A DNA stretch of 64,000 bases, from contig JACQCH010000007.1 of NCBI GenBank assembly GCA_016201735.1, forward strand, positions 17,900 to 81,899, read 5' to 3'. This stretch comes from Candidatus Omnitrophota bacterium. Its GTDB lineage: Bacteria > Omnitrophota > Gorgyraeia > 1-14-0-20-64-10. The notes beneath the pieces are model-generated. The model had not been told where the DNA came from, searched no databases, and saw only the letters and a list, made by a program, of their open reading frames with translations. Each line of letters opens with the position of its first letter. The first letter of the stretch is position 1. This document shows positions 1 through 64,000 of this stretch, one piece after another. The position numbers and the translations under genes are program-made.

Positions 1-661
1 GGTTTTCTTTGAGCGACACTCTGGCCGTCGGGCCTTCTCCAAGAAGACGGTGGAGTTCCGTGATTGCTTTAAAGGGAACAACGACCTGGTATTCCTTTTT
101 GGCGGTACTGCTAACCTGCTTCTCGATCAGCGCCAGGCGGTGGCCGTCAGTGGCAACCAGCCTCAAAAGATTCCCTTTTGTAACAAAGAGAATCCCGGTG
201 ACTACGTAGCGGGACTCATCTCGAGAAACAGCGAAGGCGGTTAAGCTTAGCATCTCTTGGAGCAGTTCTTGATCGATGACCAACCCGTCCTGATTCTCTA
301 TTTGTGGGATGCGTGGAAACTCCTCACGGGGAAGGCCGACGATCTTAAAGAGGCCTTTCTCACATTCGATTCCAACTTGCTGATTCTTCCGGGTGCTTAG
401 CTGTAAAGAGGTGTTTGGAAGCTCTTTGACCAGGTCAAAAAACCGCTTGGCGGGAATCGTGATGGCCCCTTCCTCCTGAACCTGCGCTGGGAGGGTACAT
501 GAGATCCCCAGCTCAAGATCGGTTCCCGCCAAGTACAGTCCGTCTTTTCGTGTTTCTATCAGTAGGTGGGAAAGAATTGGGAGCGTGCTTCGTGTTGGGA
601 TAACCGGGTAAACGGTTTGGAGCCCTTTAAGCAGGTGTTCTCGTGAAACGTGGACTTTCAT
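1..661 (-). CDS. dnaN: DNA polymerase III beta subunit (sliding clamp), N-terminal ~220 aa; gene runs off the left edge of the window
   Basis: Manual minus-strand translation from ATG at 661-659 gives MKVHVSREHLLKGLQTVYPVIPTRSTLPILSHLLIETRKDGLYLAGTDLELGIS...IPAKRFFDLVKELP, a typical beta-clamp N-terminus. Frame stays open to position 1, so it is absent from the ORF track (incomplete). Sits directly downstream of dnaA. Confidence 0.8.
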   Translation of the reverse strand, partial: MKVHVSREHLLKGLQTVYPVIPTRSTLPILSHLLIETRKDGLYLAGTDLELGISCTLPAQVQEEGAITIPAKRFFDLVKELPNTSLQLSTRKNQQVGIECEKGLFKIVGLPREEFPRIPQIENQDGLVIDQELLQEMLSLTAFAVSRDESRYVVTGILFVTKGNLLRLVATDGHRLALIEKQVSSTAKKEYQVVVPFKAITELHRLLGEGPTARVSLKEN

Positions 662-844
662 CGTGTCTTGTTGTTATTAGTTAGATTAATAGTAACAGTA
701 ATAATAACTGGTGTTGAATTTGTTGAAAAATCACCTAACCAGCTTACTATAAAAAGGATAGGATTCAACACATAGAGTGAAGAACTCGCGCGTTCTCTAA
801 ACAAACCCCACACCTCATGAGGGCCGAACCGAGTTTTCAACAAA
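662..844. promoter_or_regulatory. AT-rich dnaA-dnaN intergenic region; candidate DNA-unwinding element / part of oriC
   Basis: A ~100-bp stretch of very low GC (ttagattaatagtaacagtaataataact...) in an otherwise ~60% GC genome, between dnaA and dnaN. No perfect TTATCCACA DnaA box was found by eye. Confidence 0.25.
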
Positions 845-2254
845 CTATTCACAATTTTCACCCAACATCTTAACCAGCGTAGCCAGCAGTTCCTGAAGCT
901 TCGGGTCATTTCCCCTAGCTGAAGAGACCCTTTGGCAGGCATAGAGAACCGTTGCGTGGTCCCTGCCACCAAAGGCCTCTCCGATGGCAAGCAGAGAAGC
1001 CTCGGTCAACTCCCGCGAAAGAGCCATGGCGACCTGCCGGGGAAGGGCCACCTCCTTGGTCCGGCGTTTTCCACGGATGTCATTCACTGTTAGGTTAAAA
1101 TAACTCGCCACCACCCGCTGAATTCGCTCCAGAGTCACCCGTTTCGCCGTCTCGGCGACCATTCCCTTCAAGGTCTCCTGCGCCATTCCGAGCGTAATCC
1201 CCCGGCTCACCAGGACCGAGTAGGCAATGACCCGATTTAAAGCCCCCTCCAGCTCCCGAATATTGGAAGAAACCCTCTCAGCGATAAAAAGGGTCACGTC
1301 GTCGGGCACCTCCTGTCCCTGAGCCGCCGCCTTTTTTCGGAGAATGGCGACGCGAGTCTCCAGATCCGGAGGATGGATGTCGGTCACCAGCCCCCACTCA
1401 AACCGTGAAACCAAACGCTCCTCGACGCCGCGGAGCTCTTTCGGAGGCCTGTCGCTGGAGATCACCAACTGCTTATGGGCGTCGTAGAGGGCGTTGAAGG
1501 TGTGAAAGAAACCTTCCTGCGTCGACTCCTTCCCTCCGATAAACTGAATGTCATCGATCATAAGAACATCGGCCGACCGGAATCGATCCCGGAAAGAAGC
1601 CATCGTCCGGTTTTGAATCGCCCCAATGAGTTGATTCGTGAACCGTTCGCTGGAAAGGTAGATACACCGTGCCTGTGGAAAACGTTCTTGGAGCCGGTGT
1701 CCAATGGCCTGCATCAGGTGGGTCTTCCCCAACCCCACCCCCCCATAGATAAACAGAGGATTGTATGCCTTCGCGGGGGACTCACTGACCGCCAGCGCCG
1801 CCGCATGGGCGAACCGGTTCGAAGGGCCGATGACAAACTGTTCAAAGACGTAGCGGGGATTCAAGACCGGCCTGGGCCCGACGGGAGACGAAGAGACCTC
1901 CGGCTGCTCCAAGGATTTCTCGGGAAGCGTCGCCGTCGCCTGAGCGGCGCCCGTCATCAGGCCGTGCAGGTTTGCCAGGGGCTGTCTGGTTTGCGAAGCG
2001 ATCGTGAACTCGATACGCACCTTGGAGGGATAAAGGCCTCCCAGGATCCGGTCGATCAGCTCCGTGTAATGACTGGAGATCCAATCCCGGAAGAACGGGC
2101 TGGGAACCTCGACGATGAGAGAGGTTCCGGTCGACGACACGGCCCGCGTCGGCTGAAACCAGGTTTCGTAGGCTTGACTCGGCAACTCACGCTGAATGCA
2201 GGCGAGCGCCTGATTCCAAAGATTGAGATCCAACGGTTCCATTCGAAAGGACAA
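845..2254 (-). CDS. dnaA: Chromosomal replication initiator protein DnaA
   Basis: 469 aa. Walker A GGVGLGKTHL, AAA+ core, C-terminal DnaA-box binding helix (KRRTKEVALPRQVAMALSRELT). Confidence 0.95.
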   Translation of the reverse strand: MSFRMEPLDLNLWNQALACIQRELPSQAYETWFQPTRAVSSTGTSLIVEVPSPFFRDWISSHYTELIDRILGGLYPSKVRIEFTIASQTRQPLANLHGLMTGAAQATATLPEKSLEQPEVSSSPVGPRPVLNPRYVFEQFVIGPSNRFAHAAALAVSESPAKAYNPLFIYGGVGLGKTHLMQAIGHRLQERFPQARCIYLSSERFTNQLIGAIQNRTMASFRDRFRSADVLMIDDIQFIGGKESTQEGFFHTFNALYDAHKQLVISSDRPPKELRGVEERLVSRFEWGLVTDIHPPDLETRVAILRKKAAAQGQEVPDDVTLFIAERVSSNIRELEGALNRVIAYSVLVSRGITLGMAQETLKGMVAETAKRVTLERIQRVVASYFNLTVNDIRGKRRTKEVALPRQVAMALSRELTEASLLAIGEAFGGRDHATVLYACQRVSSARGNDPKLQELLATLVKMLGENCE

Positions 2255-2311
2255 GTCCTCAAATAATAATGCGATGGATGAGACCCCGCATCATAACATG
2301 CGGGTGCTTGT

Positions 2312-2341
2312 TTGACAAGGGTGCCGCCGCGCTGTTAGAAT
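2312..2341 (+). promoter_or_regulatory. Sigma70-like promoter (TTGACA-18-TAGAAT) driving rpmH; predicted transcription start falls at the left end of repeat copy 1
   Basis: ttgaca at 2312-2317, tagaat at 2336-2341. Confidence 0.4.
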
Positions 2342-2350
2342 GCAACCCTC

Positions 2351-2551
2351 ATGACCCCGCCCCTCCATGGGTTTCTCTGGAGCAAGGTGGGGATAACGCA
2401 CGTTCCTCAGAGTATCAGAGGGGGGACCTTGTACATTAAGGCAGCTTCTAACTTGCTCCAGAGAATAAAAGCTCATGAAGCTTTTCGGGACGCCCAAGAG
2501 ACTCCTCAAGGGTGTCCCTCAAGCGTCCCGACCCATGGAGGGGCGGGGTGA
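2351..2551 (+). repeat. TIR-bounded structured repeat, copy 1 (201 bp) in the rpmH 5' leader
   Basis: Left terminus aTGACCCCGCCCCTCCATGGG and right terminus CCCATGGAGGGGCGGGGTGA are perfect 19-20 bp inverted repeats. Internal hairpins (ctctggagcaagg/ccttgctccagag; aaaagct..agctttt; cgggacgc..gcgtcccg). ~80% identical to copy 3. Confidence 0.75.
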
Positions 2552-2685
2552 AGAAACACCTGAAGCCGATCTCGATCCTCAAGCGGAAACGCCGGCATGG
2601 ATTTCGTCGACGGATGTCCAAAAAAGGGGGCCGCAAAGTGCTCAGACGCCGACGACAAAAAGGGCGCCGCCTCCTGATTCCGTGA
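2548..2685 (+). CDS. rpmH: 50S ribosomal protein L34
   Basis: Frame from GTG 2548 gives [45 protein letters not shown] (45 aa), a classic L34. The GTG lies inside the right TIR of repeat copy 1, 8 nt after GGAGG. Confidence 0.8.
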
Positions 2686-2688
2686 GGA

Positions 2689-3072
2689 TTGAAGAGCGGC
2701 CCCTCCGAAATGCGGCCGGCCAAGCTGACAAAATCAAAGCGATTGATGGGAGGAGACGGTTTTCGACGCCTTGTGCGGTACGGGAAACGTCTTCGGGCGA
2801 GCGATTCCCTCCCCGCCGGCTGGCTGAGCTTAACGGTGCTTCCCAACGGTTTGTCTTACAGCCGGTTCGGTTGCACCGTCCGTCGACGGGCAGCCGCCGG
2901 AGCCGTTTCTCGGAACCGCTTAAAGCGGTGGCTCCGGGAGGCGTATCGGCTCAACCAGAGCGAATTTCCGTCGGGGGTCGACCTGCTGGCGGTTGTTTTA
3001 CAAGCCCCTGCGGGACTTACTTTTCAGACGGCGCAGCAAGCTCTGCGGAACCTTTCCCGCCGCCTGGCCTAG
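2689..3072 (+). CDS. rnpA: Ribonuclease P protein component
   Basis: 127 aa; KLTKSKRL...[16 protein letters not shown] motif; follows rpmH as in the conserved rpmH-rnpA-yidD-yidC operon. Start could be ATG 2710. Confidence 0.8.
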
Positions 3073-3083
3073 CGGCCAGGATT

Positions 3084-3314
3084 CTGTTTCGAGGGATTCG
3101 GTTTTATCGAGAGGCCCGTTTGAGCGGGCTCTTTTCCACCCTTGGGCTGATCGAATCCGGGTGTCGATTTTATCCAACCTGTTCCCGATACATGGAGGAG
3201 GCGGTGGTGCGGCATGGGTTTTATAGAGGGATACGGCTGGGTCTGCAGAGGATGCTTCGGTGCCATCCGCTCCAGCAGCCAGGTGGATGGGATCCGGTGA
3301 TAGAAACGAAATGA
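3084..3314 (+). CDS. yidD: Membrane protein insertion efficiency factor YidD
   Basis: C-terminal part of ORF 2475..3314 reads [47 protein letters not shown], the YidD signature. Start codon uncertain (CTG 3084 or TTG ~3117). Confidence 0.65.
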
Positions 3315-3448
3315 CCCCGCCCCTCCGTTCCTGCGCTGTCGAACAGCGCAGGACAGCCAAGATAGAGTTTGACAGCGCCTGTGCCGAGCGATTGCTCGGC
3401 ACCATGAAAGGCCGTTCGGCCTTTCATGGGAACGGAGGGGCGGGGTGA
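3311..3448 (+). repeat. TIR-bounded structured repeat, copy 2 (138 bp) between yidD and yidC
   Basis: Termini TGACCCCGCCCCTCCGTTCC / GGAACGGAGGGGCGGGGTGA are inverted repeats sharing the ACCCCGCCCCTCC core with copies 1 and 3. Interior is three perfect hairpins (cctgcgctg-tcgaa-cagcgcagg; gccgagc-gatt-gctcggc; catgaaaggcc-gttc-ggcctttcatg). Confidence 0.75.
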
Positions 3449-4974
3449 AACCTGAACAGCGACTCTTGTTGGCGCTCGGGCTTACCTTGGGGATCCTCCT
3501 CTCCTGGACGATGCTGCTTCCTCCCTCACAGCAACCCCCCGCGACAAATACACAACTTAATGGAAATAAAGTAATTAGAAAAATAGATAGGCTGGCGGAG
3601 CCACTTTTTTCGGTGGAGAATGGACCGTTTAAGTTAGGGATAGGAACTCAGCGAGGCGGCATTCAAACCGTTCGGGTGGAAGGAAGCGATCTATTGGTCT
3701 CTGCTAACCCAGGGCTGTTCCAGGTGGAACGGATAGAATCCAGCGAGACGCCCCTGCAGTTTGAAAGTCGATGGGAAAGCGGAACCCTTTTAAGCACGTC
3801 GGACCTGACTTCTCAAGGGAGCCGAATCATTCGTCAGATTTCAATTCCTGGGGATAGCCATAACTATTTGTTGGAATGTAAGTTAAAACTATCAAACGAA
3901 TCTAAAACAACCCAGGAATATCAACTCCGGATAGTAACGTATCTTCCCCTCCATCTGCCGATCTCCAGCGATCAAAGGTATCAGGATGGGATCGTTTCCA
4001 TCGATGGGAAGATCCAACACATTCGCCTAAAGCCGAACCAGATACTTCGGTTTTCCGGATCCCCCGCCTGGATCACGGCTCAAGGGAAATCCTACGCCCT
4101 TATTCTCCAGCCCAGGGTTCCTTTGGGAATGTTCCACGTGGAACATTCCTCCTCAGGGGTTCCGGTTGGGTGGTTGACCCTCCCTCCGGTTGAATTGGCT
4201 CCCGGGGGACAGAGCCAGTGGGATTTTAAGCTGTACGCGGGGCCGATGAGCCTGGAAAGCTTAAAGAAAGCAGGACTAGAGGAAACTATTTCTTTTGGGG
4301 CATTTTCCGGTATAGCGAAATTCCTTTTCGGAATCCTCCGCTGGAACCAGGGCTGGATGAAAAATTACGGTTTAGCAATCGTCCTTTTAGGATTTCTGAT
4401 CTGGAGCCTCTTTTTCCCGGTGACCTGGTCCGGCATCCGGATGACAAAAGTAATGGCAAAACTGCAGCCCCAGATGGAGAGGATCCGGAAAGAGTACGGG
4501 AAGGATCCGCAGCGGATGAACCAGGAAATGATGCGGTTATATAAGAAAAACAGGGTGAACCCATTAAGCGGATGCCTCCCACTCCTGTTCCAGATGCCGA
4601 TATTTATTGCTCTGTTTCAGGTGCTGAGCCGGTCGCCGGAACTGCGGGGCGCAACCTTCCTGTGGATTCGAGATCTCTCAGCCCCAGACGCCCTCATTCA
4701 TTTCCCGTCGACGATTCCTCTTTTGGGAAACAGTTTAAATCTCCTGCCGATCCTGATGATGGGGGGTATGTTTCTCCAGCAGCGGATGAACAAGACTCCT
4801 GAAACCACCCTTACTGAAGAGCAAGCGATGCAGCAGGGATTCATGCGCTGGTTTCCCCTCCTCTTCGGATTCCTCTTCTATAGTCTTCCTTCCGGTCTTG
4901 TGTTATATTGGGTGACCAATACCACTCTAACGCTCGGGCAATATCTCCTTTATTTTCGACTGCATACAGAATAA
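3445..4974 (+). CDS. yidC: Membrane protein insertase YidC
   Basis: 509 aa; N-terminal TM, large periplasmic domain, C-terminal 5-TM core (GCLPLLFQMPIFIALF...). The GTG start lies inside the right TIR of repeat copy 2. Confidence 0.9.
   Translation: MKPEQRLLLALGLTLGILLSWTMLLPPSQQPPATNTQLNGNKVIRKIDRLAEPLFSVENGPFKLGIGTQRGGIQTVRVEGSDLLVSANPGLFQVERIESSETPLQFESRWESGTLLSTSDLTSQGSRIIRQISIPGDSHNYLLECKLKLSNESKTTQEYQLRIVTYLPLHLPISSDQRYQDGIVSIDGKIQHIRLKPNQILRFSGSPAWITAQGKSYALILQPRVPLGMFHVEHSSSGVPVGWLTLPPVELAPGGQSQWDFKLYAGPMSLESLKKAGLEETISFGAFSGIAKFLFGILRWNQGWMKNYGLAIVLLGFLIWSLFFPVTWSGIRMTKVMAKLQPQMERIRKEYGKDPQRMNQEMMRLYKKNRVNPLSGCLPLLFQMPIFIALFQVLSRSPELRGATFLWIRDLSAPDALIHFPSTIPLLGNSLNLLPILMMGGMFLQQRMNKTPETTLTEEQAMQQGFMRWFPLLFGFLFYSLPSGLVLYWVTNTTLTLGQYLLYFRLHTE
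4130..4145. promoter_or_regulatory. parS: parS centromere-like site TGTTCCACGTGGAACA (inside the yidC CDS)
   Basis: Perfect 16-bp palindrome matching the parS consensus TGTTNCACGTGNAACA; extended palindrome AATGTTCCACGTGGAACATT at 4128-4147. Confidence 0.6.
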
Positions 4975-4976
4975 AG

Positions 4977-5180
4977 ATGAAACAGAAAGAAACCCGATCT
5001 GTAGAGGCAGAAGGACGCACCGTCCAGGAAGCGATCGGGAAAGCTCTTTCGACTCTTGGGGTTCCTAGGAGTTCCGTCACGGTTTGGGTATTGGCGGAGG
5101 AAAACAAAGGGTTGTTCGGGATGCGGGGAGCCAAACCTGCCCGGGTGAAAGTCAGGCTGAAGGCCGAGAATAAAACCTGA
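4977..5180 (+). CDS. Small Jag/KhpB N-terminal (Jag_N) domain protein
   Basis: MKQKETRSVEAEGRTVQEAIGKALSTLGVPRSSVTVWVLAEENKGLFGMRGAKPARVKV resembles the Jag_N domain. Occupies the position where jag normally follows yidC; only ~68 aa, with no KH/R3H part. Confidence 0.5.
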   Translation: MKQKETRSVEAEGRTVQEAIGKALSTLGVPRSSVTVWVLAEENKGLFGMRGAKPARVKVRLKAENKT

Positions 5181-5196
5181 TGTTCCACGTGGAACA
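5181..5196. promoter_or_regulatory. parS: parS centromere-like site TGTTCCACGTGGAACA immediately upstream of parA
   Basis: Identical 16-bp palindrome to the 4130-4145 site; intergenic, 23 bp before parA. Confidence 0.65.
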
Positions 5197-5218
5197 CCTG
5201 TCCTGAGCTAGTCGAAGA

Positions 5219-6166
5219 ATGTCCAAAATCATCGCGGTCTGTAATCAAAAAGGCGGGGTCGGCAAGACCACGACGGCAATTAACCTGGGAGCCGACCTGG
5301 CCTTCTCCGGAGATCGAGTTCTCCTGATCGACCTGGATCCCCAGGCGAATGCGACCGGCGGACTGGGAATTGATAAGAAAGGGGTTTCCCAGTCGATTTA
5401 CCAGGCGATCTTCGACGGAGTTCCGATGGGGAAGGCCGTTCTGACGACTAAGATTCCAAATCTGTGGCTGGTTCCTTCCCAGACCGCTTTGTCCGGCGCC
5501 GAGGTAGAATTGGTTAGCTTGCCCGCCCGCGAAGAACGGCTCAGATCGGCCCTGACCCCCCTGCGCTCCTCCTACGATTGGATCCTCATCGATTCTCCTC
5601 CATCCCTGGGACTCTTGACCGTCAACGCCTTGACTGCGGCCGACAGTATCCTCATTCCTCTCCAGTGCGAATATTACGCCCTAGAGGGGTTAAGCCAGCT
5701 TCTGGAGACCGTCCGCCTGGTTAAGGAGCATTTGAATCCTGCCCTATCCATGGAAGGAATTCTCCTCACCATGGCTGATTTTCGGACGAAGTTAACCAAC
5801 GATGTAATCCAGGAAGTCCGCCGGTTTTTCGGGTCCCAGGTATACGACCTGGTGATTCCCCGGTCGGTTCGTTTGAGTGAAGCCCCGAGCCACGGGTTGC
5901 CGATCCATCTTTACGATCCACAGTCCGCCGGGGCCAAAGCGTACCGACTGTTGGCGGAGAGAATAAAGAGTTGCTGCCGGCCCGGGGAAACCGGAAGCTG
6001 GCAGCCAAGACAAGAGGAGAAAAATGCCGATGCCAGAGAATCGTGGACTAGGCAAAGGGATACGGGCTCTGATTCCGGAGGGGCCCCCGCAGTCCAAGAA
6101 GACCTCGGAGGAGCAGATCAAAGTTCCTCTGGAGGCGATCCGGCTCAATCGATTCCAGCCGCGTAA
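5219..6166 (+). CDS. parA: Chromosome partitioning ATPase ParA/Soj, with an unusual ~60-aa C-terminal extension
   Basis: MSKIIAVCNQKGGVGKTTTAINL deviant Walker A. Frame stays open past the usual Soj end (…AYRLLAERI) and overlaps parB by 143 nt. Confidence 0.85.
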   Translation: MSKIIAVCNQKGGVGKTTTAINLGADLAFSGDRVLLIDLDPQANATGGLGIDKKGVSQSIYQAIFDGVPMGKAVLTTKIPNLWLVPSQTALSGAEVELVSLPAREERLRSALTPLRSSYDWILIDSPPSLGLLTVNALTAADSILIPLQCEYYALEGLSQLLETVRLVKEHLNPALSMEGILLTMADFRTKLTNDVIQEVRRFFGSQVYDLVIPRSVRLSEAPSHGLPIHLYDPQSAGAKAYRLLAERIKSCCRPGETGSWQPRQEEKNADARESWTRQRDTGSDSGGAPAVQEDLGGADQSSSGGDPAQSIPAA

Positions 6167-6908
6167 GAAAATCGATGAACCGAAGATCCAAGAATTAGCC
6201 GAATCTATACGTCAAAGTGGTTTGATTTACCCACTTTTAGTTAGGAAAATAGATAAAAGTGGTTTGAATAGACCAGAATACGAATTAATCGCCGGAGAGA
6301 GAAGGTATCGGGCCCTTCGTTTGATCGGAGAAACTGAGGCCCCCGTCATTGTGAAGGAGATTCCCGACCAGAAGGCGCTGGAACTTTCCCTGGTCGAGAA
6401 TCTTCAGCGGGAGGGACTCAACCCCATCGAAGAGGCGTTGGCCTATCAACGGTTGGTTCAGGAGTTCGAGTTGACCCAGGAAGAAATTGCGGCCGCAATG
6501 GGAAAGGATCGGGCGACGATCGCCAACACCTTGCGGCTTTTGAAGCTGGATTCCAAAGTGCGGGAGGAGCTGATCCAGGAACGGCTGACCCTGGGGCATG
6601 CCCGAGCGCTCCTGGGGGTCGAATCACAGCCGGCCCAAATCCTTTTGGCTCAGCGGATCGTCGCGCAGGGGCTTTCCGTCCGTCAACTGGAGCGGATTGT
6701 GCGGGAAATGACCACCCGATCCCGGAGAGGGCGCGTCTCTAAGACGGAGGATCCACACCTGAAGGACGCAGAGGGCCGTTTGAAGAGATCGTTGGGCACA
6801 CACGCGGAGATTCTTCCCGGAGGAGTTCACGGGCACTCCGGCGGCTGGATCCGGATCGCCTATTACTCTTTGAAGGATTTGGACCGCCTCTTGGCAAGGT
6901 TGACTTGA
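6024..6908 (+). CDS. parB: Chromosome partitioning protein ParB/Spo0J
   Basis: N-terminal RGLGKGIRALIP, GERRYRA motif, HTH, C-terminal dimerisation domain. Confidence 0.9.
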   Translation: MPMPENRGLGKGIRALIPEGPPQSKKTSEEQIKVPLEAIRLNRFQPRKKIDEPKIQELAESIRQSGLIYPLLVRKIDKSGLNRPEYELIAGERRYRALRLIGETEAPVIVKEIPDQKALELSLVENLQREGLNPIEEALAYQRLVQEFELTQEEIAAAMGKDRATIANTLRLLKLDSKVREELIQERLTLGHARALLGVESQPAQILLAQRIVAQGLSVRQLERIVREMTTRSRRGRVSKTEDPHLKDAEGRLKRSLGTHAEILPGGVHGHSGGWIRIAYYSLKDLDRLLARLT

Positions 6909-6939
6909 AAGGCCTATCTTCTATAATAGAATTTTTACC

Positions 6940-7143
6940 ATGACCCCGCCCCTCCATGGGTTTCTCTGGAGCAAGGTGGGGATAACGTGTGGGTGTGTTC
7001 TTCCGAATATTAGAGGTCAGACATTGTACATCGAGGTGACTTCCAACTTGCTCCAGAGAATAAGAGCTCGTGGAGCTTTTCGGGACGCCCAAGAAGATCC
7101 TCAACAGCGCTCGGGCGTCCCGACCCATGGAGGGGCGGGGTGA
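6940..7143 (+). repeat. TIR-bounded structured repeat, copy 3 (204 bp) between parB and ndk
   Basis: Same termini as copy 1 (aTGACCCCGCCCCTCCATGGG ... CCCATGGAGGGGCGGGGTGA). Internal differences from copy 1 largely preserve hairpins (agagctc-gtg-gagcttt vs aaaagct-catga-agctttt). Confidence 0.75.
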
Positions 7144-7646
7144 TCCAACAAACACTGGTTTTAATCAAGCCGGATGGGCTTGTCCGCTCCCTGACGGGGA
7201 ACATCCTGACCCGGCTATCCGAGACGAAGCTGGAGATTGTGGCGGCCAAGATCACCCGGGTTTCCAAAGAGGTGGCGGAAGCCCAGTATCGCCAGCTTCG
7301 GGACAAACCGTTTTACCCGGAGCTGATCCAGTATCTTCAAGGGGAACTGCACGACCGCCGAAAGGTTCTGGCCATGATCTATTGGGGGCAGCATGCGATC
7401 ACGAAACTGCGAAGTCTGGCCGGATCGACAAATCCCGAAGAGGCGGATCCGGTTTCCATCCGGGGTTCTTACGGGCGGATCCGAACCAGCGGCCTGTTTG
7501 AAAATGTCATTCACGCCTCTTCCTCGGAAGCGGAGGCAGAGCGGGAGATCAAGCTTTGGTTTCAACCGGATGAGATCATCGTAGACCTTTACCCCACCCA
7601 GGAGGTCACCTTAAAAGAGGTAAAGGTTCGGCAATGGGCTCCCTGA
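7140..7646 (+). CDS. ndk: Nucleoside diphosphate kinase
   Basis: VIQQTLVLIKPDGLVRSLTGNILTRLSE...; Ndk fold motifs plus a C-terminal extension. The GTG start is inside the right TIR of repeat copy 3. Confidence 0.85.
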   Translation: MIQQTLVLIKPDGLVRSLTGNILTRLSETKLEIVAAKITRVSKEVAEAQYRQLRDKPFYPELIQYLQGELHDRRKVLAMIYWGQHAITKLRSLAGSTNPEEADPVSIRGSYGRIRTSGLFENVIHASSSEAEAEREIKLWFQPDEIIVDLYPTQEVTLKEVKVRQWAP

Positions 7647-7662
7647 ATTTTCCCTCGAGCAG

Positions 7663-8538
7663 ATGCTCACCAGTATGACCGGCTTCGGCCGGGCGGAAGT
7701 CTCCCTGCCGCCGTCGGGCCGAGCGATCGTAGAGATCCACACCCTGAATCATAAGTTTCTGGAGCTGGAATGCCGCCTTCCGGAAGGCTTTCAAGGATTT
7801 GAGGAACAGATCCGGTCTCTGGTGAGCCGGGAGATCCGTCGGGGCCGGGTGAGGGTGACGGTGACCCTCAAGGCGAAGGGGGTTCGGTCCCCGGTCGTTT
7901 TCCAAACGGCCCTGGCCCGTCGGTATTTGAGGCAGCTGCGGGGTTTTCAAAGAGAGCTTAAGATTCCCGGATCGGCAGACTTGAATCTTGTTTTGACCCT
8001 TCCGCAAGTCGTCGCGGCCGCCGAGCCGGAGCTTCTGCCGGCCCGCTGGGGGTCGCTGCTCAAGACCGGCGTCTCACAGGCGCTGAGTCGGACCGTTCGG
8101 ATGCGCAGACAAGAGGGAGAGCGGTTAAAGAAAGCGCTCCTACAGTTGTTTCACCAGCTGGAGAATCTGCGGCGAAGGATTCAGGGGCGGGTCCCGTTGA
8201 TGCAGAAACAGATGGAGAAGAAGATAGCCGGTCGGATCCAGGCGGTGGTTCCGTCGGCGGATCCGAGGGCCGTCGTTGCCGAAGCGGCTTCCCTGGTCCA
8301 GGGGACCGATGTCTCTGAAGAGATGGAACGGATCCGGTCCCATTTGACGGCCCTGCATCAGGTGATGGCCCAGGGAGCCGAGAGCCCCGGGCGGACGATT
8401 GATTTCCTCGCCCAAGAGCTCCATCGGGAAGTGAATACCGTGGGGTCCAAGATCCGGGATACGGCGATTGTTCGACAGGTGATCGCCATGAAGGGCCACA
8501 TCGAGAAGTTGCGGGAGCAGGCGGCCAACGTCGAATAA
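7663..8538 (+). CDS. yicC: YicC-family stress-induced protein (UPF0701)
   Basis: MLTSMTGFGRAEV... typical YicC N-terminus; conserved yicC-gmk-rpoZ neighbourhood. Confidence 0.8.
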   Translation: MLTSMTGFGRAEVSLPPSGRAIVEIHTLNHKFLELECRLPEGFQGFEEQIRSLVSREIRRGRVRVTVTLKAKGVRSPVVFQTALARRYLRQLRGFQRELKIPGSADLNLVLTLPQVVAAAEPELLPARWGSLLKTGVSQALSRTVRMRRQEGERLKKALLQLFHQLENLRRRIQGRVPLMQKQMEKKIAGRIQAVVPSADPRAVVAEAASLVQGTDVSEEMERIRSHLTALHQVMAQGAESPGRTIDFLAQELHREVNTVGSKIRDTAIVRQVIAMKGHIEKLREQAANVE

Positions 8539-8566
8539 GACAAAGAAGGGGGGCCGGCTGTTTATC

Positions 8567-9130
8567 TTGTCGGCTCCTTCGGGAAGCGGCAAGACGACGA
8601 TTCTCGAGGCGATTCGAAAGAGCGACCCGAGAGTGGTCCGATCGATCTCCGTGACCACCCGGCCTCCTCGGGCCGGAGAACGGCATGGGCGGGATTACTG
8701 GTTCGTGAGCAAGACGCAATTCGCCCGGCGCAAAAAAGAGAGAATGTTTTTGGAGTGCGCCCGGATCCTGACTCATTGGTACGGGACGTTGCTGGCCCCC
8801 GTCGAGAGGGCGCTGCGATCCGGACGGGATGTTCTTTTGGATCTGGATATCCAAGGGGCCCGGCAGATTCGGCGGTCCGGTTTGCCGGCGACGACGATCT
8901 TTCTTCTTCCGCCGTCCTTTGCCGTCCTGCGGGAGCGCTTGAAGCGCCGCGGGACGGAGTCGTCCGCGCAGATCCAGGCCCGGCTCCGGCTGGCGCGGCG
9001 CGAGCTGGCCGAGCTGCAGCATTACGATTACGCCGTGGTGAACGACCGGTTGGAAGAGGCCGTCGTTGCCGTCAAGACCATCGTGAGGGCAGAACGATTT
9101 CGAGTGAACCGAGTTGCTAAACCGTGCTAA
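8567..9130 (+). CDS. gmk: Guanylate kinase
   Basis: SAPSGSGKTT P-loop; GMP-binding residues. TTG start at 8567 assumed; an upstream start overlapping the yicC end cannot be excluded. Confidence 0.85.
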   Translation: MSAPSGSGKTTILEAIRKSDPRVVRSISVTTRPPRAGERHGRDYWFVSKTQFARRKKERMFLECARILTHWYGTLLAPVERALRSGRDVLLDLDIQGARQIRRSGLPATTIFLLPPSFAVLRERLKRRGTESSAQIQARLRLARRELAELQHYDYAVVNDRLEEAVVAVKTIVRAERFRVNRVAKPC

Positions 9131-9139
9131 GCTCAAGGA

Positions 9140-9355
9140 GTGTCCGTGCCTTATAGACAAGCTCCACCCAGTCTTTTAGACAAAGAAGGTTCCAGGTACA
9201 AGATCGTGATTCTCGCGGCCAGGCGAGCTTTGGAGCTTAGCGAAGGGGCTCCCAAGTTGGTGGACGCCAATCCGAAGGCAAAGCCGTCTATCGTCGCCCT
9301 CAAGGAAATTTCCGAGGGAAAAGTCACTTACCGGGTCAAGAAGCAGGCGAAGTGA
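9140..9355 (+). CDS. rpoZ: DNA-directed RNA polymerase omega subunit
   Basis: 71 aa, KIVILAARRALEL motif; follows gmk. Confidence 0.8.
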   Translation: MSVPYRQAPPSLLDKEGSRYKIVILAARRALELSEGAPKLVDANPKAKPSIVALKEISEGKVTYRVKKQAK

Positions 9356-9942
9356 GCCCATTGGTGAAGGAGATGGTGGTTGGGGTCACCGGGTCGATCG
9401 CCTGCTACAAGGCCTGCGATGTGGTGAGCACCCTGCGAAAGACGGAAGGGCTCAGCATTCATGTGGTCATGACGAAGGAGGCGACCCGTTTCGTCAGCCC
9501 CTTGACGTTCCAAACTCTCTCGGGGAACCGGGTTTATTCCGACGTCTTTGAGCTTCCCGAGGAGTGGGATCTGCTCCACACCTCCCTGTCGGCCCGGGCG
9601 GAGCTGATCCTGGTCTGTCCAGCGACCCAGAACCTGATCGCCAAGCTTTCTCATGGGATCTGCGATGATCTGTTGACCAGCGTCTTGTTTTCTTCCAAGG
9701 CGCCGGTTCTTCTGGCTCCGGCGATGAACAAGGCGATGTACGAGCATAAGATCACCCAGGAGAATATCGGACGCCTGAAAGGGCTTGGTTACGAATTCAT
9801 CGGCCCCATTCACGGTGAGCTGGCCTGCCGGCAGGTGGGGATGGGCCACATCGCGGAGGTAGAGGAGATCGTCAGCGCGGTGCGGCTGCGGCTGGCGAAG
9901 ATCAGCGGCCGGAAGCAAAAGGAGAAGGCGGGACGCCGATGA
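9352..9942 (+). CDS. coaC: Phosphopantothenoylcysteine decarboxylase (CoaC flavoprotein domain as a separate gene)
   Basis: VGVTGSIACYKACDV flavoprotein motif; 196 aa; overlaps coaB by ATGA. Confidence 0.8.
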   Translation: MSPLVKEMVVGVTGSIACYKACDVVSTLRKTEGLSIHVVMTKEATRFVSPLTFQTLSGNRVYSDVFELPEEWDLLHTSLSARAELILVCPATQNLIAKLSHGICDDLLTSVLFSSKAPVLLAPAMNKAMYEHKITQENIGRLKGLGYEFIGPIHGELACRQVGMGHIAEVEEIVSAVRLRLAKISGRKQKEKAGRR

Positions 9943-10637
9943 AGCCGCGGCGCCGAAGGTCTTACCGCCTGCTCATCACGGCCGGGCCCACCCGGGAGCC
10001 GATCGACCCGGTCCGGTTCATCTCGAACTATTCGACCGGGACGCTGGGATACGCCCTGGCGAGAATGGCCAGAGCGCGCGGACATCAGGTGACCTTGATC
10101 AGCGGCCCAACGGAGCTCGTGGCTCCCCGGGGAGTAAGAAAGATCGACGTGGAAACGGCCGGTGAAATGGAGCAGGCCGTCGTGAAAACCTTCCCCAAGG
10201 CGGATGGATTGATCATGGGAGCTGCCGTGGCCGATTTCAGGCCGATTCGGGTGGCCACCCAAAAGATCAAGCGCTCCGGGGTGGCCGGTTCCCTGCGCCT
10301 TTGGCAGCTGGAGCTGGTGGAGAACCCGGACATCGTCGCCCGGGTCGCCCGGCAGCGCAGGGGAAGCCAGGCGATCATCGGATTCGCCTTGGAGACGGAG
10401 AGCCTCTTGGCCAACGCCCGCCGGAAATTGAAATCCAAGGATCTCGATGCCATTGTGGCCACCCAGCTGTCTCCCCGGGGGAAAGGGCGCGGTCCCTTCG
10501 GGACCGATCCCGTGGACGGAGCGATCCTGGACCGGGAAGGCCGCACCAAGTCCTTCCGGTCCCTTGCAAAATCCCGCTTAGCCGCCCGGATTCTTGACAC
10601 CGTCGAGGAAACCCTCGCTTCTCGCGCCAAAGAATGA
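9939..10637 (+). CDS. coaB: Phosphopantothenate-cysteine ligase (CoaB domain as a separate gene)
   Basis: ITAGPTREPIDPVRFISNYSTG and ADFRP...KIKR motifs. Confidence 0.8.
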   Translation: MKPRRRRSYRLLITAGPTREPIDPVRFISNYSTGTLGYALARMARARGHQVTLISGPTELVAPRGVRKIDVETAGEMEQAVVKTFPKADGLIMGAAVADFRPIRVATQKIKRSGVAGSLRLWQLELVENPDIVARVARQRRGSQAIIGFALETESLLANARRKLKSKDLDAIVATQLSPRGKGRGPFGTDPVDGAILDREGRTKSFRSLAKSRLAARILDTVEETLASRAKE

Positions 10638-10763
10638 GGATCTCTTTCCCGCCGGTTTTTTCCCAGGAGCTATTGGATTCAATTAAATCTTTGATATATG
10701 GAAATGAACCGTAATCTCCCACCTTCCTCATATTGGAATCCATCTTGGATCGTTGGATTTTTT

Positions 10764-10835
10764 GGCGCGGTAGCCAAGTGGTAAGGCAACGGTCTGCAAA
10801 ACCGTTATTCGTCGGTTCGATTCCGACCCGCGCCT
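10764..10835 (+). tRNA. tRNA-Cys (GCA)
   Basis: Cloverleaf folded by hand: acceptor GGCGCGG/CCGCGCC, anticodon loop CTGCAAA, T-arm GTCGG-TTCGATT-CCGAC; no encoded CCA. Confidence 0.8.
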
Positions 10836-10853
10836 TGTTTGATTTGATCCGGG

Positions 10854-10936
<83 letters not shown>

Positions 10937-10952
10937 CGAATTGAAAAATTTT

Positions 10953-11030
10953 GGGCGGTTGGCGCAGTCCGGTTAGCGCGTTTCCTTGACATGGAAAAGG
11001 CCACTGGTTCGAATCCAGTACCGCCCACCA
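10953..11030 (+). tRNA. tRNA-Val (GAC), CCA encoded
   Basis: Acceptor GGGCGGT/ACCGCCC, anticodon loop TTGACAT, T-arm ACTGG-TTCGAAT-CCAGT, 3' ACCA. Confidence 0.8.
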
Positions 11031-11093
11031 TTATTACGCACGGATGTTAGACATAATGTCTTACATATGTTATACTTGTTGTGGAGGTGAAAA

Positions 11094-11324
11094 ATGAGAC
11101 CGGTAAATATCCGCGAATTGACGCATCACTTCTCAAGCTATCTTAAGGTGGTGAAGCGGGGAGAACGGATTGTGGTCATGGAAAGGAGTTCGCCAGTGGC
11201 AGACCTGGTTCCTCATAACGAGAACTTGACCTCACCCGGCTGGAAGCGGCCGATTCAAAAGATCCAGGTAAAAGGAGAAACCTTTTCTGAAACAACAATC
11301 CGCTCACGATCCGAACAGCGATGA
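11094..11324 (+). CDS. Type II antitoxin (Phd/YefM-like), partner of the downstream PIN toxin
   Basis: 76 aa; 4-nt overlap with the PIN gene; low-GC context. Confidence 0.5.
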   Translation: MRPVNIRELTHHFSSYLKVVKRGERIVVMERSSPVADLVPHNENLTSPGWKRPIQKIQVKGETFSETTIRSRSEQR

Positions 11325-11734
11325 GGGCGTTTATAGACACCTCTTCGCTCTTCAAAAAATATGTTGAAGAAGATGGTTCAAAGGAATTGGATTCTCTGCT
11401 CCAAGAAGTTTCAGAAATAGCGGTTTCCCCTATAACGTGGGTTGAGATGAGCGCAGTAGTTGCCAGACGTCTGCGCGGAAAATCCTTAACCTCACAGCAG
11501 GCGGCATGGCTTAAATCCGAGATGTATAAAGATTTTCAGAGTTTTCACCGAGTCGTTTGGAATGAATCCTTAGAAAAGGTGGCAACAGATTTTGTTTATC
11601 AGTATTCACTCGCGACTCTAGACGCTATTCAGCTGGCTTCAGGAGTTCTCTCGAAGGCTGAGACATTTGTAACGTCCGACAGGAGGTTGTTTGGGGAAGC
11701 GCAAAAGAAGGTTCGCAAGGCCGTGTGCATATGA
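11321..11734 (+). CDS. vapC: PIN-domain toxin VapC
   Basis: N-terminal FIDTS acidic residue, later TSD motif; 137 aa. Confidence 0.7.
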   Translation: MRAFIDTSSLFKKYVEEDGSKELDSLLQEVSEIAVSPITWVEMSAVVARRLRGKSLTSQQAAWLKSEMYKDFQSFHRVVWNESLEKVATDFVYQYSLATLDAIQLASGVLSKAETFVTSDRRLFGEAQKKVRKAVCI

Positions 11735-11758
11735 GGAAGAAGGCCCTTCCTCCCAATT

Positions 11759-12550
11759 GTGGGTACACGACGGCACCGTTATTGCGCGCGGATGTTAGGG
11801 TTTATGCGAAATCTAGATGAGATTCCGAGTTCCGGACCCGGCACTTTTGGAAATGGTACCGGATATTACCCACGTTTTTATCCTAAAGCGATGACAGCAA
11901 AGTCAGTAGATAACATATTAGCTAGCATTGAACTTCCTCTAAGTCCGGCAGAGCTATATCGGGAATTAGATATGGCTCTTAAGGATCGAGATCCCTACGA
12001 TTTTGTCGCTGACAGAGGAGCTAAAAAAGCGCGAGAATGCTGGGTCGCTAGCCAATTTCTCGAGACCCACTCCCAACGGACATGCCGACGCTATCAAATA
12101 ACGAATATCGTAACGGAGGCACCGGACGTCGAATATCGAGATACAGCAAATCTTACCGAAATACTATCTATCGAAGTGGCAGAGTTGCTGAGTCCTGACC
12201 GTAGGCGATCGGAAGAATATTTGAGAGAGAAAGAAGAACGGGAAACGTGTGCTAGGGAGAACCGCGAATACAGCTCCAATCCAAAGGACCTTTCTCAGGA
12301 GTTTCTTGAGAAAGAAAAAGCCCAATTTCCGATTGTTGCTGCTCAGGTTCTGGAAGAAAAACTGGTAAATAGCTACGGACCCAACTGCACGCTTATTCTT
12401 TACGTAGGTCTTCGGCTGTTCGGCCGGGAGCCGATTCTCAGCTTTATAAAAACGTATCGGTTTACATCTGTAAATAGGTTTAGAGAGATTTGGTTTCTTT
12501 ATAATAGAGGAGACATAATCCCATTACAAGAGTCGGCGAGCCAGAAATGA
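11759..12550 (+). CDS. Hypothetical protein in the low-GC islet (start uncertain)
   Basis: 263-aa ORF with AT-rich codon usage. Its stop TGA overlaps the ATG of the thrS-5' duplicate. Confidence 0.35.
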   Translation: MGTRRHRYCARMLGFMRNLDEIPSSGPGTFGNGTGYYPRFYPKAMTAKSVDNILASIELPLSPAELYRELDMALKDRDPYDFVADRGAKKARECWVASQFLETHSQRTCRRYQITNIVTEAPDVEYRDTANLTEILSIEVAELLSPDRRRSEEYLREKEERETCARENREYSSNPKDLSQEFLEKEKAQFPIVAAQVLEEKLVNSYGPNCTLILYVGLRLFGREPILSFIKTYRFTSVNRFREIWFLYNRGDIIPLQESASQK

Positions 12551-12617
12551 GTAACGAGTTGCATCGACTACGGCACAGCGCGGCCCATATCCTGGCGCAG
12601 GCGGTCAAGCGGCGATG
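12547..12617 (+). pseudogene. Diverged duplicate of the thrS 5' end (MSNELHRLRHSAAHILAQAVKRR*)
   Basis: ~85% nucleotide identity over ~68 nt to the authentic thrS start at 12914 (MSDELHKLRHSAAHILAQAVKRLW); terminated after 23 codons. Confidence 0.55.
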
Positions 12618-12762
12618 AAAAGAATCTGGGTGCACAAGGCGAGATCCTTTGAGGACGTGGAACAGGCCGATGTTTCGTTCTGGCGACGAGCGGGAGCCGC
12701 AGCCCGCTTCGAGGCCGCGTGGGTGATGCTTGGCGAGTTTCTCAAGATGAGAGGAAAGTCCC

Positions 12763-12919
12763 GTGATCAGCTCCGATTACGAAGATCTGTTCAACACATT
12801 AAACGCTCATAGGATCAAGTACCTTGTGGCGGGGGCCCATGCGGTCATGTTCTACTCGGAGCCCCGGTTTACCAAAGACAATCTGGATCTGGCCAAGCTG
12901 AGAAAGCGTCGGGATGAGT
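12763..12919 (+). pseudogene. Truncated N-terminal fragment of a nucleotidyltransferase-like gene (…IKYLVAGAHAVMFYSEPRFTKDNLDL…)
   Basis: 52-codon frame ending in a TGA that overlaps the thrS ATG; sequence resembles the N-terminus of Pol-beta-superfamily NTase toxins. No plausible full-length gene. Confidence 0.3.
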
Positions 12920-14632
12920 GACGAGTTGCATAAACTGCGGCACAGCGCGGCGCATATCCTGGCGCAGGCGGTGAAACGCCTCTGGCCCGGGACGAAGCTG
13001 GCCATCGGCCCGCCGATCGAGGAGGGTTTCTACTACGATATCGCCCCACCGCAGCCCTTGACCGACGAGGATCTGCCGAAGATCGAGCAAGAGATGGCTA
13101 AGATCATCAAGGGGGACATCCCTTTCCAGCAGTCCTGGATGTCGAAGGAAGAAGCATCCTCTTTTTTTGAAAAGCGGGGCGAACCGTTCAAGCAGGAGAT
13201 TATCCGGGACATTCCGGACCCGAAAGTCTCGATCTACACGAATGGGGATTTTGTGGATCTGTGCGAAGGGCCCCACATGAATTCCACCGGAGAGGTGAAG
13301 GCATTCAAGCTCACGTCGCTCGCCGGGGCCTACTGGCGGGGGAACGAGCGGAATCCCCAGCTGACCCGGGTGTACGGGACCGCCTTTTTCAAGCCGGAGG
13401 AGCTGGAGAATTTTCTTAAAGTCCGGGAAGAGGCCAAGCGCCGAGACCATCGGAAACTGGGCCAGAGCTTAAAGTTGTTTTCGATTCTTGAGGAGGCGGG
13501 AGCCGGTTTTGTCTTCTACCATCCCAAAGGGGCGGTGTTGAGGCAGATCATCGAGGAGTACTCGCGGCGGCAGCATGCTTCCCGCGGCTACCAGCCGGTG
13601 ATCACCCCCCACATCATCCGGAGCGACATCTGGGTCCGGTCCGGCCATTACGATTTCTACAAGCCGAACATGTACATCTTCCGGATCGAGGAGCAGGAGT
13701 GGGGGGTCAAGCCGATGAATTGCCCGGGCCACATCCTGATCTACAAATCGGCCCTGCGCAGCTACCGGGAGCTTCCCCTCCGGTTCTTCGAGCTGGGGAC
13801 GGTCTACCGGAACGAGAAGTCCGGCGTCCTGCACGGACTCCTGCGGGTCCGGGGATTCACGCAGGACGACGCCCACATCTTCTGCCGGTTGACCCAATTA
13901 GAGGCGGAGATCGAAGCGGTCCTGGAATTTATTCAGGCCGCCATGCGGGATTTCGGGTTTTCAGAGTACCGGGTGGAGATGAGCACCCGCCCGCCGGAAT
14001 TCTTAGGAGATGCGGGACAATGGACCCGCGCCGAGGAGATTCTGATTCGGGTTTTGAAGGCCCGGAACATTGTTTACACGGTAAGCCCCGGAGCGGGCGC
14101 TTTCTACGGGCCGAAGATCGACATCCATATCAAGGACACGCTGGGCCGGTACTGGCAATGCGCCACCGTCCAGCTGGATTTCGTCCTGCCGCAGCGGTTC
14201 GACTTGAGCTACGTGGAAGAGAACGGTCAGGAAGCGCCGCCGGTGATGATTCATCGGGCGATCTTCGGATCGCTGGAACGGTTCTTGGGGACGCTGATCG
14301 AGCAGTATGCCGGCGCCTTCCCTGTCTGGCTGGCTCCGGTGCAGGCGGTGGTGATTCCTCTGACGAAAGACCAGGAGCCGTACGCCGGGACCCTGCTGCG
14401 GGATCTGGCCGAGAAGAATCTGAGGGTGGAGTTGGACGATCGCCGGGAAACATTGCAGGCTCGGATCCGGGACGCGGAGATGAACAAGGTACCGTACATG
14501 CTGATCGTCGGAAAGCGGGAAGCGGAGTCAGGAAAGATTGCTGTCCGGGCCCGGGGCACCGGCGATATCGGCGCGATGTCAGTGACGGAATTCGTTGAGC
14601 GTGTAACACTGGAAGTCCAGCAAAAACGATGA
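12914..14632 (+). CDS. thrS: Threonine--tRNA ligase (lacks the N-terminal TGS domain)
   Basis: 572 aa starting at the N2/editing-domain motif LRHSAAHIL; class II motifs and anticodon-binding domain present. Confidence 0.9.
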   Translation: MSDELHKLRHSAAHILAQAVKRLWPGTKLAIGPPIEEGFYYDIAPPQPLTDEDLPKIEQEMAKIIKGDIPFQQSWMSKEEASSFFEKRGEPFKQEIIRDIPDPKVSIYTNGDFVDLCEGPHMNSTGEVKAFKLTSLAGAYWRGNERNPQLTRVYGTAFFKPEELENFLKVREEAKRRDHRKLGQSLKLFSILEEAGAGFVFYHPKGAVLRQIIEEYSRRQHASRGYQPVITPHIIRSDIWVRSGHYDFYKPNMYIFRIEEQEWGVKPMNCPGHILIYKSALRSYRELPLRFFELGTVYRNEKSGVLHGLLRVRGFTQDDAHIFCRLTQLEAEIEAVLEFIQAAMRDFGFSEYRVEMSTRPPEFLGDAGQWTRAEEILIRVLKARNIVYTVSPGAGAFYGPKIDIHIKDTLGRYWQCATVQLDFVLPQRFDLSYVEENGQEAPPVMIHRAIFGSLERFLGTLIEQYAGAFPVWLAPVQAVVIPLTKDQEPYAGTLLRDLAEKNLRVELDDRRETLQARIRDAEMNKVPYMLIVGKREAESGKIAVRARGTGDIGAMSVTEFVERVTLEVQQKR

Positions 14633-14665
14633 AACGGATCACGAGAGTGATCCGTTAAAAAGGAG

Positions 14666-15184
14666 GTGATGCGCATCCAAAAGGGAGAGTTGCGAGTTAA
14701 TGATCGGATTCGTGTGAGGGAAGTCCGTTTAGTGAGTGCCGATGGGGCGCAGGCAGGGGTTGTCCCCGTTGAAGAAGCGCTGAAGGCGGCGCGAGAAGCA
14801 AATCTGGATCTGGTGGAGGTGGCTCCTTTGGCGAGCCCGCCGGTCTGCCGGGTGATGGATTACGCGAAGTATCGGTATGAACAGGCAAGGCAGGAGCGGG
14901 AGAGCCGGCAGCATCAGCGGCACTCGCATCTGAAAGAGTTGAGGTTTCGTCCGCAGATCGATGAGCACGACTATCAGACGAAACTTCGGTCGCTGGTGAA
15001 GTTCCTTAAACGGGGAGACAAGGTGAAGGTGACCCTGGTTTTCCGGGGACGGGAGATGGCCCATCAGGAATTTGGGCATCGGCTCGTACAGCGTCTCCAG
15101 ACCGACATTGCCGATGTGGCGCAGGTGGAGCGGGCTCCCATGCAGGAAGGGAGATTTGTCTTCCTGACCGTCGCTCCAAAATGA
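14666..15184 (+). CDS. infC: Translation initiation factor IF-3
   Basis: 172 aa, IRVREVRLV... and C-terminal domain; conserved thrS-infC-rpmI-rplT order. Confidence 0.85.
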   Translation: MMRIQKGELRVNDRIRVREVRLVSADGAQAGVVPVEEALKAAREANLDLVEVAPLASPPVCRVMDYAKYRYEQARQERESRQHQRHSHLKELRFRPQIDEHDYQTKLRSLVKFLKRGDKVKVTLVFRGREMAHQEFGHRLVQRLQTDIADVAQVERAPMQEGRFVFLTVAPK

Positions 15185-15197
15185 AAGAGGGTTATCC

Positions 15198-15395
15198 ATG
15201 CCTAAGATAAAGACAAGGAAGTCGGTGGCAAAAAGGTTCCGGCTGACGGGAACCGGGAAGGTCAAAAGATCGCACGCGTTCCGGTCCCATCTTTTGGCGG
15301 GGCGGAGCCGGAACCGGAAACGCCGGCTCCGTCGGCCGGATCTGGTCAGCTCGGCGGGTGAGAAACGGATCAAGCAGCTGATTCCATATTCATAA
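15198..15395 (+). CDS. rpmI: 50S ribosomal protein L35
   Basis: MPKIKTRKSVAKRFRLTGTGKVKR. Confidence 0.85.
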   Translation: MPKIKTRKSVAKRFRLTGTGKVKRSHAFRSHLLAGRSRNRKRRLRRPDLVSSAGEKRIKQLIPYS

Positions 15396-15407
15396 GGAGA
15401 ATCACCG

Positions 15408-15779
15408 ATGGCTCGAGTAAAACACGCGGTGTCCAACCTCCGGCGGCACAAGCGGATGATCAAGAAGGCCAAGGGGGCTTGGGGGAAACGGTCCAAGATT
15501 TTCCGGCGGGCGAAAGAGACCGTTAACCGGGGGATGGTTTTTGCAACGCGGGACCGGAAGGCCCGGAAAGGGGATTTCCGGCGGCTTTGGATCACCCGGA
15601 TCCATGCCGCCTGCGGCGAGCAGGGGATCCGCTACAATCAGTTCATGGCCGGTCTGAAAGCGGCGGACGTCCGGTTGGATCGGAAAATCTTGGCTGATCT
15701 GGCGGTGACCGACCCGGCCGCTTTCCAGCAGATCGTGGAAGTGGCCAAGCAGCTGTCTGAAAAACCGGCCGCCGCTTAA
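15408..15779 (+). CDS. rplT: 50S ribosomal protein L20
   Basis: MARVKHAVSNLRRHKRMIKKAKG... Confidence 0.9.
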   Translation: MARVKHAVSNLRRHKRMIKKAKGAWGKRSKIFRRAKETVNRGMVFATRDRKARKGDFRRLWITRIHAACGEQGIRYNQFMAGLKAADVRLDRKILADLAVTDPAAFQQIVEVAKQLSEKPAAA

Positions 15780-15788
15780 AGAGGTCCG

Positions 15789-16853
15789 GTGGAGCCGCTC
15801 GAGATCGGCAGGATCGAACAGGAGCTGGAGAAGCTCCTGAGCGACACGGCGCAGGCCCTGTCCAAGGCGGATCAGCCCGTTGCCGTCGAGGAAATCCGGG
15901 TCAAGACGCTGGGCCGCCGGGGCGGGCTCAACCAGTTTTTTAATCTCCTAGGCCAAGGGGTCCTGACTGCCGAGGAGAAGGGCCGCTTGGGGCAGAAACT
16001 CAACGCCGTCAAGCAGAAACTCGAACAGGCAATTCAAGAGCGCCAAAAGAAACTCGACAAGACCGCCGGCGCCAGGGCCTCCGTTTCAGAAGACCCGACG
16101 CTGCCGGGAATTCTCCCGCAGGGTGGTCGGCTTCATCCCATCAGCCAGACGATTCTTGAAATCCTCACGATCTTCCAGGAGATCGGGTTTTCCGTCGTGG
16201 AGGGATTCGAAGGGGAAACGGAGTTCCACAATTTTGACGCCCTGAACATCCCGCCGGAACATCCGTCCCGGACCGAAAGTTTCGATACCTTCTACCTGGC
16301 CAAGGAACGGGACGCGGAGCCGAGCCGGCTGCTGCGCTCCCACACCAGCCCCATGCAGATCCGTTTCATGCAGGGCCGTCAGCCCCCTTTTCGGATCGTT
16401 GTGCCCGGCCGGGTCTTCCGCCCGGACGCGGTGGATGCCTCCCACTGTTTCCAATTCCATCAGATCGAAGGACTGGCGGTCGCCCCGGGGCTCACGTTTG
16501 GGGATCTGAAAGGGGTTTTAACCGTCTGGGCCCGCGGGATGTTCGGAAGCCAGACCCGACTCCGGTTCCGGCCCCATTACTTTCCGTTCACCGAGCCCAG
16601 CGCCGAGGTGGACCTGGCCTGCATTTTCTGCGCCGGGAAAGGATGCCGCGTCTGCGGGCAGAAAGGATGGCTGGAGATCTTAGGATGCGGCACCGTTCAT
16701 CCGGCGGTCTTTAAAGCGGTCGGATATCCCGTCGGGACGATCGGCTTTGCCTTCGGGATGGGAGTGGAACGGATCGCCATGCTGAAATTCGGGATCGAAG
16801 ACATCCGCCTCTTCTTTGAAAATGATCTGCGCTTCCTCCAACAGTTTCCCTGA
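15789..16853 (+). CDS. pheS: Phenylalanine--tRNA ligase alpha subunit
   Basis: 354 aa; class II motifs (FRPHYFPFTEPSAEVD). Confidence 0.9.
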   Translation: MEPLEIGRIEQELEKLLSDTAQALSKADQPVAVEEIRVKTLGRRGGLNQFFNLLGQGVLTAEEKGRLGQKLNAVKQKLEQAIQERQKKLDKTAGARASVSEDPTLPGILPQGGRLHPISQTILEILTIFQEIGFSVVEGFEGETEFHNFDALNIPPEHPSRTESFDTFYLAKERDAEPSRLLRSHTSPMQIRFMQGRQPPFRIVVPGRVFRPDAVDASHCFQFHQIEGLAVAPGLTFGDLKGVLTVWARGMFGSQTRLRFRPHYFPFTEPSAEVDLACIFCAGKGCRVCGQKGWLEILGCGTVHPAVFKAVGYPVGTIGFAFGMGVERIAMLKFGIEDIRLFFENDLRFLQQFP

Positions 16854-16856
16854 CCC

Positions 16857-18983
16857 ATGAAAATTCTTTTCTCCTGGCTTAAAGAGTTCATCGAAATTTC
16901 CCTCCACCCGGAGGCGTTGGCGGAGCGGCTGACCTTGTCCGGCGCCGAGGTGACCGGGCTCACCCAAGCCGACGGCGATTGGGTTTTCGAGTTGGAGATC
17001 ACTCCCAACCGGCCCGATCTCCTGAGCCATTTAGGGATGGCCCGGGAAATCGCGGCGATTTTAGGACGCCCATTCCGCCCGACAAAAACGGCTCGAGAGA
17101 ATGTCTCTCTGATGAATCAACCGCCGCCTTCGTTCCCAGTGGTCATTGAGGATACCCAAGGATGCGCCCGCTACGTGGGGATCGTCATGGAAAGGGTTCG
17201 GGTGGGAGAAAGTCCGCCGGAAATGGCCCGGCGCCTGATCCGTTTGGGGGTGCGGCCGGTCAATAACGTGGTGGATGTCACAAATTTGTGCCTGCTGGAA
17301 CTTGGCCAGCCGCTGCACGCGTTCGACCTGGACCGCTTGGAGGGGCGCTCGATCCGGGTCCGGACCGCCGGGGCGAAAGAAACGCTGGTGACGCTCGATG
17401 GAGTTTCCCGGGCGCTTCCTCCGGACACGCTGGTCATCGCCGATGCGAAGCGGCCGGTGGCACTGGCGGGGATCATGGGGGGCCGCGACACGGAGATCAG
17501 CTCCAAGACGAAACGGATTTTTCTCGAGTCGGCCTGCTTTCATCCGGACCGGATTCGCAGGACCGTCCGGCTGACCAAGCTTTCCTCCGACTCTTCCTAT
17601 CGGTTCGAGCGGGGAGTGGATTTACAGATGGTGCCGATGGCAGCGGTTCGGGCCGCCCGTTGGATTCAAAAGGTCGCCGGAGGAAAAATAGAAGGGGGCC
17701 TGATCAATGTCGGAGAGCCCTCACCGGTGCGGCGGCGGATCCCCCTGCGTCCGAAGCAGGCCCAGAGTCTGCTCGGGATGCGGATTTATCCCGCGCAACA
17801 GCGTCGATACCTGGAACGGCTGGGCTGCCGTGTCACCGGGACCCAACAGGGGTACCGGGTGGAACCCCCCTCTTGGCGCAGCGACCTCAAAATCCCGGAG
17901 GATCTTTACGAGGAATTGGCCCGCCTCTGGGGATACGATCGGTGTCCCACTTCCCTTCCGCCCGTTCCCCGGCAGGAGATCAGTTCCCGCTGGCAGCCGG
18001 TGGAGGATCACTGGCCTGTTCTTCAGACGCAGATTCGCCGCCTGCTGGTGGCGGCAGGGGCACAGGAGATCATGACCTACACGCTTCTGAGTCAAGAGGG
18101 CCTTTCCCGCTGTCGGCTGGCCCCTTCCCGCAGGATTGCGAATCCGTTGAGCCGGGAACAGGAGTGCCTGCGCCCTTCCTTATTACCGGGTGCCTTGGAG
18201 GTGGCGGCCCGAAATCTTCATCGAAAGACGGCAGCCCATTTCCAGTTTTTTGAGTTGGGGCACCTCTATGAAAGAGAAAAGGTCTCCGGAGAACCTTCTG
18301 CCCTTCCGGACCGGGCCCTTCCCTTTGAAAAGAGAACCCTTTCAGTCCTGGCGGCAGGAGTTCCCCTCCCCGCTTGGGGAGGGACCCCGAAGGGGCCGAG
18401 CATCCTGTACCTTAAAGGAATCATCCAGTTCCTCTGTGAGCGGCTCCGAATCGGTCTCCCCCGCGAAGAAATTCTTGGAGAGAAAGAAATTCAAAAAAAC
18501 GATTGTCCCTGCTCGTACCTTCTGGCCCCGGCCGTTCAATTCCGGCTAGATGACCAGCTTCTTGGATGGACCGGCAGAGTGGATCCAAAGGTCTTGAGCG
18601 CCCATGAAATCCCAGAAGAGATTCCTCTCATTTATGCGGAGCTGAACCTGGAGTTGATCATAAAGACCCCAGCCGTTCCTTTGAAGGTTCAGCCGTTGGC
18701 CAAGGTTGCCCCGGTTCTCCGGGACCTGGCGATCCTGGTGCCGGCGGAGATTCTTCATGAAGCAATCCTGCAGGCCATACAGACGGCGGGACGGCCTCTT
18801 TTAAAGGAAGCGACCCTGTTTGATTTTTACCAGGGGCCTCAAGTGCCGCCGGGGGAAAAGAGTTTGGCCTTCCGGCTGGAGTTTTCCGCTGGAGACCGGA
18901 CCCTGACCGAAGAAGAAGTCGCCGCTGCCTTCCGGAAAATCCTAGACTCCCTGGGATCCCGCTTCAATGCCAGCATCAGGTAA
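16857..18983 (+). CDS. pheT: Phenylalanine--tRNA ligase beta subunit (short ~700-aa form)
   Basis: MKILFSWLKEFIEI... B3/4 and B5 domains; follows pheS. Confidence 0.9.
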   Translation: MKILFSWLKEFIEISLHPEALAERLTLSGAEVTGLTQADGDWVFELEITPNRPDLLSHLGMAREIAAILGRPFRPTKTARENVSLMNQPPPSFPVVIEDTQGCARYVGIVMERVRVGESPPEMARRLIRLGVRPVNNVVDVTNLCLLELGQPLHAFDLDRLEGRSIRVRTAGAKETLVTLDGVSRALPPDTLVIADAKRPVALAGIMGGRDTEISSKTKRIFLESACFHPDRIRRTVRLTKLSSDSSYRFERGVDLQMVPMAAVRAARWIQKVAGGKIEGGLINVGEPSPVRRRIPLRPKQAQSLLGMRIYPAQQRRYLERLGCRVTGTQQGYRVEPPSWRSDLKIPEDLYEELARLWGYDRCPTSLPPVPRQEISSRWQPVEDHWPVLQTQIRRLLVAAGAQEIMTYTLLSQEGLSRCRLAPSRRIANPLSREQECLRPSLLPGALEVAARNLHRKTAAHFQFFELGHLYEREKVSGEPSALPDRALPFEKRTLSVLAAGVPLPAWGGTPKGPSILYLKGIIQFLCERLRIGLPREEILGEKEIQKNDCPCSYLLAPAVQFRLDDQLLGWTGRVDPKVLSAHEIPEEIPLIYAELNLELIIKTPAVPLKVQPLAKVAPVLRDLAILVPAEILHEAILQAIQTAGRPLLKEATLFDFYQGPQVPPGEKSLAFRLEFSAGDRTLTEEEVAAAFRKILDSLGSRFNASIR

Positions 18984-18996
18984 TCCCGCTTAGAGA

Positions 18997-19025
18997 TTGA
19001 ACTCGGAGCTGTTTTGTGGTATAAG
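18997..19025 (+). promoter_or_regulatory. Strong sigma70-like promoter TTGAAC-17-(TG)TATAAG
   Basis: ttgaac 18997-19002, 17-nt spacer ending in tgtgg (extended -10), tataag 19020-19025. Confidence 0.45.
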
Positions 19026-19032
19026 AGAAATG

Positions 19033-19240
19033 TCCCTGCGGTGTTCGTGATTGGTCGAAAGCGATTCTGAACCAACAGCAGAATCGTAGGGAGCTTGACT
19101 TCAGCGGTGGAGAGCAGGCCCACCGGGTGTTGAAACAGGCCCGGAGGGAAGCAAGAAACCGGTGAGCAGGTTCCCGATGGTGAAGATACCAGGTTCAAGA
19201 ATGGATTCGACACACGGCATTCGCGGGGACGTTTTTTTGA
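19033..19240 (+). ncRNA. Candidate small RNA (~205 nt), possibly 6S RNA-like
   Basis: Starts just downstream of the promoter above and ends at a T7 run (gacgtttttttg) 22 nt before rarA. 5' GTCCCTGCGG pairs with 3' CCGCGGGGAC to close a long terminal helix; internal hairpins cgattctg..cagaatcg and ccggg..cccgg; no coding potential. Confidence 0.35.
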
Positions 19241-19262
19241 AGGGCGGTTTTGAGGTTTCGAA

Positions 19263-20645
19263 ATGAGCAAATCCCCGAAAATCACCCCCTCACTCAGTCT
19301 CTTCCAGAAGGAGTTGGATCCGTCCCCCGAGGCGATGCCCCACGCGGCCTCCACGCCGCTGGCGGCCCGGATGCGCCCGCGGGACTTGTCGGAATACGTC
19401 GGCCAACCCCACCTTTTAGGCCCCGGGAAAATCTTAAGGCGGGCGATCGAAGCAGACCGGCTCTCGAGCTTGATTCTGTACGGCCCGCCGGGCTGCGGCA
19501 AGACGGCGCTGGGCTTTTTGATTGCGGCGAAAACCAAGAGTCACGTCGAGCGGATCAATGCCGTCGCCGCCGGAGTGGAGGATCTCCGGCGGGCCATTGA
19601 AGGGGCCCGGTTCCGGCGCTCGACGGCGGAGAAGCGGACGATCCTTTTTATCGACGAGATCCACCGGTTCAACAAGGCCCAGCAGGATGTCCTGATGCCG
19701 GAGGTGGAGGATGGGACAGTCCTCTTGATCGGGGCCACCACCCACAACCCTTTCTTTTCACTCGTCTCACCGCTTCTGTCCCGTTCCCTGGTGGCGGAGT
19801 TAAAACCCTTGTCGAAAGAAGAAATCCTTTTGATCCTCCGCCGGGCGCTGGTCGATAAGGAGCGGGGGTTGGGGCGGATGAACCTGCAGGTCGATGAGGA
19901 GGCACTGGCCTTTTTAGGGACCATCGCCGACGGAGACGCCCGCCGGGCCTTAAACGGGTTGGAGTTGGCCGCCGTCACGACCCCGCCGGATCAAACCGGC
20001 CCGCCGGACAAAGAGGGACTTTCCCGAATCACCCGGGAAGTGGTGGAGGAGTCGGTCCAGAAGAAAGCGGTTGTGTACGACCGGGACGAAGACGCCCATT
20101 ACGATACCATCTCGGCCTACATTAAATCGATGCGCGGGTCCGATCCGGACGCAGCCCTCTACTGGCTGGCGAAGATGCTCTACGCCGGGGAGGATCCCCG
20201 GTTTATCGCCCGGCGTCTGGTCATCTGCGCGTCGGAGGATGTCGGCAACGCCGACCCACAGGCGCTGGTTGTGGCCACTGCCGCGGCCCAGGCGGTGGAA
20301 ATGATTGGGCTGCCGGAGTGCCGGATTCCGCTCGCCCAGGCGACTGTTTATGTCGCGTGCGCGCCGAAATCCAATGCTTCTTATGTTGGAATCGAGAAGG
20401 CCTCTGAAGATGTGGAGAAGGGAACCCTTCTGGAGGTTCCCGAGCATCTAAAAGATTCCCATTATCCAGGAGCCAAACGGTTAGGGCATGGGAAAGGGTA
20501 CAAGTATGCTCACAGCTTTCCGGGACATGTTGTGGAGCAGACCTACCTGCCTAGAGAAAAGGTTTATTATGAACCCAGCGATCAGGGATTCGAGAACCAA
20601 ATCAAAGAACGGTTATCCCAGATTCGCCTAAAACGGAACTCGTAA
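19263..20645 (+). CDS. rarA: Recombination factor RarA/MgsA (AAA+ ATPase)
   Basis: LILYGPPGCGKTAL Walker A; MgsA C-terminal domain. Confidence 0.85.
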   Translation: MSKSPKITPSLSLFQKELDPSPEAMPHAASTPLAARMRPRDLSEYVGQPHLLGPGKILRRAIEADRLSSLILYGPPGCGKTALGFLIAAKTKSHVERINAVAAGVEDLRRAIEGARFRRSTAEKRTILFIDEIHRFNKAQQDVLMPEVEDGTVLLIGATTHNPFFSLVSPLLSRSLVAELKPLSKEEILLILRRALVDKERGLGRMNLQVDEEALAFLGTIADGDARRALNGLELAAVTTPPDQTGPPDKEGLSRITREVVEESVQKKAVVYDRDEDAHYDTISAYIKSMRGSDPDAALYWLAKMLYAGEDPRFIARRLVICASEDVGNADPQALVVATAAAQAVEMIGLPECRIPLAQATVYVACAPKSNASYVGIEKASEDVEKGTLLEVPEHLKDSHYPGAKRLGHGKGYKYAHSFPGHVVEQTYLPREKVYYEPSDQGFENQIKERLSQIRLKRNS

Positions 20646-20653
20646 TTTTCATA

Positions 20654-20706
20654 TTGACAAGGTGTTGGGAATATTTTATTATTTTAGTCTGTATTTATGA
20701 CTAAAA
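20654..20706 (+). promoter_or_regulatory. cysH promoter (TTGACA-17-TATTAT) with overlapping inverted-repeat operator TTTTAGTC-N9-GACTAAAA
   Basis: ttgaca 20654-20659, tattat 20677-20682; perfect 8-bp inverted repeat arms at 20682-20689 and 20699-20706, resembling Rrf2 (IscR/CymR) half-sites. Confidence 0.5.
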
Positions 20707-20734
20707 TAGTCAAGATTTCGGAGGGAATAGAAAT

Positions 20735-21457
20735 ATGTCAGCGAAGAGTTTGTCTGAAGCAGAAATTTCTGAAGTAGCCAAGCGGCTTGAATCTCAGTCT
20801 GCGGAGGATGTCCTTCGGTGGGGAATTGAAACCTTTTTCCCCAAGATCGGGTTTGCCTCCAGTTTCGGAGCGGAGGATGTGGTGGTGATTGATCTTATTT
20901 CCAAGGTCAGGAAGGAAACGACGATCTTTACGTTAGACACCGGCCGGCTTCCGGAGGAGACGTACGAGGTGATGGATCAAATCCGTGCCCGTTACGGGGT
21001 GACGATCACCAGCTATTTCCCGGACCGTCCGGCGGTGGAAAAATTGGAGCGGGGAAAGGGATTCTACTCCTTCCGCCAGTCGATTGAGAACCGGAAAGAG
21101 TGCTGCGGGATTCGGAAGGTGGAGCCGTTGAACCGAGCGCTGGCCGAGCTGGATGCCTGGGTGACCGGTTTGCGGCGGGAGCAGGCGGTGACCCGGGCCG
21201 CGCTGCCGAAGGTGGAAGTCGACACGGCCCACCGGGGCATGGTGAAGTTGAATCCGATCGCCGAGTGGACCACCCAACAAGTTTGGGATTACATTCGCAA
21301 GAACAAGGTGCCGTACAATAAACTGCACGACAAAAATTATCCTTCCATTGGATGCGCTCCCTGCACCCGGGCAGTTAAGCCCGGCGAGGATATCCGGGCC
21401 GGCCGTTGGTGGTGGGAACTGCCGGAGCAGAAGGAATGCGGTTTGCACGTCAAATGA
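20735..21457 (+). CDS. cysH: Adenylyl-sulfate / phosphoadenylyl-sulfate reductase (thioredoxin-dependent; C-terminal CC…ECGLH cluster suggests the APS-reductase type)
   Basis: PAPS_reduct fold, KNYPSIGCAPCT and C-terminal ECGLHV. Confidence 0.85.
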   Translation: MSAKSLSEAEISEVAKRLESQSAEDVLRWGIETFFPKIGFASSFGAEDVVVIDLISKVRKETTIFTLDTGRLPEETYEVMDQIRARYGVTITSYFPDRPAVEKLERGKGFYSFRQSIENRKECCGIRKVEPLNRALAELDAWVTGLRREQAVTRAALPKVEVDTAHRGMVKLNPIAEWTTQQVWDYIRKNKVPYNKLHDKNYPSIGCAPCTRAVKPGEDIRAGRWWWELPEQKECGLHVK

Positions 21458-21552
21458 GGCCCGGACTTGCGGAGGGGAACGACGCAAGTCCGTTGGCCGA
21501 ATTTGATCCCGAGGAGCGTAGCGACGAGGGATCTCAAAAGGAGAGCAAATTT

Positions 21553-21996
21553 ATGAAACCGATGATTTCTATTCTTGGAGTGGCGGTGACGTCTGTTTTT
21601 CTGGCCGGATGCGCGACCTCTCTTGGGACCAAGACGAGCGAGGCGGAATCGTTGAAAGCCCAGGTCGCTTCCTTGGAGGGCCGGGTGGGAGAGTTGAATT
21701 CCAAGGTTGAAGATCTCTCGAAGCAGCAGGGATTGTCGGAGGGGGAGGCCCAGGCGACTCCAACGGCCGCCTCGGAGAAGGAAAGCGGGAAAGGATCGGC
21801 AGCCCTCTCTGCCCGCCAGGTTCAGCTGGCGCTGAAGAACGCCGGTTTTTATTCCGGGCAAATTGACGGCAGGCTGGGCCGGAAGACCAAGCAGGCGGTC
21901 AAGGCGTTCCAGCGTTCCAACGGTTTGACCCCGGATGGAAAGATAGGGGCCAGAACCTCGATGGCCTTAGCGAAATTCATTGAGAAAGAAAAATAA
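21553..21996 (+). CDS. Lipoprotein with coiled coil and C-terminal peptidoglycan-binding domain
   Basis: Start MKPMISILGVAVTSVFLAGC (lipobox); C-terminal LKNAGFYSGQIDGRLGRKTKQAVKAFQRSNGLTPDGKIG is a PG_binding_1-type repeat. Confidence 0.6.
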   Translation: MKPMISILGVAVTSVFLAGCATSLGTKTSEAESLKAQVASLEGRVGELNSKVEDLSKQQGLSEGEAQATPTAASEKESGKGSAALSARQVQLALKNAGFYSGQIDGRLGRKTKQAVKAFQRSNGLTPDGKIGARTSMALAKFIEKEK

Positions 21997-22014
21997 GACT
22001 CGCCGGAGCGGCCG

Positions 22015-23196
22015 ATGAGTGACCTTGTTCTCCCTCATGGTGGAAAACTCGTTGAGCGGTTGATCCAGGGGTCCGAGCGGGAAGCGCTGCTTCATCAAGC
22101 GCAATCCTTGCCTTCCCTGGTGTTAAACGAGTGGGTCCTCTCCGATATCGAGATGCTCGGGATCGGCGCCTTCTCTCCCCTGGAGGGTTTCTTGCGGGAG
22201 GCCGATTACGATTCCGTCATCGACCGGATGCGGTTGACCAACGGGGTTGTCTGGCCGATCCCGGTCACCCTCGCCGTCACGGAAGGCCAAGCCGACTCCT
22301 GGAAGGAAGAGGTGGATCTGGCCTTAAGATCCCCCGAGGGGGAAATCATCGCGGTCCTGCATCAGCCGACGCTGTTTCCTTACAACCGGATGGTGGAGTC
22401 GAAGCTGGTCTACGGGACGACCGATGTGAGTCATCCCGGAGTGGCTCGGGTCATGGCTCAAGGCCCCTATTACGTGGGGGGGCGCGTCTCAGTGTTGAAT
22501 CTGCCGCGGCATCCCGCTTTCTTGACGTGCCGGCGGACCCCCGCGCAGATCCGCCAGGAATTTCACCTGCGGGGCTGGAAACAGGTGGTGGGATTCCAGA
22601 CCCGCAACCCGATCCACCGGGCCCATGAGTATCTGCTTCGGTGCGCGCTGGAGATCGTCGACGGGCTGCTGATCCATCCGCTCGTCGGACAGACCAAGGG
22701 AGATGACATCCCCGCTTCCACGCGGATGCGCTGCTACGAGGCGCTCATTGAAGGGTATCTCCCGAAGGACCGGGTCCTCCTGGTGGTCAACCCCGCCTCC
22801 ATGCGCTACGCGGGGCCCCGGGAAGCGGTCTTTCACGCGATTATCCGTCAGAACTATGGCTGCAGCCACTTCATCGTCGGCCGCGACCATGCCGGCGTCG
22901 GGAAATTCTACGGGCCGTTTGATGCCCAGAGGATTTTCGAACGTTTCTCGAAAGAGGAACTGGGGATCACGCCGCTGTGCTTCGACAACGCCTTCTACTG
23001 CCGGGTTTGCCAGGGGATGGCCACCGTCAAAACATGCCCGCACCCGGCCGCGGAGCGGATTTCTTTGAGCGGGACGGCGGTTCGGCAGATGCTCTCGGAA
23101 GGGAAATCCCCTCCGCCGGAATTCACCCGTCCCGAGATCGCCGAGATTTTAAAGGAAGTCCACAGCCAGGCCAGCCAAGTCCATGCGGGGTCGTAA
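22015..23196 (+). CDS. sat: Sulfate adenylyltransferase (ATP sulfurylase)
   Basis: 393 aa, QTRNPIHRAHE and GRDHAG motifs. Confidence 0.9.
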   Translation: MSDLVLPHGGKLVERLIQGSEREALLHQAQSLPSLVLNEWVLSDIEMLGIGAFSPLEGFLREADYDSVIDRMRLTNGVVWPIPVTLAVTEGQADSWKEEVDLALRSPEGEIIAVLHQPTLFPYNRMVESKLVYGTTDVSHPGVARVMAQGPYYVGGRVSVLNLPRHPAFLTCRRTPAQIRQEFHLRGWKQVVGFQTRNPIHRAHEYLLRCALEIVDGLLIHPLVGQTKGDDIPASTRMRCYEALIEGYLPKDRVLLVVNPASMRYAGPREAVFHAIIRQNYGCSHFIVGRDHAGVGKFYGPFDAQRIFERFSKEELGITPLCFDNAFYCRVCQGMATVKTCPHPAAERISLSGTAVRQMLSEGKSPPPEFTRPEIAEILKEVHSQASQVHAGS

Positions 23197-23205
23197 GAGA
23201 AGCCC

Positions 23206-24039
23206 ATGTCGGTGGTTCTTGATCGGGTCTCCAAACGGTTTTCCCAGAACGGCTCGACCGTCGAGGTCCTTAAGGAGATCAGCCTCACGATCGAGGATGG
23301 AGAATTTGTCTGCCTCGTCGGCCCCTCCGGCTGCGGTAAAAGCACCCTCATCAACTTAATCGCCGGCCTGGACCTGCCTTCCTCAGGCAGGGTTCTCATC
23401 GATGGAGTTCCCGTTACCGGTTCCGGCGATTGCGGGCTGGTGTTTCAGGAACCGGCTCTTTTCCCGTGGCTCACCGTGCAGGGCAATGTGGAGTTCGGCC
23501 TCCGGATGGCCGGGAGTCTCCCCGCGAAGCGGCGGGAAAGGACCGCCAAATATCTGAAGATGGTGCACCTGAGCCGCTTCGCCGATTTCTATCCTTATCA
23601 GCTCTCCGGGGGAATGAAACAGCGGGTCGCGATCGCCCGGGCGCTGGTGATGGATCCCAAACTTCTTCTCATGGATGAGCCGTTCGCCGCGCTGGACGCC
23701 CAGACCCGCCGTCTGCTTCATGAAGAACTGCTGGAGATCTGGCAGGAAACGGGCAAGACGGTCTTCTTCGTCACTCACAATGTGCGGGAGGCCACGGTGC
23801 TGGCGGACAAGGTGTTGACGATCTCGGCCCGGCCGGGCCGGATCAAGAATGGATACGCCATTCACTTGCCCAGGCCCCGACGGGAAAGCGATCCGCATCT
23901 GATCGTCATCCAGCAGAGGATCCTTTTGAACATCCAGGAAGAGATCGCGAAGGTGGTGAAGGATGAAGACATGGATTACCTGGTCAAAAAGAGCATCCCC
24001 CAGGGACATGCCCATCGGAGCGGGGGAAACGAACCCTGA
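23206..24039 (+). CDS. ABC transporter ATP-binding protein (NitT/TauT-SsuB family); no permease or binding protein adjacent
   Basis: GPSGCGKST Walker A, LSGGMKQRVAIARAL signature, Walker B. Confidence 0.8.
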   Translation: MSVVLDRVSKRFSQNGSTVEVLKEISLTIEDGEFVCLVGPSGCGKSTLINLIAGLDLPSSGRVLIDGVPVTGSGDCGLVFQEPALFPWLTVQGNVEFGLRMAGSLPAKRRERTAKYLKMVHLSRFADFYPYQLSGGMKQRVAIARALVMDPKLLLMDEPFAALDAQTRRLLHEELLEIWQETGKTVFFVTHNVREATVLADKVLTISARPGRIKNGYAIHLPRPRRESDPHLIVIQQRILLNIQEEIAKVVKDEDMDYLVKKSIPQGHAHRSGGNEP

Positions 24040-24081
24040 AAGGGGCTCTGAGATCTCTCATTGAGTTTCGGGGGCGGTCGG

Positions 24082-24573
24082 ATGCTGAAAATCAAAAGTT
24101 CAATCCTACAGAAGATGATTCAGTATTGCGAGAAGGAAAAACAGGAGGCCGGCAACGAAGCATGCGGCTATCTTGTGGGCCGGGATGGCGTTGTAACGGA
24201 GGCTTATCTCGTAGAAAACGCTCATCGGAGCCCCACGAGTTATCACATGCAGCCCGTAGCACAGCTCGTGCTTCAAAAGACGCTTCGGGAGTTGAAGTTG
24301 GAGGAGATGGCAATTTATCATTCTCACGTGGCGACACAAGCTTATCCTTCGCGCCGCGATATCGATAACGCGACAGCTGTTCAAGATCTTTTCGACGGCC
24401 ACTACGTACTGGTCTCATTGCAGGAACCGGGCCGGCCTATTGTTAAAGCCTTCAAAATCCGGGACGGGAATGTTCAGGAAGAGGAAATTCAGGAGGTGTC
24501 GCCCGAAGGGCGTCATCCTCGCGGAAGCGAGGATCAGCGAAGGGAAGATTCCCGCTTTCGCGGGAATGACTAG
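24082..24573 (+). CDS. JAMM/MPN+ metalloprotease (Mec+-like), C-terminally extended by a REP-like element
   Basis: JAMM motif E…HSHV…S..D (EMAIYHSHVATQAYPSRRD). Last ~20 codons and the stop are encoded by the palindromic element at 24513-24570. Confidence 0.7.
   Translation: MLKIKSSILQKMIQYCEKEKQEAGNEACGYLVGRDGVVTEAYLVENAHRSPTSYHMQPVAQLVLQKTLRELKLEEMAIYHSHVATQAYPSRRDIDNATAVQDLFDGHYVLVSLQEPGRPIVKAFKIRDGNVQEEEIQEVSPEGRHPRGSEDQRREDSRFRGND
24513..24570 (+). repeat. Bipartite REP-like palindromic element, copy A (hairpin ATCCTCGC-GGAA-GCGAGGAT plus hairpin GATTCCCGC-TTTC-GCGGGAATGAC)
   Basis: Two adjacent perfect hairpins; the second hairpin recurs at 27484-27509 (inverted) and 32540-32563. Confidence 0.7.
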
Positions 24574-25521
24574 ATGGGCATGAATCGGCTGCTGCGGATC
24601 GGAACCCGGGGATCTCCATTGGCACTCGCGCAGGCGGCGGAGGTGAAGCAGGCGCTGGAGAAGGGGCATCCGGGTTTGAGCTGCGAGCTCGTCGTGTTAA
24701 AGGTAAGCGGCGATGACTTCACGGTCTGGAAAGGGAACGAAGGGGTTCCGTTGAAGGGGCTGTTCGTTAAGGAAATCGAAGAGGCCCTTTTGAAAGGAAG
24801 CATCGAGTTGGCCGTCCATTCGGCGAAAGATCTTCAAGCGGATCTTCCGGCGGGATTGAAGATCGCCGGGGTGCTGCCGCGGAAGGATCCGCGGGACGCG
24901 CTGGTGGGCCGAGATGGAAAAGGGCTGGCGGATCTGCCGGCGAACGCCCGGATAGGAGTCAGTTCTTTGAGACGGCAGTCGCAGTTGAAACGGCTGCGAC
25001 GGGACCTGGAATTGTTGCCGATCCGGGGGAATGTGGATACCCGGCTTAAGAAATTGGATGCCGGCGAATACGACGCGCTGGTTCTGGCGGTCTGCGGGTT
25101 GATCCGGCTGGGGCGTGAGAGTCGGATCACGGAAATTCTAGAGACGGCGAAGATGATGCCGGCACCTGGGCAAGGAGCGCTGGCGGTGGAGATTCGGGAG
25201 GACAATCAGGAAGTTGCTCAACTGCTGCAGGCCGTGAACGACCCGGATGCCGAGACGGAAGTGGAGGCGGAGAGGGCCTTCTTGAAGGCGCTGGGCGGGG
25301 GCTGTTCGGTTCCGGTCGGGGGATTGGCCCGGGTCGAGGGAGAGAATTTAACGTTGACCGGAGCGGTCTTCTCCCCGGACGGATTGAAGGTGGTGCGTGA
25401 ACAGATCGTCGGCCCCCGACAGGCGGCCCGGCGGATCGGCACGGAACTGGCCAGCCACCTGCGGGCCGCCGGCGCCGACCGGCTGCTGTACGGCCAGTGG
25501 AAGAAACCGGTGGGCGCGTGA
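24574..25521 (+). CDS. hemC: Porphobilinogen deaminase (hydroxymethylbilane synthase)
   Basis: IGTRGSPLALAQA N-terminus, 315 aa. Confidence 0.9.
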   Translation: MGMNRLLRIGTRGSPLALAQAAEVKQALEKGHPGLSCELVVLKVSGDDFTVWKGNEGVPLKGLFVKEIEEALLKGSIELAVHSAKDLQADLPAGLKIAGVLPRKDPRDALVGRDGKGLADLPANARIGVSSLRRQSQLKRLRRDLELLPIRGNVDTRLKKLDAGEYDALVLAVCGLIRLGRESRITEILETAKMMPAPGQGALAVEIREDNQEVAQLLQAVNDPDAETEVEAERAFLKALGGGCSVPVGGLARVEGENLTLTGAVFSPDGLKVVREQIVGPRQAARRIGTELASHLRAAGADRLLYGQWKKPVGA

Positions 25522-27050
25522 TCGGAGCCGTCTATTTCGTTGGGGCAGGGCCCGGCGATCCGGAGCTGATCACTCTGCGGGGAGCGGAACTTCTGAAGAA
25601 GGCCGACTGCGTGATTTACGACCGGCTGGCGGATCCGCGGCTCCTTCGATGGACGAAACGAACCTGTCAGCGAATCTACGTCGGCAAAAAATCCGACGAG
25701 GGAGGAGAAAGTCAGACCCGGATCAACCGGCTGCTCGTTCAGAAAAGCCGGCGGCATTCGACCGTTGTCCGTTTGAAAGGAGGAGACCCGACGGTTTTCG
25801 GGAGGATCTCCGAAGAGATGGGAGCCCTTTCGAAAGCCGGCATCCGGTTTGAGATCATTCCTGGGGTCAGTTCCGTTTGGGCGGCCGCCGCGGCGGCGGG
25901 GATTCCACTCACGGACCGGGAGTTCAGCTCCAGTGTGGCGGTTGTAACCGGCCAGCAGGCCGCGGGCAAAAAAGAGTCGGTTCGGTGGAAAAATTTAAGC
26001 CGTGGTGTGGACACCCTGGTGGTCTTGATGGGGCGCTCCGCCCTGCCGACGATTGTCCGGAGAATTCGGGCGGCCGGCCGGCCGGCATCGACGCCGATCG
26101 GGCTGATCCGCTGGGCGACAACACGGCGGCAGGAAATCTTGATCAGCACCCTGGGGAAGATCCGAGAAGAGTTAAAGCGGCGGCCCGAGTTCGGGCCGCC
26201 GGTCGTGACGATTATCGGTGAGGTAGTCCGTCGGGTGGAAAACAAGCCGTTGAAAGGGCTTCAGCCCTTGAAAGGCAAACGGATTTTGGTGACCCGGCCG
26301 AAAGAGGACGCGGCCGGCTTGGCGCGCCGGCTGGAAGCGCTGGGGGCGACCTGCGTGAGTCTGCCGACGATCGAGATCCGGCCGAGGGGACTTAGCAGTT
26401 CGGAGGCGAAACGGTTATCGGAGAAACTCCCTCGATACGGCTGGATTTTGTTCACCAGCCATCACGGCGTCGAGGCCTTGCAGAGGATTGTTCGGCGAAG
26501 GAAGGGACTCATCCGAGGGAAGATCTGCGCCATCGGGCCCCGGACCGCCGAATCGGTCCGGGCGGCCGGGTTGAAAACGGAGTTGGTGCCGTCGGAATTT
26601 TCGACGGATGGAATCCGGGAAGCGTTCCGCCGCATCCAAATCCGTTCCCGGAAGATTCTGATCCCACGCTCGAACCTCGGGGCCCGGGACGCGCTGGCGC
26701 AGGAACTGCGCCGCAGGGGGGCTTTGGTGGATGAGGCGATTCTGTATGAAACGGTGAATCTTAAAATTCCTCCGGTCCGGTTGAAAAAAGCGCTGCATCG
26801 GATCAATGCGGCGACCTTCACCTCCGCCTCGACGGTCAAGGGGTTCTTTAAAGCACTTGAGGAAGCGAAGATTCCGGTCCGTTCGGCGTTGAACGGAGCG
26901 GCGGTGGCGGCGATCGGACCGGCGACGGCGGATGCCCTTAAAAGAGGGGGGATTCGCCGGTTTCATCTGCCGAGGGAGGGTTGGACAATTGAAGGCCTCA
27001 TTAAAACTGTGATAGACGTAACCGGTCATGGTTCGACGGGCTCACCATGA
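25497..27050 (+). CDS. Bifunctional uroporphyrinogen-III C-methyltransferase / uroporphyrinogen-III synthase (CobA-HemD fusion)
   Basis: N-terminus VYFVGAGPGDPELITLRG (SAM-dependent tetrapyrrole methylase); C-terminal HemD-like half. 517 aa; start may be GTG ~25519. Confidence 0.8.
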   Translation: MEETGGRVIGAVYFVGAGPGDPELITLRGAELLKKADCVIYDRLADPRLLRWTKRTCQRIYVGKKSDEGGESQTRINRLLVQKSRRHSTVVRLKGGDPTVFGRISEEMGALSKAGIRFEIIPGVSSVWAAAAAAGIPLTDREFSSSVAVVTGQQAAGKKESVRWKNLSRGVDTLVVLMGRSALPTIVRRIRAAGRPASTPIGLIRWATTRRQEILISTLGKIREELKRRPEFGPPVVTIIGEVVRRVENKPLKGLQPLKGKRILVTRPKEDAAGLARRLEALGATCVSLPTIEIRPRGLSSSEAKRLSEKLPRYGWILFTSHHGVEALQRIVRRRKGLIRGKICAIGPRTAESVRAAGLKTELVPSEFSTDGIREAFRRIQIRSRKILIPRSNLGARDALAQELRRRGALVDEAILYETVNLKIPPVRLKKALHRINAATFTSASTVKGFFKALEEAKIPVRSALNGAAVAAIGPATADALKRGGIRRFHLPREGWTIEGLIKTVIDVTGHGSTGSP

Positions 27051-28123
27051 CCGGAAGCCGTGGGGTGGCGATGAAGATGCAGGCCCGGTTCCCGAACTAT
27101 CGGCCGCGGCGGCTCAGGCAATTCCCGGTTTTGCGCCGGCTGATCCAGGAGACGCGGCTGATGCCGGAGCAGCTGATCGCTCCGGTTTTTGTCGCCTCGG
27201 GTCTGCGGCGGCGGGAGCCGATCCTGTCGATGCCCGGAGTTTTCCGGCTGCCGCCGGCGGAGGCGGTGGAGGAGGCCGCGGCTCTTTCGAAACGGAAGAT
27301 CGGAGGGATCCTTCTGTTTGGAATTCCGGACCGGAAGGATGAGGCAGGATCGGGCGCCTTCGATCCCGACGGGGTGGTTCAGCAGGCGGTCCGGGCGATC
27401 AAGCGGGCGGTCCCGGATTTCACCGTGATCACGGACGTCTGCCTCTGTGAATACACGGCTCACGGCCACTGCGGGATTGTCCCGTCATTCCCGCGAAAGC
27501 GGGAATCGATCCTCCGGTCAAGCCGGAGGATGACGGTTTCCATCGATAACGACGCGACACTGCCGGTCCTCGCGAAGATCGCGGTTTCCCACGCGAAGGC
27601 GGGGGCGGACCTCGTCGCTCCGTCGGCGATGATGGACGGGCAGGTGGGGGCCATCCGGCGCTCACTCGACGCGGCCGGTTTCACCGAGGTTCCGATTATG
27701 AGCTACGCGGCGAAGTACGCGTCGGCCCTTTATGGACCGTTTCGGGAAGCGGTCGAGTCGGCCCCGAAATTCGGGGACCGGCGCAGCTACCAGATGGACC
27801 CGGCGAACCGGGAGGAGGCGCTGAGGGAGGTGGCGCTGGATATTAAGGAAGGGGCCGACCTGGTCATGGTCAAGCCGGCGATCGCTTACCTCGACGTGCT
27901 CAAGGCGGTGAAGGAAACGTTCCATTGGCCGACCGCCGCCTACCAGGTGAGCGGAGAGTACGCCCTGATCAAAGCAGCGGCTTCCAAAGGGTGGGTCGAC
28001 GAGAAACAACTGGTCCTGGAATTCGCCGCCGGGATCAAACGGGCGGGAGCGGATCTTATTATTACCTACTACGCTAAACAGCTTGCCGAATGGCTGAATG
28101 GAGGAAAGAATTCCCGTGAATGA
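27047..28123 (+). CDS. hemB: Porphobilinogen synthase (delta-aminolevulinate dehydratase), Zn-type, with an in-frame REP-like insertion
   Basis: RPRRLR, DVCLCEYTAHGHCG Zn site, IDNDATL. Between HGHCGIV and SIDNDATL sits a ~17-aa loop (PSFPRKRESILRSSRRMTV) encoded by the palindromic element at 27484-27534. Confidence 0.85.
   Translation: MTGSRGVAMKMQARFPNYRPRRLRQFPVLRRLIQETRLMPEQLIAPVFVASGLRRREPILSMPGVFRLPPAEAVEEAAALSKRKIGGILLFGIPDRKDEAGSGAFDPDGVVQQAVRAIKRAVPDFTVITDVCLCEYTAHGHCGIVPSFPRKRESILRSSRRMTVSIDNDATLPVLAKIAVSHAKAGADLVAPSAMMDGQVGAIRRSLDAAGFTEVPIMSYAAKYASALYGPFREAVESAPKFGDRRSYQMDPANREEALREVALDIKEGADLVMVKPAIAYLDVLKAVKETFHWPTAAYQVSGEYALIKAAASKGWVDEKQLVLEFAAGIKRAGADLIITYYAKQLAEWLNGGKNSRE
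27484..27534 (-). repeat. Bipartite REP-like palindromic element, copy B (inverted relative to copy A), inside the hemB reading frame
   Basis: gtcattcccgcgaaagcgggaat + atcctccggtcaagccggaggat; its reverse complement matches the copy-A architecture. Confidence 0.7.
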
Positions 28124-29894
28124 AGAACTGAAGCGTTATGCCAAGTGCATCAACCCGGAAGCGCAGGCCAACGAGATTTCCCGGTTCGAGAAGGAAATCC
28201 TTCGGCTCGAACAGCAGCAGCTTGAACCGGATGATTTCAAGAAGTTCCGGCTCGAGAACGGAGTGTATGGGATCCGGGGCGTCATGGACGAGCACATGAT
28301 CCGGATCAAGGTCCGGTACGGAGTGATGGACGCCGATCAGTTGGAAGCGGTCGCCGACATCGTGGAAAAATACGCCACGCCGAAGGTGGGACACGTCACG
28401 ACCCGGCAGGCGATCCAGCTCCACAAGATCAAACGGCACAACGTTCCGGCGGCGCTTAAACATATCGCCGAAACGGGGCTGACCGCGCGGGAAGCCTGCG
28501 GCAACACGGTGCGCAACGTCACCGCCTGCCCCTTCGCCGGGATCTCGGCGGAAGAGGCGTTCGACGTCATCCCGTACGCCGACGCGGTGAGCCGGTATTT
28601 CCTGCGCAACCCGGTCTGCCAGAACCTGCCCAGGAAATTCAAGATTGCCTTCGAGGGCTGCCCGACCGACCATGCCCGGGTCCCGATCCACGACTTCGGC
28701 GCGGTGGCCCGGGTCCGGGAGATCGACGGCAAGCAGGTGCGCGGGTTTGCCACGTACGTCGGCGGGGGATTGGGGACGGTTCCGTTCGCCGCCCACCTGC
28801 TGGAGGAATTCACCCCGGTGGATCTGCTGATCCCGACCATCGAGGCGGTGATCCGCCTGTTCGACCGGCACGGAGACCGGAAGAACCGGGCCACGGCCCG
28901 GATCAAGTTCGTCATCAAGAAATGGGGGATCGACGAGTTCCGGACGCAGTTCGCAGCCGAGCGGAAGGCCGTCCTGATGACCAGCTCCGGCAAGACCGAT
29001 TGGGAGATCCCGCTCTACGAGCAGGAAGCGCCGCCGGCCAACGTCAAGGCGAAGATCCCGGTGATGCCGGTCCAGATGAAGGAGTACGAGCGCTGGCGCC
29101 AAACCAACCTGTTCAGGCAAAAACAGACCGGTTACACGGCGGTCCAGATCCGCTGCGTTATGGGGGACATCACCGTCGAGCAGATGCGGGGCGCGGCAGC
29201 GATCGCCCGGGAGTTCAATGGCGGGCGGATCCGGACGATGATCACGCAGAATATTCTGCTCCCGTGGATCCGGGAAGAGGCCGTTCCCGCGGTTTATCAG
29301 CGGCTGGTCCAGTTGGGGATTGCCCAGACCGATGCCGGGTCGCTGGCCGACATCACCCGCTGTCCCGGAGCGGACACCTGCCAAATCGCGATCACTCATT
29401 CGCGGGGGCTGGCGGTGTCGATTGGGGAAATTTTCAGCAACGGGAGCAAGGCCTTGTTGGACGACGTGGCCATGAAAGATTTGACGATCAAGATCAGCGG
29501 CTGCCCCAACTCCTGCGGCCAGCATCACATCGCCGACATCGGGTTCCACGGGGCCGCATCCCAGATCAACGGCCACGCGGTCCCACACTACATCGTGATG
29601 GTCGGCGGCCGGACCGCGGAAGGAGTGGCGGAGTTCGGCCTGCGTCTTGGGATGGTTCCGGCCAAGCGGGTGCCCGAGGCGACCAAGAAGCTGCTCACTC
29701 TGTACCGGGACGAGCATCACAGCGGCGAGGCGTTCCGCCAGTGGGTGCATAGGGTCGGGGTGGATCGGCTGAAAACGGAACTCGATCCGATCCGCACGCT
29801 CCCGGCCTTCGAGCAGAGTCCGGAGATGTACGAGGACCTCGGCGCGATCGGCGAGTTCAAGCTGGAAGTCGGGAAGGGGGAGTGCGCGACGTGA
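28098..29894 (+). CDS. sir: Ferredoxin-dependent assimilatory sulfite reductase (siroheme/4Fe-4S hemoprotein, NirA/Sir family)
   Basis: 598 aa; two NIR_SIR ferredoxin-like halves; siroheme-4Fe4S cysteine motif CPNSCGQHH…; set among cysH/sat/cysK and siroheme-precursor genes. Confidence 0.8.
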   Translation: MEERIPVNEELKRYAKCINPEAQANEISRFEKEILRLEQQQLEPDDFKKFRLENGVYGIRGVMDEHMIRIKVRYGVMDADQLEAVADIVEKYATPKVGHVTTRQAIQLHKIKRHNVPAALKHIAETGLTAREACGNTVRNVTACPFAGISAEEAFDVIPYADAVSRYFLRNPVCQNLPRKFKIAFEGCPTDHARVPIHDFGAVARVREIDGKQVRGFATYVGGGLGTVPFAAHLLEEFTPVDLLIPTIEAVIRLFDRHGDRKNRATARIKFVIKKWGIDEFRTQFAAERKAVLMTSSGKTDWEIPLYEQEAPPANVKAKIPVMPVQMKEYERWRQTNLFRQKQTGYTAVQIRCVMGDITVEQMRGAAAIAREFNGGRIRTMITQNILLPWIREEAVPAVYQRLVQLGIAQTDAGSLADITRCPGADTCQIAITHSRGLAVSIGEIFSNGSKALLDDVAMKDLTIKISGCPNSCGQHHIADIGFHGAASQINGHAVPHYIVMVGGRTAEGVAEFGLRLGMVPAKRVPEATKKLLTLYRDEHHSGEAFRQWVHRVGVDRLKTELDPIRTLPAFEQSPEMYEDLGAIGEFKLEVGKGECAT

Positions 29895-31171
29895 GGATGA
29901 CGAACGCAACCTGCTGGCGGGAAGCCCAACGATACTTAGTCGGCGGGGTCAATTCGCCGGTGAGGTCATTCCGGGCGGTGGGAGGGCGGCCCTTCTTTGT
30001 GGACCGGGGACAGGGGCCGACTCTCTGGGATGTGGAGGGGAACCGTTACCTCGATTACGTCTGCTCCTGGGGGGCGCTGATCCTGGGTCACCGGCCGCCG
30101 GAAGTTCTGAAGGCGGTCAATGAAGCATTGGAGCGGGGGACGACGTTCGGCACACCCACTCCATGGGAAGCGGAACTGGCGAAAGAAATTTCGCAAGCGG
30201 TCCCTTCAATGGAGCAGATCCGGTTCGTCTCCTCCGGGACGGAGGCCGTGATGAGCGCCTTAAGGCTGGCCCGAGCGGTGACGGGCCGGAATAAGATTCT
30301 GAAATTTGACGGGGCCTATCACGGCCATTCGGATGCGCTGTTGACGAAAGCCGGGTCCGGGATGGCGACCCTGGGACTGCCCGCGGTGCCGGGAGTTCCC
30401 AGACAGGTCACGCAAGACACGATCACGATCCCATTCAACGATCCGAAGGCCGTCGAGCAAATGTTCCGCCGTCACCGGAAACAGATCGCCTGCGTTTTGG
30501 TGGAGCCGGTGCTGGCCAATGTCGGGGTGATCCCGCCGGCCGAGTGGTTTTTGCAGAGACTGCGCGCTTTAACGAAAGAGGACCGATCCCTGCTGATCTT
30601 CGACGAGGTGATTACCGGTTTCCGGGTGGCCTACGGCGGCGCGCAGGCACGGTTCGGCGTCAAGCCCGACATCACCCTTTTAGGCAAGGTGATCGGCGGG
30701 GGATTTCCCGTCGGGGCGTATGGCGCGAACCGCCGGCTGATGCAGTGGGTGGCGCCACAGGGACCGGTCTATCAGGCCGGCACGTTGGCGGGCCATCCGG
30801 TAGCGATGGCGGCCGGCCTAGCGACCCTGCGGGCCTTGCGGCGGCCGGGGGTCTATTCCCAACTGGAGAAAACCGGCGCGGGACTTCGGAAAGGACTTTT
30901 GCGTTTAAGCGTGGGGATGGGGGTTCCGATCGTGGTGAATCAAATCGGCGGATTGCTGTCCTTGTTTTTTAGAAGCAGTACCATCGAGACGGGGAAACAG
31001 GCGCGGGCTTCAAACACCCGCCGGTACGCCCGGTATTTTCGGGGGATGCTGGCCCGGGGCGTGTATCTGCCCCCGTCGGCTTACGAAGCATGGTTCCTCT
31101 CGACGGCCCACGGGGAGCGGGAGATCGAGAAGACGCTGAAGGCCCATTCAGCAGCCCTGGAGGAATTTTAA
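29882..31171 (+). CDS. hemL: Glutamate-1-semialdehyde 2,1-aminomutase
   Basis: GGVNSPVRSF N-terminus, PLP-lysine region; alternative start ATG 29897. Confidence 0.9.
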   Translation: MRDVRMTNATCWREAQRYLVGGVNSPVRSFRAVGGRPFFVDRGQGPTLWDVEGNRYLDYVCSWGALILGHRPPEVLKAVNEALERGTTFGTPTPWEAELAKEISQAVPSMEQIRFVSSGTEAVMSALRLARAVTGRNKILKFDGAYHGHSDALLTKAGSGMATLGLPAVPGVPRQVTQDTITIPFNDPKAVEQMFRRHRKQIACVLVEPVLANVGVIPPAEWFLQRLRALTKEDRSLLIFDEVITGFRVAYGGAQARFGVKPDITLLGKVIGGGFPVGAYGANRRLMQWVAPQGPVYQAGTLAGHPVAMAAGLATLRALRRPGVYSQLEKTGAGLRKGLLRLSVGMGVPIVVNQIGGLLSLFFRSSTIETGKQARASNTRRYARYFRGMLARGVYLPPSAYEAWFLSTAHGEREIEKTLKAHSAALEEF

Positions 31172-31174
31172 AAG

Positions 31175-32110
31175 ATGTCTCGGCGCGGCGTAGCCAAATC
31201 GATTCTGGAATTGATCGGAGACACCCCGATGGTGGAGTTGACCAAGGTGGCGACTCCGTCGATGGCTAAGGTGTGGGGGAAGCTGGAGGCGTTCAATCCA
31301 GGCGGGTCGGTCAAGGACCGGATCGCCTTCGCGATGATTGAGGATGCCCGGGAGCGGGGCCTGCTCAAAGAGGGAGGAACGATCGTCGAGCCGACCAGCG
31401 GCAACACGGGGATCGGGCTGGCGATGGTTTCGGCGGTCCGGGGGTATCGGCTGATCCTGACCCTGCCGGAAGGGATGAGCATGGAGCGGGTCTCTCTGCT
31501 GGAGCGGTTCGGCGCGGAAGTGGTGATCACTCCGGCGAACGAAGGGATGGCCGGTGCGGTGAAGAAAGCGCAGGGACTGGCGGCTTCGATGCCCGGTTCT
31601 TTTATGCCGCACCAATTCTCGAACCCGGCGAATCCCAGGATCCATCGGCAGACCACCGCCCAGGAAATTTTGCGCTCGACCGACGGGGAATTCCACGCCT
31701 TTGTCGCAGGGGTCGGCACGGGTGGGACGATCACCGGCATCGGGGAAGTCTTAAAGAAGCGCAACCCGGAGATCCGGGTGATCGCCGTGGAACCGGCCTC
31801 TTCCGCCGTCATCTCCGGGAAACCGGCGGGGGTCCATAGGATCCAGGGAATCGGGGCCGGGTTTGTGCCGGAGGTACTCAACCGGTCGGTGATCGATGAG
31901 ATCATCCCGGTGGAGGACATGGACGCCTATCAGATGGCCCGCCGGCTGGCCAAGGAAGAAGGGGTGTTGGCGGGACTCTCCGCTGGCGCGGCGGTTTGGG
32001 CCGCCCTGAAAGTGGCCGAGCGGCTGGGGCCGGAGAAAACCATCGTCGTGATCCTGCCGGATACCGGAGAGCGATACCTGAGCATCGATCCTTACTTCGA
32101 GGAATTTTAG
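31175..32110 (+). CDS. cysK: Cysteine synthase (O-acetylserine sulfhydrylase)
   Basis: PLP motif GSVKDR, 311 aa. Confidence 0.9.
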   Translation: MSRRGVAKSILELIGDTPMVELTKVATPSMAKVWGKLEAFNPGGSVKDRIAFAMIEDARERGLLKEGGTIVEPTSGNTGIGLAMVSAVRGYRLILTLPEGMSMERVSLLERFGAEVVITPANEGMAGAVKKAQGLAASMPGSFMPHQFSNPANPRIHRQTTAQEILRSTDGEFHAFVAGVGTGGTITGIGEVLKKRNPEIRVIAVEPASSAVISGKPAGVHRIQGIGAGFVPEVLNRSVIDEIIPVEDMDAYQMARRLAKEEGVLAGLSAGAAVWAALKVAERLGPEKTIVVILPDTGERYLSIDPYFEEF

Positions 32111-32111
32111 C

Positions 32112-32534
32112 GTGAAACCTTCCAGCGGAGTCCGTTACGCATTGACCGCTCTGGTGGATCTGACCCTTCACCAGCAGACCGGGCCGGTGACCGTCGCGGC
32201 GATCGCCAAGCGCCGGGGGATTCCGGTCCGGTACCTGGAACAGCTGTTCAACCGACTCCGGCGTCGCGGGATCGTAGCTGCCGAGCGGGGTCCCCGAGGA
32301 GGGTACCGTTTAAACCGAACCCCCGGGGAAATCCCAGTCAGTGAGATTTTCCACTGCTTGGAATCGGTCGATGCCGTTCACCCTGAGCAAGCCGATCCTT
32401 CCCTTGCGGTCTGGAAACAGGTGGAGGCGGCGGTCCAGACCACGTTGGAAGCGACCACCCTCGAGGCCCTGGTCGCCCAAGCCCGGGAGAGGGTCCCTTC
32501 TCCCATCAACCACCCGTTCACCTTCCACATCTGA
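32112..32534 (+). CDS. Rrf2-family transcriptional regulator (CymR/IscR-like; only one Cys, so probably no Fe-S cluster)
   Basis: N-terminal wHTH (VRYALTALVDL...IAKRRGIPVRYLEQLF). Confidence 0.8.
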   Translation: MKPSSGVRYALTALVDLTLHQQTGPVTVAAIAKRRGIPVRYLEQLFNRLRRRGIVAAERGPRGGYRLNRTPGEIPVSEIFHCLESVDAVHPEQADPSLAVWKQVEAAVQTTLEATTLEALVAQARERVPSPINHPFTFHI

Positions 32535-32539
32535 CGAGG

Positions 32540-32563
32540 GATCCCCGCTTTCGCGGGGATGAC
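32540..32563 (+). repeat. REP-like palindrome, copy C (GATCCCCGC-TTTC-GCGGGGATGAC), immediately after the Rrf2 stop codon
   Basis: Same hairpin family as 24547-24570. Confidence 0.6.
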
Positions 32564-32710
32564 GCTGCGCGTCAATTTTTCTTCCTGCCCCTCTTGTATT
32601 TTGGACGGCGAATCAGGTATGCTTTTTATGTAAAAGCACATTGACGCCAACGACCCTGTTATCAAGGCAAATCCGCCGCAAGGCGGAGACGCAAAGCTAG
32701 AGGGCCCCCT

Positions 32711-32780
32711 CGGGGCAGCCAGTTACCAGGGACGTAAAAACGGCCTTGGCTCCTTATAACAAGAGAGACCCAAGGCCGTT
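32711..32780 (+). repeat. Leader module 1: 38-nt motif GGGGCAGCCAGTTACCAGGGACGTAAAAACGGCCTTGG plus hairpin AACGGCCTTGG…CCAAGGCCGTT
   Basis: Direct repeat of the module at 32869-32938. Confidence 0.5.
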
Positions 32781-32868
32781 GGCGTTTTGACCCTTGCCCA
32801 TCCTGCCGTTTTATCCATCACCTTGTTTTTTCAAAACCGATCAGGTAATTATTGGACTAGGCAGTTTG

Positions 32869-32947
32869 AGGGGCAGCCAGTTGCCGGGGTCAAGAACGGC
32901 CTTGATTTCTGGCGATGGATCAGAAATCAAGGCCGTTCTTGTTTTGC
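32869..32947 (+). terminator. Leader module 2: repeat GGGGCAGCCAGTTGCCGGGGTCAAGAACGGCCTTGA, 19-bp perfect hairpin (AGAACGGCCTTGATTTCTG / CAGAAATCAAGGCCGTTCT) and TGTTTTG; terminator/attenuator-like, 24 nt before the RBS of the next gene
   Basis: Perfect long stem followed by a U-rich tract, then AAAAAAGGAGG and ATG 32971. Confidence 0.4.
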
Positions 32948-32970
32948 GTAAATAAAAAAGGAGGAAACCA

Positions 32971-33912
32971 ATGCGAGGCTTTCATTTGTTGGCTATTGGA
33001 GGGCTGGTGGTGGGTCTGATCGGGGTTACCGGGAACGAGGCGCTGGCCGCCAAGGCAGAGGCCGAAGCGACCAAGGCGGATTCAGAGAATGCGGCCCTGG
33101 ATGCATCGAGTTTTGAGGGAACAGTCGCCGATTTCCAAAGCCAGGGGTTGAGCCGGTCCGAAGCGGAAGCGTTGGTCCGGCAGGCGTCCGGTGAGGTCGG
33201 CGCGTCTCGGGACCTGCCGTCTGCTGGAAGAGAAATAAGAGAGCAAAGCGGCAACTTACTCCAGGGCTCGACCGGCTTAGGCGGTGGGACCACGGGCGGC
33301 CAGGGCCAAGGACAAGGAAACAGCCAGGGAGCTTCTTCTAATAAGAATAATGAGACCACCGGTGGAAACAATCAAGAGCGCGGCCAATCCGGTGGATTTG
33401 GCGGGAACCAAGAGCATGGTCAATCCGGTGGATTTGGTGGAAGCCAGGAGCGTGGCCAATTCTCTAATGAGGGGCAGGGTCGGGGCCAAGAGCGCGGCCA
33501 ACCCTCTAATGAAGGACAGGGTGGGAACCGGGAGACCGGTGGTAATCGAGAAGGCAACCGTGAGATGAGCGGAAATCGGGAGGGTAATCAAGGAGGCGGT
33601 CGTGAAACGGGCGGCCGTGAGATGGGTGGTCGCGAGGCAGGTGGCCGCGAGACAGGGGTTCGTGAGACCGGAGGCCGCGAAACGGGCGGACGCGAGGCGG
33701 GTGGTCGCGAGCAACCGGAACAGCGCGAATCCGGGGGTGGCCGTGAGAGCAACCGGGAACAGCGCGAATCCGGTGCTGGCCGTGAGCAGCGGGAGCAACC
33801 CCAGATGGAACGCCCACAGATGGAGCAGCCCCAGAGGGAACAGCCTCAGCAGGAGCGGCCCACATCCGAGCGGCCCGAAGGGCCTGTGCCGGGTGCACCG
33901 GAGGTTCACTAA
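32971..33912 (+). CDS. Secreted low-complexity protein with ~12 tandem GGRE(T/A/M) pentapeptide repeats, also Q/E/R/G-rich
   Basis: Signal peptide MRGFHLLAIGGLVVGLIGVTGNEALA. The DNA carries 15-nt tandem repeats (ggNggNcgNgagNNN) at ~33520-33720. No recognisable catalytic domain. Confidence 0.55.
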   Translation: MRGFHLLAIGGLVVGLIGVTGNEALAAKAEAEATKADSENAALDASSFEGTVADFQSQGLSRSEAEALVRQASGEVGASRDLPSAGREIREQSGNLLQGSTGLGGGTTGGQGQGQGNSQGASSNKNNETTGGNNQERGQSGGFGGNQEHGQSGGFGGSQERGQFSNEGQGRGQERGQPSNEGQGGNRETGGNREGNREMSGNREGNQGGGRETGGREMGGREAGGRETGVRETGGRETGGREAGGREQPEQRESGGGRESNREQRESGAGREQREQPQMERPQMEQPQREQPQQERPTSERPEGPVPGAPEVH

Positions 33913-34027
33913 AATTTTTGGGAATATTTTTGGAGTTGGCGGATCTAATGGTTAGAGAGTTAATCGAAAATTAATTTGAATACTAAAAAGACAATTTGGC
34001 AAGAAGCAAAAAGGAGGAGGAAACGAC

Positions 34028-35299
34028 ATGGATAAGGCAATCTTTCGATGCACAGCGGTTGTTTTAGCGGTGGGGCTGGTTCTCTGGAGCCCAGGGATGC
34101 CGCTGGCTCTAGCGCTTGACGCAGAGGTAATCACTCAATGTCGGGAGGCGATCGCTAATGATTCCACTCTCGATCCTGCGGTCAAGGAGATCGCCTTGAA
34201 TGAAGTGGTGCCGAAGTTGGAGGAATCCACGAAGCCAGATGCTGCTCCGGAAGTGAAGGCTGAGGCCAAGATTGTGGAGACTACGGCAGGAACGCTTCAT
34301 CAAGCGAGCGAGGCAACCAAGAAAGCCCTGGAGAATTCGGACACGGTGGTGAAGGCCACCGTCGATGGACTGGTCAAGAATGGAGTTTCCGCCAGCGAAG
34401 CCAACAAGGCCGGAGAGAAAATGAAGACGGATCTGGCGAAGGCGCGTGAGACGCTTCAGCAAGGGGGAACTCTGCAGGACGCCGCGAAGTATTTTGAGAG
34501 CTGCCAGAAGACGTTCACCGATTACTCCGGTTCCGTGGGGAAGGATCAAACCCTAAACATGAAAGACATCCTTCTTAACAGCGGCAGCGGCGGACGCCCG
34601 GAGGATTTTAGATCCATGCAGATGTTGGGCTCCGTCATCGATTCATCCCGGAACGGCAACGTGACCGAAGCGGCGATGAGGGCCCATTTCGAAGCGACCT
34701 TCCACGACGTCATTCTTCAAGGGGGGACGGAGGGGAAGAATGGGCCGCCTCCCGAAGCGATGCGGGGATTGATGGAGCAGATGGTGGCTTGCGGAGTGAA
34801 CCCAATGGAAGTGGCGCAGAAGTCCTACGAGTCTTACCGAGCGGCGAACCCCGGACTTGAGACATTTGGCAATCCGGTCGGCGGTCCGAATGAGATGTTC
34901 GGGCCGGGACCCGGAATGGGGAATGTCCCACTAGATGCGGGCCGATTTTCTGGGCCTAGCCCAGAGGCCATCGCTGCGATGAGTCCGGAGCAAAAGGCCG
35001 GATATGAGGCGTGGAAAAGTGGGGATTCCGCTGTGATTCACGAGATGATGATGAACGACACCATGAGGGCGGCCGTTGAGGCAGGAACCCCCCCGCGCGA
35101 GGTGCTGGAACAGATGGCCCGCAATGAGGTGATGTACCGGGAGATAATAAGTCCCGCTGAGGTTACCCAGGCCCGGGTAGAGGCCCAACAGCAAACGGCG
35201 TTAGATAAATATGCGGACGGGCACGTGTTGTGTCCTCCAGGGAAGACGCATAATGAGGCATGGAAAGCAGGAGACCCTCCCGATCAGCACTGTCTATAA
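34028..35299 (+). CDS. Secreted hypothetical protein (423 aa)
   Basis: Signal peptide MDKAIFRCTAVVLAVGLVLWSPGMPLALA; AT-rich promoter region with TTAATCGAAAATTAA palindrome upstream. Confidence 0.5.
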   Translation: MDKAIFRCTAVVLAVGLVLWSPGMPLALALDAEVITQCREAIANDSTLDPAVKEIALNEVVPKLEESTKPDAAPEVKAEAKIVETTAGTLHQASEATKKALENSDTVVKATVDGLVKNGVSASEANKAGEKMKTDLAKARETLQQGGTLQDAAKYFESCQKTFTDYSGSVGKDQTLNMKDILLNSGSGGRPEDFRSMQMLGSVIDSSRNGNVTEAAMRAHFEATFHDVILQGGTEGKNGPPPEAMRGLMEQMVACGVNPMEVAQKSYESYRAANPGLETFGNPVGGPNEMFGPGPGMGNVPLDAGRFSGPSPEAIAAMSPEQKAGYEAWKSGDSAVIHEMMMNDTMRAAVEAGTPPREVLEQMARNEVMYREIISPAEVTQARVEAQQQTALDKYADGHVLCPPGKTHNEAWKAGDPPDQHCL

Positions 35300-35309
35300 A
35301 TCTCCAGAT

Positions 35310-36363
35310 TTAGAAGTGGGCGGTCAGGGAAGTGGTGGCGGTCCAGTCGACGTAATCGCCGGTGGGGTCGTTCGAGTTTAAAGAAGTGTGGCTGAAGCTG
35401 GAGCCGATGCTCCAGGTTTTGTTGAAGTCGTACGTGCCGGAGATCGTCCAGATCTGGGTGTCGTCGTACCGGGACTCGGCTGTGATGCCGCTGACCTGAC
35501 GGTGGAGGTAGTTTTTCAGTTCGTAGGAGTAGCTGGCGTTGGCCGAGAGTTTTTTGGTGATCGGCCGGTTGACCGAGGCGGTCAACTTGTAGTCCTGCGC
35601 ATCGTAGAAGTCCTGCCGGGCGTCGTTGGAATCGTGGAAGTACCATTCCTGCTTGACCTTCAAGAGGGCCTCTTTCCACGTCGTCCCCAATTCGTATCGG
35701 AACCGGTGCCGAGTGTCTTCCCGAGGGGTGAGCGTATCCAACCCGGCGCCGTCGCGGGCCCTTTTCGAGATGTAATGCCGGACGAACCATTCGTATCGGA
35801 CCGCATGAAACCACCGCCCCCAAAGATTCTGCCGCAGCCCAATGGAGGGTTTGATCTCCCGGTAATTGGAGGGACCGGAGGAGGGATACCAGGTGTCCCC
35901 CAAGTCGACACCCGCGTCCGCCCGCCACATCCGCCCCGGCTGCCAAGTCAATTTCACCGGCGTCAGGGTTTGGGAGGTATAGGTGCCGTCGCCGTACTCG
36001 AAGTATTTGTCAAAGGAGCCGGAGTAGGAGGTCTGCCAGCTTAGGGTGGGAGTCAGCTTTTTGGAGAGACTCAGATAGAGGGATTCTTCCGAGTACCAGT
36101 CGCCGTTGCGCTCCGCAGCGTTGGCCGGGTTTTTCTCGTAGGAGATCCCTTGAGAGACCTCTCCGGAGAACCGGAGCCGTCTGGCCTTGCGGCGCTCCTC
36201 CAGGATCTGCTGGGCCCGCCGCTTGATGGCGGCGACCACCTCCTGAGTCGTCGGCGCAGCCGGTTCCTCAGCGAAACTCAAACTGGCCTGATTTGGAAGC
36301 AGAAGGATCGATCCGACAAGAAGCCCGATGCCTAGGACCCGCTTACTGCTGGCGCCGTTCACG
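35310..36363 (-). CDS. Outer-membrane beta-barrel protein (porin-like); start uncertain
   Basis: Signal peptide KRVLGIGLLVGSILLLPNQASLSFA from GTG ~36363; alternating beta-strand pattern; C-terminal …TATTSLTAHF (terminal Phe). Confidence 0.55.
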
Positions 36364-36798
36364 GAGCACCTCCTCTTTCTGGTAGGCCCGTTCTTGGTAC
36401 CGCTCGAAGGCCTTCGCCCGCTTGAGGGCCGCATCGATCTGGGTCCATTCCGTCGCCCTCGCTTCCTCCACCAGATCATGGAGAAGCCGCTCCAGCATGT
36501 CCCGCTCCTTGCGCAGGCCGTCCAACTCGGCGTAAAGCGAGGCCTTCTGGGCTTCGTTGGGGACGGCGTTCAACGCCTTCCTCTTTTGGACCATCTGCTC
36601 ATAGATCTGCCTGAGGGCATCGTTGACCTTGAGGATCTGCTGTTTTAACGGCTCATCCTCGGTGGCAACGTTGAGGGCTTCTTCATGGGTGAGGGGCGTT
36701 TCTTCTTCGTCGGGCGGGGCCGCTTCCAAGCGGGGAACCAACCAAAGGGAACTGCTTAGGAGAACACCTAAGGCAAAAAACCTCAGATCTTTTCCCAT
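36343..36798 (-). CDS. Periplasmic LTxxQ-motif coiled-coil protein (Spy/CpxP-like)
   Basis: Signal peptide; LTHEE motif; helical, charge-rich; co-oriented and overlapping with the OMP gene. Confidence 0.45.
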   Translation of the reverse strand: MGKDLRFFALGVLLSSSLWLVPRLEAAPPDEEETPLTHEEALNVATEDEPLKQQILKVNDALRQIYEQMVQKRKALNAVPNEAQKASLYAELDGLRKERDMLERLLHDLVEEARATEWTQIDAALKRAKAFERYQERAYQKEEVLRERRQQ

Positions 36799-36904
36799 CC
36801 ATCCTCCTCTATTCTTCGGGGAGAGTGAAGCAAATTGGAAGTAGTTTAGGGAAGAACCTTCTGTTTGTCAAGGAGGTTATGATATGTTATCCTGACTTCT
36901 TCAG

Positions 36905-37460
36905 GATGACGAAGGAAGGGATCCGCCTCAAGCTCCTTGAAAAGCTTCGCCAGCAGCCGCCGAAAGCCCGTTTAAAGAAGAGCGCTGCCATCGCGCGAAA
37001 ACTCCGGCGTTTGCCCCTCTACCGGAAGGCCAAGGTTCTCCTCTGCTACGCGGCCGTCGATGGGGAAGTGGAGACCCGTCCGATCTTGGATCAGGCCATC
37101 GCCGACGGTAAGCGGGTCGCTGTTCCGATCACGTTCCGGCGGGACAAGAAACTGGCCGCCGCCGAGATCAAGGATCCCAAGAAGGGTTTGAACTTCAAAG
37201 GGCCGTTCGGGATTCCGGAGCCTTCGCGGCATCTCCATTGGAGGATCGCTCCTGATAAGCTGGACTTGGTCTTAGTCCCCGGTGTCGCGTTCGACCGCCG
37301 GGGCCATCGGCTGGGCCGGGGCTTAGGGTACTTCGACCGTTTCTTGGAGAAGGTGCCGGCGGATGTTCCCCGGATCGGGTTGGCCTTCCGGTTTCAGGTG
37401 GTGAGAGAACTTCCCTTCGAACCGCACGACCAGCCGATGCATCGAGTGATCACAGAATGA
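36905..37460 (+). CDS. 5-formyltetrahydrofolate cyclo-ligase
   Basis: 5-FTHF_cyc-lig motifs (…VPGVAFDRRGHRLGRGLGYFDRFL…); ORF track starts at 36825 but a start at ATG 36905 fits the family better. Confidence 0.75.
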
Positions 37461-37467
37461 GCAGAAC

Positions 37468-38259
37468 ATGAAAGTTCTATTGATTGGAGATATCGTCGGG
37501 GCGCCGGGGCGGGACGCGGTGAAGGCCCTGGTGCCGATTTTGAAGGCCCGGCACCGGATCGACTTCGTCATCGCCAACTGCGAGAATGTGGCCGGCGGGG
37601 CCGGGGTGACTCCAAAGACCGCCCAGGACCTGCTCCAGGGAGGGGCCGACGTGCTGACCTCCGGCCAGCACATCTGGCGCTACCGGGAGATCGGCCCCTA
37701 CATGGACGCGGAGCCGCGCCTCTTGAAACCGGCCAACTATCCGGCCGCCACGCCGGGGTTCGGGGCGTATGTCTACGAGTCCAGAAGCGGAGTGAAGGTG
37801 GGGGTGATCAATCTCTGCGGACGGGTCTTCATGGGGGTGGATGCGCTGGAGGATCCGTTCCGGGTGGGGAGCCGGCTCATCGAGGAGATCCGGAAGAAGA
37901 CACCGGTGATTTTCGTCGACATGCACGCGGAGGCCACTTCCGAAAAGGTGGTGATGGGCTGGTACCTGGACGGGAAGGTGAGCGCCGTCGTCGGCACCCA
38001 CACCCACATCCAGACGGCCGACGAACGGATCCTGCCCAAGGGGACGGCATATCTGACCGATATGGGGATGACCGGCCCGTACGACTCGGTGATCGGCCGC
38101 AAGGTCGAGCCGGTGCTGGAGAGGTTTTTGACCGGGATGCCGAGCAAGTACGGTGTCGCCGACGGAAATGTGAAACTGTGCGGGGCGATCGTCGAGGTGG
38201 ACCCCTCGACGGGGAAGGCGCTGGCCATCGAGCGGGTGCAGGAGAAATTCGGTGACTGA
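37468..38259 (+). CDS. YmdB-like metallophosphoesterase (TIGR00282)
   Basis: MKVLLIGDIVGAPGR… and GTHTHIQTADERIL motifs. Confidence 0.8.
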   Translation: MKVLLIGDIVGAPGRDAVKALVPILKARHRIDFVIANCENVAGGAGVTPKTAQDLLQGGADVLTSGQHIWRYREIGPYMDAEPRLLKPANYPAATPGFGAYVYESRSGVKVGVINLCGRVFMGVDALEDPFRVGSRLIEEIRKKTPVIFVDMHAEATSEKVVMGWYLDGKVSAVVGTHTHIQTADERILPKGTAYLTDMGMTGPYDSVIGRKVEPVLERFLTGMPSKYGVADGNVKLCGAIVEVDPSTGKALAIERVQEKFGD

Positions 38260-39049
38260 TACGAGCGTGGGGCGAATACGTGCATCGTGGCAGGCCGATG
38301 TGGAAAAACGCGGCTCTCTTCCGAAAAGATCACTCTCCCGGCCGGCGTTTAAAGCCGGATTCACCGTCCAGGATCTTCCTGTTCAGGAACGGCCGCGGGA
38401 ACGGCTGGCCGCTTTAGGGAGCGAGGCGATGTCCCAGCAGGAACTGCTCGCCTGCCTGCTGGGGCGGGGCTGCGCCGGGGAATCGGTGATCACGACGGCC
38501 CAGCGGCTGTTGAGCCGGTTCGGCGGCTTCTATGGAATCGCTCAGGCCCGGCTGGATGAATTGGCCCAGGTCCGGGGGATCGGACTCGCTAAGGCCGCCC
38601 AGCTCAAAGCGGCCTGCGAGATTTCCCGCCGAGCCGAGATGGCTCCGCCGAAATTAAGCGGCCCCATTGAATCAACGGACGCAGCGGCCGCCGCCGCCAA
38701 ACAATTTTTGAGTGGCCGGAAAAAGGAACATTTCATCGTCCTTCTGCTGGATGCCCGGTTCCGGCTCCTGCGGGTTTCCCCTGTTTCGATCGGATCGCTT
38801 CAGATGAGCATCGTCCATCCCCGGGAAACATTTCAGGAGGCGATTTCCGCCGGGGCGGCGGCCCTGATCGTGGCGCACAACCATCCCTCCGGAGATCCGA
38901 CCCCGAGCCAGGAGGACATCGGGCTCACCCGCCGGCTCGTCGAGGCGGGCCGCCTGTTGGGGATCCCGGTCCTGGATCACCTGATCATCGGGCAGGGCAG
39001 GCCTTTCAGTTTGAAAGAGGCCGGCTTCGTGGGATCTTCCGATGCGTGA
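38252..39049 (+). CDS. radC: RadC-like JAMM domain protein (UPF0758)
   Basis: HNHPSGDPTPSQEDI JAMM motif, HhH N-terminal part. Confidence 0.8.
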   Translation: MTDTSVGRIRASWQADVEKRGSLPKRSLSRPAFKAGFTVQDLPVQERPRERLAALGSEAMSQQELLACLLGRGCAGESVITTAQRLLSRFGGFYGIAQARLDELAQVRGIGLAKAAQLKAACEISRRAEMAPPKLSGPIESTDAAAAAAKQFLSGRKKEHFIVLLLDARFRLLRVSPVSIGSLQMSIVHPRETFQEAISAGAAALIVAHNHPSGDPTPSQEDIGLTRRLVEAGRLLGIPVLDHLIIGQGRPFSLKEAGFVGSSDA

Positions 39050-40373
39050 GTATCGGCTCCGCAGTCCGTTCGCCGGGGATCTGGAAGAATCGTTCGCCGC
39101 GGAACCGTCTGCCCGCCGGGTTTACACCGTCTCGGAACTGACCCGCCAGATCAAGGGGATCCTGGAATCGGCCCTCGGGCAGGTCTGGGTTGAGGGGGAG
39201 CTTTTCGAGCCGAAGGTTTATCCGAGCGGGCACCTCTGGTTCGACCTGAAGGATTCCCAATCCAGCCTGAAGTCGGTGATGTGGCGGGATGCCGCGGCCC
39301 AACTGAAATTCAGACCGGAGCACGGCCTGAAGGTGATCTGCTCCGGACGGGTCGATTTCTACGCCCAGCGGGGTGAGATAAAATTCATCGCCGATTCCCT
39401 CGAACCCAAAGGGCTGGGGGCCCTCCAGCTGGCCTTCGAACAGCTCAAAGAAAAACTTCAGAAGGATGGACTGTTCGACGAGGCCCGGAAGCGGCCGCTT
39501 CCCGTTTTCCCGGAACGGATCGGGATCGTCACCTCCCCGCGAGGTGCGGCGATCGACGACATCCTGAAGGTAATCCGGGGCCACGTTGAGATTTCCCTGT
39601 ACCCGAGCCGGGTTCAGGGAGAGGAGGCGGCTCGGGCGGTGGCTCACGGGATCCGGCAGTTGAACACTCTCGGGGATCTGGATCTTTTGATCGTCGGGCG
39701 GGGCGGCGGATCGCTCGAGGATCTTTGGGCCTTCAACGAAGAAGCAGTGGCTCGGGCGATCTTCGCTTCCCGACTTCCGGTCATCTCCGCCGTCGGGCAT
39801 GAGAAGGATGTGACGATCGCCGACCTTGTGTCTGACCTGCGGGCCCCGACTCCGACGAAGGCCGCGGAGCTGGTCCTCGCTCAGCGCAGAATCTGCCTGG
39901 ATCGGTTCGCCGCGGCCCTGGAGGAGCCGGCCTTCACCGAGGCCGGCGAATGGCTCAAGGAATTCCAGGAACAGATCGAAGAGTTCCAGGCCGGCCTTCT
40001 CGACGGAGTCCGGGAACCGCTGTTGGACACGGCCCACCGGATCCGGGTCCTCCAGGGGGATCTCCTGGCCGGATCGCCCCGGGTCCTCATCCTCCAGCAG
40101 GCCCAGCACCTTCAACGGCTGAAAGAGTCGCTCGTTTCCCGGACGGCCCGTTCCCTGGAAAAATCAGAGGCCCGCGTCGACGGGCTGGCCGGCCGCCTGC
40201 ACGCCCTAAGCCCGCTCGCCGTCCTGGAGCGGGGCTACTCGATCACCTTCGATGAGAAAGGCCGGATTGTGAAGGCGGCCGCCGATGTCAAACCCGGCGG
40301 TCTTGTTCAAACCCGGCTTCACCGAGGCCGGCTCACCAGCCGCGTGGAATCAACCACAGAAAAAGAGGAATAA
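39042..40373 (+). CDS. xseA: Exodeoxyribonuclease VII large subunit
   Basis: OB-fold N-terminus, catalytic core, 443 aa. Confidence 0.9.
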   Translation: MREYRLRSPFAGDLEESFAAEPSARRVYTVSELTRQIKGILESALGQVWVEGELFEPKVYPSGHLWFDLKDSQSSLKSVMWRDAAAQLKFRPEHGLKVICSGRVDFYAQRGEIKFIADSLEPKGLGALQLAFEQLKEKLQKDGLFDEARKRPLPVFPERIGIVTSPRGAAIDDILKVIRGHVEISLYPSRVQGEEAARAVAHGIRQLNTLGDLDLLIVGRGGGSLEDLWAFNEEAVARAIFASRLPVISAVGHEKDVTIADLVSDLRAPTPTKAAELVLAQRRICLDRFAAALEEPAFTEAGEWLKEFQEQIEEFQAGLLDGVREPLLDTAHRIRVLQGDLLAGSPRVLILQQAQHLQRLKESLVSRTARSLEKSEARVDGLAGRLHALSPLAVLERGYSITFDEKGRIVKAAADVKPGGLVQTRLHRGRLTSRVESTTEKEE

Positions 40374-40375
40374 GA

Positions 40376-40701
40376 TGGCGACAAAAACGAAAGGATCCAA
40401 TGAGCCGCCGAGCCGGCCCCAACCGGCCGGCCGGTTTGAAGCCGCGCTCAAGCGGTTGGAAGAGATCGTCGAGGAAATGCAGTCCGGGGATCTGACCCTG
40501 GAGGCCCGCCTCAAGCGTTTCGAGGAAGGGGTGGTGCTGGTCCGGGAATGCAAGAAGGCGCTCGAGGAGGCCTCCAAGAAGGTGGAGGTGTTGGTCAAAT
40601 CCTCCGGTGGGAAACAGGAGACCCGCCTGTTCGACGAGGTTCGCCAGCGTCTGCGGGAGAGCGACTCCGGCGACTACGAGGTCGAGGAAGAAAAATCATG
40701 A
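40376..40701 (+). CDS. xseB: Exodeoxyribonuclease VII small subunit with acidic C-terminal tail
   Basis: MATKTKG…FEAALKRLEEIVEEMQSGDLTLEARLKRFEEGVVLVRECKKALEEA; the ORF-track start at 40285 is probably too early. Confidence 0.8.
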
Positions 40702-40729
40702 GCCCGTCGAAGCACGAAGAGCGGTAGCG

Positions 40730-42031
40730 ATGGTTCGGGTCCGGTTCGCTCCGAGTCCCACCGGTTTCCTCCACGTCGGGTCCGCCCGGACGGCCCTCTT
40801 TAACTGGTTGTTCGCCCGGCACCAAAAAGGGGAATTCCTCCTGCGGATCGAGGACACCGACGCCGTCCGCTCGAAACTGGAATTCCTCGACGAGATCATG
40901 GATTCCCTCCGCTGGCTGGGCTTGAACTGGGACGGGGAACTGGCCTTCCAGAGCAAGCGCCTCGAGATTTACCGGAAGACCGCCGAGGGGCTTTTGAATC
41001 AAGGGGCCGCTTACCTGGACGGGAAAGCGATCATCTACAAGGTGACCCCCGGCGAGGTGATCGAGATCAACGACCTGATCCACGGCGTCATCCAGGTCAA
41101 CACCCTCGAGATCAAGGATCAGGTCCTCATCAAATCCGACGGGATGCCGACCTACAATTTCGCCTGCGTCGTGGACGACTCGGAATTTAAAATCAGCCAC
41201 GTGATCCGGGGGGACGACCACATCTCCAACACCCCCAAGCAACTTCTCCTGTACCGGGCGCTGAAATTGGCTCCTCCCCAATTCGCCCACATCCCGCTCA
41301 TTCTCGGCACCGACCGGTCCCGCCTCTCCAAGCGGCACGGGGCGACCAACTTGAACGAGTACCGGAGGATGGGGTACCTGCCGGAAACGGTGGTCAATTT
41401 CCTGGCCCTGCTGGGCTGGTCCCCCGGGGGCGACCGGGAGATCCTGTCGATCGAGGAGATCATCCAAGAGTTCGATCTCTCCCGTGTCGGGAAAACCGGC
41501 GCCGTTTTCGACCTGGCCAAATTCTCCTGGATGAACAGCCAGTATTTGAAGAACGCCTCCCTCGAGACCCTGATGCCGCTCGTCCAGGCAGCGCTCAAAG
41601 AGAGGGGCTGGTGGTCGAATGGTTTAGACCCGGTTTGGGTAGGGCAGGTGATCGAGCTTTACAAAGGGCGGGTCGAGACGATCCAGGATTTTTGTAAGCA
41701 GACGGAAGGATTTTTCACCGGCAACATTCCGTTCGACGCCGATGCGGTCCAAGCCCGGCTCAAACAGCCGGGGGTCGACGGCCGCCTGACCCAATTCGCC
41801 GACCGCCTGGAAAAAATCGCCCGGTGGGACTCCGCTTCGATCGAGACGGCCTGCCGCTCCCTCGCCGAGGAGTTGAAGATCAAGGCCGCCGATCTCATCC
41901 ACCCCACCCGGGTCGCCGTGACCGGCCGCTCCGTCGGGCCGTCCCTTTTTCACATCCTGGAGGTCGCCGGCAAGGAGCGCACCGTCAGCCGCCTTCGCCA
42001 CGCCGCAACCTCCCTCTGTTCGGTACAATAG
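40730..42031 (+). CDS. gltX: Glutamate--tRNA ligase
   Basis: MVRVRFAPSPTGFLHVGSARTA (HIGH), KLSKR (KMSKS) motifs. Confidence 0.9.
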   Translation: MVRVRFAPSPTGFLHVGSARTALFNWLFARHQKGEFLLRIEDTDAVRSKLEFLDEIMDSLRWLGLNWDGELAFQSKRLEIYRKTAEGLLNQGAAYLDGKAIIYKVTPGEVIEINDLIHGVIQVNTLEIKDQVLIKSDGMPTYNFACVVDDSEFKISHVIRGDDHISNTPKQLLLYRALKLAPPQFAHIPLILGTDRSRLSKRHGATNLNEYRRMGYLPETVVNFLALLGWSPGGDREILSIEEIIQEFDLSRVGKTGAVFDLAKFSWMNSQYLKNASLETLMPLVQAALKERGWWSNGLDPVWVGQVIELYKGRVETIQDFCKQTEGFFTGNIPFDADAVQARLKQPGVDGRLTQFADRLEKIARWDSASIETACRSLAEELKIKAADLIHPTRVAVTGRSVGPSLFHILEVAGKERTVSRLRHAATSLCSVQ

Positions 42032-42038
42032 AGACTCG

Positions 42039-42698
42039 ATGCCATTCTTGGCAGGACAGCGGGCGTGGAATCGCGGCAAGACCAAGGAAAACGATCCTCG
42101 CGTCCGCAAGATCTCGGAGACATTCAAGGCCAAGCGCATTGACAACTTTGACCAGTGGCGACGCAACGCAAGGCGCATCGGGAGGATCCCCAATACCCAG
42201 ACACCGTTGGCCAGAAGCGAACAGCTCGCATTCCTCATCGGGTTGGGTACAGATAAACCATTGCTTTGGCAATACGCCGTCAAGGTGACCCATGCTGTTT
42301 TCACCAAGGAACCCTGGGTGCAGCGGCGAAGGCATTCGGCATCTGTAGATATCGGCCTGTATCAGATGAGACTGAGTGAACGTCTGGGCATCCCGAGTGG
42401 AGGTCGCGGAAAGCTCATGGTACAGTTGCCGGAGTGGATCCGGTCGGATCGACGGTACCTTATTGCTTGTCTCAAGGGGTTATTCGAAGCGGAGGGATCT
42501 TACTCGGTGCATGCACCAACGTACACTTACAACCTAAGTTTCAGCAATAGGAACCCTGCGTTACTCGGTGAGGTCGAATGGGCTTTAACCCTCCTCGGGT
42601 TTCATCCCGAGCGACGATCTTACGCCGTTCGCTTACGAAAGAAACGGGAGGCGCTCCGCTTTATTGAACTCATCCAGTTCCGCCACTACGCGGGCTAA
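42039..42698 (+). CDS. Free-standing LAGLIDADG-family homing endonuclease-like protein with N-terminal NUMOD-like motif
   Basis: Two LAGLIDADG-type motifs (LAFLIGLGTD and LKGLFEAEGS); N-terminal GQRAWNRGKT…KISETFKAKRI resembles NUMOD DNA-binding motifs; 219 aa, not inside any host gene. Confidence 0.55.
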   Translation: MPFLAGQRAWNRGKTKENDPRVRKISETFKAKRIDNFDQWRRNARRIGRIPNTQTPLARSEQLAFLIGLGTDKPLLWQYAVKVTHAVFTKEPWVQRRRHSASVDIGLYQMRLSERLGIPSGGRGKLMVQLPEWIRSDRRYLIACLKGLFEAEGSYSVHAPTYTYNLSFSNRNPALLGEVEWALTLLGFHPERRSYAVRLRKKREALRFIELIQFRHYAG

Positions 42699-42738
42699 AG
42701 TATAATAGGCAACGCTGGCGAAGTCTTCGAAACTCCAT

Positions 42739-42812
42739 TGCCCTGTCGTCCAATGGTAAGACACCAGATTCTGGATCTGGGTATCTAGGTTCGAGTCCTA
42801 GCGGGGCAGCCA
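42739..42812 (+). tRNA. tRNA-Gln (CTG), U1:A72, CCA encoded
   Basis: Acceptor TGCCCTG/CGGGGCA, anticodon stem CCAGA/TCTGG with loop TTCTGGA, T-arm CTAGG-TTCGAGT-CCTAG, 3' GCCA. Confidence 0.75.
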
Positions 42813-44417
42813 CTCTGTACGCTCGACGAACCGGCAGGCCTTGACCTCCTCCGGCTTGATGAAGGGCAGCTCATAGAGCGTCAGGGTAATCTGGTTGGGT
42901 GTGTAAAGGACCTCCTTCACCGTCAGCTCAAACGCCCGCTTGCGCTCCACCGGGGTTAGCTCATCAAGCACCTGATCCAGCACCGCCAACCCTTGCTGAA
43001 CCACCTCCGGTTTGATCTGGCGGTTCTCGTACCGCCGGATTTCGGATTCCAACGCGATAATTTCTGCCTTAAGCTGCCTGCGCCGTTCCTCGAACTCTTT
43101 TAAGGTTTCCTGGACATAATACAGGCCTTCTGCGCCGTTTCCCAGGAAGCGAGTGACCGCCTCTTTCGCGTTGGCATCTACCTGAGACAGCTCCCGCTCA
43201 AACTGCACCTTCCGCTGTCGCAAAGGCCCCAGCTCCTTCACGAACAGCCGATTGGTGCTACCAACGAGGTCGTTGCACAGACGGGGGGACTGGGTGATCT
43301 TCCGTATCCGCTCGAGGATCAACCGCTCCAGCCCTGACGCTTGCACCCGCCGTACGCTGCAGGCCTGCGTCCCCAGCTTGTCCACCCGGGTGCAGGAATA
43401 GTACGGGTAGATCCGCCTGCGTCCCTTGCTCCAGGCGGAGGTCATGACCGACCCGCAAACGCCGCAGCGGACCCGCTCGTTGCCAAGCAGGTAGGTATGC
43501 TGGGTCGATTGGGCAAAACTGTGGTGGGTCCTGGCGTTTTGCTTGATCAGCTCCTGGACCCGGTTGAAGACGGCGATGTCCACGATCGGCCCGTGAACCC
43601 CATCGACAATCTGGTATCGCTCCTCGGGCTTGAGCATCTCCTGATTCTTTCGCTTCCTGAACTTGTTGACTTCCTTCTTGCCGATGTAATGGAGGTTCTG
43701 GAGGATATGGGCCACATCGGTCTTTTGAAATGGCCCGGCCGGGTGCACATTGCCGCGCCGGCCGGTGTAAGCCTTGGTGCGGTAGCCCCGCTCATTCAAG
43801 ATCCGGCAGGCTTTTCCGAAGGAGCCGTATTGGAGATAGGTTTTGAAGATGAGCCGCACCAGATCCGCCTCCTTCGGATTGATGATGAGGTAACCCTTCC
43901 TGGTTGGATCCACATCGTAGCCCAGGATCACGCCGCCGTTCCACAAGCCCCGCCTAGCCCGGGCAAACACAGCCGCCTTGGTCCGCTCGGAAACCAGCTC
44001 CCGCTCGAACTCCGCCAAGGCCGCAGTGATCACCATGAGCAACTTCCCGTGAGGTGTCGTGGTGTCGAAATTCTGCTTGAGGCACAGGAGGTCGCACCGC
44101 TGTTCGTGGAGGAACTGCGTGAACCTCAGGAAGTCCGACAGCGACCGGCTGATGCGGGAAAGTTCTGTGCAGGCGACCACATCGATCAGCCCTTCCTTGA
44201 TCTCATGGAGAAGCTGCTGAAATTCCGGCCGGTTGGTGTTCTTCCCGGACCGGCCGCGCTCCTCGTAAATCTTGGCACCGATCCACTGGCACTTGCCGTT
44301 GCTGCGCCGCCTCAGATCCTCTTCCAGCCGCTGCCGCTGTGTCTTCAAACTCCCCTCGATCTCCTTGGCCTGCAGATCGGTGGACACCCGAATGTACAAC
44401 CCGCAACGCTTAACCAT
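42798..44417 (-). CDS. Large serine recombinase (resolvase N-domain, recombinase domain, zinc ribbon, coiled coil)
   Basis: N-terminus YIRVSTDLQ (catalytic Ser); Cys cluster CGVCGS…YYSC; 539 aa. Last codons WLPR* are the reverse complement of the tRNA-Gln 3' end. Confidence 0.85.
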   Translation of the reverse strand: MVKRCGLYIRVSTDLQAKEIEGSLKTQRQRLEEDLRRRSNGKCQWIGAKIYEERGRSGKNTNRPEFQQLLHEIKEGLIDVVACTELSRISRSLSDFLRFTQFLHEQRCDLLCLKQNFDTTTPHGKLLMVITAALAEFERELVSERTKAAVFARARRGLWNGGVILGYDVDPTRKGYLIINPKEADLVRLIFKTYLQYGSFGKACRILNERGYRTKAYTGRRGNVHPAGPFQKTDVAHILQNLHYIGKKEVNKFRKRKNQEMLKPEERYQIVDGVHGPIVDIAVFNRVQELIKQNARTHHSFAQSTQHTYLLGNERVRCGVCGSVMTSAWSKGRRRIYPYYSCTRVDKLGTQACSVRRVQASGLERLILERIRKITQSPRLCNDLVGSTNRLFVKELGPLRQRKVQFERELSQVDANAKEAVTRFLGNGAEGLYYVQETLKEFEERRRQLKAEIIALESEIRRYENRQIKPEVVQQGLAVLDQVLDELTPVERKRAFELTVKEVLYTPNQITLTLYELPFIKPEEVKACRFVERTEWLPR

Positions 44418-44568
44418 TTCTGTTCCCCTCCTTGTTTAACAGGTCTACGACCTCCTGTTTCCGAAGGTCTGTCGCCAGCCGTTCCAACAACCCGTGCTTC
44501 TCAGCGTAGCGGATGAGGCCGCGGCTTAAGAGATCCAGCAACTCCTGGTAACGCTCCTCGTCGGTCAC
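44410..44568 (-). CDS. Small ORF (52 aa, GTG start) whose stop overlaps the recombinase ATG; candidate directionality factor or regulator
   Basis: Manual translation VTDEERYQELLDLLSRGLIRYAEKHGLLERLATDLRKQEVVDLLNKEGNRNG; GGGGG Shine-Dalgarno 8 nt upstream; AATGGTTAA / ATGGTTAAG overlap with the recombinase start. Below the 60-aa ORF-track cutoff. Confidence 0.25.
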   Translation of the reverse strand: MTDEERYQELLDLLSRGLIRYAEKHGLLERLATDLRKQEVVDLLNKEGNRNG

Positions 44569-44631
44569 TCATGTTCACCACCCCCTTTGCGTGCATTGGC
44601 ATTTAATCCGCCCCAGCCCACGCCGTTCCCT

Positions 44632-44871
44632 TTATAACGCTACGCCGTTCCTTTCCTGTCCATTCCCGGTACTCAGCTTGAAGAGCCGCTTGACCTGCTT
44701 TGCGGCGCCCTGTTCGCCGAACTCGTCCAGCACCAGTCGGCGGAAGGCCTTAAACTGCGGCTCCGGCAGGGCCGCCTCCGCAACGCGCAGCACCCGGTTG
44801 CACACAGCCCCATAAATCTCCAGAACCTCTAAGCCGACCCGCCCAAGATCGTTCATCCGAGCGGCCACCAC
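44632..44871 (-). CDS. Hypothetical small protein (79 aa) between terL-like and recombinase genes
   Basis: Intact ORF co-oriented with island genes; overlaps the terL end by 19 nt. Confidence 0.3.
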   Translation of the reverse strand: MVAARMNDLGRVGLEVLEIYGAVCNRVLRVAEAALPEPQFKAFRRLVLDEFGEQGAAKQVKRLFKLSTGNGQERNGVAL

Positions 44872-46154
44872 CGATCCCGGAACGGCGTTCCGGTCCCAAA
44901 TATCCTGATTGGGGAAGCGTAAGGCCGCTCCGGAGCGTATAAATCGGGCGGAGGATCGCCGGTGACCCCACAGGATTCGATCGCCCCTTGCTGAGAACAG
45001 CCGTGGTAGGCCAACGCCAGTGCCCAGACATAGTCGTCGTGGAGGCCTTCTTCATGTTCATAGCGGACAACCCCAGAGGCGGTTGCGCTTCGGCGAAGTC
45101 CATGGAGCTGGTGGATCAGCGCTTGGTGTCGTGGAATCTTGATCTGGCGACCCTCAAAGGCGATCCGGAGGTGGGTGATCAGCGACTCTTTCACCCCGCT
45201 GGTCAAGGTAACGCCCTCCACGATGGAGCCGAGCTTATCCCGTGCCTGCTCCTCAAGCGGAATCCCGTAGCCGGTGGCGTCCACCAGTATCTTGGAGGGA
45301 TTCAGCCGGTCTTTAAGTTGCTCGAGATAAGCCAGTTGCTCCGCGAAGCTGGCCTTCTTGAACTCGGCGAGGTGGACGACGCGGCTGACCGAATCTTCGG
45401 ATCGGGCGCAGCCGATCATGACGGTCGAATCCTGGATCTTCCCAAAATCGACACCGAGGCTAACCATCCCGTCGCCTTGGATGCTACTCCCAGGCAAGGT
45501 GTCATCCACGGCTGATAAGATCAGCTCATAGGGAAAGTAAGCCAATGTTTCATCGATGAACTCGCAGCAGTACTCCTGCCGGAAGCTGATTTCATCCAGG
45601 GTGGACCGGAGTTCCTCAATCTTTAAATCGGGGCAGGCAGTGAAATCGCACAGATGCTTGGAGAACTTGGGATCTTGTGTCCAGAGCCGGTGGAATTCGC
45701 CCCGTTTGCCCAGCGGTGTAGAGACAACCGTTAACCTGCCTCCACGAGAGATGGAAGGGACAATCGCCTGGAGCATGAGCTTGTCATCCTGGAAATGGGC
45801 GAACTCATCCAGGTACACATGATCGGCGGCAAAGCCCCGGACCGTGTTGGGGTTATTGGGCAGAGAATAGATGCTTGAGCCGTTGGCCAGGGTAAAGGAG
45901 GTCTTGGTCTCCTCCAGGAACTTAGGTTTGAGCGGCCGCAAGAAATCGTAAGCATACGAAAGAAGATTCATGCTCTGCCGCTCGGAGGCGGAGACGTACA
46001 GCGCGGCGTAGCGTTTATGCTTCAACACGCTCGACACCCCCTCCAGAGCGATCGCCGTCGACAGCCCGATCTGCCGGGCCTTTAAGACGATCCGGAACCG
46101 GTTCCAATCGGCCAAGAAGTTTTTCTGGTAGGGATACAGGATCCTCTGGTTCAT
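44853..46154 (-). CDS. Phage terminase large subunit-like protein (ATPase plus RNaseH-like nuclease)
   Basis: Walker A-like KARQIGLST, Walker B VYLDEFAHF, nuclease acidic motifs LGVDFG…D, VDATGYG, HDDYVWALALA; 433 aa. Confidence 0.7.
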   Translation of the reverse strand: MNQRILYPYQKNFLADWNRFRIVLKARQIGLSTAIALEGVSSVLKHKRYAALYVSASERQSMNLLSYAYDFLRPLKPKFLEETKTSFTLANGSSIYSLPNNPNTVRGFAADHVYLDEFAHFQDDKLMLQAIVPSISRGGRLTVVSTPLGKRGEFHRLWTQDPKFSKHLCDFTACPDLKIEELRSTLDEISFRQEYCCEFIDETLAYFPYELILSAVDDTLPGSSIQGDGMVSLGVDFGKIQDSTVMIGCARSEDSVSRVVHLAEFKKASFAEQLAYLEQLKDRLNPSKILVDATGYGIPLEEQARDKLGSIVEGVTLTSGVKESLITHLRIAFEGRQIKIPRHQALIHQLHGLRRSATASGVVRYEHEEGLHDDYVWALALAYHGCSQQGAIESCGVTGDPPPDLYAPERPYASPIRIFGTGTPFRDRWWPLG

Positions 46155-46551
46155 TCCCTCTCTCGCTCAGCAGAATGGAGATGTCCAGAGCTGGCGCATG
46201 GGCATCCCCCAACTCCTCTCTGAGAAGCTGGACGTACTCCCTTGTTTCCCGAAGGAGGGTGGCCAACGGTTCTTCATGGATTGCCTCCCCCTCCAGCCGG
46301 CGCAGGATCTCCTGGAAGCCGGCTTCGACGACCCGCTTGTAATGCTTGATCCGCTCCGTCTTCTGTGCCAGGCCCAACTCCCGTACCAACTCATCCACCC
46401 GCCTGCGAAACTCGGGGTGTCTCTGCCAGTTGTAGACCGTCGACTCGGCAACCCCCACCTCCCGGGCCTGCTCCTCATGCGTAAGCTTCCCTTCCGCAAT
46501 GAGTAAGGCCAACCGCTCCTTCTTGGCTGTCCACTGAAAATCAGGCTCCAT
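46015..46551 (-). CDS. HTH-domain protein, putative terminase small subunit/regulator
   Basis: N-terminal HTH (LTHEEQAREVGVAESTVYNWQRH), helical acidic C-terminus; directly upstream of terL-like; overlaps it by ~140 nt, so the start may be different. Confidence 0.45.
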   Translation of the reverse strand: MEPDFQWTAKKERLALLIAEGKLTHEEQAREVGVAESTVYNWQRHPEFRRRVDELVRELGLAQKTERIKHYKRVVEAGFQEILRRLEGEAIHEEPLATLLRETREYVQLLREELGDAHAPALDISILLSERGNEPEDPVSLPEKLLGRLEPVPDRLKGPADRAVDGDRSGGGVERVEA

Positions 46552-46596
46552 TTTCTCCAGTAACCCTCAGCCGGATAGAAAGCCGGAATTCTTGTT

Positions 46597-46680
46597 TCTG
46601 CTGCAGGGAATAGTGAGTCGCGGGGTGGGGTAAAGTCCGCTTTGCGACCCATGCTACCCCACCCTCCCACTCACTATTTC
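46597..46680. repeat. Long imperfect inverted repeat / hairpin (GGGAATAGTGAGT-CGC-GGGGTGGGGTA … TACCCCACCC-TCC-ACTCACTATTTCC)
   Basis: ~30-bp arms around a 22-nt loop, between the replication-protein stop and the terS-like start. Confidence 0.5.
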
Positions 46681-48377
46681 CCCAAAACAGGGACGATGAG
46701 CATTCTCCTTTTGTCATCCGGATCAGGCTCCTCCACGATCAGGCCAGCGGTGTCCAGCATCGGAAGGATCTCTTGTCGAAACTGCCAGGCCGCTAAGGGC
46801 CGCCCATAGGTTTTGAAGTACTGCTTCAAGACCTCCTGCCGCGTTAATCCGGATCCCTTGGCCTGAAAGGCGGGCGCGATCACCTCTTGGTACACTTGGA
46901 AGATATAGGGTGGCAGGTCGTGTTCCTGGCTGACCGATACCTGTTCCCAGAGGCGAAACGCCTCCTCATGATCGGATGGGTTGGCGATCACCGTTGGCCC
47001 CTGCCTTTCCCGGTGCCAGAAGTTGAGAAGGGCGAAGCCCTTGATCAGCGACATGAGCCGCCCGATGTCCCGCATGTCCCGTGGTTTTAACACAGTGCGC
47101 TTGCCCAGAAACTGTTCCTCAATCAGCTGGGTAGAGGGTATCTTGACGGTTTTAATCCGGGCCGCCTTGATGGCCGCGATGCGCGCCTTCAGAAGCTTTC
47201 TTTCCGGATTCTGATTGATGCTGAGGCGGTAGGCCTCCAGGTCCGCCTCCTTCCGGATCTTCTCGTAAACGGCCTCTCGGATCTTTTCTTGAGTAGTCTC
47301 GGGGCTCAGGAGGAAGAAACGGGTCGCCTCCTGCTCGTCTATCTTCATGTTTCCCGTGCAGAAGATCACGGCGGGGAATCCTTTGATGGAGATGTTTTTG
47401 GTCCGCAGGCTTCCTTTCTCCGATTTGTCCGTGATCTTCAAATGGAACTCCTTCTTGTCGTGAGACAGCAAGGGTCTGAGGTGCTGCAAGAGCAGCGTGT
47501 GGGGCTGGTCTAAAAAGATGAGGATCTTGCGGGACAGGTCGAGCAGGTATCCTTGCAGATCTTTCACGTAGCGGCCCACATCGTGGAAGAAGGCCGTTGG
47601 CGAGCAGTAACCCACAGCGAGCACGTCTTCGTTTGGGAACAGGGCCGAGATCTCGATGGGGATGTAGGATTTCCCGGTGGAGGATGGGGCGTTGTACATT
47701 GCGTTGAACTGCGCATCCTCGGTATAGGCCGACAAGGCGCAGAGAAAGGTGATCTGCTTGTTCTCGTCATCCCGCTTGATCGTTTGGCCCAATACCTTAA
47801 GGAGTTCTGTGGAGGCCATCGGTTGGAAATCAGCCCCTGCGGTATCTGCCGAACCGAGGTCTGCTTCGTTGCTTGCCGGGAATTCCCCGAGAAGCTGCTC
47901 GATCAGTTGATGGCCTTCTTCCTCGGGGTGACCGTTGGATAGCGTCTCCACCAGTTGCTCGGCAGCGCGCAGCTTCCTGCGCCGACTGGCTTCCTGTCGG
48001 ACAATGTTCACGTAATGGGGCAGGTGAGCGACGAGCGGGATCGCTTGGGTGAGGCCTGCGACGTAGCTGGCAGGGATGGAGCCGGCGTGATCGGTTGATT
48101 TCAGGGCGTTGCAGACCGTGACCAAATCTGCAGGCAGACCTTGTTGGATCAACTCCTGGATAGTCCTGCAAATCACTCTGTGCCTGGGATCGTAGAAGTC
48201 GTCCGGAGAAAGTTGCTGCAGCACCTGCTGGGTGGCAGAGCTATCCGTCAACAGAGCCCCTAAAACGGCCGCTTCCGCTTCAGGACTCCAAGGTCGGTTG
48301 GATATACCGGGTTCCTGAGAGTTCAATGTCTTTGAACGCATGCGCCAAGAATGATACGTCGTAACAACTTTGGCCAA
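46674..48377 (-). CDS. Putative replication protein: DnaB-helicase N-terminal-like domain plus P-loop NTPase domain
   Basis: PEAEAAVLGALLTD matches the DnaB_N signature; later SSTGKSYIP P-loop; 567 aa. Confidence 0.55.
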   Translation of the reverse strand: MAKVVTTYHSWRMRSKTLNSQEPGISNRPWSPEAEAAVLGALLTDSSATQQVLQQLSPDDFYDPRHRVICRTIQELIQQGLPADLVTVCNALKSTDHAGSIPASYVAGLTQAIPLVAHLPHYVNIVRQEASRRRKLRAAEQLVETLSNGHPEEEGHQLIEQLLGEFPASNEADLGSADTAGADFQPMASTELLKVLGQTIKRDDENKQITFLCALSAYTEDAQFNAMYNAPSSTGKSYIPIEISALFPNEDVLAVGYCSPTAFFHDVGRYVKDLQGYLLDLSRKILIFLDQPHTLLLQHLRPLLSHDKKEFHLKITDKSEKGSLRTKNISIKGFPAVIFCTGNMKIDEQEATRFFLLSPETTQEKIREAVYEKIRKEADLEAYRLSINQNPERKLLKARIAAIKAARIKTVKIPSTQLIEEQFLGKRTVLKPRDMRDIGRLMSLIKGFALLNFWHRERQGPTVIANPSDHEEAFRLWEQVSVSQEHDLPPYIFQVYQEVIAPAFQAKGSGLTRQEVLKQYFKTYGRPLAAWQFRQEILPMLDTAGLIVEEPDPDDKRRMLIVPVLGK

Positions 48378-48383
48378 AAAATT

Positions 48384-48908
48384 TTAGTCTGGGGGAGAAA
48401 GAGCCGTGAGCTTCCCAATCACGCTCTTCAATTCCCAGACGTTGTGGAGAAGGCGCTCATGCGATTCGAAGCGCCTCAACGCTTCTTTTAAGAAGCCGAC
48501 GTACTCCGCGTGGAGCTTCTTGAGTGCCTCTCGCTCCGCCTTGGTCAGTTTCGTTTTAACGGTCTCGTGCCCCACAACGACTAATCCCTCCGTAAAGAGC
48601 CCTCGGAGCAGCTCAGGCGCTTGCCTATCCTGTGGTTCGTGCATTTTCTGAAGCAACCCGAAGAGCCGGAGCTCCACCGGCTTCATCCGCCTAAGCTCGC
48701 GGATGCCGAATCCCAAGGAGCGAAAAACGATCAAAGCGCCGGCTCGCCGATACTCGTCTTCGGAGAAGAGACGGCGCTTCCCTCGGTGCGGCTCTCTCGC
48801 TGTTCGGAGAAGGCCCACCAGCCGATATTTATGAAGCAAAGGCGCGGAGACGCCAAACGCCTTCGCCACTTCTTCAACGCCGTAGGTCCTTTCCAAAACT
48901 GCACTCAT
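48384..48908 (-). CDS. MerR-family HTH transcriptional regulator
   Basis: N-terminal YGVEEVAKAFGVSAPLLHKYRLVGLL HTH; divergent from crp-like gene with palindrome TTATACATTGTATAA in the shared intergenic region. Confidence 0.6.
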   Translation of the reverse strand: MSAVLERTYGVEEVAKAFGVSAPLLHKYRLVGLLRTAREPHRGKRRLFSEDEYRRAGALIVFRSLGFGIRELRRMKPVELRLFGLLQKMHEPQDRQAPELLRGLFTEGLVVVGHETVKTKLTKAEREALKKLHAEYVGFLKEALRRFESHERLLHNVWELKSVIGKLTALSPPD

Positions 48909-49024
48909 CCAGCCTGTCCTCCTCGGGCATTAAGTATTATACATTGTATAAAACTTGGCATGCGTGTCAAGCGGATTCTTCGCTAACAGATCACTCGAAG
49001 CTTGTATAATGGAAGTACACTTCG

Positions 49025-49699
49025 ATGTCTCGACGGTACGGGGTAGAACTGTTTTTAAGGCAGGCGGAATTTTTTAAGAACCTCTCCTCGAAAGAGAGGC
49101 AACATGTGGCCTCTCAGTCGCTGGAGCGCACCTATGCAAAGGGCCAGACCATTTTCCACGAAGGGCACTCCTCGGATAGCGTCTGGTTAGTCATGGAGGG
49201 GAGAGCGCATCTTCTGCATTACCTCTCCGTCGGTCGGGTGCAGACGACCTGTGTGATGACACCGGGAGAAATCTTCTGCTGCCTGCCGGCGCTGGATCGG
49301 GGAACCTATCCGGCGACGGCGGTCGCCGCCACAAAGGCGAAGATCCTTCAGATTCCCAGCCGGATTTTTCATGGATTGATGCAAAGTTCTCCTGCCATGC
49401 TCCAGCAGGCCCTTTGTCTCTTCTGCAGCCGCCTGCGCCAGGTAGAGGCCAAAGGCTGTCTTGCCTACGATCCGGTGGAGCAGCGGATTGCCCAGGCCAT
49501 TTTGACCCTCCAGAAGAAATTCGGGGACACCATCCCCTTGACCCGCCAGGAGATTTCAGAATTGGTCGGCACCACGGTGGAAACCGCCATCCGGACCTTA
49601 AGCCGCTTCCAGAAGCGGGGGTGGCTGCGCTTAAGCCGGGGCAGCATTCAGATCCTCCAAGCAGGCGCCTTAAGTAAACTCTCCAGTTTGACTGTTTAG
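49025..49699 (+). CDS. Crp/Fnr-family transcriptional regulator (no N-terminal FNR Cys cluster)
   Basis: cNMP-binding beta-roll plus C-terminal HTH (RQEISELVGTTVETAIRTLSRF). Confidence 0.8.
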   Translation: MSRRYGVELFLRQAEFFKNLSSKERQHVASQSLERTYAKGQTIFHEGHSSDSVWLVMEGRAHLLHYLSVGRVQTTCVMTPGEIFCCLPALDRGTYPATAVAATKAKILQIPSRIFHGLMQSSPAMLQQALCLFCSRLRQVEAKGCLAYDPVEQRIAQAILTLQKKFGDTIPLTRQEISELVGTTVETAIRTLSRFQKRGWLRLSRGSIQILQAGALSKLSSLTV

Positions 49700-49798
49700 A
49701 GCCAACCGGCTCTTAGGACGAACGGCCTTCTCCCTCTTCCGATTAAATTCCGGATTCATGACCTATGTCATACACACCACCTGTCCAGTGAGGTAGCT

Positions 49799-50791
49799 TT
49801 GAGAATGAAGGCAAAAAGGGCAATTTGCCAAAGATGCCGTCTACTCTCGAGAGGAGAAGGAATTTTAGTGGCCACGCAGAACGGGATTCCGGTCCCTGAG
49901 ATTCTCTGGAACTCCTGCGACGGGATGATGGTGATCGACAAGAACCGAAAGGTTCTGGCCATCAATCCGGCGCTGGAGCGCCTCATCGGCTGCCGCAGCC
50001 AGGAGATAGCGGGAAGGGTGGCCTGCGGGGAGATGCTTGTTTGCCGCAACGCCCATGGTTGCAAACTTGCCCAATCTCCTTCCGAATGCCCGGGCTTGAA
50101 GGCGATCCAACAGGATGCTGTGGTCCCCACTGCGGAGTATACGATTCGGACGGCCGACGGCAGAAGGATCGCGATGAGCACCAGCTACACGCCCTTCCAG
50201 CTTCCGGGGCAACCGGTCTGGGCGTTGGCTGTGATGCGGAATGTCACTGCAAGGAGGCGTCGGGAGCGCCGGCTGGCCATTCAGGCGATGACCGATCCTT
50301 TAACCGGCTTGCCCAACCGGATGGCGTTCCGGCAGGCTGCCTTTCGGGAGATGAAACGGGCGGACCGACATCGTCAGCCGTTGAGTATCGCCATGGCGGA
50401 TCTCGATCGGTTCAAGGGGTTCAACGATACCTACGGCCATCCGATGGGGGATGTTGTCTTAAAGTCCGCGGCCCGGGTGCTTAGACAGAGGCGGCGCGCC
50501 TCGGACCTGGTGACCCGCTACGGCGGGGATGAGTTTGCGATTCTCTTGCCAGAGACAGACGCCGCAGGGGCAATGGTAGTGGCCGAACGGCTTCGAATCG
50601 CATTCGCCCAATCCCTCTTCGCCTCCGAGAGCTCAACACCTTCTTCGGTTTCTGTGCCGGTCACCCTCAGCCTCGGGGTGGCCGTTTTCCCCGGGGATGG
50701 GGCGAACTGGGAAGAGGTGTTGGCCGAGGCCGACAGAAGGTTATACGAAGCCAAGCAGGCAGGGGGCAACCGGGTGGCCGGGTCACCCTAA
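49799..50791 (+). CDS. PAS-GGDEF diguanylate cyclase with a 4-Cys motif in the PAS domain
   Basis: RYGGDEF active site; PAS carries CGEMLVCRNAHGCKLAQSPSEC (C-x5-C-x5-C-x8-C). Confidence 0.8.
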   Translation: MRMKAKRAICQRCRLLSRGEGILVATQNGIPVPEILWNSCDGMMVIDKNRKVLAINPALERLIGCRSQEIAGRVACGEMLVCRNAHGCKLAQSPSECPGLKAIQQDAVVPTAEYTIRTADGRRIAMSTSYTPFQLPGQPVWALAVMRNVTARRRRERRLAIQAMTDPLTGLPNRMAFRQAAFREMKRADRHRQPLSIAMADLDRFKGFNDTYGHPMGDVVLKSAARVLRQRRRASDLVTRYGGDEFAILLPETDAAGAMVVAERLRIAFAQSLFASESSTPSSVSVPVTLSLGVAVFPGDGANWEEVLAEADRRLYEAKQAGGNRVAGSP

Positions 50792-51173
50792 AGAGAGGAG
50801 CCTGAAAAGATGCGTTACCAGCCGCTTCGTGAGCGATCTCCGCATGGAGAGCCGTTTTTGTTCCGCACCCATATCCAGCATGGCGTTGTCTTTACCCATT
50901 TCCCAGAGAGGAGGAGCTTGCCGGCACCCACGTTTTTCGATCCTCTCAAGAGAGCAAAGACACGCCGAGAGAAGAGGGACTGGTCAAGGTTGATTTCGAA
51001 GCTCCGGGTAGCACTTCTTCCTTTTGCCTGGAAGCCATAAACTTAAGCCCCTCCCCCCAAGGAAATTCCCCCTTAGGGAAATTGTTCAAATCTATGAGCT
51101 GCGTCATACCCTTCTCCTCCGTTCCACGGTACCTTTGATCGTAGTGAGTAAAAGAAGAGGGGGGGTTTTTCCT

Positions 51174-51824
51174 GTGAAGCCTTGGCACTGCCAGGAGCCG
51201 TTCGTCCATCTGTCTGAGTCGGCTCTCAGAACTTTAAATGTGAGAGTGGAGGTGTCCCGCTATCCCAAGGGAGCGGTCCTGTTCCGCGAAGGGGAACCGG
51301 CGGAGATCCTCTGGGTTCTTCAGCGAGGGTGGGTCCGTTTGGTGAAGAAAACGACCGACAGCAAAACCTTAACGCTGGATCTGATGACTCCCAAGGATGG
51401 CCTCTGCGGCCTTTCCGCCTTCAGCGGAGATCGTTACCTGGCCAGCGCGGTAGCTGCCACGCCGGTGGAGGCTGTCCGCATTCCCGCGAAATCCATTCGT
51501 GCAATTCTCCAATCCAATGCCCCCTTCGCCTCCTGTGTGATCGGGATCTTCAGCCAGCGCTTCCACCACATGGCGGAGGCATACGCCACTGCGTTTGCCC
51601 CTGTTGAACAGCGGATTGCCTCGGTTCTGCTCAGGCTGGACGAGGACTTCGGGACGACCTTGCCCGTGACGCGGCGAGAGCTGGCGGAGCTGGCTGGTAC
51701 CACCGTGGAGACGGCCATCCGGGTCACCAACCGGATGCGTCAGGAGAATCTCCTCCTGATGCAACGGAAGAAGATTATCCTGGTGAATCCCAAGGGCCTG
51801 GCCCAGAAAATTCAGACAGTATGA
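51174..51824 (+). CDS. Crp/Fnr-family transcriptional regulator, paralogue of 49025..49699
   Basis: HTH RRELAELAGTTVETAIRVTNRM; GTG start 51174 preferred over the upstream ATG 51024. Confidence 0.75.
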   Translation: MKPWHCQEPFVHLSESALRTLNVRVEVSRYPKGAVLFREGEPAEILWVLQRGWVRLVKKTTDSKTLTLDLMTPKDGLCGLSAFSGDRYLASAVAATPVEAVRIPAKSIRAILQSNAPFASCVIGIFSQRFHHMAEAYATAFAPVEQRIASVLLRLDEDFGTTLPVTRRELAELAGTTVETAIRVTNRMRQENLLLMQRKKIILVNPKGLAQKIQTV

Positions 51825-51913
51825 CACAGATCATACATTTGTGTCTCTGATTTGCATAAGCTTGCATCTGAAACGCAAAGGAGAGGTTTGCCCATGCAGG
51901 AAGAACTACCCCC

Positions 51914-52738
51914 ATGACTCGGCGTGAGTTTTTGAGAGCGGTTGGTACCTTCATCGTTGTCGCGGCAGCCCTGAGATGGAAAACAGTGGTGGCGCTGGCC
52001 ATGAAGCCCAGGCAGGCCTATCCGCCGCTCCCCAGCGAAGTCCGCCGTGGCATTCCTGGCAAGAAGTTCGTGATGGTCATCGACCTGGCCAAGTGCGATG
52101 GCTGCCGGAAGTGCACACAGGCCTGTCAGGCCATGCACTTCACCCCGGCCCCCCGGGAATGGATCAAGGTCTACCAGATGCAGGATAGCCCTACGGCCGC
52201 CCCTTATTGGTTTCCAAAACCGTGCTTTCAGTGCGACAACCCCCCGTGCACCAAAGTCTGCCCGGTGGATGCGACCTTTAAACGTCAGGATGGGATTGTC
52301 CTCGTCGACAACGAACGATGCATTGGCTGCCGATTCTGCATGGCCGCCTGCCCTTACACAGCGCGGTTTTTCAATTGGGGCAATCCTTCGCACACGTCGG
52401 AAGAGCTCGCCACCCCTTACTCGCCTGAGTACGGCTTTCCTCGACGCATGGGAACCGTTGAGAAGTGTGACTTCTGTCCGCACCTGGCGCGGGAGGGGAA
52501 ACTCCCCCCCTGCGCGTCGGTCTGTCCGATGGGGGCGATCTATTTCGGCGATCAAAACGAGGATGCCGTGACAAACGGCCAGGGCGAGACCTTGAGGCTG
52601 TCGGAACTCCTGTTGGATCGGGCCGGTTACCGGTATCTGGAGGATCTTGGGACGCAGCCGCGCGTGTATTATCTGCCGCCGAAGAATCGGCGCTATCCAG
52701 CCCCGCCCAAAGTTCTGGAGGTGTCCCATGCAACCTGA
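51914..52738 (+). CDS. Tat-exported 4x[4Fe-4S] ferredoxin-type subunit (NrfC/PsrB/DmsB family)
   Basis: Twin-arginine signal MTRREFLRAVG; four Cys clusters (CDGCRKCTQAC…, CFQCDNPPCTKVCP…, CIGCRFCMAACP…, CDFCPH…C). Confidence 0.85.
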   Translation: MTRREFLRAVGTFIVVAAALRWKTVVALAMKPRQAYPPLPSEVRRGIPGKKFVMVIDLAKCDGCRKCTQACQAMHFTPAPREWIKVYQMQDSPTAAPYWFPKPCFQCDNPPCTKVCPVDATFKRQDGIVLVDNERCIGCRFCMAACPYTARFFNWGNPSHTSEELATPYSPEYGFPRRMGTVEKCDFCPHLAREGKLPPCASVCPMGAIYFGDQNEDAVTNGQGETLRLSELLLDRAGYRYLEDLGTQPRVYYLPPKNRRYPAPPKVLEVSHAT

Positions 52739-54047
52739 ACAGTCAGCAGACGCGGCGGCCGAAGAGCTTTTGCGATCTGTCCGGCAAACCAGTCGCAAGG
52801 GGCGCTTGTGGATCGGCAGCCTGGTTGCCGTCTGCTCCTTTGGCCTGTTTGCCTATGCGATCCAGCTCATCCATGGCTTAGAGGTCACCGCGATGCGGGA
52901 GTACGTCTCCTGGGGCCTCTACATCGCCACCTTCATCTTCTTTATTGGCATCAGCCACGCGGGAACGTTGATTTCAGCGATCCTCCGCGTCACCCATGCC
53001 GAGTGGCGCCGGCCAATCACCCGGATGGCCGAGGCGATTACCGTCATCGCACTGTTGGTCGGTGCCCCCATGGTGATTGTCGACATGGGACGTCCGGACA
53101 GGCTCCTCTACGTCATCCGGTATGGTCGACTGCAGTCGCCGATCCTGTGGGATGTCCTCTCGATCGCGACCTACCTGACCGGCAGTCTCCTCTACCTTTA
53201 TGTTGCACTCATCCCAGATCTGGCGAGGATGCGGGATCAGTGTACGGCAATCGCCGGGTGGCGCAAGCGGCTCTACCGCATCCTGGCCATCAGGTGGCAC
53301 GATACGCCGGCTCAGCGCGCCCATTTGGAGAAGGCTCTGGGAGCCATGGCGGTGATCATCATCCCGGTGGCGGTCTCCGTGCACACTGTGGTCTCGTGGG
53401 TGTTTGGCATGACGCTTCGTCCCGGCTGGCACAGCACGATCTTCGGCCCGTACTTTGTCGTGGGAGCTATTTTCTCTGGAACCGCAGCAATCATTACCGC
53501 CATGGCGGTTTTCCGCCGAGTGTATCATCTGGAGCGGTACATTGCCCTCCAGCAGTTCCGCAATCTCGGCAGCCTCCTCTTGACGTTGAGCCTCCTGTAC
53601 ATGTACTTCACGTTGAGTGAATACCTGACGAGTTGGTACAGCGCGGAAAGTATTGACGTGAAGCTCCTGAAGAATCTCTTCGACCTGCACCGCTACGGGT
53701 TCGATTTCTGGGTGATGGCCATGCTGGGGCTCTTCATCCCGACGATCCTGCTGATCTTGCCGAAAACCAGGACGATCATCGGAATCACCACCGCCTCGGT
53801 TTTGGTGAATCTCGGGATGTGGCTCAAGCGGTATCTCATTGTAGTCCCCACCTTACAAACCCCGTTCCTTCCGGTCCAGGGAGTGCCCTCGTCATGGATC
53901 CGCTATTTCCCGACCTGGATCGAGTGGTCCATTGTGGCGGGGGCGCTGGCGATGTTCCTCCTGCTGTTCACCCTCTTTTCTAAACTGTTTCCCATCGTCT
54001 CCATTTGGGAAACACTCGAGGACACGTCCGATGTCCCAACGACGTAA
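52728..54047 (+). CDS. NrfD/PsrC-family polytopic membrane quinone-interacting subunit
   Basis: ~8-9 predicted TM helices; start ATG 52728 overlaps the FeS-subunit stop (ORF track began at an upstream ATG). Confidence 0.8.
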   Translation: MQPEQSADAAAEELLRSVRQTSRKGRLWIGSLVAVCSFGLFAYAIQLIHGLEVTAMREYVSWGLYIATFIFFIGISHAGTLISAILRVTHAEWRRPITRMAEAITVIALLVGAPMVIVDMGRPDRLLYVIRYGRLQSPILWDVLSIATYLTGSLLYLYVALIPDLARMRDQCTAIAGWRKRLYRILAIRWHDTPAQRAHLEKALGAMAVIIIPVAVSVHTVVSWVFGMTLRPGWHSTIFGPYFVVGAIFSGTAAIITAMAVFRRVYHLERYIALQQFRNLGSLLLTLSLLYMYFTLSEYLTSWYSAESIDVKLLKNLFDLHRYGFDFWVMAMLGLFIPTILLILPKTRTIIGITTASVLVNLGMWLKRYLIVVPTLQTPFLPVQGVPSSWIRYFPTWIEWSIVAGALAMFLLLFTLFSKLFPIVSIWETLEDTSDVPTT

Positions 54048-54588
54048 GTGGCTTAGCATCGGTGGCCTGATTCTCGGGCTGGCCAGTCTTGGAAGTCTCG
54101 CAGTGGCCCAAGCCCCTGCTCGAGAGCCGCTGAGCGTGGCCGTGAGGGGAGCGGAGGGAGCTGGACGGCACCAGCTGGTTGCCTCTGTCGGAGGTCCTGG
54201 ACCGATGGCTGGGGTGACGGTCCACTTCTTTGCGAAACGCACCTTTGGATTGCTTTCGCTTGGCGAGGCAGACACCGACGACCAGGGCATGGCCAATTTC
54301 TCTTGTCCTGCAGACGTCCCAGGGGATGCCATCGGCGATGTCGACATCGTTGCCACCGTAGATGCGACCGAGGGGGTTGCGGGAGGTACGGGACGTACCA
54401 GAGTCAGATGGGGGATCCCGGTGCCTGTACAAGTCGCCCCCTTTCCTCCAGCCTTGTGGGCTCCACGCGCCCCTCGGGAGTTCGTAGCAGTCATCATCGT
54501 GTTATTGACAATCGTTTGGGGTACCTACGGATTTGCAGCCTACCATCTGGCACAGATCCCAAGGAGCAAATCGGGAGAGTCAGCATGA
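54031..54588 (+). CDS. Membrane-anchored periplasmic protein (signal/TM at N-terminus, TM at C-terminus); possibly ActD-like
   Basis: MSQRRKWLSIGGLILGLASLGSLAVA…FVAVIIVLLTIVWGTYGFAAYHLA; ATGA overlaps with neighbours on both sides. Confidence 0.45.
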   Translation: MSQRRKWLSIGGLILGLASLGSLAVAQAPAREPLSVAVRGAEGAGRHQLVASVGGPGPMAGVTVHFFAKRTFGLLSLGEADTDDQGMANFSCPADVPGDAIGDVDIVATVDATEGVAGGTGRTRVRWGIPVPVQVAPFPPALWAPRAPREFVAVIIVLLTIVWGTYGFAAYHLAQIPRSKSGESA

Positions 54589-55022
54589 CACAGATGGCTT
54601 GGCGTATGGCGCGTGTTGTAAGCGTGGCGATCTTCCTGACATTGGGGTTGGCGTATCTCGGGCTGGCCAGTAATGGCACGGATGAAAGCGAGTGGAAAGC
54701 TCCAGCGCAGGCTGTTCGCAAGGCAAACCCCCTTCCGGCCGATGAGGCGACCATCAAAGCTGGCAAGAAGCTCTATGAGGCAGAATGCCTCTCCTGCCAT
54801 GGGAGATTTGGCCGCGGCGATGGGCCTGCGGCGAGGGATTTAGAACGCGCCCCCGGTGATTTGACGGATGCCAAGCGCATGGATGCCCAAACTGACGGGG
54901 AACTCTTCTGGAAAATCACCGAAGGTCGAAAACCGATGCCAACACTCAAGAAGGAGTTGACCGAAGAAGAGCGCTGGCAACTGGTCCACTACGTGCGGAC
55001 CTTGGGGAGAGCAAAGAAATAA
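54585..55022 (+). CDS. Monohaem class I c-type cytochrome (membrane-anchored)
   Basis: CLSCHG haem-binding motif, conserved Met region PMP. Confidence 0.75.
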   Translation: MTQMAWRMARVVSVAIFLTLGLAYLGLASNGTDESEWKAPAQAVRKANPLPADEATIKAGKKLYEAECLSCHGRFGRGDGPAARDLERAPGDLTDAKRMDAQTDGELFWKITEGRKPMPTLKKELTEEERWQLVHYVRTLGRAKK

Positions 55023-55051
55023 ATGGGGTGTTCCATAAGGGGAGGAAAAAC

Positions 55052-56356
55052 ATGAACATGAGGTGGAGGCAGTCGAAGGTCTTTTTCGGTCTGGCGTTGC
55101 TTGTGGCGCTTGGTTTTTGCCAAGACGGATGGGCGGAGGAGACGGTAAGCGCAAGGGAATTTCAAAAGCTGAAGGAGGAACACGAGCAGCTCAAGCGTGA
55201 GGTGCAGCAGCTGCGAGAGGTGGTCGCTCGGCGGAGAGAAGTGGCCCCCGCCGTTGCCCCGGAAAAAGAACCTGTCAGCCCGGAGGAGTTCGGGCAACTT
55301 AAGGAGAAGGTGGATGCGCTGAGTCCTGGGCTGACGAAGTTCCTCCTTGCAGGGTATGCCGCGGCCGGCTACACCGATCCCCAGAGAGCGAAGACCAACT
55401 CCAACTTCACTGCGAACTTCAACCCGATCTTCCTCTGGGAGCCGACCGACCGGTTGCTCTTTGAGGGAGAGCTGGAGCTCGAACTGGAGGATGGAAAGAC
55501 GGAGACGAGCCTCGAGTATGCGGATGTGTCGTATCTGCTGAACGACTATATGACTCTTGAGGGAGGAAAGTTCCTCTCCCCGTTTGGGATTTTCATGGAG
55601 CGCTTGCACCCGGCTTGGATCAACAAACTGACAGACAAACCGCTGGGGTATAAGAGCGGTTCCACGCGGCTGGTTCCCGAATCCGAGATTGGAGCGCAGG
55701 TCCGCGGCGCGGTCCCGCTGCCCTTGTTCGAGTTGGCCAAAGCCAACTATGCACTCTGGATCTCCAACGGACCAACAGTGCAAACCTCCGCGACACACGC
55801 GGGGGAACTGGCCTTCGCCAACACGGAGGACAACAACAATAATAAAGCCGTGGGACTGCGGGTGGGCTTTTCGCCGATCCCGGAGGCTGAGGTCGGCTAC
55901 TCGCTGCTGCGCGCCCAGGTGGGCGGCAGGGCAGATGCCGATCCAGGTGTGCATGCGACTCTCCAAGGATTGGATTTTTCCTACACACGTGATTCGGAGC
56001 TCCTGAAGGGCATCATCGATCTGCGATCCGAATGGATCTGGTCGCATGTGGGTGCGTTTAACTATGGGACGGGGAAGGGGGCGTTTTCCAACGATCGCCG
56101 GGCTGGATATCTCCAGGGTGCCTATCGGCCCAAGGTGGGTGGAAAGCTCATCGAGCGCCTTGAACCGGTGGTCCGCTTTGACATCATCAATCAACCGAGC
56201 GATGCGCCGAGCAGCCAGGATGAGACGCGTTGGACGCTAGGCCTGAATTATCACCTGACACCCAGCGCGGTGTTTAAAACAGCCTATCGGCTCGATAAGC
56301 GAAAAGGCACGCAGGATGAGGACGCATTCTTGACTCAGGTAGCAATGGGCTTTTGA
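55052..56356 (+). CDS. Outer-membrane porin (OprO/P-like; N-terminal coiled coil then beta-barrel)
   Basis: Signal peptide; EFQKLKEEHEQLKREVQQLREVV coiled coil; C-terminal …TQVAMGF. Confidence 0.6.
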   Translation: MNMRWRQSKVFFGLALLVALGFCQDGWAEETVSAREFQKLKEEHEQLKREVQQLREVVARRREVAPAVAPEKEPVSPEEFGQLKEKVDALSPGLTKFLLAGYAAAGYTDPQRAKTNSNFTANFNPIFLWEPTDRLLFEGELELELEDGKTETSLEYADVSYLLNDYMTLEGGKFLSPFGIFMERLHPAWINKLTDKPLGYKSGSTRLVPESEIGAQVRGAVPLPLFELAKANYALWISNGPTVQTSATHAGELAFANTEDNNNNKAVGLRVGFSPIPEAEVGYSLLRAQVGGRADADPGVHATLQGLDFSYTRDSELLKGIIDLRSEWIWSHVGAFNYGTGKGAFSNDRRAGYLQGAYRPKVGGKLIERLEPVVRFDIINQPSDAPSSQDETRWTLGLNYHLTPSAVFKTAYRLDKRKGTQDEDAFLTQVAMGF

Positions 56357-56685
56357 GAAAGGGGGAAAAACTCATGAGGGGAGGGCGAATGTGGAGGTGG
56401 TGTTGGACGATAGCGGTTGGTCTGGCGGTGTTGGCGACAAGTGGACGGCTTGCATGGGCAGAGGGACGTTCGCCCTCGGCATCATCTGAAGGGAGGGGGA
56501 GCGTCACCAGGCCAGGCGGTGCGCAGCTGTGGGCGCAAAACTGTGCGCGGTGCCATACCATGCGTTCTCCAACGTCGTACAGCGACCGAGAATGGGATCT
56601 GATTACCCATCAGATGCGCGTGCGGGCAAACTTCACGAAGGAGGAGTACGAGGCGATCCGCGAATTCCTGAAATCCGGCAAGTGA
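56353..56685 (+). CDS. Small monohaem c-type cytochrome
   Basis: Signal peptide; CARCH haem-binding motif. Confidence 0.65.
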   Translation: MRKGEKLMRGGRMWRWCWTIAVGLAVLATSGRLAWAEGRSPSASSEGRGSVTRPGGAQLWAQNCARCHTMRSPTSYSDREWDLITHQMRVRANFTKEEYEAIREFLKSGK

Positions 56686-56793
56686 AGTTCCCTGTGGAGC
56701 CTCAGCCACGGCATTTGCTGTAGGCTTTGGTGTGAAGATGGGCTTGCCGAGGGGAGGGTATGGTAAGGACCGAATCGAGAGGAGGTGAGGTCC

Positions 56794-57054
56794 ATGTTTG
56801 GGTTTCTGCAGAACATCGGGTTCCCGGAGCTTTTGGTCATCCTGCTGATCGCGCTGCTTCTGTTTGGCGCTGGGCGGCTTCCGGAGATCGCACGCGCCAT
56901 CGGCAGATCATTCCACGAATTCAAGAAGGGGCTGAAGGAGGTAGAGAAGGAGGCGGACGAATTCAAAGACCTTAAAACGCCGAAGGGTTCCGGATCGTCC
57001 CAGGAAGCGGACGTCTCTTGCGAGTCACAGAAACACAAGGCCTTCTGCGGCTGA
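56794..57054 (+). CDS. tatA: Sec-independent protein translocase TatA/E
   Basis: [46 protein letters not shown]. Confidence 0.85.
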
Positions 57055-57088
57055 GCGCCAATGGAGGCACTCCTTTCCTCGCTGCCGC

Positions 57089-57832
57089 ATGCGCTTGAGA
57101 TGCTCCAAAGCGGTGGACGTGAAACGGGATATGCCGAAGGCAGTGCTCGTCAGGCACTACGGCCGGCTGGCCGCACGGTATGATCGTCGTTGGCAGGCGT
57201 ATCTGGCGCAGACGCTGGGGCATGCGCTGGAGGCGCTGCGGGTTTCCGGAACCGAGCGCATCTTGGATGTCGGATGTGGCACAGGGGAGTTTGCGCGGAT
57301 GGCGGTTGAGCGGTTTCCCAAGGTGAGCATCGTTGGAGTCGATGCGGCGCCGGCCATGGTCGGGCTGGCGCATACGAAATTGACGGGCTGTTCCAGGGCT
57401 ACATTCCAGATGAGCCGGGCTGAGGCGTTGCCGTTTGGGGCTGAAGAATTCGACGCAGTAGTGTGTGCGAATACCCTCCACCACCTTCCTGCGCCTCGAC
57501 AAGCGCTCCAGGAGTGGGTGCGGGTCCTGCGTCCGGGCGGGCGGTTGATCGTTGTGGACTGGTGCAGAGATTTCTGGCATTGCCGTCTGATGCACTACTG
57601 GGTGAAGCTCTTCGACCGCACCTACACGGCGATGCTGCGTTTGGGCGAACTCCGGAAGCTGGCTGAAGAGTTCGGTCTCACCGTGGAGAGAGCCGATCGA
57701 TTCATGGCGAAGCCGTTCTATGGGATGTTGTGCGTGTCGGCTCGGAAAGCGTCCCTGCCTGCGCCGCTGGCGCGGCAGGCAGATGAAGATGTCGAACCTA
57801 TTGCTCAACATGAAACCTCAGGCTCCCCCTGA
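57089..57832 (+). CDS. Class I SAM-dependent methyltransferase
   Basis: ILDVGCGTGEF motif I; lies between tatA and tatC. Confidence 0.75.
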   Translation: MRLRCSKAVDVKRDMPKAVLVRHYGRLAARYDRRWQAYLAQTLGHALEALRVSGTERILDVGCGTGEFARMAVERFPKVSIVGVDAAPAMVGLAHTKLTGCSRATFQMSRAEALPFGAEEFDAVVCANTLHHLPAPRQALQEWVRVLRPGGRLIVVDWCRDFWHCRLMHYWVKLFDRTYTAMLRLGELRKLAEEFGLTVERADRFMAKPFYGMLCVSARKASLPAPLARQADEDVEPIAQHETSGSP

Positions 57833-58580
57833 AACGACACCGGTTGTCAGGCTGCCGGATGGGGAGCGGACCCTTCCTGTCCTCCAGCATCTGGAGGAGC
57901 TGCGCAAACGTTTATGGGTGGGCCTGGGGGCGGTGGTACTCGGGACAACAGCAAGTTTCGTCTGGGCCGGACGAATCCTCGCATGGCTCAAAAAGCCGGC
58001 CGGAGACGCTTTGCCTTCGCTTGCCTTCTTCAGCCCGACCGAGGGAGTCGTGGCGTATCTGAAGGTGGCTTTCCTGGCCGGTTTTGTCCTTGCCATGCCG
58101 ATCCTTCTGTACGAAGCCTGGGCTTTTATCAGGCCGGGGCTTTCCCCTCGGGAGCGCCGCTACGGCATCCATTTCATCGGGTGGGGAAGCCTCCTGTTCT
58201 TGGCTGGGGTCGCCTTTGCCTATGGGGTGCTGTTACCGACTGCTTTACATTTCCTCTTGGGCTTCGGGACAGAGTCGCTGGTGCCGGTGATTTCGGTCAG
58301 CCGATACCTGGGGTTTGTGACAACCGTTTTACTGGCCTCGGGTGCGGTATTTGAGCTGCCGCTGGGCATCTTCCTTCTGACGAGGGTTGGAGTCATTACG
58401 CCGGGGATGCTCCGTGCCCGCTGGCGCATCGCCTTCCTGGGGATGACCATTGCTGCGGCGATCCTGACTCCAACTCCGGACGTGGTCAACATGACACTCC
58501 TTTGGGTACCCCTTCTTGTTTTGTACGGGATTTCCATCGGCGTCTCGTGGCTGGCGATGCCGCGTGGGCAGAAGCTGTGA
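57810..58580 (+). CDS. tatC: Sec-independent protein translocase TatC
   Basis: LQHLEELRKRL N-terminus, six TM helices; start ATG 57810 preferred. Confidence 0.8.
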   Translation: MKPQAPPETTPVVRLPDGERTLPVLQHLEELRKRLWVGLGAVVLGTTASFVWAGRILAWLKKPAGDALPSLAFFSPTEGVVAYLKVAFLAGFVLAMPILLYEAWAFIRPGLSPRERRYGIHFIGWGSLLFLAGVAFAYGVLLPTALHFLLGFGTESLVPVISVSRYLGFVTTVLLASGAVFELPLGIFLLTRVGVITPGMLRARWRIAFLGMTIAAAILTPTPDVVNMTLLWVPLLVLYGISIGVSWLAMPRGQKL

Positions 58581-58698
58581 GAAGTTTAGGATTGGTGAGA
58601 CCTCATAGAGGAGGGTTTTCCCCATGGAGCGATGGCACCGCTCGTTTCAAAGGGCTGTTTGGAAGCTCCGCGAAAAGATGTCGTAAAGGGTATCCCCG

Positions 58699-58968
58699 GT
58701 GGACTGGCGAATCGTGACAGCAACGTTTGGTATGGTGTTTGTCTCGGAGCTTGGCGATAAAACCTGGCTGGCGATCATCAGCACCTCCGCGGCATCCCAA
58801 GCTCCGGCCAGCGTGTTGACCGGCGCCATCCTGGCCCTCATCTGCTCCACCCTGGCCGCCGTAGGGCTGGGCTGGGGAGCAGGCTTTGCGTTACCCGCCA
58901 AACTCCTTCGTGCGGGGGTCGGAGTTTCGTTCATTCTCTGTGGCCTGTGGTTTTTACTGCGGCCATGA
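58699..58968 (+). CDS. UPF0016/GDT1-family half-size membrane protein (single E-x-G-D-K-T motif)
   Basis: VSELGDKTWLAI motif, three TM helices, 89 aa. Confidence 0.55.
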   Translation: MDWRIVTATFGMVFVSELGDKTWLAIISTSAASQAPASVLTGAILALICSTLAAVGLGWGAGFALPAKLLRAGVGVSFILCGLWFLLRP

Positions 58969-59225
58969 ACGGATTTCTTTGGATGCGTCAATCTCATGAG
59001 AAGGGGAAAGAAAAGATGGCTGAACGTCAGGCGTACCTCTGGTGCAAGGCGCTTCAGAAACGTGTCCGCGTCGTTCTGATCGAGAAGGAGGATGCTCCTG
59101 AGGAGGCATGGGTCCCGAAGGGATGGGGTCTTCGAAGATGCCTCGACCAGGGGTTCGCTTGTGTGGGTAAGGAGTGCCCCTTCTCGTTCGTCGCAAGGGT
59201 GCCTGGTCCATTCATAGCCCCCTGA

Positions 59226-59252
59226 AAATATTTTCCATATGATCCAAATCAT
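59226..59252. repeat. Left copy of a ~28-bp inverted repeat (GAAAATATTTTCCATATGATCCAAATCAT) flanking gene 59308..59835
   Basis: Reverse complement recurs at 59850-59876 (ATGATTTGGATCATGGAACCATTTTCC). Confidence 0.55.
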
Positions 59253-59307
59253 AGAGGAAGCTTTCCTCCTTCGCTAAACTTAGGGGTGAGGATGAGAAGA
59301 GGTTCCG

Positions 59308-59835
59308 ATGAAGCGGTATCAATTGCATTACCCCAAGGAACGTCCTCTTGAGGACTTGGTGGATGAGGTTTCCTGGGCCCTCTGGGAGAGAGTGATCCAA
59401 CGTCTCGAAATGGGACAGAGGGGATCCAACCTGCCTTTTTACACCTCGCTGCGAAACGCCGTCGGAGAACTTTTGCAACGGCACGTGACTCAGTACGACC
59501 TGTGTGGCTTGGGCAGGCAGTGCGAAGAGGGAGTGAGCCCCAGCCCTTGGGCCTCAGGGAGGGCGCCCTCCAAGGCGGAGGAGCGAGCGGGTTGGTACGT
59601 CTTGGAAGTGAATCAGGGCCTTGAAGAGTTGGTGAAAGAGGTGGCTGATGGGCTGGTCCTTCTTCTTTTGCAAGCGGGTGGGGGGACGATAACCGCTAGC
59701 CCCGTGGAGCTCCAAGCGTTGGCCGAGGAGAGTTTAAAGCAGAGCCTCGGACCCCACCTTTTCGAGAACATTTCCTGCGGAGAAACGCTCCTCTGTCGGG
59801 ATGCGGTGAAGCTCAATCCTTGGCTTGCCGCATAA
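59308..59835 (+). CDS. Hypothetical protein (175 aa) flanked by inverted repeats
   Basis: Intact ORF with normal GC codon usage; no recognisable domain. Confidence 0.45.
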   Translation: MKRYQLHYPKERPLEDLVDEVSWALWERVIQRLEMGQRGSNLPFYTSLRNAVGELLQRHVTQYDLCGLGRQCEEGVSPSPWASGRAPSKAEERAGWYVLEVNQGLEELVKEVADGLVLLLLQAGGGTITASPVELQALAEESLKQSLGPHLFENISCGETLLCRDAVKLNPWLAA

Positions 59836-59849
59836 AATCTCATTTTATG

Positions 59850-59876
59850 ATTTGGATCATGGAACCATTTTCCTGC
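59850..59876. repeat. Right copy of the inverted repeat flanking gene 59308..59835
   Basis: See left copy. Confidence 0.55.
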
Positions 59877-59913
59877 ACGCGGTAGAAAGGAGCCAAACGA
59901 GGGGGGCTCTGCC

Positions 59914-60378
59914 ATGGCCTGGAGAGAGCGATGGGATGAGAGGATCCGAGAGGAGCATCGGTCGTTGGAGTCGCAGGTGGAGGTGTTGGAACGGATATTG
60001 ACCGTCGATGTAAGTCCCGAAGACCGCCGAGGGGCTCTCAGGTGGCTCGTGGGTAGCTTAAGGCCCCTCCTGGAGATGCACCTAGAGAAAGAGGAGGGGA
60101 CCCTTTTTCCGGCTCTGGAACATCATCTGGGGAAAGAGGCTGATCCCTTGGAACAATTGCGGGACCAGCATCGGGAGCTTCGGTCTGCCGTGAAAGAGTT
60201 GACCGAATTGCTCCAGGGCTCGCGGGGGTTCCATTGGGCGGAGGTTGCCGGCGCCAGCCGGCTGTTCGTCGATCTCTGGGAAGACCACGAGAAGAAGGAG
60301 GATCGGTTACTCTTGGATGTGCTCGAGTTCGGCCTCAGGCCGCAGGAATTAAATGGGCTGGCGCAGGCCCTTCGGTAA
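59914..60378 (+). CDS. Hemerythrin-like (HHE cation-binding) domain protein
   Basis: H/E-rich helical pattern (…EMHLEKEEGTLFPALEHHL…HEKKEDRLLLD…). Confidence 0.45.
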   Translation: MAWRERWDERIREEHRSLESQVEVLERILTVDVSPEDRRGALRWLVGSLRPLLEMHLEKEEGTLFPALEHHLGKEADPLEQLRDQHRELRSAVKELTELLQGSRGFHWAEVAGASRLFVDLWEDHEKKEDRLLLDVLEFGLRPQELNGLAQALR

Positions 60379-60405
60379 ACCGACCAAATTGGGGAGGGGA
60401 AAGGC

Positions 60406-60612
60406 ATGCCGATCATGAGGAAGGAAAGACAAAGAAGGCCAAACCTGGAGCAGGCCTTTGGGCGTCCTGCAGGTGATGAAAAGCCAACGCAGGAGAGGGT
60501 TGCTCAACTGGCTTATCAGCTGTACCAGAAGCGGGGCGGGGAACATGGGCGGGACTGGGAAGACTGGTTTAATGCGGAGGAGATCTTGATTCAAGGAGGG
60601 AAGTGCCCATGA
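60406..60612 (+). CDS. DUF2934-like small protein
   Basis: LAYQLYQKRGGEHGRDWEDWFNAEEIL signature. Confidence 0.5.
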   Translation: MPIMRKERQRRPNLEQAFGRPAGDEKPTQERVAQLAYQLYQKRGGEHGRDWEDWFNAEEILIQGGKCP

Positions 60613-61064
60613 AGGTTCGAGAGTTGATGACCAGTAATCCAGCGGTGTGTACCCCGAAGGACAGTTGTGCCGCTGCAGGCCAGATCATGGCCCGCAAGAA
60701 CTGCGGATTTGTGCCGATCGTGGAGAATATGGAGACCCGGCGTGTGGTTGGGGTGGTGACTGACCGGGACCTGGCGCTTCATCTGGCCCAGGCAGGCCTC
60801 CCCGCGAACAAGATCTCCGTAGAGGCTTGCATGACGAAGCAGCCCAAGGTGCTCTCTGCCGAAGCGAGCCTGGAGGAGGCGGTTCAACTGATGGAGAAGG
60901 CAACGATCCACCGGTTGCCGGTGGTAGAAAACGGCAGGCTCGTTGGAGTTTTGTCTCTTAAGGAGATCGCTTGCTTGGCCCGCCGAGAGCATTCTTCCCA
61001 AGGCCTCGGCCCTACCGAGCGCCAGGTGGCGGAGATCGTTGAGACCATCGCGGTAGCGCGATAG
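60603..61064 (+). CDS. CBS-domain pair protein
   Basis: Two CBS repeats (GFVPIVEN…; HRLPVVENGRLVGVLS). Confidence 0.75.
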   Translation: MPMKVRELMTSNPAVCTPKDSCAAAGQIMARKNCGFVPIVENMETRRVVGVVTDRDLALHLAQAGLPANKISVEACMTKQPKVLSAEASLEEAVQLMEKATIHRLPVVENGRLVGVLSLKEIACLARREHSSQGLGPTERQVAEIVETIAVAR

Positions 61065-61068
61065 ACCC

Positions 61069-61791
61069 TTGGCGAGCTTTGGTTTTCCGACGGATGTCTC
61101 CGCCACCGGGAAAGCGGTGGACCACCTGTTCCGGGTGGCTTTCGGGTTAACCGGTGTGGCGTTCCTGGCGGTGGTTTTCATCCTGGGTTTTTGCCTGATC
61201 CGCTTTCGATCCCACCCTGGGCATCGCCCCCTCTATACCCACGGGGACAGCCGCTTGGCGATCAGCTTAACCGTTGGATTCGCGATCCTCATTTTTCTGG
61301 CCATCGACGTGAACCTGGCCATCCACGACCACTGGGCTTGGCGGGAGGCTTGGGGCTCCCCTCCGGACCCGGCCCTGGCGCTCAAGATTGAAATTATGCC
61401 GGAGCAGTTTGCCTGGAACATCCGATATGCCGGAATGGACGGCCGATTCCGAACAGGGGATGATGTCACCACGATCAACCAGCTTTACGTGCCGGTGAAC
61501 CGGCCGGTGATCGTACAGCTTTCCTCCAAGGATGTGATCCACAGCTTTTTCCTTCCAAATCTTCGGGTCAAGATGGACGCGGTTCCTGGGCTTGTCACCT
61601 CCCTTTATTTTCAGGCGACAAAAACCGGAACCTACGACATCGCCTGCGCCGAGCACTGCGGCTTCGGGCACTACCGGATGCGGGGTTTTTTGAATGTGTT
61701 GTCTGAAGAGGAATTCGGAGCCTGGCTGGCACAGGAGGGCCGGGAAGGACCCCAGGATGCCAATTGGGGTTGGGACTGGAAGGAAAGATGA
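61069..61791 (+). CDS. coxB: Cytochrome c oxidase subunit II (CuA cupredoxin; no fused cytochrome c domain)
   Basis: Two N-terminal TM helices; CuA site H…CAEHCGFGHYRM. Confidence 0.85.
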   Translation: MASFGFPTDVSATGKAVDHLFRVAFGLTGVAFLAVVFILGFCLIRFRSHPGHRPLYTHGDSRLAISLTVGFAILIFLAIDVNLAIHDHWAWREAWGSPPDPALALKIEIMPEQFAWNIRYAGMDGRFRTGDDVTTINQLYVPVNRPVIVQLSSKDVIHSFFLPNLRVKMDAVPGLVTSLYFQATKTGTYDIACAEHCGFGHYRMRGFLNVLSEEEFGAWLAQEGREGPQDANWGWDWKER

Positions 61792-63515
61792 ACCCCACGG
61801 ACACGCCCCCATCATTTTTACGGCGCCGCCTCTTTTCCACCAACCACAAGGTGATTGCCGTCCTGTACCTCTTGACCGGGATCTTCTGGCTTGCCTTTGG
61901 GGGCCTGATGACGCTTCTCATCCGCTGGCAATTGGCTTACCCTTGGCAGCCGATCCCACTGATCGGCAGATTCCTGTTTCCTGAGTCGGGAGGAGCGGTC
62001 ACTCCGGAGGCGTATCCGATGCTCTTCACCATGCACGGGGGGATCATGGTCTTCTTTGCCATCACCCCGATCCTTTTGGGGGCGTTGGGCAACTACACGA
62101 TTCCTTTGGAGGTGGGCGCCCGGGACATGGCGTTCCCACGCTTAAACATGCTCTCGTACTGGTTCCTGGTTGTGGGAAGCTTGATCCTCCTTGTCTCGTT
62201 CTTCGTTCCCGGAGGCGCGGCCGGCTTTGGCTGGACGATCTACGCGCCCCTTTCCTCCAGTACTGAGGTGACGCCCGGCTGGGGGCAGGACCTGTTTATC
62301 CTGGGGCTGGCTCTGGATGCTGTCTCGATCCTGATGGGAGGGATCAACTACATCACAACGATCCTGAAGCTTCGAGCCCCGGGTTTGAGCTTAAGGCGGC
62401 TTCCCTTGACTCAGTGGGGGCTTTTCTTTAGCGCCGTCTTGAACACCCTCTGGCTTCCCATTGTGGCGGCGGCCCTCTTTATGGTTCTTTGCGACCGGCG
62501 GTTGGGAACCGCTTTTTTCGTGGCCGGCCCTCTGGCCCCACGGGCAGGGGGGCAAGTTCTTTTGTTCCAGCATCTCTTCTGGGGATTTGGGCATCCGGAG
62601 GTATACATCCTGATTCTGCCGGTCTGGGGATTGGTCGGAGATCTGCTTTCCGTCTTCTCCAGAAAGCCGGCGTTTGGCTACAAGGCCACGGTCCTTTCCA
62701 TGCTGACGATCACGATTTTAAGTGGGGTCGTCTGGGGACACCATATGTTCACCAGCGGGATGAATCCCCTGGTGGGAAAGGCCTTCATGTTTCTGACGAT
62801 TGCCGTGAGCGTCCCAACGGCGATCTTCTTTTTCAATTGGCTGGCGACCCTCTGGAGAGGGTCCATCCGCCTGACGGTGCCGTTGCTCTTTGCACTGGGT
62901 ATCGTCTATGTGTTTGCCGTTGGCGGGTTGACCGGCCTGTTCCTGGCGCTGCAGACTTTTGATGTCTATGTCCACGACACCTATTTTGTGGTCGGCCACT
63001 TCCATTACACCTTGGCAGCCAGCGTCCTTTTCGGAGCGTTCGCATTCATCTATACCTGGTTTCCAAAGATCTTCGGCCGGCAGATGGACGAACAGATGGG
63101 GCGGTTGCACTTTTGGTTGAGCTTCGTATTGCTGAACATGGTTTTTTCCGTGATGATGTTCGTCGGCCTGCACGGCCACATGCGGCGGATTGCGGATGCG
63201 ACGGCGTATGAGTTCCTTAAACCCATTCAGCCGCTTAACGTGTTCTTGGGGTGGGCAGTTCTCGGCCTGGTTGCGTCACAGATCCTGTTCTTCTACAACT
63301 TCTTTCATTCGCTGAAGGGAGGGAAACCAGCCCCTGCCAATCCCTGGGAGGCGGGAAGCTTGGCTTGGACAGTTTCTTCACCACCGCCGTGGCACAACTA
63401 CGAAGTGATCCCGCAGGTCTGGTGCGGACCGCACGAGTACGGGGCGCCGGGCTTAACCGATCGAGATTGGATTTCACAGGCCGATCCCCGGGCCAAAACG
63501 TTAGGGGAAAGTTGA
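61764..63515 (+). CDS. coxA: Cytochrome c oxidase subunit I
   Basis: 583 aa, 12 TM helices, conserved His ligands (WFFGHPEVYILILP…). Confidence 0.9.
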   Translation: MGLGLEGKMNPTDTPPSFLRRRLFSTNHKVIAVLYLLTGIFWLAFGGLMTLLIRWQLAYPWQPIPLIGRFLFPESGGAVTPEAYPMLFTMHGGIMVFFAITPILLGALGNYTIPLEVGARDMAFPRLNMLSYWFLVVGSLILLVSFFVPGGAAGFGWTIYAPLSSSTEVTPGWGQDLFILGLALDAVSILMGGINYITTILKLRAPGLSLRRLPLTQWGLFFSAVLNTLWLPIVAAALFMVLCDRRLGTAFFVAGPLAPRAGGQVLLFQHLFWGFGHPEVYILILPVWGLVGDLLSVFSRKPAFGYKATVLSMLTITILSGVVWGHHMFTSGMNPLVGKAFMFLTIAVSVPTAIFFFNWLATLWRGSIRLTVPLLFALGIVYVFAVGGLTGLFLALQTFDVYVHDTYFVVGHFHYTLAASVLFGAFAFIYTWFPKIFGRQMDEQMGRLHFWLSFVLLNMVFSVMMFVGLHGHMRRIADATAYEFLKPIQPLNVFLGWAVLGLVASQILFFYNFFHSLKGGKPAPANPWEAGSLAWTVSSPPPWHNYEVIPQVWCGPHEYGAPGLTDRDWISQADPRAKTLGES

Positions 63516-64000
63516 AGGAAAACTTGAACGTAACGGTTGAAGGGCCCCTTCCTGAAATCCCATTAGGGAAGTTGGGGATGTGGGTCTTCATCGTCTCGGA
63601 GATCATGTTCTTCACCGGCTTGATCGGCAGCTACATCGTTTTGCGGCTCGGTAGCGCCGGTTGGCCGCGCCCAGGGGAGGTCCTCAATACCGCCCTCCTG
63701 GGAATCAACACCGTGGTCCTGATCACCTCCAGTTTGACTATGGCGCTAGCCTTAAATGCCGCCGAAGCAGATCGGCCGCGGGCTTCAGGGAAATTCCTCC
63801 TGGCGACGGCCCTGTTGGGCTGCACGTTTCTGGCGATCAAGATTTATGACTACGCCCACATGGTGCATCAGGGTTTTACGATCTCCTCCAGCCTCTTTGG
63901 CTCCTGCTACTACCTGCTGACTGGATTCCATGCGTTGCACGTCCTTTCGGGGGTTATCGTCGTGCTGTATCTTCTGGCGGCTTCCCGCGTCGCCCTTTCC
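63512..64000 (+). CDS. coxC: Cytochrome c oxidase subunit III (runs off the right edge)
   Basis: …LGKLGMWVFIVSEIMFFTGLIGSYIVLRLG… typical subunit-III start; TTG 63512 or ATG 63578 start. Confidence 0.75.
   Translation, partial: MKENLNVTVEGPLPEIPLGKLGMWVFIVSEIMFFTGLIGSYIVLRLGSAGWPRPGEVLNTALLGINTVVLITSSLTMALALNAAEADRPRASGKFLLATALLGCTFLAIKIYDYAHMVHQGFTISSSLFGSCYYLLTGFHALHVLSGVIVVLYLLAASRVALS

Follow-up and report, generated by a model that had tools for sequence, protein, structure and literature searches.

A MITE-like repeat family in start codons of Omnitrophica and a proposed translational relay across the insertion

Described repeats at or near gene starts

The MIRUs of Mycobacterium have been a typing marker for decades and, to our knowledge, neither their mobility nor their targeting has ever been explained. 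In its passages on these repeats, PMC12548453 (citing Supply et al. 1997) reports their insertion at start codons with an ORF that is coupled to the gene by a -4 nt overlap. Together with the corresponding passages of PMC3184786, it places them at start codons or intercistronic junctions, with short direct repeats and with empty and filled sites, reads them as low-impact insertions and describes them as 40-100 bp long, often arranged in tandem arrays (VNTRs) and bounded by only imperfect terminal inverted repeats (TIRs). As far as these accounts go, the principle of start-codon insertion is already described for mycobacterial MIRUs, and previously for those only. The repeat family presented here shares with them the insertion at start codons or junctions (18 of 18 unique copies lie at starts) and the -4 coupled ORF, which ends at a GTGA in 14 of the 18 copies. 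Compared by description alone, it differs in its length of 132-216 bp, in being always single at a site, in its Omnitrophica hosts, in perfect TIRs of 17-20 bp that encode GGAGG and the G of a GTG start codon, and in a conserved three-arm fold.

The REP2 repeats of Neisseria and related upstream repeats of Borrelia lie directly upstream of genes and supply RBS and initiation codon (PMC3184786). REP2 lacks TIRs and brings along a promoter, an RBS and an ATG; that source does not describe it as an insertion with target duplication into an existing start. The present family has perfect TIRs, shows no promoter match inside the three copies described below and contributes only the G of the new start. 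Correia elements (CREE/NEMIS) are TIR-bounded MITEs of ~100-150 bp that are co-transcribed with genes, and their TIRs pair in the RNA to a helix which is cleaved by RNase III, affecting expression (PMC10969869). They duplicate TA, have 26-bp TIRs as well as promoter and IHF motifs, and are not confined to start codons (PMC10969869). In contrast to the present family, which duplicates TGA and has an unrelated TIR sequence, they show no coupled ORF or SD/start design. The Rickettsia palindromic elements (RPEs) are palindromic and mobile, measure ~150 bp, and can persist in essential genes owing to a length and frame compatible with translation (PMC10969869, PMC3184786). RPEs lie inside coding sequences and are translated within the protein, whereas the ORF of the present element ends at the gene start. 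A possible exception is one copy of 172 nt (L126), whose old ATG is in frame with the host gene and where an in-frame fusion is possible.

Anatomy of three copies and their empty sites

The window, i.e. the whole 64-kb stretch of DNA that was analysed, contains three copies of 201, 138 and 204 nt, all less than 5 kb from dnaA (845-2254, minus strand, divergent from rpmH), which marks the chromosomal origin region. The other genes, the repeat copies with their parts and the promoters located in the window lie on the plus strand. Copy 1 (2351-2551, counted from the old ATG through the right TGA; core 2355-2548) sits in the start codon of rpmH (2548-2685, ribosomal protein L34), copy 2 (3311-3448; core 3315-3445) at the point where the yidD stop and the yidC start overlap as ATGA, and copy 3 (6940-7143; core 6944-7140) in the start codon of ndk. 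An earlier note, made from the sequence alone, had described these three TIR-bounded copies, and their inverted repeats are indeed perfect over 18, 17 and 18 nt (2355-2372 with 2531-2548, 3315-3331 with 3429-3445, and 6944-6961 with 7123-7140). The TIR reads CCCCGCCCCTCC, extended by ATGGGT in copies 1 and 3 or by GTTCC in copy 2; the left arm of copy 1 (CCCCGCCCCTCCATGGGT) carries CCUCC, the complement of the Shine-Dalgarno sequence (SD) in the right arm. With up to two mismatches, the 15-nt terminus is matched seven times in the window, as against 0.63 expected matches, and none of 100 shuffles reaches seven. Six of these matches are the three TIR pairs and the seventh, at 52140, is a chance match with two mismatches; the terminus scan found no further copy between 7.2 and 64 kb.

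In the right arms, GGAGG occupies 2537-2541, 3434-3438 and 7129-7133, and the junction reads GGAGG-GGCGGG-G followed by TGA, which leaves exactly 6 nt between GGAGG and GTG and not the 8-9 nt given earlier. The G of the new GTG is the terminal base of the element (2548, 3445 and 7140) and its TG comes from the duplicated target. The claim that the repeat itself supplies SD and start codon is therefore correct for the SD and the G, but not for the TG. Every copy is flanked on either side by a TGA (2352-2354 and 2549-2551; 3312-3314, which is the yidD stop codon, and 3446-3448; 6941-6943 and 7141-7143). This TGA is a 3-bp direct duplication and not, as had been assumed, the outermost part of the inverted repeat. 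The earlier note mentioned neither the duplication nor the insertion inside a pre-existing start codon, nor the stop-free frame to GTGA.

The gene starts at the three GTG codons agree with Pfam matches that begin at residues 2-3 of L34 (PF00468, residues 2-43) and NDK (7140-7646; PF00334, residues 3-146, profile positions 1-135). For yidC (3445-4974), the start at 3445 follows from the NCBI annotation of YidC at 509 aa, a protein that is matched with 100% identity. The gene yidD (3075-3314, PF01809) has an uncertain exact start. If the element is removed in silico together with one TGA, rpmH, yidC and ndk regain an ordinary ATG start (for copy 1: ATGAAGAAACAC, MKKH...), and the old ATG persists at the left end of each copy.

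All three loci have empty NTGA counterparts in the syntenic relatives L118, L119 or L120, as seen from the comparison of orthologous upstream regions that had been proposed. The rpmH counterpart in L118 reads TAGAATCATAAC GTGA AGAAACAC, the yidC counterpart GAATTCC ATGA AGCCTGAACAG, and the ndk counterparts are TTTTAACC ATGA TTCAACAG in L118 and TTTTAACC ATGA CCCAACAA in L119. The rpmH and yidC sites are occupied in other relatives (L120 and L119, respectively) by copies with different interiors.

These sites bear on the idea that no insertion took place and that the operons natively possess the repeats as cis-regulatory leaders or as small leader-peptide genes. Their 5' location, their strong structure and an ORF of 43-71 codons would suit such a role. 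However, orthologous loci that precisely lack the element already contradict it, the same ends precede at least 15 unrelated genes, and direct TGA repeats flank the copies. Moreover, a search of 5.8 billion proteins gave no homologue of the internal ORF, whose peptide varies from copy to copy outside the part dictated by the TIR. Rfam gave no match at the gathering threshold and at E ≤ 1 only a spurious miRNA match (E = 0.47). We regard a native leader as extremely improbable. The earlier opinion that the family is not a described one agrees with the Rfam result, but not with the start-codon behaviour that PMC12548453 reports in its passages on MIRUs.

The family, its reading frame and its fold

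Metagenomes were scanned for paired termini with unconstrained flanks, requiring a perfect 12-nt core at both ends and a gap of 120-180 nt. Decayed copies at neutral sites could be under-represented because of this requirement, although none turned up when the fetched loci were searched with relaxed settings. The scan yielded 15 TGA-flanked metagenomic copies (13 unique), and the metagenome search together with two relatives gave 18 unique copies from Omnitrophica MAGs and groundwater metagenomes, carried by 16 different genes on many contigs. All 18 have the 12-nt terminal core in common, and 17 are flanked by TGA on both sides, four of these by TGAA; the exceptions are L120 with TGG on the left and an additional partial copy, L134, with GGA on the right. 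Each of the 18 occupies the functional start codon of a housekeeping gene, these genes being unrelated to each other, so that, for the copies found, the preference for gene starts on which the earlier note had staked its reading is borne out. The base before TGA at the insertion sites is A in 13, G in three, T in two and C in none of the 18 copies. After each metagenomic copy, an ORF of 180-390 aa starts at the terminus GTG, and the downstream Pfam domains mostly begin at profile positions 1-3 and protein residues 2-7.

As a null model, of all TGA/TCA sites in the window at which an insertion would be non-disruptive, less than 10% are start codons. Neither ~345 kb of fetched loci nor further host contigs contained a degenerate or off-start copy, and the insertion sites are not surrounded by an extended DNA motif. 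An autonomous IS with the same TIRs or a transposase was found neither in the window nor in ~400 kb of fetched loci, the collection scans spanning at most 600 nt. The case for mobility is therefore based on the empty and filled sites and on the TIR and target-duplication anatomy. With its TIRs, target duplication, small size, lack of a transposase, dispersed copies and empty and filled sites, the family has the features of a MITE, as the earlier note had suspected.

The frame that begins at the old start codon is free of stops in 15 of 18 copies, compared to seven of 18 when the cores are flipped, and in 14 of 18 it runs up to the new GTGA, whose TGA is its stop. Frames 2 and 3 are open in 0/17 and 3/17 copies. 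In 13 of 17 copies the length is a multiple of three (P = 3.4e-4) and every one of these ends at the GTGA overlap; L120 is the fourteenth. That selection works on the copies once they are in place is shown by their orientation and their open frames. In three copies, of 161, 176 and 188 nt, the frame is lost and stops come early, yet these copies are identical in independent assemblies, which means that an in-frame relay is not obligatory.

Upstream of the element, an ORF of 160-500 codons terminates at the left TGA (NTGA overlap) in 10-11 of 18 copies, and a -10 box lies 6-9 nt upstream in five of 18. Most target genes lack an SD of their own. The sigma-70-like promoter which had been noted in front of copy 1 (2312-2341, TTGACA-18-TAGAAT, TG-extended) indeed matches 11 of 12 consensus positions. 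Only 9 nt lie between the end of its -10 box and the old ATG, an arrangement kept in L118, L119 and L120, so that the rpmH transcript is predicted to have little or no leader. A second strong promoter site precedes copy 3, where two overlapping promoter matches (6900-6932, TTGACT-16-TATAAT and TTGAAA-16-TAGAAT) have -10 boxes ending 7-12 nt before the old ATG, and this arrangement is kept at the empty sites of L118 and L119. No promoter-like site was found on the gene strand inside the three window copies.

The RNAs of the window copies fold with -115, -100 and -115 kcal/mol (z = -10, -13 and -8), each with a terminal helix of 18-20 bp that closes three to four hairpins, in agreement with the pairing of the left terminus with the SD/start region that had been proposed. 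All 18 copies have a terminal helix of 13-20 bp and about three arms (z from -5 to -12). In clade A, both sides have changed in 25 of 46 pairs. The share of paired cells is 92.8%, a value that none of 500 shuffles (79.7%) reaches and that falls to 41-49% when the partners are slid; the topology of clade B is the same. The terminal helix and the three hairpins are thus supported by compensatory base changes, the outcome of a check suggested in the earlier note. G-U pairs are rare in the hairpins, which fits a constraint at the DNA level as well as one at the RNA level.

Taken together, we consider it probable that this is a non-autonomous, MITE-like element of Omnitrophica which resides in start codons and is bridged by a translational relay. 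Observed are the anatomy of the insertions, their empty counterparts, the confinement to start codons, the open frame and the shared fold; that coupling or unfolding carries expression, and all that concerns movement, is inferred. Each copy is integrated at the TGA of an NTGA whose NTG is a functional start codon, and this TGA is duplicated. As the left junction still reads NTG-A, the original initiation signal of the gene is intact, whether it lies in a -4 overlap with the gene before it, in a leaderless-type promoter or in an SD, and would now start the stop-free ORF across the element. At the right junction, the terminal repeat contributes a consensus SD, optimally spaced, together with the G of the new GTG; the duplicated TGA adds the TG of this start and at the same time closes the element ORF as its stop codon. 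In the RNA, the pairing termini (CCUCC with GGAGG) would mask the new ribosome-binding site until ribosomes that initiate at the old codon, or arrive there from the upstream gene and terminate, open the helix. On reaching the UGA of GUGA, they would stop and begin anew on the host gene. PMC12548453 reviews models of translational coupling by unfolding and by re-initiation. Since translation would pass from the old start codon through the element to the GTGA junction, the insertion would be tolerated; with expression relayed in this way, it should do little harm.

It is also conceivable, albeit unlikely, that with the same anatomy the host gene is initiated directly at the SD and GTG of the terminus once the helix has been cleaved by RNase III or melted as a thermosensor, the open frame being incidental or merely preventing polarity. 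The predicted helix does sequester SD and GTG, RNase III is encoded on host contigs, the three out-of-frame copies persist unchanged, and RNase III processes the TIRs of Correia elements in Neisseria (PMC10969869). However, direct initiation does not predict the strong excess of stop-free, multiple-of-three copies ending at GTGA, and a cut within the helix would fall in or beside the SD. With its stop-free frame to GTGA, the family lends better support to translational coupling than to a switch that works as a thermosensor or through RNase III, so that from the alternatives in the earlier note the MITE holds and the switch fares less well.

Target choice and meaning of the element

With regard to movement, the highly stable hairpins, Watson-Crick on both strands with few G-U pairs, together with the strict 3-4 nt target at insertion and the TGAA of four copies, recall folded ssDNA that is moved by an HUH/Y1-type enzyme of the IS200/IS605 (PATE) or REP/RAYT kind. 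One TGA would then be the short target, with insertion on its 3' side, and the other would belong to the element as its own end, so that the apparent duplication would not be a staggered-cut TSD. We think this distinctly unlikely. The ends of IS200/IS605 are separate subterminal hairpins and not inverted repeats of each other, unlike the perfect 17-20 bp TIR found here. Moreover, the fetched loci contain no TnpA or RAYT gene, and the L159 copy has the opposite orientation with the same junctions, as would be the case for a symmetric TIR element.

A start-codon location could also arise with no targeting at all, a view that departs from our preferred explanation solely in the origin of the distribution. 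Any TGA would serve as a target, and fixation in very large populations would be limited to harmless or beneficial insertions, the benefit being, for example, a consensus SD for an SD-less gene; consensus assemblies would then show start-codon copies only. The base before TGA tracks start-codon usage, the sites have no extended DNA motif, orientation and frame openness reveal selection after insertion, and most target genes have no SD of their own, all of which speaks for this view, which we hold to be somewhat less likely than not. However, none of the 18 copies lies at a site of the intergenic or stop-codon type, although the 64-kb window has ~250 intergenic and 28 stop-codon TGA sites and at most 23 NTGA starts. 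Different subfamilies have also repeatedly hit the same two start codons, and the three window copies are clustered near dnaA.

Rather tentatively, and as an unlikely more than a likely possibility, the element might be actively directed to functional start codons by something that senses translation-initiation status and not DNA sequence, its symmetric TIR having evolved into a portable SD-plus-start module for either orientation. Integration might then be coupled to initiating or terminating ribosomes on the nascent mRNA, or to the DNA strand exposed there. We know of no transposon with such targeting and, if true, it would be a novel principle of target selection.

For annotation, genes that follow the element start at a GTG within the repeat, and gene callers sometimes extend them; one YjeF_N protein is called with 246 aa in one assembly and with 225 aa in another. 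The element ORFs themselves give rise to spurious "hypothetical proteins".

After the MIRUs, this family gives a second and independent example of a selfish repeat at home in start codons, and its anatomy is much cleaner than theirs. Its design is legible in the sequence, since the TIR encodes an SD together with its own anti-SD and the 3-bp duplication serves as the stop of the ORF and as two bases of the start, while the open frame is proposed to relay ribosomes across the insertion. We propose the element as a natural example of a portable translational-coupling cassette. Its exclusive residence in start codons poses the question of targeting sharply, with many filled and empty sites at which it can be studied.

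Copies in the window and their surroundings

The three copies of the element, at rpmH, yidC and ndk, are present at the positions proposed in the earlier note, namely 2351-2551 (copy 1, 201 nt), 3311-3448 (copy 2, 138 nt) and 6940-7143 (copy 3, 204 nt). At up to two mismatches the 15-nt terminus occurs seven times in the window, compared to an expectation of 0.63, and none of 100 shuffles reached this number. Six of the seven occurrences are the three copy pairs, and no copy is located between 7.2 and 64 kb. The similarity between the copies extends precisely from ATGACCCC to GGGGTGA. Their terminal inverted repeats (TIRs) are perfect, consisting of CCCCGCCCCTCC plus ATGGGT in copies 1 and 3 (18 nt) and of CCCCGCCCCTCC plus GTTCC in copy 2 (17 nt).

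The surrounding genes encode L34, the RNase P protein, YidD, YidC, Jag, ParA, ParB and NDK, with DnaA divergently encoded upstream, and this gene set is that of a chromosomal origin region. All three copies are found no more than 5 kb from dnaA, while some 20 further gene starts of the type NTGA (an NTG start codon followed by A) in the window are empty (crude P ~0.002). The origin-proximal blocks of two syntenic relatives, L119 and L120, likewise hold one copy each. The promoter postulated in front of copy 1 (2312-2341) matches the consensus at 11 of 12 positions, and a second promoter match (6900-6932) lies directly 5' of copy 3. The proposed start of yidC at the GTG of the right terminus agrees with the NCBI annotation of YidC in the source Candidatus Omnitrophica MAG, since its length of 509 aa places the start at this codon.

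The window contains further repeats of other kinds. A separate short hairpin repeat (GTCATTCCCGCGAAAGCGGGAATGAC-like) occurs at 24538-24570, 27483-27516 and 32533-32564. Within a single coding region (33370-33790) there are seven overlapping tandem copies with 15-nt spacing (33580-33711) plus duplications of 36 and 39 nt, which suggests a Gly/Arg/Glu-rich repetitive protein. A direct repeat of 65 nt (12547-12611 and 12914-12978; 89% identity, 367 nt apart), both copies of which open with ATGAGT, may be a duplicated gene 5' end.

Insertion into start codons

On either side of each window copy the outermost TGA has the same orientation. Since it is direct and not inverted, it represents a 3-bp target duplication, and for the same reason an IS3-like end (TG...CA) that would include the terminal TGA was ruled out. 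Removal of the element and one TGA in silico restores ATGAAGAAACAC (MKKH) at rpmH, ATGAAACCTGAA (MKPEQ) at yidC, where it also brings back the yidD stop overlapping ATGA, and ATGATCCAACAA (MIQQTLVLIKPD) at ndk. Three syntenic relatives (L118, L119 and L120) were retrieved via YidC homologues with 67, 63 and 61% identity. In L118 the three sites are all empty, reading TAGAATCATAAC-GTGA-AGAAACAC at rpmH, GAATTCC-ATGA-AGCCTGAACAG at yidC and TTTTAACC-ATGA-TTCAACAG at ndk, so that real empty sites match the computed pre-insertion sequences. In L119 the ndk site is empty, and a copy of 132 nt occupies the same yidD/yidC junction as copy 2; L120 carries a copy of 216 nt in the same rpmH start as copy 1. 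Both belong to another interior group than the window copy at the matching site. The empty sites and the differing interiors at identical sites demonstrate that the elements are insertions and that the same start codons were hit more than once. The left side of the L120 copy (5973-5976) exhibits an imperfect duplication with ATGG instead of ATGA.

By comparison of these sequences we show that the element integrated within the start codon with duplication of TGA, while the original initiation context was kept at the left junction. At the right junction the order is GGAGG, 6 nt, G|TGA. The element therefore supplies the Shine-Dalgarno sequence (SD) and the G, whereas the duplicated target contributes the TG of the new start codon as well as the stop of the element ORF, i.e. 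the frame running from the old start through the element. The earlier note was right in regard to a mobile element whose terminus provides SD and start codon, but it missed the insertion into a pre-existing start codon and the coupled ORF.

A metagenome collection was scanned for CCCCGCCCCTCC and GGAGGGGCGGGG at a gap of 120-180 nt, leaving the flanks free. This resulted in 38 loci, 15 of which are flanked by TGA...TGA (or TCA...TCA on the other strand), and 13 of these are unique. Another 22 loci are not flanked by TGA and were set aside as unrelated GC-rich palindromes. They form families on several contigs (L127, L147, L149; L125, L144; L123, L140, L158; L129, L148; L122, L133) that have the same pair of 12-mers, with the complementarity running outward (e.g. 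CCCCAC|...|GTGGGG). The remaining locus, L134, was kept apart as a partial copy with GGA instead of TGA on the right (3058-3060), 28 nt from the contig end. Together with the three window copies and those of L119 and L120, there are 18 unique copies, and all 18 are located in start codons. Among the samples in which the family occurs are the groundwater metagenomes ERZ978390 and ERZ27253378.

Downstream of each TGA-flanked metagenomic copy there is an ORF of 180-390 aa whose first codon is the terminus GTG. These ORFs encode an ArgD-type aminotransferase, RibD, DJ-1/PfpI, YjeF_N, CdsA, a GHMP kinase (IspE-like), Dxr, PanE, ArgG, an NAD-dependent epimerase, a SurA-like PPIase, a GT2 glycosyltransferase and an enolase-superfamily enzyme. 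As a rule, the Pfam matches of these proteins start within profile positions 1-3 and residues 2-7 of the protein, which indicates that the terminus GTG is the native N-terminus, and in public gene calls five of ten host proteins start exactly there. One host protein cluster includes a protein of an NCBI Omnitrophica MAG. The same YjeF_N gene is called with 246 aa in an NCBI MAG (L160, 10001-10741), reaching upstream into the element, and with 225 aa, starting at the terminus GTG, in further assemblies (L161, 3838-4515). The element thus gives rise to inconsistent start annotation. A lone right terminus (GGAGGGGCGGGG-TA-ATG) was observed in L128 (~2416-2444), where a ribD ORF ends and the following gene (MFTGLV..., RibE-like) begins. 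An older insertion in that start codon has probably left this remnant; the RibD C-terminus (...IGGAG*) resembles the element ORF.

When up to three mismatches across the two cores were allowed, the entire set of fetched loci (345 kb) yielded only the L119 copy and low-complexity noise, and neither the fetched loci nor further host contigs contained degenerate copies elsewhere. Viral contigs, scanned at gaps of 61-121 and of 120-180 nt, contained no copy. The 15-mer TSACCCCGCCCCTCC gave at least 117 single chance matches in contigs of GC-rich genomes, none of them paired among the matches listed.

Open frame, fold and a proposed translational relay

An ORF of 160-500 codons closes exactly at the left TGA in 10-11 of the 18 copies, from which it follows that the site was an NTGA stop/start overlap of co-directional genes. 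Five other copies, among them both promoter-proximal window copies, possess a TAnnnT box 6-9 nt 5' of the old start. Going by this spacing, transcripts with little or no leader would be expected. An SD-like motif is present upstream of only two of the 18 copies. In L119, rpmH is preceded by a 13-codon ORF (ATGCTTTTCGGG...CAGTGA, ~4678-4722) that begins 1 nt 3' of the -10 box and includes GGAGGA, and whose stop codon overlaps the GTG of rpmH as GTGA. This ORF represents a collapsed element or else a native mini-uORF fulfilling the same role.

The frame of the old start is free of stops in 15 of 18 copies as inserted, compared to 7 of 18 with the cores flipped. Of 17 copies, none is open in frame 2 and three are open in frame 3. 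Although the lengths from NTG to TGA are nearly all distinct, 13 of 17 are divisible by three (binomial P=3.4e-4). The frame closes on the TGA of the new GTGA in all 13 of them, and L120 (216 nt) is a fourteenth such copy. A conserved leader peptide was ruled out, since a search of the 66-aa element ORF against 5.8 billion predicted proteins revealed no homologue. The peptide is conserved solely where the TIR dictates it (MTPPL...GGAG), and both observations indicate selection for openness of the frame and not for the encoded peptide. In L159 the internal orientation is reversed with the same junctions and an open frame, exactly what a symmetric TIR would allow.

Four copies do not follow the in-frame rule. 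Those of 161 nt (L150/L156/L165-L167), 176 nt (L155/L163/L164) and 188 nt (L157) have early stops, and their lengths fall one base below a multiple of three. Frame 3 is fully open in all of them, as if each had lost a single base near the left end. Assembly errors in C/G runs were ruled out as their source, because the 161-nt and 176-nt copies recur base for base in independent assemblies; the out-of-frame copies are therefore real. In the fourth (L126, 836-1007, 172 nt, length mod 3 = 1) the old ATG is in frame with the gene of a SurA-like lipoprotein without any stop, possibly adding an N-terminal extension of 57 residues ahead of the signal peptide.

The terminal helix proposed in the earlier note is supported by folding. 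The window copies have predicted energies of -115, -100 and -115 kcal/mol (z -10, -13 and -8), with three to four hairpins enclosed by a terminal helix of 18-20 bp. All 18 copies are predicted to form such a helix, of 13-20 bp, together with about three arms (MFE -75 to -121 kcal/mol; z -5 to -12). The left arm (CCUCC) complements the SD, and we show from this complementarity that the two arms would pair. The interiors form two groups. Group A, which includes copy 2 and L120, has a conserved CCTGTGCC-TTCG-GGCACAGG hairpin, and 25 of 46 pairs are still paired after changes on both sides. Paired cells amount to 92.8%, compared to 79.7% in shuffles (0/500) and 41-49% with slid partners; the covariation score is 0.39 versus 0.157 (0/500). 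Group B, including copies 1 and 3 and L119, shares the topology of group A, and in 10 of 42 pairs both sides have changed. One-sided changes to G-U are infrequent (approximately 14 cells versus 67 double changes), so the hairpins stay Watson-Crick on both strands. This fits a role at the DNA level as well as an RNA function in either orientation. Since Rfam contained no match for the element at gathering or permissive thresholds, a riboswitch, ribozyme or leader of a known type was ruled out. Elsewhere in the window, Rfam identified a 6S RNA (19030-19233), a c-di-GMP-I riboswitch (32656-32730), a cluster of three tRNAs (10764-11027) and one more tRNA (42739-42809).

Mainly based on the excess of in-frame, stop-free copies, we infer a translational relay across the element. 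Ribosomes initiating at the old codon, or terminating there from the upstream gene, would open the terminal helix, traverse the stop-free frame, halt at the UGA of GUGA and then re-initiate on the host gene. Such a relay matches the coupling models by RNA unfolding and re-initiation reviewed in PMC12548453, according to which coupling is most efficient at small spacings. Since three out-of-frame copies persist, the relay is not strictly needed; opening of the helix by upstream ribosomes, processing by RNase III, which the hosts encode, or helix breathing may be enough in these cases.

Known repeats and the choice of target

Our literature searches yielded no description of this element or of any Omnitrophica repeat family. 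Its behavior at start codons is not new in principle, since there is a precedent in the MIRUs, whose anatomy we take from the accounts in two reviews (PMC12548453 and PMC3184786). MIRUs have imperfect TIRs and direct repeats of four nucleotides, and their sites occur both empty and filled (PMC3184786). Their insertion at start codons, with an ORF coupled at -4 nt, is said to keep effects on expression minimal (PMC12548453, which cites Supply et al. 1997). According to these accounts, both elements work alike but differ in size, tandem organisation and host. Three features of the Omnitrophica element are not reported for MIRUs in the descriptions considered: perfect TIRs of 17-20 bp in which both SD and anti-SD are encoded, a duplicated TGA from which the new start and stop are built, and a three-arm fold whose conservation is accompanied by covariation. 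Neisseria REP2 and Borrelia repeats place promoter, RBS and ATG in front of genes (PMC3184786). A 2024 review on prokaryotic MITEs treats the cleavage of Correia TIRs by RNase III and RPE insertions that stay in frame, with no mention of start codons or coupling (PMC10969869). The element agrees with a MITE in everything that could be tested except for a known autonomous partner, which was not found in the window and ~400 kb of fetched loci.

The window has approximately 1,800 TGA/TCA sites, with about 250 of them intergenic, 28 TGA stop codons and at most 23 NTGA gene starts, and none of the 18 copies lies in a stop-only or intergenic TGA. The base 5' of TGA is A in 13, G in three, T in two and C in none of the copies, and the 3' base is A in 13 of 18. 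Beyond these adjacent bases nothing is conserved around the sites, and there is no shared SD. The base before TGA tracks start-codon usage, and a motif of 4-5 nt cannot specify start codons. Either integration senses initiation sites independently of sequence, or only insertions into start codons become fixed in very large populations. The interest of this family rests on its very clean design, on its start-codon specificity (18/18) and on the question of how start codons get selected.

Follow-up and report, generated by a model that had tools for sequence, protein, structure and literature searches.

Repeat units and their setting

The window, by which we mean the whole 64-kb stretch of Omnitrophota DNA that was analysed, contains a Prok-JAB/JAMM gene directly followed by hemC and, further downstream, hemB, an Rrf2 gene and a 5-FTHF cyclo-ligase gene (Table 1). 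A scan for GTC followed by an AT-initiated stem of 7-9 bp and a loop of 3-6 nt identified six tagged hairpins at four places, whereas 0.49 would be expected from shuffled sequences. These six units are arranged as two inverted dimers (24511-24571 and 27483-27535) and two singles (32537-32564 and 36889-36911).

Table 1. Coordinates of the genes and repeat units in the window
Feature	Position	Strand	Remarks
Prok-JAB/JAMM gene	24082..24573	+	HxHx7Sx2D motif intact; last ~20 codons are REP dimer 1; TAG stop abuts hemC ATG
CGTC-tagged REP unit, left half of dimer 1 (CGTC-ATCCTCGC-GGAA-GCGAGGAT-CAG)	24511..24537	+	reads ...RHPRGSEDQ in JAB tail
NTS-type REP unit, right half of dimer 1 (AGTCATTCCCGCGAAAGCGGGAATCTTC on - strand)	24544..24571	-	reads DSRFRGND; fits SRM search pattern
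hemB, porphobilinogen synthase, Zn type	27077..28123	+	intact; identical to protein annotated in a Candidatus Omnitrophica MAG
NTS-type REP unit in hemB (CGTCATTCCCGCGAAAGCGGGAATCGAT)	27483..27510	+	26/28 vs NTS consensus; forward orientation is hemB sense strand
In-frame hemB insert, 51 nt = 17 codons (SFPRKRESILRSSRRMT)	27484..27534	.	loop after HGHCG
Second unit of hemB dimer (CGTC-ATCCTCCGG-CTTGA-CCGGAGGAT-C on - strand)	27508..27535	-	9-bp stem, 5-nt loop
Single NTS-type REP (CGTCATCCCCGCGAAAGCGGGGATCCCT)	32537..32564	-	compensatory stem changes; 3 nt past Rrf2 stop; fits SRM pattern
Single CGTC-tagged REP (CGTC-ATCCTGA-AGAAG-TCAGGAT)	36889..36911	-	from tagged-hairpin scan

The first-pass annotation had placed a repeated two-hairpin unit at 24513-24570, at 27484-27534 (inverted) and, in part, at 32540-32563, and this was borne out: the hairpin ATTCCCGC-N4-GCGGGAAT occurs at 24548-24567, 27487-27506 and 32541-32560, three copies against 0.05 expected, the last differing by two compensatory changes. 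The tagged-hairpin scan added the fourth site, 36889-36911, and relatives carry further copies. A second hairpin (GTCATCCTC...GAGGAT) lies at 24512-24534 and its reverse complement at 27508-27534. The earlier description of a two-hairpin unit of about 55 nt is correct in that both hairpins are present in both dimers, but the first hairpin is unequal between them (8-bp stem with a GGAA loop versus 9-bp stem with a CTTGA loop) and so is the spacing of the halves, with 11 nt between them in one dimer and 0 in the other.

The unpaired tag is CGTC in five of the six units and AGTC in the remaining one, and every stem begins with AT. Stem and loop sizes are 8/4 in four units, 9/5 in one and 7/5 in one. 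The 3' tails found were CGA, CAG, CTT, CCC and AAC, where the first C is mostly kept and the remainder is variable (the CGTC-REP consensus is approximately CCA). Within the element the tags face outward and the tails meet (ATC|GAT). Every unit folds as predicted in computation, and the hemB dimer forms a three-way junction with a DNA free energy of -22.5 kcal/mol (z about -6). The Rfam search of the units returned no family, and the unit at 27508..27535 is 89-94% like rhizobial plasmid REPs.

The hallmarks of CGTC-tagged repetitive extragenic palindromes (REPs) are an unpaired CGTC (or TGTC/CCTC), an 8-9-bp stem beginning with A-T and a 4-5-nt loop (PMC3733652). Judged from its sequence, the element appears to be a dimer of such REPs, one half of the dRS3/NTS type (CGTCATTCCCGCG-AAA-GCGGGAATC) and the other related to it with a different stem. 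In that classification the CGTC-1 family corresponds to Neisseria dRS3 and to Rickettsia RPE-6 (PMC3733652).

Inverted dimers of multi-copy hairpins with a conserved unpaired 5' tag also recall REPINs such as those built of GTAG REPs in Pseudomonas and E. coli, which are moved by a RAYT (a tyrosine transposase of the IS200/IS605 type). This origin is very improbable here: the tag is CGTC and not GTAG, and the survey of tagged REPs reports no transposase association for the CGTC families (PMC3733652). Moreover, no RAYT or Y1 transposase domain was found by Pfam among the approximately 60 ORFs scanned in the window.

The hemB insertion

In the hemB product the sequence around the insert is HGHCG-IVP-SFPRKRESILRSSRRMT-VS-IDNDATL. 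The first-pass annotation had proposed a 17-residue in-frame repeat insert between HGHCG and IDNDATL, and the insert is indeed exactly 51 nt with the frame open. The peptide, in which Arg, Lys and Ser are abundant, lies four residues beyond the last zinc-binding Cys. It takes the place of the canonical loop, just past the HGHCG zinc site, whose length is 6 aa in 59 of the 75 HemB proteins of a broad sample (metagenome scan, among the matches listed, at most 61% identity). The extra segment is absent in the PDB homologues, and most relatives have a HemB without it. The length of this loop varies naturally among solved porphobilinogen synthase (PBGS) structures.

The AlphaFold model of HemB has a mean pLDDT of 81. 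Residues 144-166 are coil, with pLDDT below 50 at 151-162, whereas the surrounding barrel exceeds 90. The expectation that the insert would fall in a surface loop agrees with this model, in which it occupies a seemingly permissive surface loop beside the zinc site, with predicted disorder. Neither a target-site duplication nor a clean empty site could be defined; at hemB the loop codons are replaced and not simply interrupted.

Some further explanations were discarded. Translational bypassing was set aside, since the insert is open in frame and there are no matching take-off and landing codons; intein-like removal was set aside because the insert is much too short for an intein. An assembly artefact is also dismissed, because the cassette is present in four independent assemblies with different flanks.

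It might be argued that the 17 residues are themselves a selected feature of PBGS, for example a basic loop near the active site, and that the palindrome is incidental, given that the peptide, Arg/Lys/Ser-rich and close to the last zinc Cys, is similar in four proteins. We find this extremely improbable. The same DNA unit is found outside coding DNA as well as in other genes and other reading frames, its synonymous positions are kept more than protein selection requires, and the hairpin loops accept amino-acid replacements (RK to LP, R to G) as well as a nested insertion of 28 nt. Furthermore, the segment is missing in the closest relative of a carrier and, as mentioned, is predicted to be disordered.

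The JAMM gene and other coding copies

The JAMM ORF through 24512-24570 reads ...EG-RHPRGSEDQRREDSRFRGND; its tail comes from a dimer inserted after ...EVSPEG. The element had been described as forming the last ~20 codons and the stop of this gene; it does supply the tail codons, but the TAG (24571-24573) abuts it and is not inside it. In four relatives the syntenic JAB gene stops short of the element, and the dimer between JAB and hemC is absent there.

Another in-frame dimer, missing from the window, was found in cobA/hemD of the relative L224. In-frame cobA/hemD dimers are found among the relatives, which also have a second palindrome family within several genes. On at least three occasions in the clade a dimer has entered a coding sequence (JAB 3' end, hemB loop and cobA/hemD), and each of these three has a length that is a multiple of three and leaves the frame open. 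A search for proteins with repeat-encoded peptides, using a 68-aa concatenation of four open frames, gave only 3 weak matches among 44 candidates.

The hemB cassette among relatives

Four hemB genes have the cassette in common, though their proteins are only 70-81% identical. The first-pass annotation had reasoned that the same 17 residues encoded by different DNA would indicate an ancestral loop. The outcome favoured the repeat: HemB proteins that are 70% identical share the segment together with its DNA, at 45-49 of the 51 bases among the four carriers, which makes it a repeat element rather than an old loop of the protein. Third codon positions are identical at 15-17 of 17 in the insert versus 45-59% in the remainder of hemB; synonymous sites outside the insert are near saturation, and the third positions of the flanks are not elevated. 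The changes among carriers are confined to the hairpin loops, plus one G.U-compatible change.

The segment had also been supposed to be lineage-specific. The PDB homologues and most relatives are without it, but the insert is not private to this lineage: four divergent relatives share it in a patchy distribution, and it is polymorphic between two close ones. L224 hemB has no cassette though it is 94% DNA-identical to that of the carrier L001, and P0003, a close relative, also has none. The cassette boundaries are sharp between near-identical relatives. Units are thus gained or lost between close relatives. At the same hemB site other relatives have unrelated palindromes or nothing.

Independent, site-specific insertion of the same dimer into the hemB loop of several lineages, at a preferred target DNA, would account for the fact that the carriers are non-monophyletic when the loop is left out of the HemB tree. 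It would also suit the 33 of 119 nearest homologues that have loops of at least 12 aa, of at least three insert types. Nevertheless we regard it as improbable. All four carriers share non-canonical flanking codons (P/T before the insert, T-V/I-S after) which, by comparison with copies elsewhere (L134, dimer 1), are not part of the element, and the uninterrupted hemB loops vary so widely in sequence that there is no conserved target.

On either side of the hemB loop is a DNA block that hardly varies, even at the nucleotide level. A doubtful proposal, in our opinion, is that the loop is an exchangeable cassette site where the REP dimer is kept by selection or homogenisation at the nucleotide level and acts as an NTS-like cut site that ends recombination tracts. 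Such a site would explain a base-for-base cassette in hemB genes with 30% protein divergence, the presence/absence polymorphism between near-identical genomes and the gathering of different palindromes in the hemB loop across the clade.

Relation to NTS and the Ssn nucleases

NTS is the single-stranded DNA target of the GIY-YIG nuclease SsnA, which in Neisseria binds and cuts the hairpin in single-stranded form; the GTC 5' and the C 3' of the palindrome are reported as critical for cutting and binding (PMC11893778). The ssn genes are themselves flanked by the repeat, and the literature on Ssn extends to binding, cutting and an IS-like gene architecture, not to mobilisation of the repeats (PMC11893778). 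Compared with the 28-base NTS consensus CGTCATTCCCGCGMAVGCGGGAATCYRG, the NTS-type units of the window show 2 (27483-27510), 3 (24544-24571) and 4 (32537-32564) mismatches, both mismatches of the hemB unit being within the last three bases. All three retain the 5' GTC and the 3' C. The degenerate SRM pattern fits two of the six units versus a shuffle mean of 0.7. The hemB NTS-type unit departs from it solely in the 3-nt tail (GAT vs YNB), whereas units of the second type do not conform to it at all.

The NTS-type hairpin is present in at least 120 viral contigs, among the matches listed, and in many phyla. At three viral-contig loci Ssn homologues lie 35-60 nt from NTS matches. The SsnA orthologue of N. 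gonorrhoeae has 94 aa, a Pfam GIY-YIG match of 4e-19 and 16 NTS within 1 kb. No ssn gene (GIY-YIG, cd10448) was found in the 64-kb window by tblastn with N. gonorrhoeae SsnA or by Pfam scans of the approximately 60 ORFs. A weak SsnA-like match in two 205-nt repeats of the window (22-26 aa, E 0.02-0.05) is probably due to chance and has no Pfam GIY-YIG domain. For these 205-nt repeats the word-index search returned nothing, the library search only a spurious repeat protein, and Rfam no family.

Two of the REP units bound a 4.37-kb lineage-specific segment, with 32537..32564 on the left and 36889..36911 on the right. The latter has its head (ATGACG on the + strand) at the cyclo-ligase gene, whose ATG start it contains. 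This bracketing, with some other observations, could speak for the hemB copy being retained for a nucleic-acid function of its own, either as an Ssn/NTS cut site that bounds recombination tracts or as an mRNA hairpin tuning translation, folding or stability. The stems are exact while neighbouring synonymous sites are near saturation, and the cassette edges are sharp between near-identical relatives. It is also known that NTS and SsnA restrict the integration of transforming DNA in Neisseria (PMC11893778) and that REPs act as RNA-level elements (PMC3733652). However, L224 and P0003 thrive without the cassette, other relatives have unrelated palindromes or nothing at the site, the stems lack the compensatory covariation that a purely structural constraint permits, and the window has no ssn gene. 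We consider such a function unlikely.

Proposed explanation and significance

The explanation that we favour, with a probability of roughly 0.7, is that the element is a selfish CGTC-REP dimer. Units of this kind are short hairpin repeats, non-autonomous, which multiply and maintain themselves in genomes as selfish DNA; the copies in genes would be translated as passengers that survive only at sites where the protein tolerates them. A partner that recognises the sequence, most likely a nuclease of the Ssn type with its gene elsewhere in the genome, may account for its exact preservation, the alternative being homogenisation against further copies in the genome. The hemB cassette would pass between lineages by homologous recombination through the near-invariant blocks that flank the loop. 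The window has neither an ssn nor a RAYT gene, so the mobilising enzyme is one that we only infer.

This locus is a real and clear new example of a known phenomenon, the in-frame hairpin repeat. The core of the first-pass annotation, a REP-like bipartite palindrome placed in-frame in hemB and in the JAMM tail, holds, and the family to which it belongs was already described (PMC3733652, PMC11893778). Its remark that insertion of a palindrome in an essential gene is unusual needs some tempering: in-frame REP insertion has been documented for Rickettsia RPEs (as cited in PMC3733652) and Opitutus terrae, and it is therefore uncommon, not unprecedented.

The CGTC/NTS hairpin-repeat family is here extended to Omnitrophota, an uncultured phylum. 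The hemB copy provides an unusually clean natural experiment: in an essential enzyme a 51-nt selfish element lies at a distance of four residues from the zinc ligands, and close relatives offer alleles both with and without it. It bears on the tolerance of proteins to repeat-encoded loops, on whether a partner that recognises the sequence, for instance an Ssn nuclease, maintains the repeats and on whether they mark recombination boundaries beyond Neisseria. Annotators may take stretches like SFPRKRES or DSRFRGND in a predicted protein as derived from the repeat.

Comparison with known systems

The REPINs with their RAYT (PMC3116915) resemble the present units in being non-autonomous inverted doublets of tagged hairpins, but they have a GTAG tag and a dedicated RAYT, neither of which was found here.

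The dRS3/NTS repeats of Neisseria (PMC11893778; PMC3898611) have the same 25-nt core, with the GTC and the 3' C kept as in our units. The NTS-gene-NTS arrangement has its counterpart in the variable gene segment that units bracket here. The differences are that four of the six units are in coding DNA, while in N. meningitidis the share of NTS so placed is about 2%, that the 3-nt tail is not the same, and that there are no NIME-type arrays and no ssn gene in the window.

There is a close likeness to the CGTC-1 and CGTC-3/4 REPs described by Di Nocera, De Gregorio and Rocco in 2013 (PMC3733652), which share with our units the CGTC tag, the AT-starting stem and the loop size, and whose short tail and frequent inverted dimers seem to have counterparts here. 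They also adjoin ORF 3' ends and are sometimes in-frame in genes, with dimers encoding ~20 aa. The five phyla for which they are listed do not include Omnitrophota, hemB is not among the host genes in the part of the supplement text consulted, and in the present dimers the halves lie close together, 0-11 nt apart.

The Rickettsia RPEs, which we liken to our units by their description (as cited in PMC3733652), have hosts that are obligate intracellular alphaproteobacteria, and RPE-1 is longer, at ~100-150 nt. In that classification RPE-4 is CGTC-4, as RPE-6 is CGTC-1. As in the present case, they are palindromes placed in-frame in permissive regions of functional protein genes. An RPE-type situation, an in-frame repeat in an intact conserved gene whose orthologues are without it, was found here at hemB, at the JAB tail and at cobA/hemD of L224.

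REP-like units in the window

A pattern search for the hairpin ATTCCCGC-N4-GCGGGAAT gave three matches, against 0.05 expected by chance, and two of these copies have a second hairpin attached, forming a bipartite unit (a dimer). A scan for the general architecture, which is GTC followed by an AT-initiated stem of 7-9 bp with a loop of 3-6 nt, found six units at four loci where shuffled sequences gave 0.49. The CGTC tag (C before GTC) is present in five of the six, and the predicted single-stranded DNA fold is as expected in all units; the hemB dimer is predicted to form a three-way junction closed by CCGTCAT/ATGACGG (-22.5 kcal/mol, z about -6). Coding DNA holds four of the six units, a small sample. 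The first-pass annotation had described a bipartite palindromic element here and interpreted it as inserted in-frame in hemB and as forming the C-terminal tail of a JAMM (Prok-JAB) gene; the counts confirm the element, and both observation and interpretation are upheld.

Coordinates of the features described in the text (in the window unless a relative's locus, L001 to L224, is named)
Feature	Position	Strand	Remarks
Hairpin ATTCCCGC-N4-GCGGGAAT	24548-24567		pattern search
Hairpin ATTCCCGC-N4-GCGGGAAT	27487-27506		pattern search
Hairpin ATTCCCGC-N4-GCGGGAAT, two compensatory changes	32541-32560		pattern search
Dimer 1	24512-24570	+	GTCAT-CCTCGC-GGAA-GCGAGG-ATC, 11-nt spacer, GATTCCCGC-TTTC-GCGGGAATGAC
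hemB dimer	27484-27534	reverse complement	GTCATTCCCGC-GAAA-GCGGGAATC / GATCCTCCGG-TCAAG-CCGGAGGATGAC
Further REP unit	36889-36911		added by architecture scan
Prok-JAB gene	24082-24573		
hemB	27077-28123		
First hairpin of hemB insert	L002 872-899		loop TTCC instead of GAAA, stems unaltered, frame kept
Nested 28-nt hairpin in hemB insert	L221 2400-2460		in first-hairpin loop, frame kept
cobA/hemD CGTC REP dimer, HemD part	L224 3416-3465; L001 about 4450-4480		DNA CGTCATCCTCGCGCAGGCGAGGATCGATCCCCCCTTTCGGGGGGATGACG, read as TSSSRRRGSIPPFGGMT
Second palindromic family	L223 515-582, 1549-1592, 3412-3456, 6492-6532; L222 3409-3477		
c-di-GMP-I riboswitch	32656-32730		59.5 bits
ORFs without Pfam matches	32971-33912, 34028-35299, 35310-36479 (- strand)		
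~205-nt element	2349-2554, 6938-7146	+	87% identical
dnaA	845-2254	-	
Three-tRNA gene cluster	10764-11027		
6S RNA	19030-19233		84.5 bits
tRNA gene	42739-42809		beside probable integrated element 42739-48908
Large serine recombinase	42798-44417	-	element 42739-48908
Terminase large subunit	44853-46154	-	element 42739-48908
DnaB-like helicase	46674-48377	-	element 42739-48908
MerR regulator	48384-48908	-	element 42739-48908

Insertions in hemB and in the JAB gene

The genes of the region encode ATP sulfurylase, an ABC ATPase, the Prok-JAB protein, HemC, a CobA/HemD fusion, HemB (porphobilinogen synthase, PBGS), a sulfite/nitrite reductase-like protein, HemL, a cysteine synthase-like protein and an Rrf2 regulator. 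The HemB of the window is identical to a protein annotated in a Candidatus Omnitrophica MAG. As claimed earlier, it carries 17 additional in-frame residues after the HGHCG zinc site. The insert is exactly 51 nt and lies four residues past the third zinc-ligand cysteine (DVCLCEYTAHGHCG-IVP-[SFPRKRESILRSSRRMT]-VS-IDNDATL); full-length alignment to solved PBGS structures leaves a gap at this segment, and the loop from HGHCG to xDNDATL has six residues in 59 of 75 broadly sampled HemBs among the matches listed. The structural check proposed with the claim agrees with it: since an AlphaFold model (32 sequences in the input; mean pLDDT 81, pTM 0.82) has a confident TIM barrel, with coil at 144-166 and pLDDT below 50 at 151-162, the insert is predicted to be a disordered excursion from an otherwise normal enzyme.

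The JAB gene of four syntenic relatives encodes 135-141 aa, and its end meets or overlaps the start of hemC, as with ...HVQEEGIEEE or, where stop and start overlap as ATGA, with ...EVTPEGLS. In the window the frame continues after ...EVSPEG through the dimer, read as RHPRGSEDQRREDSRFRGND, up to a TAG stop directly adjoining the hemC ATG, while the JAMM motif HSHVATQAYPSRRD is unbroken. Because the relatives' genes stop at the hemC start without a dimer, the dimer must have been inserted at the extreme end of the gene, where it replaced its last codons, so that the C-terminal tail assigned to it in the first-pass annotation is indeed its read-through.

History of the hemB cassette

Three other HemBs have this insert at an identical site and in identical frame and orientation: P0002 (locus L001), P0009 (L002) and P0023 (L221), with 81%, 70% and 69% protein identity to that of the window. 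Repeat insertion had been set against an orthologous 17-residue segment encoded by different DNA; what the carriers share is the DNA itself, identical at 45-49 of 51 positions, the remainder of the gene being 65-79% identical. Third codon positions agree at 15-17 of 17 sites in the insert versus 45-59% elsewhere, with no elevation over 20 codons to either side. The differences within the insert are limited to the hairpin loops (GAAA, GCAA and TTCC, the last being the inverted loop), the nested insertion of P0023 and one A-to-G change by which a G.U pair is retained in the sense strand. Since the changes in the loops are non-synonymous (RK to LP, R to G), it is the nucleic acid that is under constraint rather than the peptide.

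In all four carriers the element is flanked by non-canonical codons (P/T before, T-V/I-S after) that are no part of it at its other locations, and these common codons argue for a single cassette origin over repeated insertions. In a HemB tree with the loop left out the carriers are non-monophyletic, P0002 being sister to P0004 (L224), which has the canonical loop VVKNQQ. The hemB genes of these two are 94% identical in DNA overall and 97% in the 3' half; identity restarts right where the cassette ends downstream, and on its upstream side the last 17 codons contain three substitutions. Near-invariant DNA blocks frame the loop in all seven genes compared (DVCLCEYTxHGHCG upstream, VDNDATL downstream), and through these a short cassette could have been exchanged by homologous recombination; alternatively, an uninterrupted allele may have been substituted for the cassette. 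Exchange or such replacement is the simplest account, the step itself being one that we infer.

Palindromic inserts in related genomes

Loops of 12-30 residues occur in 33 of the 119 nearest HemB homologues, and the DNA of two of these long-loop hemB genes contains other palindromes: in one relative the hemB loop has a hairpin of -64 kcal/mol based on GGGGCTGTCCCC, and the other gene has a pair of GGGACAGTCCC motifs. The GGGACAGTCCC motif occurs ten times in 7 kb of L223, in pairs about 43 nt apart within hemC, cobA/hemD, hemB and the Rrf2 gene. Such GGGACWGTCCC pairs constitute a second palindromic repeat family, in-frame in all four genes (in hemB, in the loop), to which the -64 kcal/mol hairpin is related. 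In L224, whose hemB has no insert, cobA/hemD contains a CGTC REP dimer in frame, which is missing from the window. From their presence in several genes of relatives, palindromic inserts that keep the frame are common in this group of genomes, one of several permissive sites being the hemB loop.

A variable segment bounded by REPs

Between the Rrf2-like gene and the 5-FTHF cyclo-ligase gene that comes after it, L224 has 37 nt and the window 4371 nt (32535-36905). The segment is bounded by REPs at 32537-32564 and 36889-36911, of equal orientation and both ending on the + strand with ...GGATGACG. At the empty site of L224 the cyclo-ligase gene starts with ATGACG, and in the window its start codon lies inside the head (ATGACG) of the right-hand REP. 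This REP has AAGGAGG, a strong Shine-Dalgarno sequence (36870-36876), on one side and the homologous cyclo-ligase ATG (36906) on the other; its hairpin may bring the former near the start or may occlude it.

The segment also contains a riboswitch and three ORFs. The riboswitch-controlled ORF (32971-33912) has seven overlapping 15-nt tandem repeats, GG(N)GG(N)CG(N)GAG..., at 33580-33711, along with other short repeats (repeat sites also at 33370-33441 and 33717-33786); the 15-nt repeats should encode a pentapeptide-repeat protein rich in Gly, Arg and Glu.

Other features of the window

The ~205-nt element ends in 22-24-nt inverted repeats (ATGACCCCGCCCCTCCATGGGT / ACCCATGGAGGGGCGGGGTGA), and by sequence inspection both copies lie downstream of a sigma-70-like promoter. 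Its 3' arm includes GGAGGGG and the GTG with which the following gene (rpmH; ndk) starts, and its RNA is predicted to fold at -115 kcal/mol (z = -9.3). Searches matched it to neither an Rfam family nor any homologous protein, and it is a candidate for a structured 5' leader or a MITE that hides the ribosome-binding site and start codon. The weak likeness of its translation to the SsnA N-terminus (13 of 22 residues) is probably due to chance.

Gene content (dnaA, rpmH, yidD, yidC, parA and a ParB-like ORF) puts the window beside the replication origin. The threonyl-tRNA synthetase gene has its initial 65 nt (MSDELHKLRHSAAHILAQAVK; 12914-12978) duplicated 367 nt upstream with 89% identity (12547-12611), at the end of ORF 11759-12550.

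Relation to known repeat families

Bacterial REPs were split into GTAG- and CGTC-tagged superfamilies by Di Nocera et al. (PMC3733652). A CGTC repeat has as its defining features the unpaired tag, an AT-initial stem of 8-9 bp, a loop of 4-5 nt and a short tail; inverted dimers are a frequent arrangement, and the repeats are at times in-frame within genes, dimers encoding 20-30 residues (PMC3733652). In tag, stem and loop the units of the window are CGTC repeats by this definition. CGTC-1 corresponds to Neisseria dRS3 and Rickettsia RPE-6, and that survey found no dedicated transposase for the family (PMC3733652).

About half of the dRS3 copies in Neisseria belong to a longer motif with a defined orientation, NTS (CGTCATTCCCGCGMAVGCGGGAATCYRG), which the 94-aa GIY-YIG nuclease SsnA binds and cuts solely as single-stranded DNA and on one strand only, according to a 2025 study (PMC11893778); ssn genes are flanked by NTS-like repeats (SRM) in many phyla, and the described action of Ssn on NTS is binding and cutting, as distinct from spreading of the repeat (PMC11893778). 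The three ATTCCCGC-type units differ from the NTS consensus by 2, 3 and 4 mismatches, two of the three match the published SRM pattern, and all retain the GTC and the 3' C, which are reported as critical for cutting and binding (PMC11893778). The hairpin occurs in at least 120 viral contigs, with loops GCAG, GAAG and GAAA among the matches listed. The single N. gonorrhoeae SsnA orthologue, reached via a probe sequence, has 16 NTS within 1 kb, and at three viral loci an Ssn homologue lies 35-60 nt from an NTS match, which independently reproduces the published repeat-Ssn association. Neither an ssn gene (tblastn with SsnA; Pfam scans of about 60 ORFs) nor a gene for RAYT, the transposase of GTAG REPs (the same Pfam scans), was found in the 64-kb window, and the insertions showed no definable target-site duplication.

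The second half of the hemB dimer shows 89-94% likeness to REPs on Rhizobium and Sinorhizobium plasmids; an almost identical complete dimer is intergenic in a Planctomycetia MAG, and another Omnitrophota MAG has a related one 3' of a gene. The family to which the element belongs has been described before, as have REP insertions that keep the frame; what is new is that the host belongs to Omnitrophota, that the host gene is hemB, and that a cassette with nucleotide-level conservation is nevertheless polymorphic and common to divergent lineages. The REP-bounded segment downstream of the Rrf2 gene, for its part, resembles the variable regions bounded by dRS3/NTS in Neisseria.

Follow-up and report, generated by a model that had tools for sequence, protein, structure and literature searches.

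A predicted c-di-GMP-I riboswitch followed by a broken second copy upstream of a secreted repeat protein gene in an Omnitrophota bacterium

Introduction

Within a 64,000-nt stretch of DNA from Candidatus Omnitrophota bacterium (contig JACQCH010000007.1; hereafter the window), the predicted gene at 32971-33912 (+) carries internal tandem repeats. Its 313-aa product has an N terminus that resembles a signal peptide, and its low-complexity repeats are G/E/R/Q-rich. The start region of the gene at 32958-32973 (+) comprises the Shine-Dalgarno sequence AAGGAGG (32958-32964) and the ATG at 32971. The gene is the first of a cluster that includes the gene of a 423-aa secreted helical protein (34028-35299), for which the AlphaFold model is of low confidence (pLDDT 62). 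Neither a Pfam match nor a homologue was found for the 313-aa protein. The leader upstream of this gene contains repeats and hairpins.

The best explanation, which we consider probable, is that the leader holds two promoter-leader-terminator cassettes of a lineage-specific family, where cassette 1 would act as an OFF switch and cassette 2 would be sensorless and carry a terminator, T2, as attenuator.

Results and discussion

The repeats and hairpins of the leader are real and lie above chance. GGGGCAGCCAGTTRCCRGGG occurs at 32712-32731 and at 32870-32889 (2 matches against 0.05 expected), AACGGCCTTG or its complement is found four times (0.17 expected), and the direct-repeat families are spaced by 156-158 nt. 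The fold of the whole leader has a z of -5.75. A first-pass annotation of this DNA had described a duplicated 38-nt motif, each copy followed by a hairpin. The duplication holds, but the gapless 38-nt consensus does not, as the copies measure 37 and 35 nt, differ by a 2-nt indel, and copy 2 does not fit it exactly. Both hairpins are present and fold strongly (T1 and T2, see below). The motif is best read as the 3' strand of an aptamer, an A-rich linker and the 5' arm of a terminator, and its duplication appears to reflect paralogy between cassettes and not a second sensor. In the leader as a whole, one ordinary predicted c-di-GMP riboswitch and its terminator precede a second copy that is broken. 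The riboswitch class is already known; the arrangement is unusual, being a partly decayed tandem.

Upstream of the cassettes, and 3' of the Rrf2 ORF that ends at 32534, a double GC-rich hairpin (32542-32559 and 32560-32574) is followed by ATTTTTC, and the whole element (32542-32581, +) was returned by the scan as a terminator-like site. Folding gives -24.1 kcal/mol (z -3.2). The palindrome that had been called REP-like (32542-32574, with a T tract behind it) is a double hairpin that looks like a terminator. It probably terminates the upstream cysK-Rrf2 genes and lies outside the riboswitch.

The aptamer of cassette 1

The first-pass annotation had also suspected a riboswitch with a terminator-type expression platform ahead of gene 32971-33912, and had named an Rfam scan as the way to check it. 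The scan identified the riboswitch at once. The RF01051 match at 32656-32730 scores 59.5 bits against a gathering score of 35 (E 4.1e-9 for the 64-kb window), and together with the family alignment it places a c-di-GMP-I (GEMM-I) aptamer at 32653-32734 (+). The segment 32644-32789 is predicted to be a canonical c-di-GMP-I (GEMM-I) riboswitch that serves as the ligand sensor.

All elements of the fold can be assigned. Helix P1 is formed by CCCUG/CAGGG with the extension CG/CG, and is followed by J1/2 (UUAUCAAG), which places G20 at 32666. Helix P2, UCCGCC-GCAA-GGCGGA, is capped by the GNRA tetraloop GCAA (32677-32680), and is the GNRA-capped stem noted earlier, found at 32671-32686. In the class, such a tetraloop docks into a P3 receptor. 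The junction GACGCAAAGC has A47 at 32693, helix P3 spans 32695-32724, and J3/1 is AC with C92 at 32726. Crystal structures identify G20, A47 and C92 (Vc2 numbering) as the nucleotides that contact the ligand. When aligned to the Rfam consensus, cassette 1 has all three, in the contexts CAAG-GC-AAA, GACGC-A-AAGC and GUUA-C-C. The three-helix fold is kept across relatives, with 94.5% of cells paired in an alignment of eight cassettes compared to at most 46% with slid partners. Both-side changes were found at eight pairs of this alignment, where covariation is limited because the sequences are close relatives. Rfam and the family covariance model found only one complete aptamer, both in 32500-33000 and in the whole window. 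The window also encodes a PAS-GGDEF diguanylate cyclase.

Two variants of the class were considered and rejected for cassette 1. In the "evalue" mode no other clan member has a better E-value than the c-di-GMP-I-GGC variant (RF03167), but its 57.1 bits fall below the cut-off of 59, and where the model consensus has ACGCGAAG, cassette 1 has ACGCAAAG. We take the mark of this variant to be a G that replaces A at position 47, which is A here. The cGAMP-selective GEMM-Ib type is marked by A in place of G at position 20, and cassette 1 has G (CAAGGCAAA). As a separate observation, A is found at position 20 in two related cassettes, at loci L074 and L080.

Helix P0 and terminator T1

Terminator T1 (32739-32788, +) has the stem AACGGCCUUGG...CCAAGGCCGUU (32739-32780) and a U tract at 32785-32788, and its arms (32739-32752 and 32767-32780) fold with -25.7 kcal/mol (z -5.5). 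T1 and T2 are both predicted intrinsic terminators, fitting the definition of a GC-rich hairpin directly before a U tract. The T1 stem base ACGGCC/GGCCGU is common to all cassettes, while the upper stems vary yet remain paired. The hairpin reaches UUUU only if GGCGU (32781-32785) is paired as well, either with ACG (32732-32734) through ACG/CGU or with the 5' strand of a long-range helix, P0. This strand, ACGCCAACG (32644-32652, +), pairs with 32777-32785 just ahead of the U tract, so that P0 encloses the aptamer and T1. P0 is part of the minimum free energy (MFE) structure of cassette 1 and of four orthologous cassettes, and aptamer, T1 and P0 occur together in the MFE structure of all five P0 cassettes. 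It also covaries: L043 has GCACCAAC/GUUGGUGC with two double compensatory changes, an A-to-G change in L074 gives a G.U pair, and L084 has AGCCAAC/GUUGGCU.

In the OFF switch that we propose, c-di-GMP bound to transcripts from the upstream promoter would lock helix P1, free the arms of T1 and position P0, which would complete the last T1 base pairs before the U tract with sequence just 5' of the aptamer. RNA polymerase would then terminate at 32785-32789. Without ligand, the 3' strand of helix P1 (CCAGGG) could pair with the 5' arm of T1 (CCUUGG), and some polymerases would read on. We infer this logic from the folding model, in which the MFE structure of every P0 cassette contains both the folded aptamer and T1. 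The antiterminator is weak. No strong one was found in the cassette folds, and the candidates in cassette 1 are only 5-7 bp pairings of the CAGGG/CCUUG type with G.U pairs. In a constrained fold of cassette 1, the state that pairs the T1 5' arm with the 3' strand of helix P1 lies 5.8 kcal/mol above the MFE. A long-range helix still abuts the U tract in this alternative state, which means that T1 might terminate regardless of ligand.

The opposite logic, in which c-di-GMP binding blocks T1 completion and secreted matrix-like proteins are induced at high c-di-GMP, seems improbable to us. ACG (32732-32734) can pair with CGU (32783-32785) at the T1 base or with CG (32651-32652) in the extension of helix P1, and its capture in this extension would leave the T1 stem 4-5 nt short of the U tract. 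Where c-di-GMP riboswitches lie ahead of adhesin or matrix genes, many of them, e.g., Bc2, are ON switches. However, with helix P1 formed, GGCGU can pair with P0 in place of ACG, and the coexistence of aptamer, T1 and P0 in all five MFE structures argues that aptamer and terminator are not mutually exclusive.

Promoters of the cassettes

Each cassette begins with a promoter-like element. The predicted promoter P1 of cassette 1 (32594-32623, +) has the -35 element TTGTAT (32594-32599), an 18-nt spacer that ends in ATCAGG, and the -10 element TATGCT (32618-32623). The promoter-like element P2 of cassette 2 (32823-32852, +) has TTGTTT (32823-32828), a 17/18-nt spacer with the same ending, and TAATTA(T) (32846-32852). 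The motif TTGTNTTTT-N-ATCAGGTA is found in the 64 kb only at the two cassette starts, 32594 and 32823, with 0 matches expected. In related loci, every cassette is preceded by this element at an unchanged distance, and the motif is 83-91% identical to cassette promoters elsewhere; promoter P2 shares 32 of 36 aligned bases with the cassette promoter of L076 and 30 of 33 with that of L080 unit 1. We therefore infer promoter function at 32594-32623 and 32823-32852, and cassette 1 (32594-32789) would consist of a sigma-70-type promoter, the c-di-GMP-I aptamer and T1. The comparative data thereby replace the promoter TTGACG...TATCAA suggested earlier, which has a 13-nt spacer, places TATCAA within the aptamer and was not returned by the scan. 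A further match to ATCAGGTA near the 6S RNA gene (18975) was considered as the same promoter and dismissed as a chance match.

Cassette 2

Copy 2 (32823-32946) is predicted to be a paralogous cassette with the conserved promoter, only the 3' third of the aptamer, and T2. The aptamer remnant (32855-32889, +) consists of GAC, a degenerate P3-like hairpin and the intact 3' strand GGGGCAGCCAGUUGCCGGGG (32870-32889, corresponding to P3-3', J3/1 and P1-3'), which shares 19 of 20 bases with L043. In alignment A2 the -10 region is joined straight to GAC...P3, and the 5' strand of helix P1, the G20 strand, helix P2 and the A47 junction are all absent. We propose that cassette 2 is orthologous by position to the one riboswitch cassette that relatives have ahead of the same cluster, and that it would have lost the 5' two-thirds of the aptamer, while the promoter, the 3' strand of the aptamer and T2 would have been kept, T2 in a strengthened form. 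Having lost these two-thirds, it is predicted to be unable to bind ligand. A recent local duplication of copy 1 was considered as its origin and rejected, as the linker and the P1-3' strand are closer to L043 and L087 than to copy 1. An L074-like or an L005-like unit may be its source.

These data bear directly on the tandem riboswitch with two ligand-sensing aptamers that had been proposed for the leader. Such tandems exist in nature for c-di-GMP-I riboswitches (Bc3-5, PMC4759541), and L080 of the same lineage has two complete cassettes in series. Copy 2, however, lacks the four aptamer parts listed above, and the sequence upstream of the remnant is the cassette promoter. At E<=10, an Rfam search of 32400-33100 for a second aptamer returned only miRNA-like matches to the T2 hairpin. 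The family covariance model R1 gives copy 2 31.1 bits compared to 154 for copy 1, and the 5' half of copy 2 is aligned with low posterior and non-canonical pairs. A second sensor is thus essentially refuted, and we regard a true tandem as highly improbable.

Terminator T2 (32891-32945, +) has a perfect 21-bp stem (32891-32911 and 32921-32941), a 9-nt loop and a U tract at 32942-32945. It folds with -37.7 kcal/mol (z -10.2), and was recovered by the terminator scan with 20 pairs followed by TGTTTTG. The perfect stem and U tract described earlier are confirmed, but the stem is 21 and not 19 bp long, and T2 ends 18 and not 24 nt ahead of GGAGG (32960-32964), 29 nt ahead of the ATG. The stretch from T2 to the ATG can be aligned to the corresponding stretch, terminator to ATG, of L004. 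In the working that we favor, read-through from cassette 1 and any transcripts from promoter P2 would meet T2 as a ligand-independent attenuator with no competing structure, which would damp expression of the secreted repeat protein. By analogy with Bacillus Bc1, T2 may be such a ligand-blind attenuator. If T2 is efficient, it would nearly silence the gene from both promoters, which would be odd for an intact gene.

For a neutral relic, the remnant and the compensated, perfect T2 stem are unexpectedly well preserved. Cassette 2 could instead be a selected aptamer-less derivative, i.e., a leader locked in the ligand-free state and thereby uncoupled from c-di-GMP, an sRNA of about 90 nt from promoter P2 to T2 with the aptamer 3' strand, or an alternative 3' half that pairs with the 5' half of aptamer 1 in read-through transcripts; we find this doubtful. 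In favor of selection, the 20-nt 3' strand shares 19 of 20 bases with functional cassettes, and the coordinated changes CAAGAA/UUCUUG preserve the perfect T2 stem. The copy-2 3' strand is also predicted to retain complementarity to two strands of aptamer 1, P1-5' and P3-5', although local pairing within this aptamer should win over a partner at a distance of 158 nt. A second 5'-truncated unit is found at L074 (Rrf2 protein 76% identical), with the same GAC left breakpoint and an intact P3, and there the terminator is favored over the antiterminator-like state by only 4.0 kcal/mol. However, these are two examples only, of putative common descent, and none of the relatives that could be read has the same arrangement. 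Cassette 2 is not locked ON, since T2 beats any alternative by 17.3 kcal/mol, the margin over the most stable fold that pairs its 5' arm with upstream sequence.

Related loci

The orthologous leaders were located through the 423-aa neighbor and the Rrf2 gene because no homologues of the 313-aa protein were found. The cluster is syntenic in L001, L004, L005 and the P0016 contig. In related Omnitrophota the promoter-aptamer-terminator cassettes form a variable island between the Rrf2 regulator gene and 5-formyl-THF cyclo-ligase. One cassette each is found in the orthologous leaders L004, L005 and L087, and its aptamer is complete though it bears insertions. Aptamer and hairpin are thus conserved upstream of orthologues, but the two-unit arrangement is found in none of these three readable leaders. 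Its nearest parallels are the non-orthologous loci L080, with two complete cassettes in series, and L074, with the truncated unit described above. R1 scores the full cassettes of eight other loci at 91-152 bits and the truncated L074 unit at 44 bits. A pattern scan of metagenomes gave 67 loci that are mostly coincidences in coding sequences; riboswitches were found only at L015/L066, L039, L043 and L069.

P0-type cassettes elsewhere are followed by a promoter-like element and not by an RBS, which fits a stand-alone RNA as well as a cis-acting switch. Cassette 1 could accordingly be an autonomous c-di-GMP-binding sRNA (a sponge or reservoir, merRNA-like), with the secreted-protein gene transcribed from promoter P2 alone. 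We consider this rather unlikely. In its favor, the 5' and 3' ends are paired by P0 directly ahead of the U tract, a layout shared with stable small RNAs, the aptamer and terminator are structurally compatible, and a strong antiterminator is absent. What comes after a P0-type cassette is in every case either a promoter-like TGnTATCCT or the promoter of another cassette; L080 unit 1 is followed by two terminators and then a new promoter. A precedent is provided by merRNA (PMC3627812). On the other hand, TGnTATCCT is only a consensus-like match, the non-P0 cassettes of the family sit directly ahead of an RBS with its gene, which requires them to act in cis, and at just 5.8 kcal/mol over the MFE the alternative fold makes a switch feasible. 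The two alternatives can also be joined: the cassettes would be autonomous units, the P0-closed ones would encode c-di-GMP-binding sponge or reservoir sRNAs, and the aptamer-less cassette 2 would be selected, either to uncouple the gene or as an RNA of about 90 nt with the aptamer 3' strand, able to base-pair with sister riboswitches in their 5' halves. This joint reading is likewise doubtful in our view.

Comparison with known systems

Returning to the OFF switch with a sensorless second cassette, the aptamer shares with Vc2 of Vibrio cholerae, the type example of RF01051, the helices P1-P2-P3, the GNRA loop on P2, and the GGCAAA, GACGCAAAGC and GUUACC segments. With the class in general it shares the downstream intrinsic terminator, the position upstream of genes for secreted or surface proteins, and a GGDEF cyclase in the organism. 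It differs in coming from Omnitrophota, and in its lineage-specific long-range P0, which is predicted to enclose aptamer and terminator, and its own conserved promoter.

Bc1 of Bacillus thuringiensis has one c-di-GMP-I aptamer and a long expression platform with two rho-independent terminators, the downstream one being insensitive to ligand and able to mask the response of the first (PMC11218506). The Bc1 terminators are 28 bp apart within one platform, while those of the window are about 150 nt apart in two cassettes, with a promoter-like element and an aptamer remnant between them. Bc3-5 is a triple-tandem c-di-GMP riboswitch (PMC4759541), and like tandem riboswitches generally (PMC9481103) it has serial aptamer-terminator units in one 5' leader, as does L080 with two complete units. 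The window differs in that the aptamer is complete in the first unit only and that each unit has its own promoter. The merRNA of Bdellovibrio bacteriovorus is 445 nt long and massively expressed with no downstream gene (PMC3627812). It shares with cassette 1 a c-di-GMP-I aptamer in a transcript that does not need a downstream ORF, and is a possible model for the P0-closed cassette, although a same-strand gene follows cassette 1.

For annotation, the gain is that a secreted, repeat-rich protein cluster of an uncultured Omnitrophota bacterium sits behind a predicted c-di-GMP riboswitch, which ties the cluster to second-messenger (biofilm/surface) signaling. The island between Rrf2 and 5-formyl-THF cyclo-ligase offers a natural series of riboswitch cassette evolution, with complete, duplicated, insertion-bearing and 5'-truncated cassettes, each with its own promoter. 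If a truncated or P0-closed unit is functional by itself, this would be a new use of riboswitch parts.

The junction of cassettes 1 and 2 is known from a single MAG assembly. The spacer between them (32790-32822, +) resembles cassette debris in a weak, qualitative way, as judged by reading the sequence and by pairwise alignments: CCCTTGCCC is similar to the -35 region of the L004 cassette, and GCCGTTTTATCC to the terminator tail of the L039/L076 cassettes. The 14.7-kb contig of ERZ27297570 has Rrf2, a 584-nt gap and the same cluster of four genes.

Candidate c-di-GMP-I aptamer in cassette 1

The leader of the gene for the 313-aa secreted repeat protein (32971-33912) contains two related cassettes. 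The first (32594-32789) comprises a predicted promoter, an aptamer and a predicted terminator (T1), and the second (32823-32946) a promoter-like sequence, an aptamer remnant and a predicted terminator (T2) just before the ribosome binding site. An Rfam scan, as proposed in the first-pass annotation, directly annotated a c-di-GMP-I riboswitch (RF01051) in the first copy, at 32656-32730 with a score of 59.5 bits (gathering score 35). The Rfam alignment contains all three conserved single-stranded segments, with G20 in CAAG-GCAAA, A47 in GACGC-A-AAGC and C92 in GUUA-C-C. These segments hold the nucleotides that contact the ligand in Vc2 structures. The GNRA-capped stem noticed earlier (TCCGCC-GCAA-GGCGGA) exists and is helix P2 of the aptamer. 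The variant family c-di-GMP-I-GGC ranked first in permissive mode, but its 57.1 bits are below its own cut-off of 59 and position 47 is A, not G. Judged from sequence, cassette 1 has the defining c-di-GMP-I features tested, whereas cassette 2 lacks them, and the earlier idea of a tandem riboswitch with two sensors is essentially excluded. The source contig belongs to a Candidatus Omnitrophica MAG, and c-di-GMP signalling is plausible in this organism since the window encodes a PAS-GGDEF diguanylate cyclase (49799-50791, plus strand) whose GGDEF motif is intact (Pfam GGDEF, E 1.8e-45).

The repeats and hairpins first described in the leader were recovered by repeat counts, a repeat finder and folding z-scores. 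The 64 kb contain the 20-mer GGGGCAGCCAGTTRCCRGGG twice (32712 and 32870; 0.05 expected) and AACGGCCTTG or its complement four times (0.17 expected), and the repeat finder reports direct-repeat families (n = 3) with a spacing of 156-158 nt, as well as two hairpins. The second hairpin is indeed perfect, but has arms of 21 nt (32891-32911 and 32921-32941) rather than 19. The 38-nt motif is present in two copies, with a 2-nt indel between them. The folding energy is -25.7 kcal/mol for T1 (z -5.5) and -37.7 kcal/mol for T2 (z -10.2), and the complete leader has a z of -5.75. What had been called a REP-like palindrome (32542-32574) is followed by a T tract and is most readily interpreted as terminating the upstream cysK-Rrf2 genes.

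Cassette family and proposed mechanism

Relatives were gathered through the 423-aa neighbour gene, a metagenome scan for a shared 19-mer, and contigs with close homologues of the adjacent Rrf2 regulator. The cassettes share a promoter (CCCTTGyAT, 17-18 nt ending gATCAGG, TAnnnT), followed by a short leader and a c-di-GMP-I aptamer, then by an A-rich linker and a hairpin built on ACGGCC...GGCCGU that has a U tract. A covariance model from eight complete cassettes gives 154 bits for copy 1, 91-152 for eight other complete canonical cassettes and 44 for a truncated unit in the related locus L074. In the helices and hairpin of the family 94.5% of cells are paired, compared to at most 46% with partners slid, and double changes occur at eight pairs. 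Two otherwise canonical cassettes, L074 3686-3832 (CAGAGCAAA) and L080 6668-6811 (AAUAGCAAA), have A for G at G20, a change that gives GEMM-I riboswitches selectivity for cGAMP; for the L074 unit the best score, 44 bits, is with c-di-GMP-I-UAU and lies below the cut-off.

A lineage-specific helix, P0, is predicted between ACGCCAAC just 5' of the aptamer and GUUGGCGU, which directly precedes the U tract. The helix shows covariation, with GCACCAAC/GUUGGUGC in L043, a G.U pair in L074 and AGCCAAC/GUUGGCU in the P0-like cassette of L084 (6572-6716). No U tract follows the hairpin of L084, and the conserved ACGGCC/GGCCGU base may therefore have a role beyond termination.

The best predicted fold of every P0 cassette holds aptamer, hairpin and P0 together, i.e., aptamer and terminator are compatible, which is how an OFF switch would work. 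In cassette 1, an alternative state pairing the P1 3' strand CCAGGG with the T1 5' arm CCUUGG lies only 5.8 kcal/mol above this fold, a modelled gap that would be within reach of ligand-binding energy, while the equivalent state of cassette 2 lies 17.3 kcal/mol above. Because of this compatibility and these gaps, we propose that c-di-GMP would promote termination at T1 and that T2 would act as a ligand-blind attenuator. However, the antiterminator is weak, and in the alternative state the helix still adjoins the U tract. An ON switch, in which a P1 extension captures ACG (32732-34) and shortens T1, seems improbable, as P0 is able to replace ACG.

Cassette 1 might also produce a stand-alone c-di-GMP-binding RNA like merRNA (PMC3627812) instead of a cis-acting leader. 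In other loci, what comes after a P0-type cassette is a promoter-like TGnTATCCT or another cassette promoter, whereas a cassette without P0 leads directly into a ribosome binding site; P0 also closes the RNA ends. This division and the end-closing helix fit a merRNA-like RNA, which we consider unlikely, if slightly less so than the ON switch. The proposed pair of a ligand-responsive T1 and a ligand-blind T2 resembles, by analogy, the Bacillus Bc1 dual terminator, where ligand-blind behaviour of the second terminator was shown experimentally (PMC11218506). The riboswitch class, annotated directly by Rfam, dual terminators and tandem c-di-GMP riboswitches (Bc3-5; PMC4759541) are already known. 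The P0 helix and the truncated unit are new, as are the element's occurrence in Omnitrophota and its organisation there in cassettes.

Truncation of cassette 2

Between 32800 and 32950, Rfam at E<=10 gave no match except spurious miRNA models fitting the long hairpin. In an alignment of ten cassettes, copy 2 and one L074 unit pass from the promoter -10 region straight into GAC, then P3 and the 3' strand of the aptamer. Both are without P1-5', the G20 strand and P2, and the window copy also without the A47 junction. Copy 2 scores 31 bits with the covariance model, its 5' half fitting poorly. A cassette promoter lies upstream of the remnant: TTGTNTTTT-N(7-11)-ATCAGGTA occurs in the window only at 32594 and 32823 (0 expected), and the copy 2 version matches the L076 promoter at 32 of 36 aligned bases. 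Because copy 2 scores low, has no aptamer 5' part and stands behind a cassette promoter, the duplicated motif is, on sequence grounds, the aptamer 3' strand, linker and terminator 5' arm common to two paralogous cassettes. Copy 2 as a recent local duplicate of copy 1 is ruled out, since its linker and P1-3' strand are nearer to L043 and L087 than to copy 1.

The junction of the two cassettes comes from one assembly. The truncated cassette could itself be a selected unit, considering that its remnant is conserved near-perfectly, its T2 stem is perfect and compensated, and a similar unit exists in L074, where the terminator is favoured over the alternative by only 4 kcal/mol; we nevertheless regard this as improbable. 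The L074 unit (3087-3224, equal to L075 662-799) is, after copy 2, a second 5'-truncated cassette. It lies upstream of a DPBB gene, and its promoter is joined to GACGAAAAGC, followed by an intact P3, the P1-3' strand and a terminator that an A.C mismatch weakens. Its left breakpoint lies at GAC, as in copy 2.

Genomic context

In relatives, the cassettes lie in a variable island flanked by Rrf2 and 5-formyl-THF cyclo-ligase (5-FCL). These two genes abut in L077, where the cassette is absent, and enclose a single P0-type cassette in L039 and L076. L015 has a cassette, a DPBB (RlpA-like) gene and a P0-type cassette, L074 the same arrangement with the first cassette 5'-truncated, and L080 two complete tandem cassettes before the DPBB gene. 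The L080 tandem (6531-7110) consists of two complete promoter-aptamer-terminator cassettes. In the first of them, the leader is rich in G/U and about 100 nt long, and a second strong terminator is present (about 6798-6850).

Cassette 1 belongs to the P0 type, found ahead of 5-FCL in other loci. The window 5-FCL gene has its true start at about 36906 (Pfam match), 4 kb downstream behind a four-gene secreted-protein cluster, and retains the conserved motif GTTATCCTGA. A conserved motif, (C)CCTGTGCTATCCTGA or TGTTATCCTGA, is located 12-18 nt upstream of the 5-FCL start codon, without a Shine-Dalgarno sequence (window 36880-36908; L015, L074, L076, L079, L084), and looks like an extended -10 promoter and also like the aptamer 5' end (CCCTGTTATC, 32654-32663).

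By position, cassette 2 is orthologous to the single cassette before the same cluster in L004, L005 and L087, and its T2-to-ATG segment is alignable with that of L004. Those cassettes (L004 8742-8964, L005 129-329, L087 2818-3045) lie directly upstream of the orthologous clusters and have complete c-di-GMP-I cores, all split between GGGAC(G) and (C/G)CAAAGC beside A47 by structured insertions of about 45 (L004), 60 (L005) and 150 nt (L087). Rfam recognises their 5' part only (31-32 bits), and the L087 leader has a folding z of -10; they may represent an insertion-bearing aptamer variant. In the spacer between T1 and the cassette 2 promoter (32790-32822), CCCTTGCCC is like the L004 cassette -35 region and GCCGTTTTATCC like the L039/L076 terminator tail, and these fragments resemble the remains of a third cassette. 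Most simply, recombination between cassettes would have left an intact and a truncated unit together with some debris.

Contig ERZ27297570 has Rrf2, a 584-nt gap and the same cluster, which is also syntenic in L001, L004 and L005. The L079 island (590-823) has a cassette-type promoter, no aptamer and then a secreted protein of 77 aa with a helical motif similar to the N-terminal region of the window repeat protein. A search of 5.8 billion proteins detected no homologue of the 313-aa protein, whose gene contains tandem DNA repeats of 15-42 nt. The 423-aa neighbour has only six metagenomic homologues, no Pfam domain and an all-helical AlphaFold model (pLDDT 62). Besides these two, the cluster (neighbours 34028-36798) comprises a 151-aa protein and a sequence on the minus strand (35310-36479) that weakly matches a beta-barrel porin. 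Elsewhere, the window contains a 6S RNA (19030-19233, 84.5 bits), a three-tRNA cluster (10764-11027) and one further tRNA (42739-42809).
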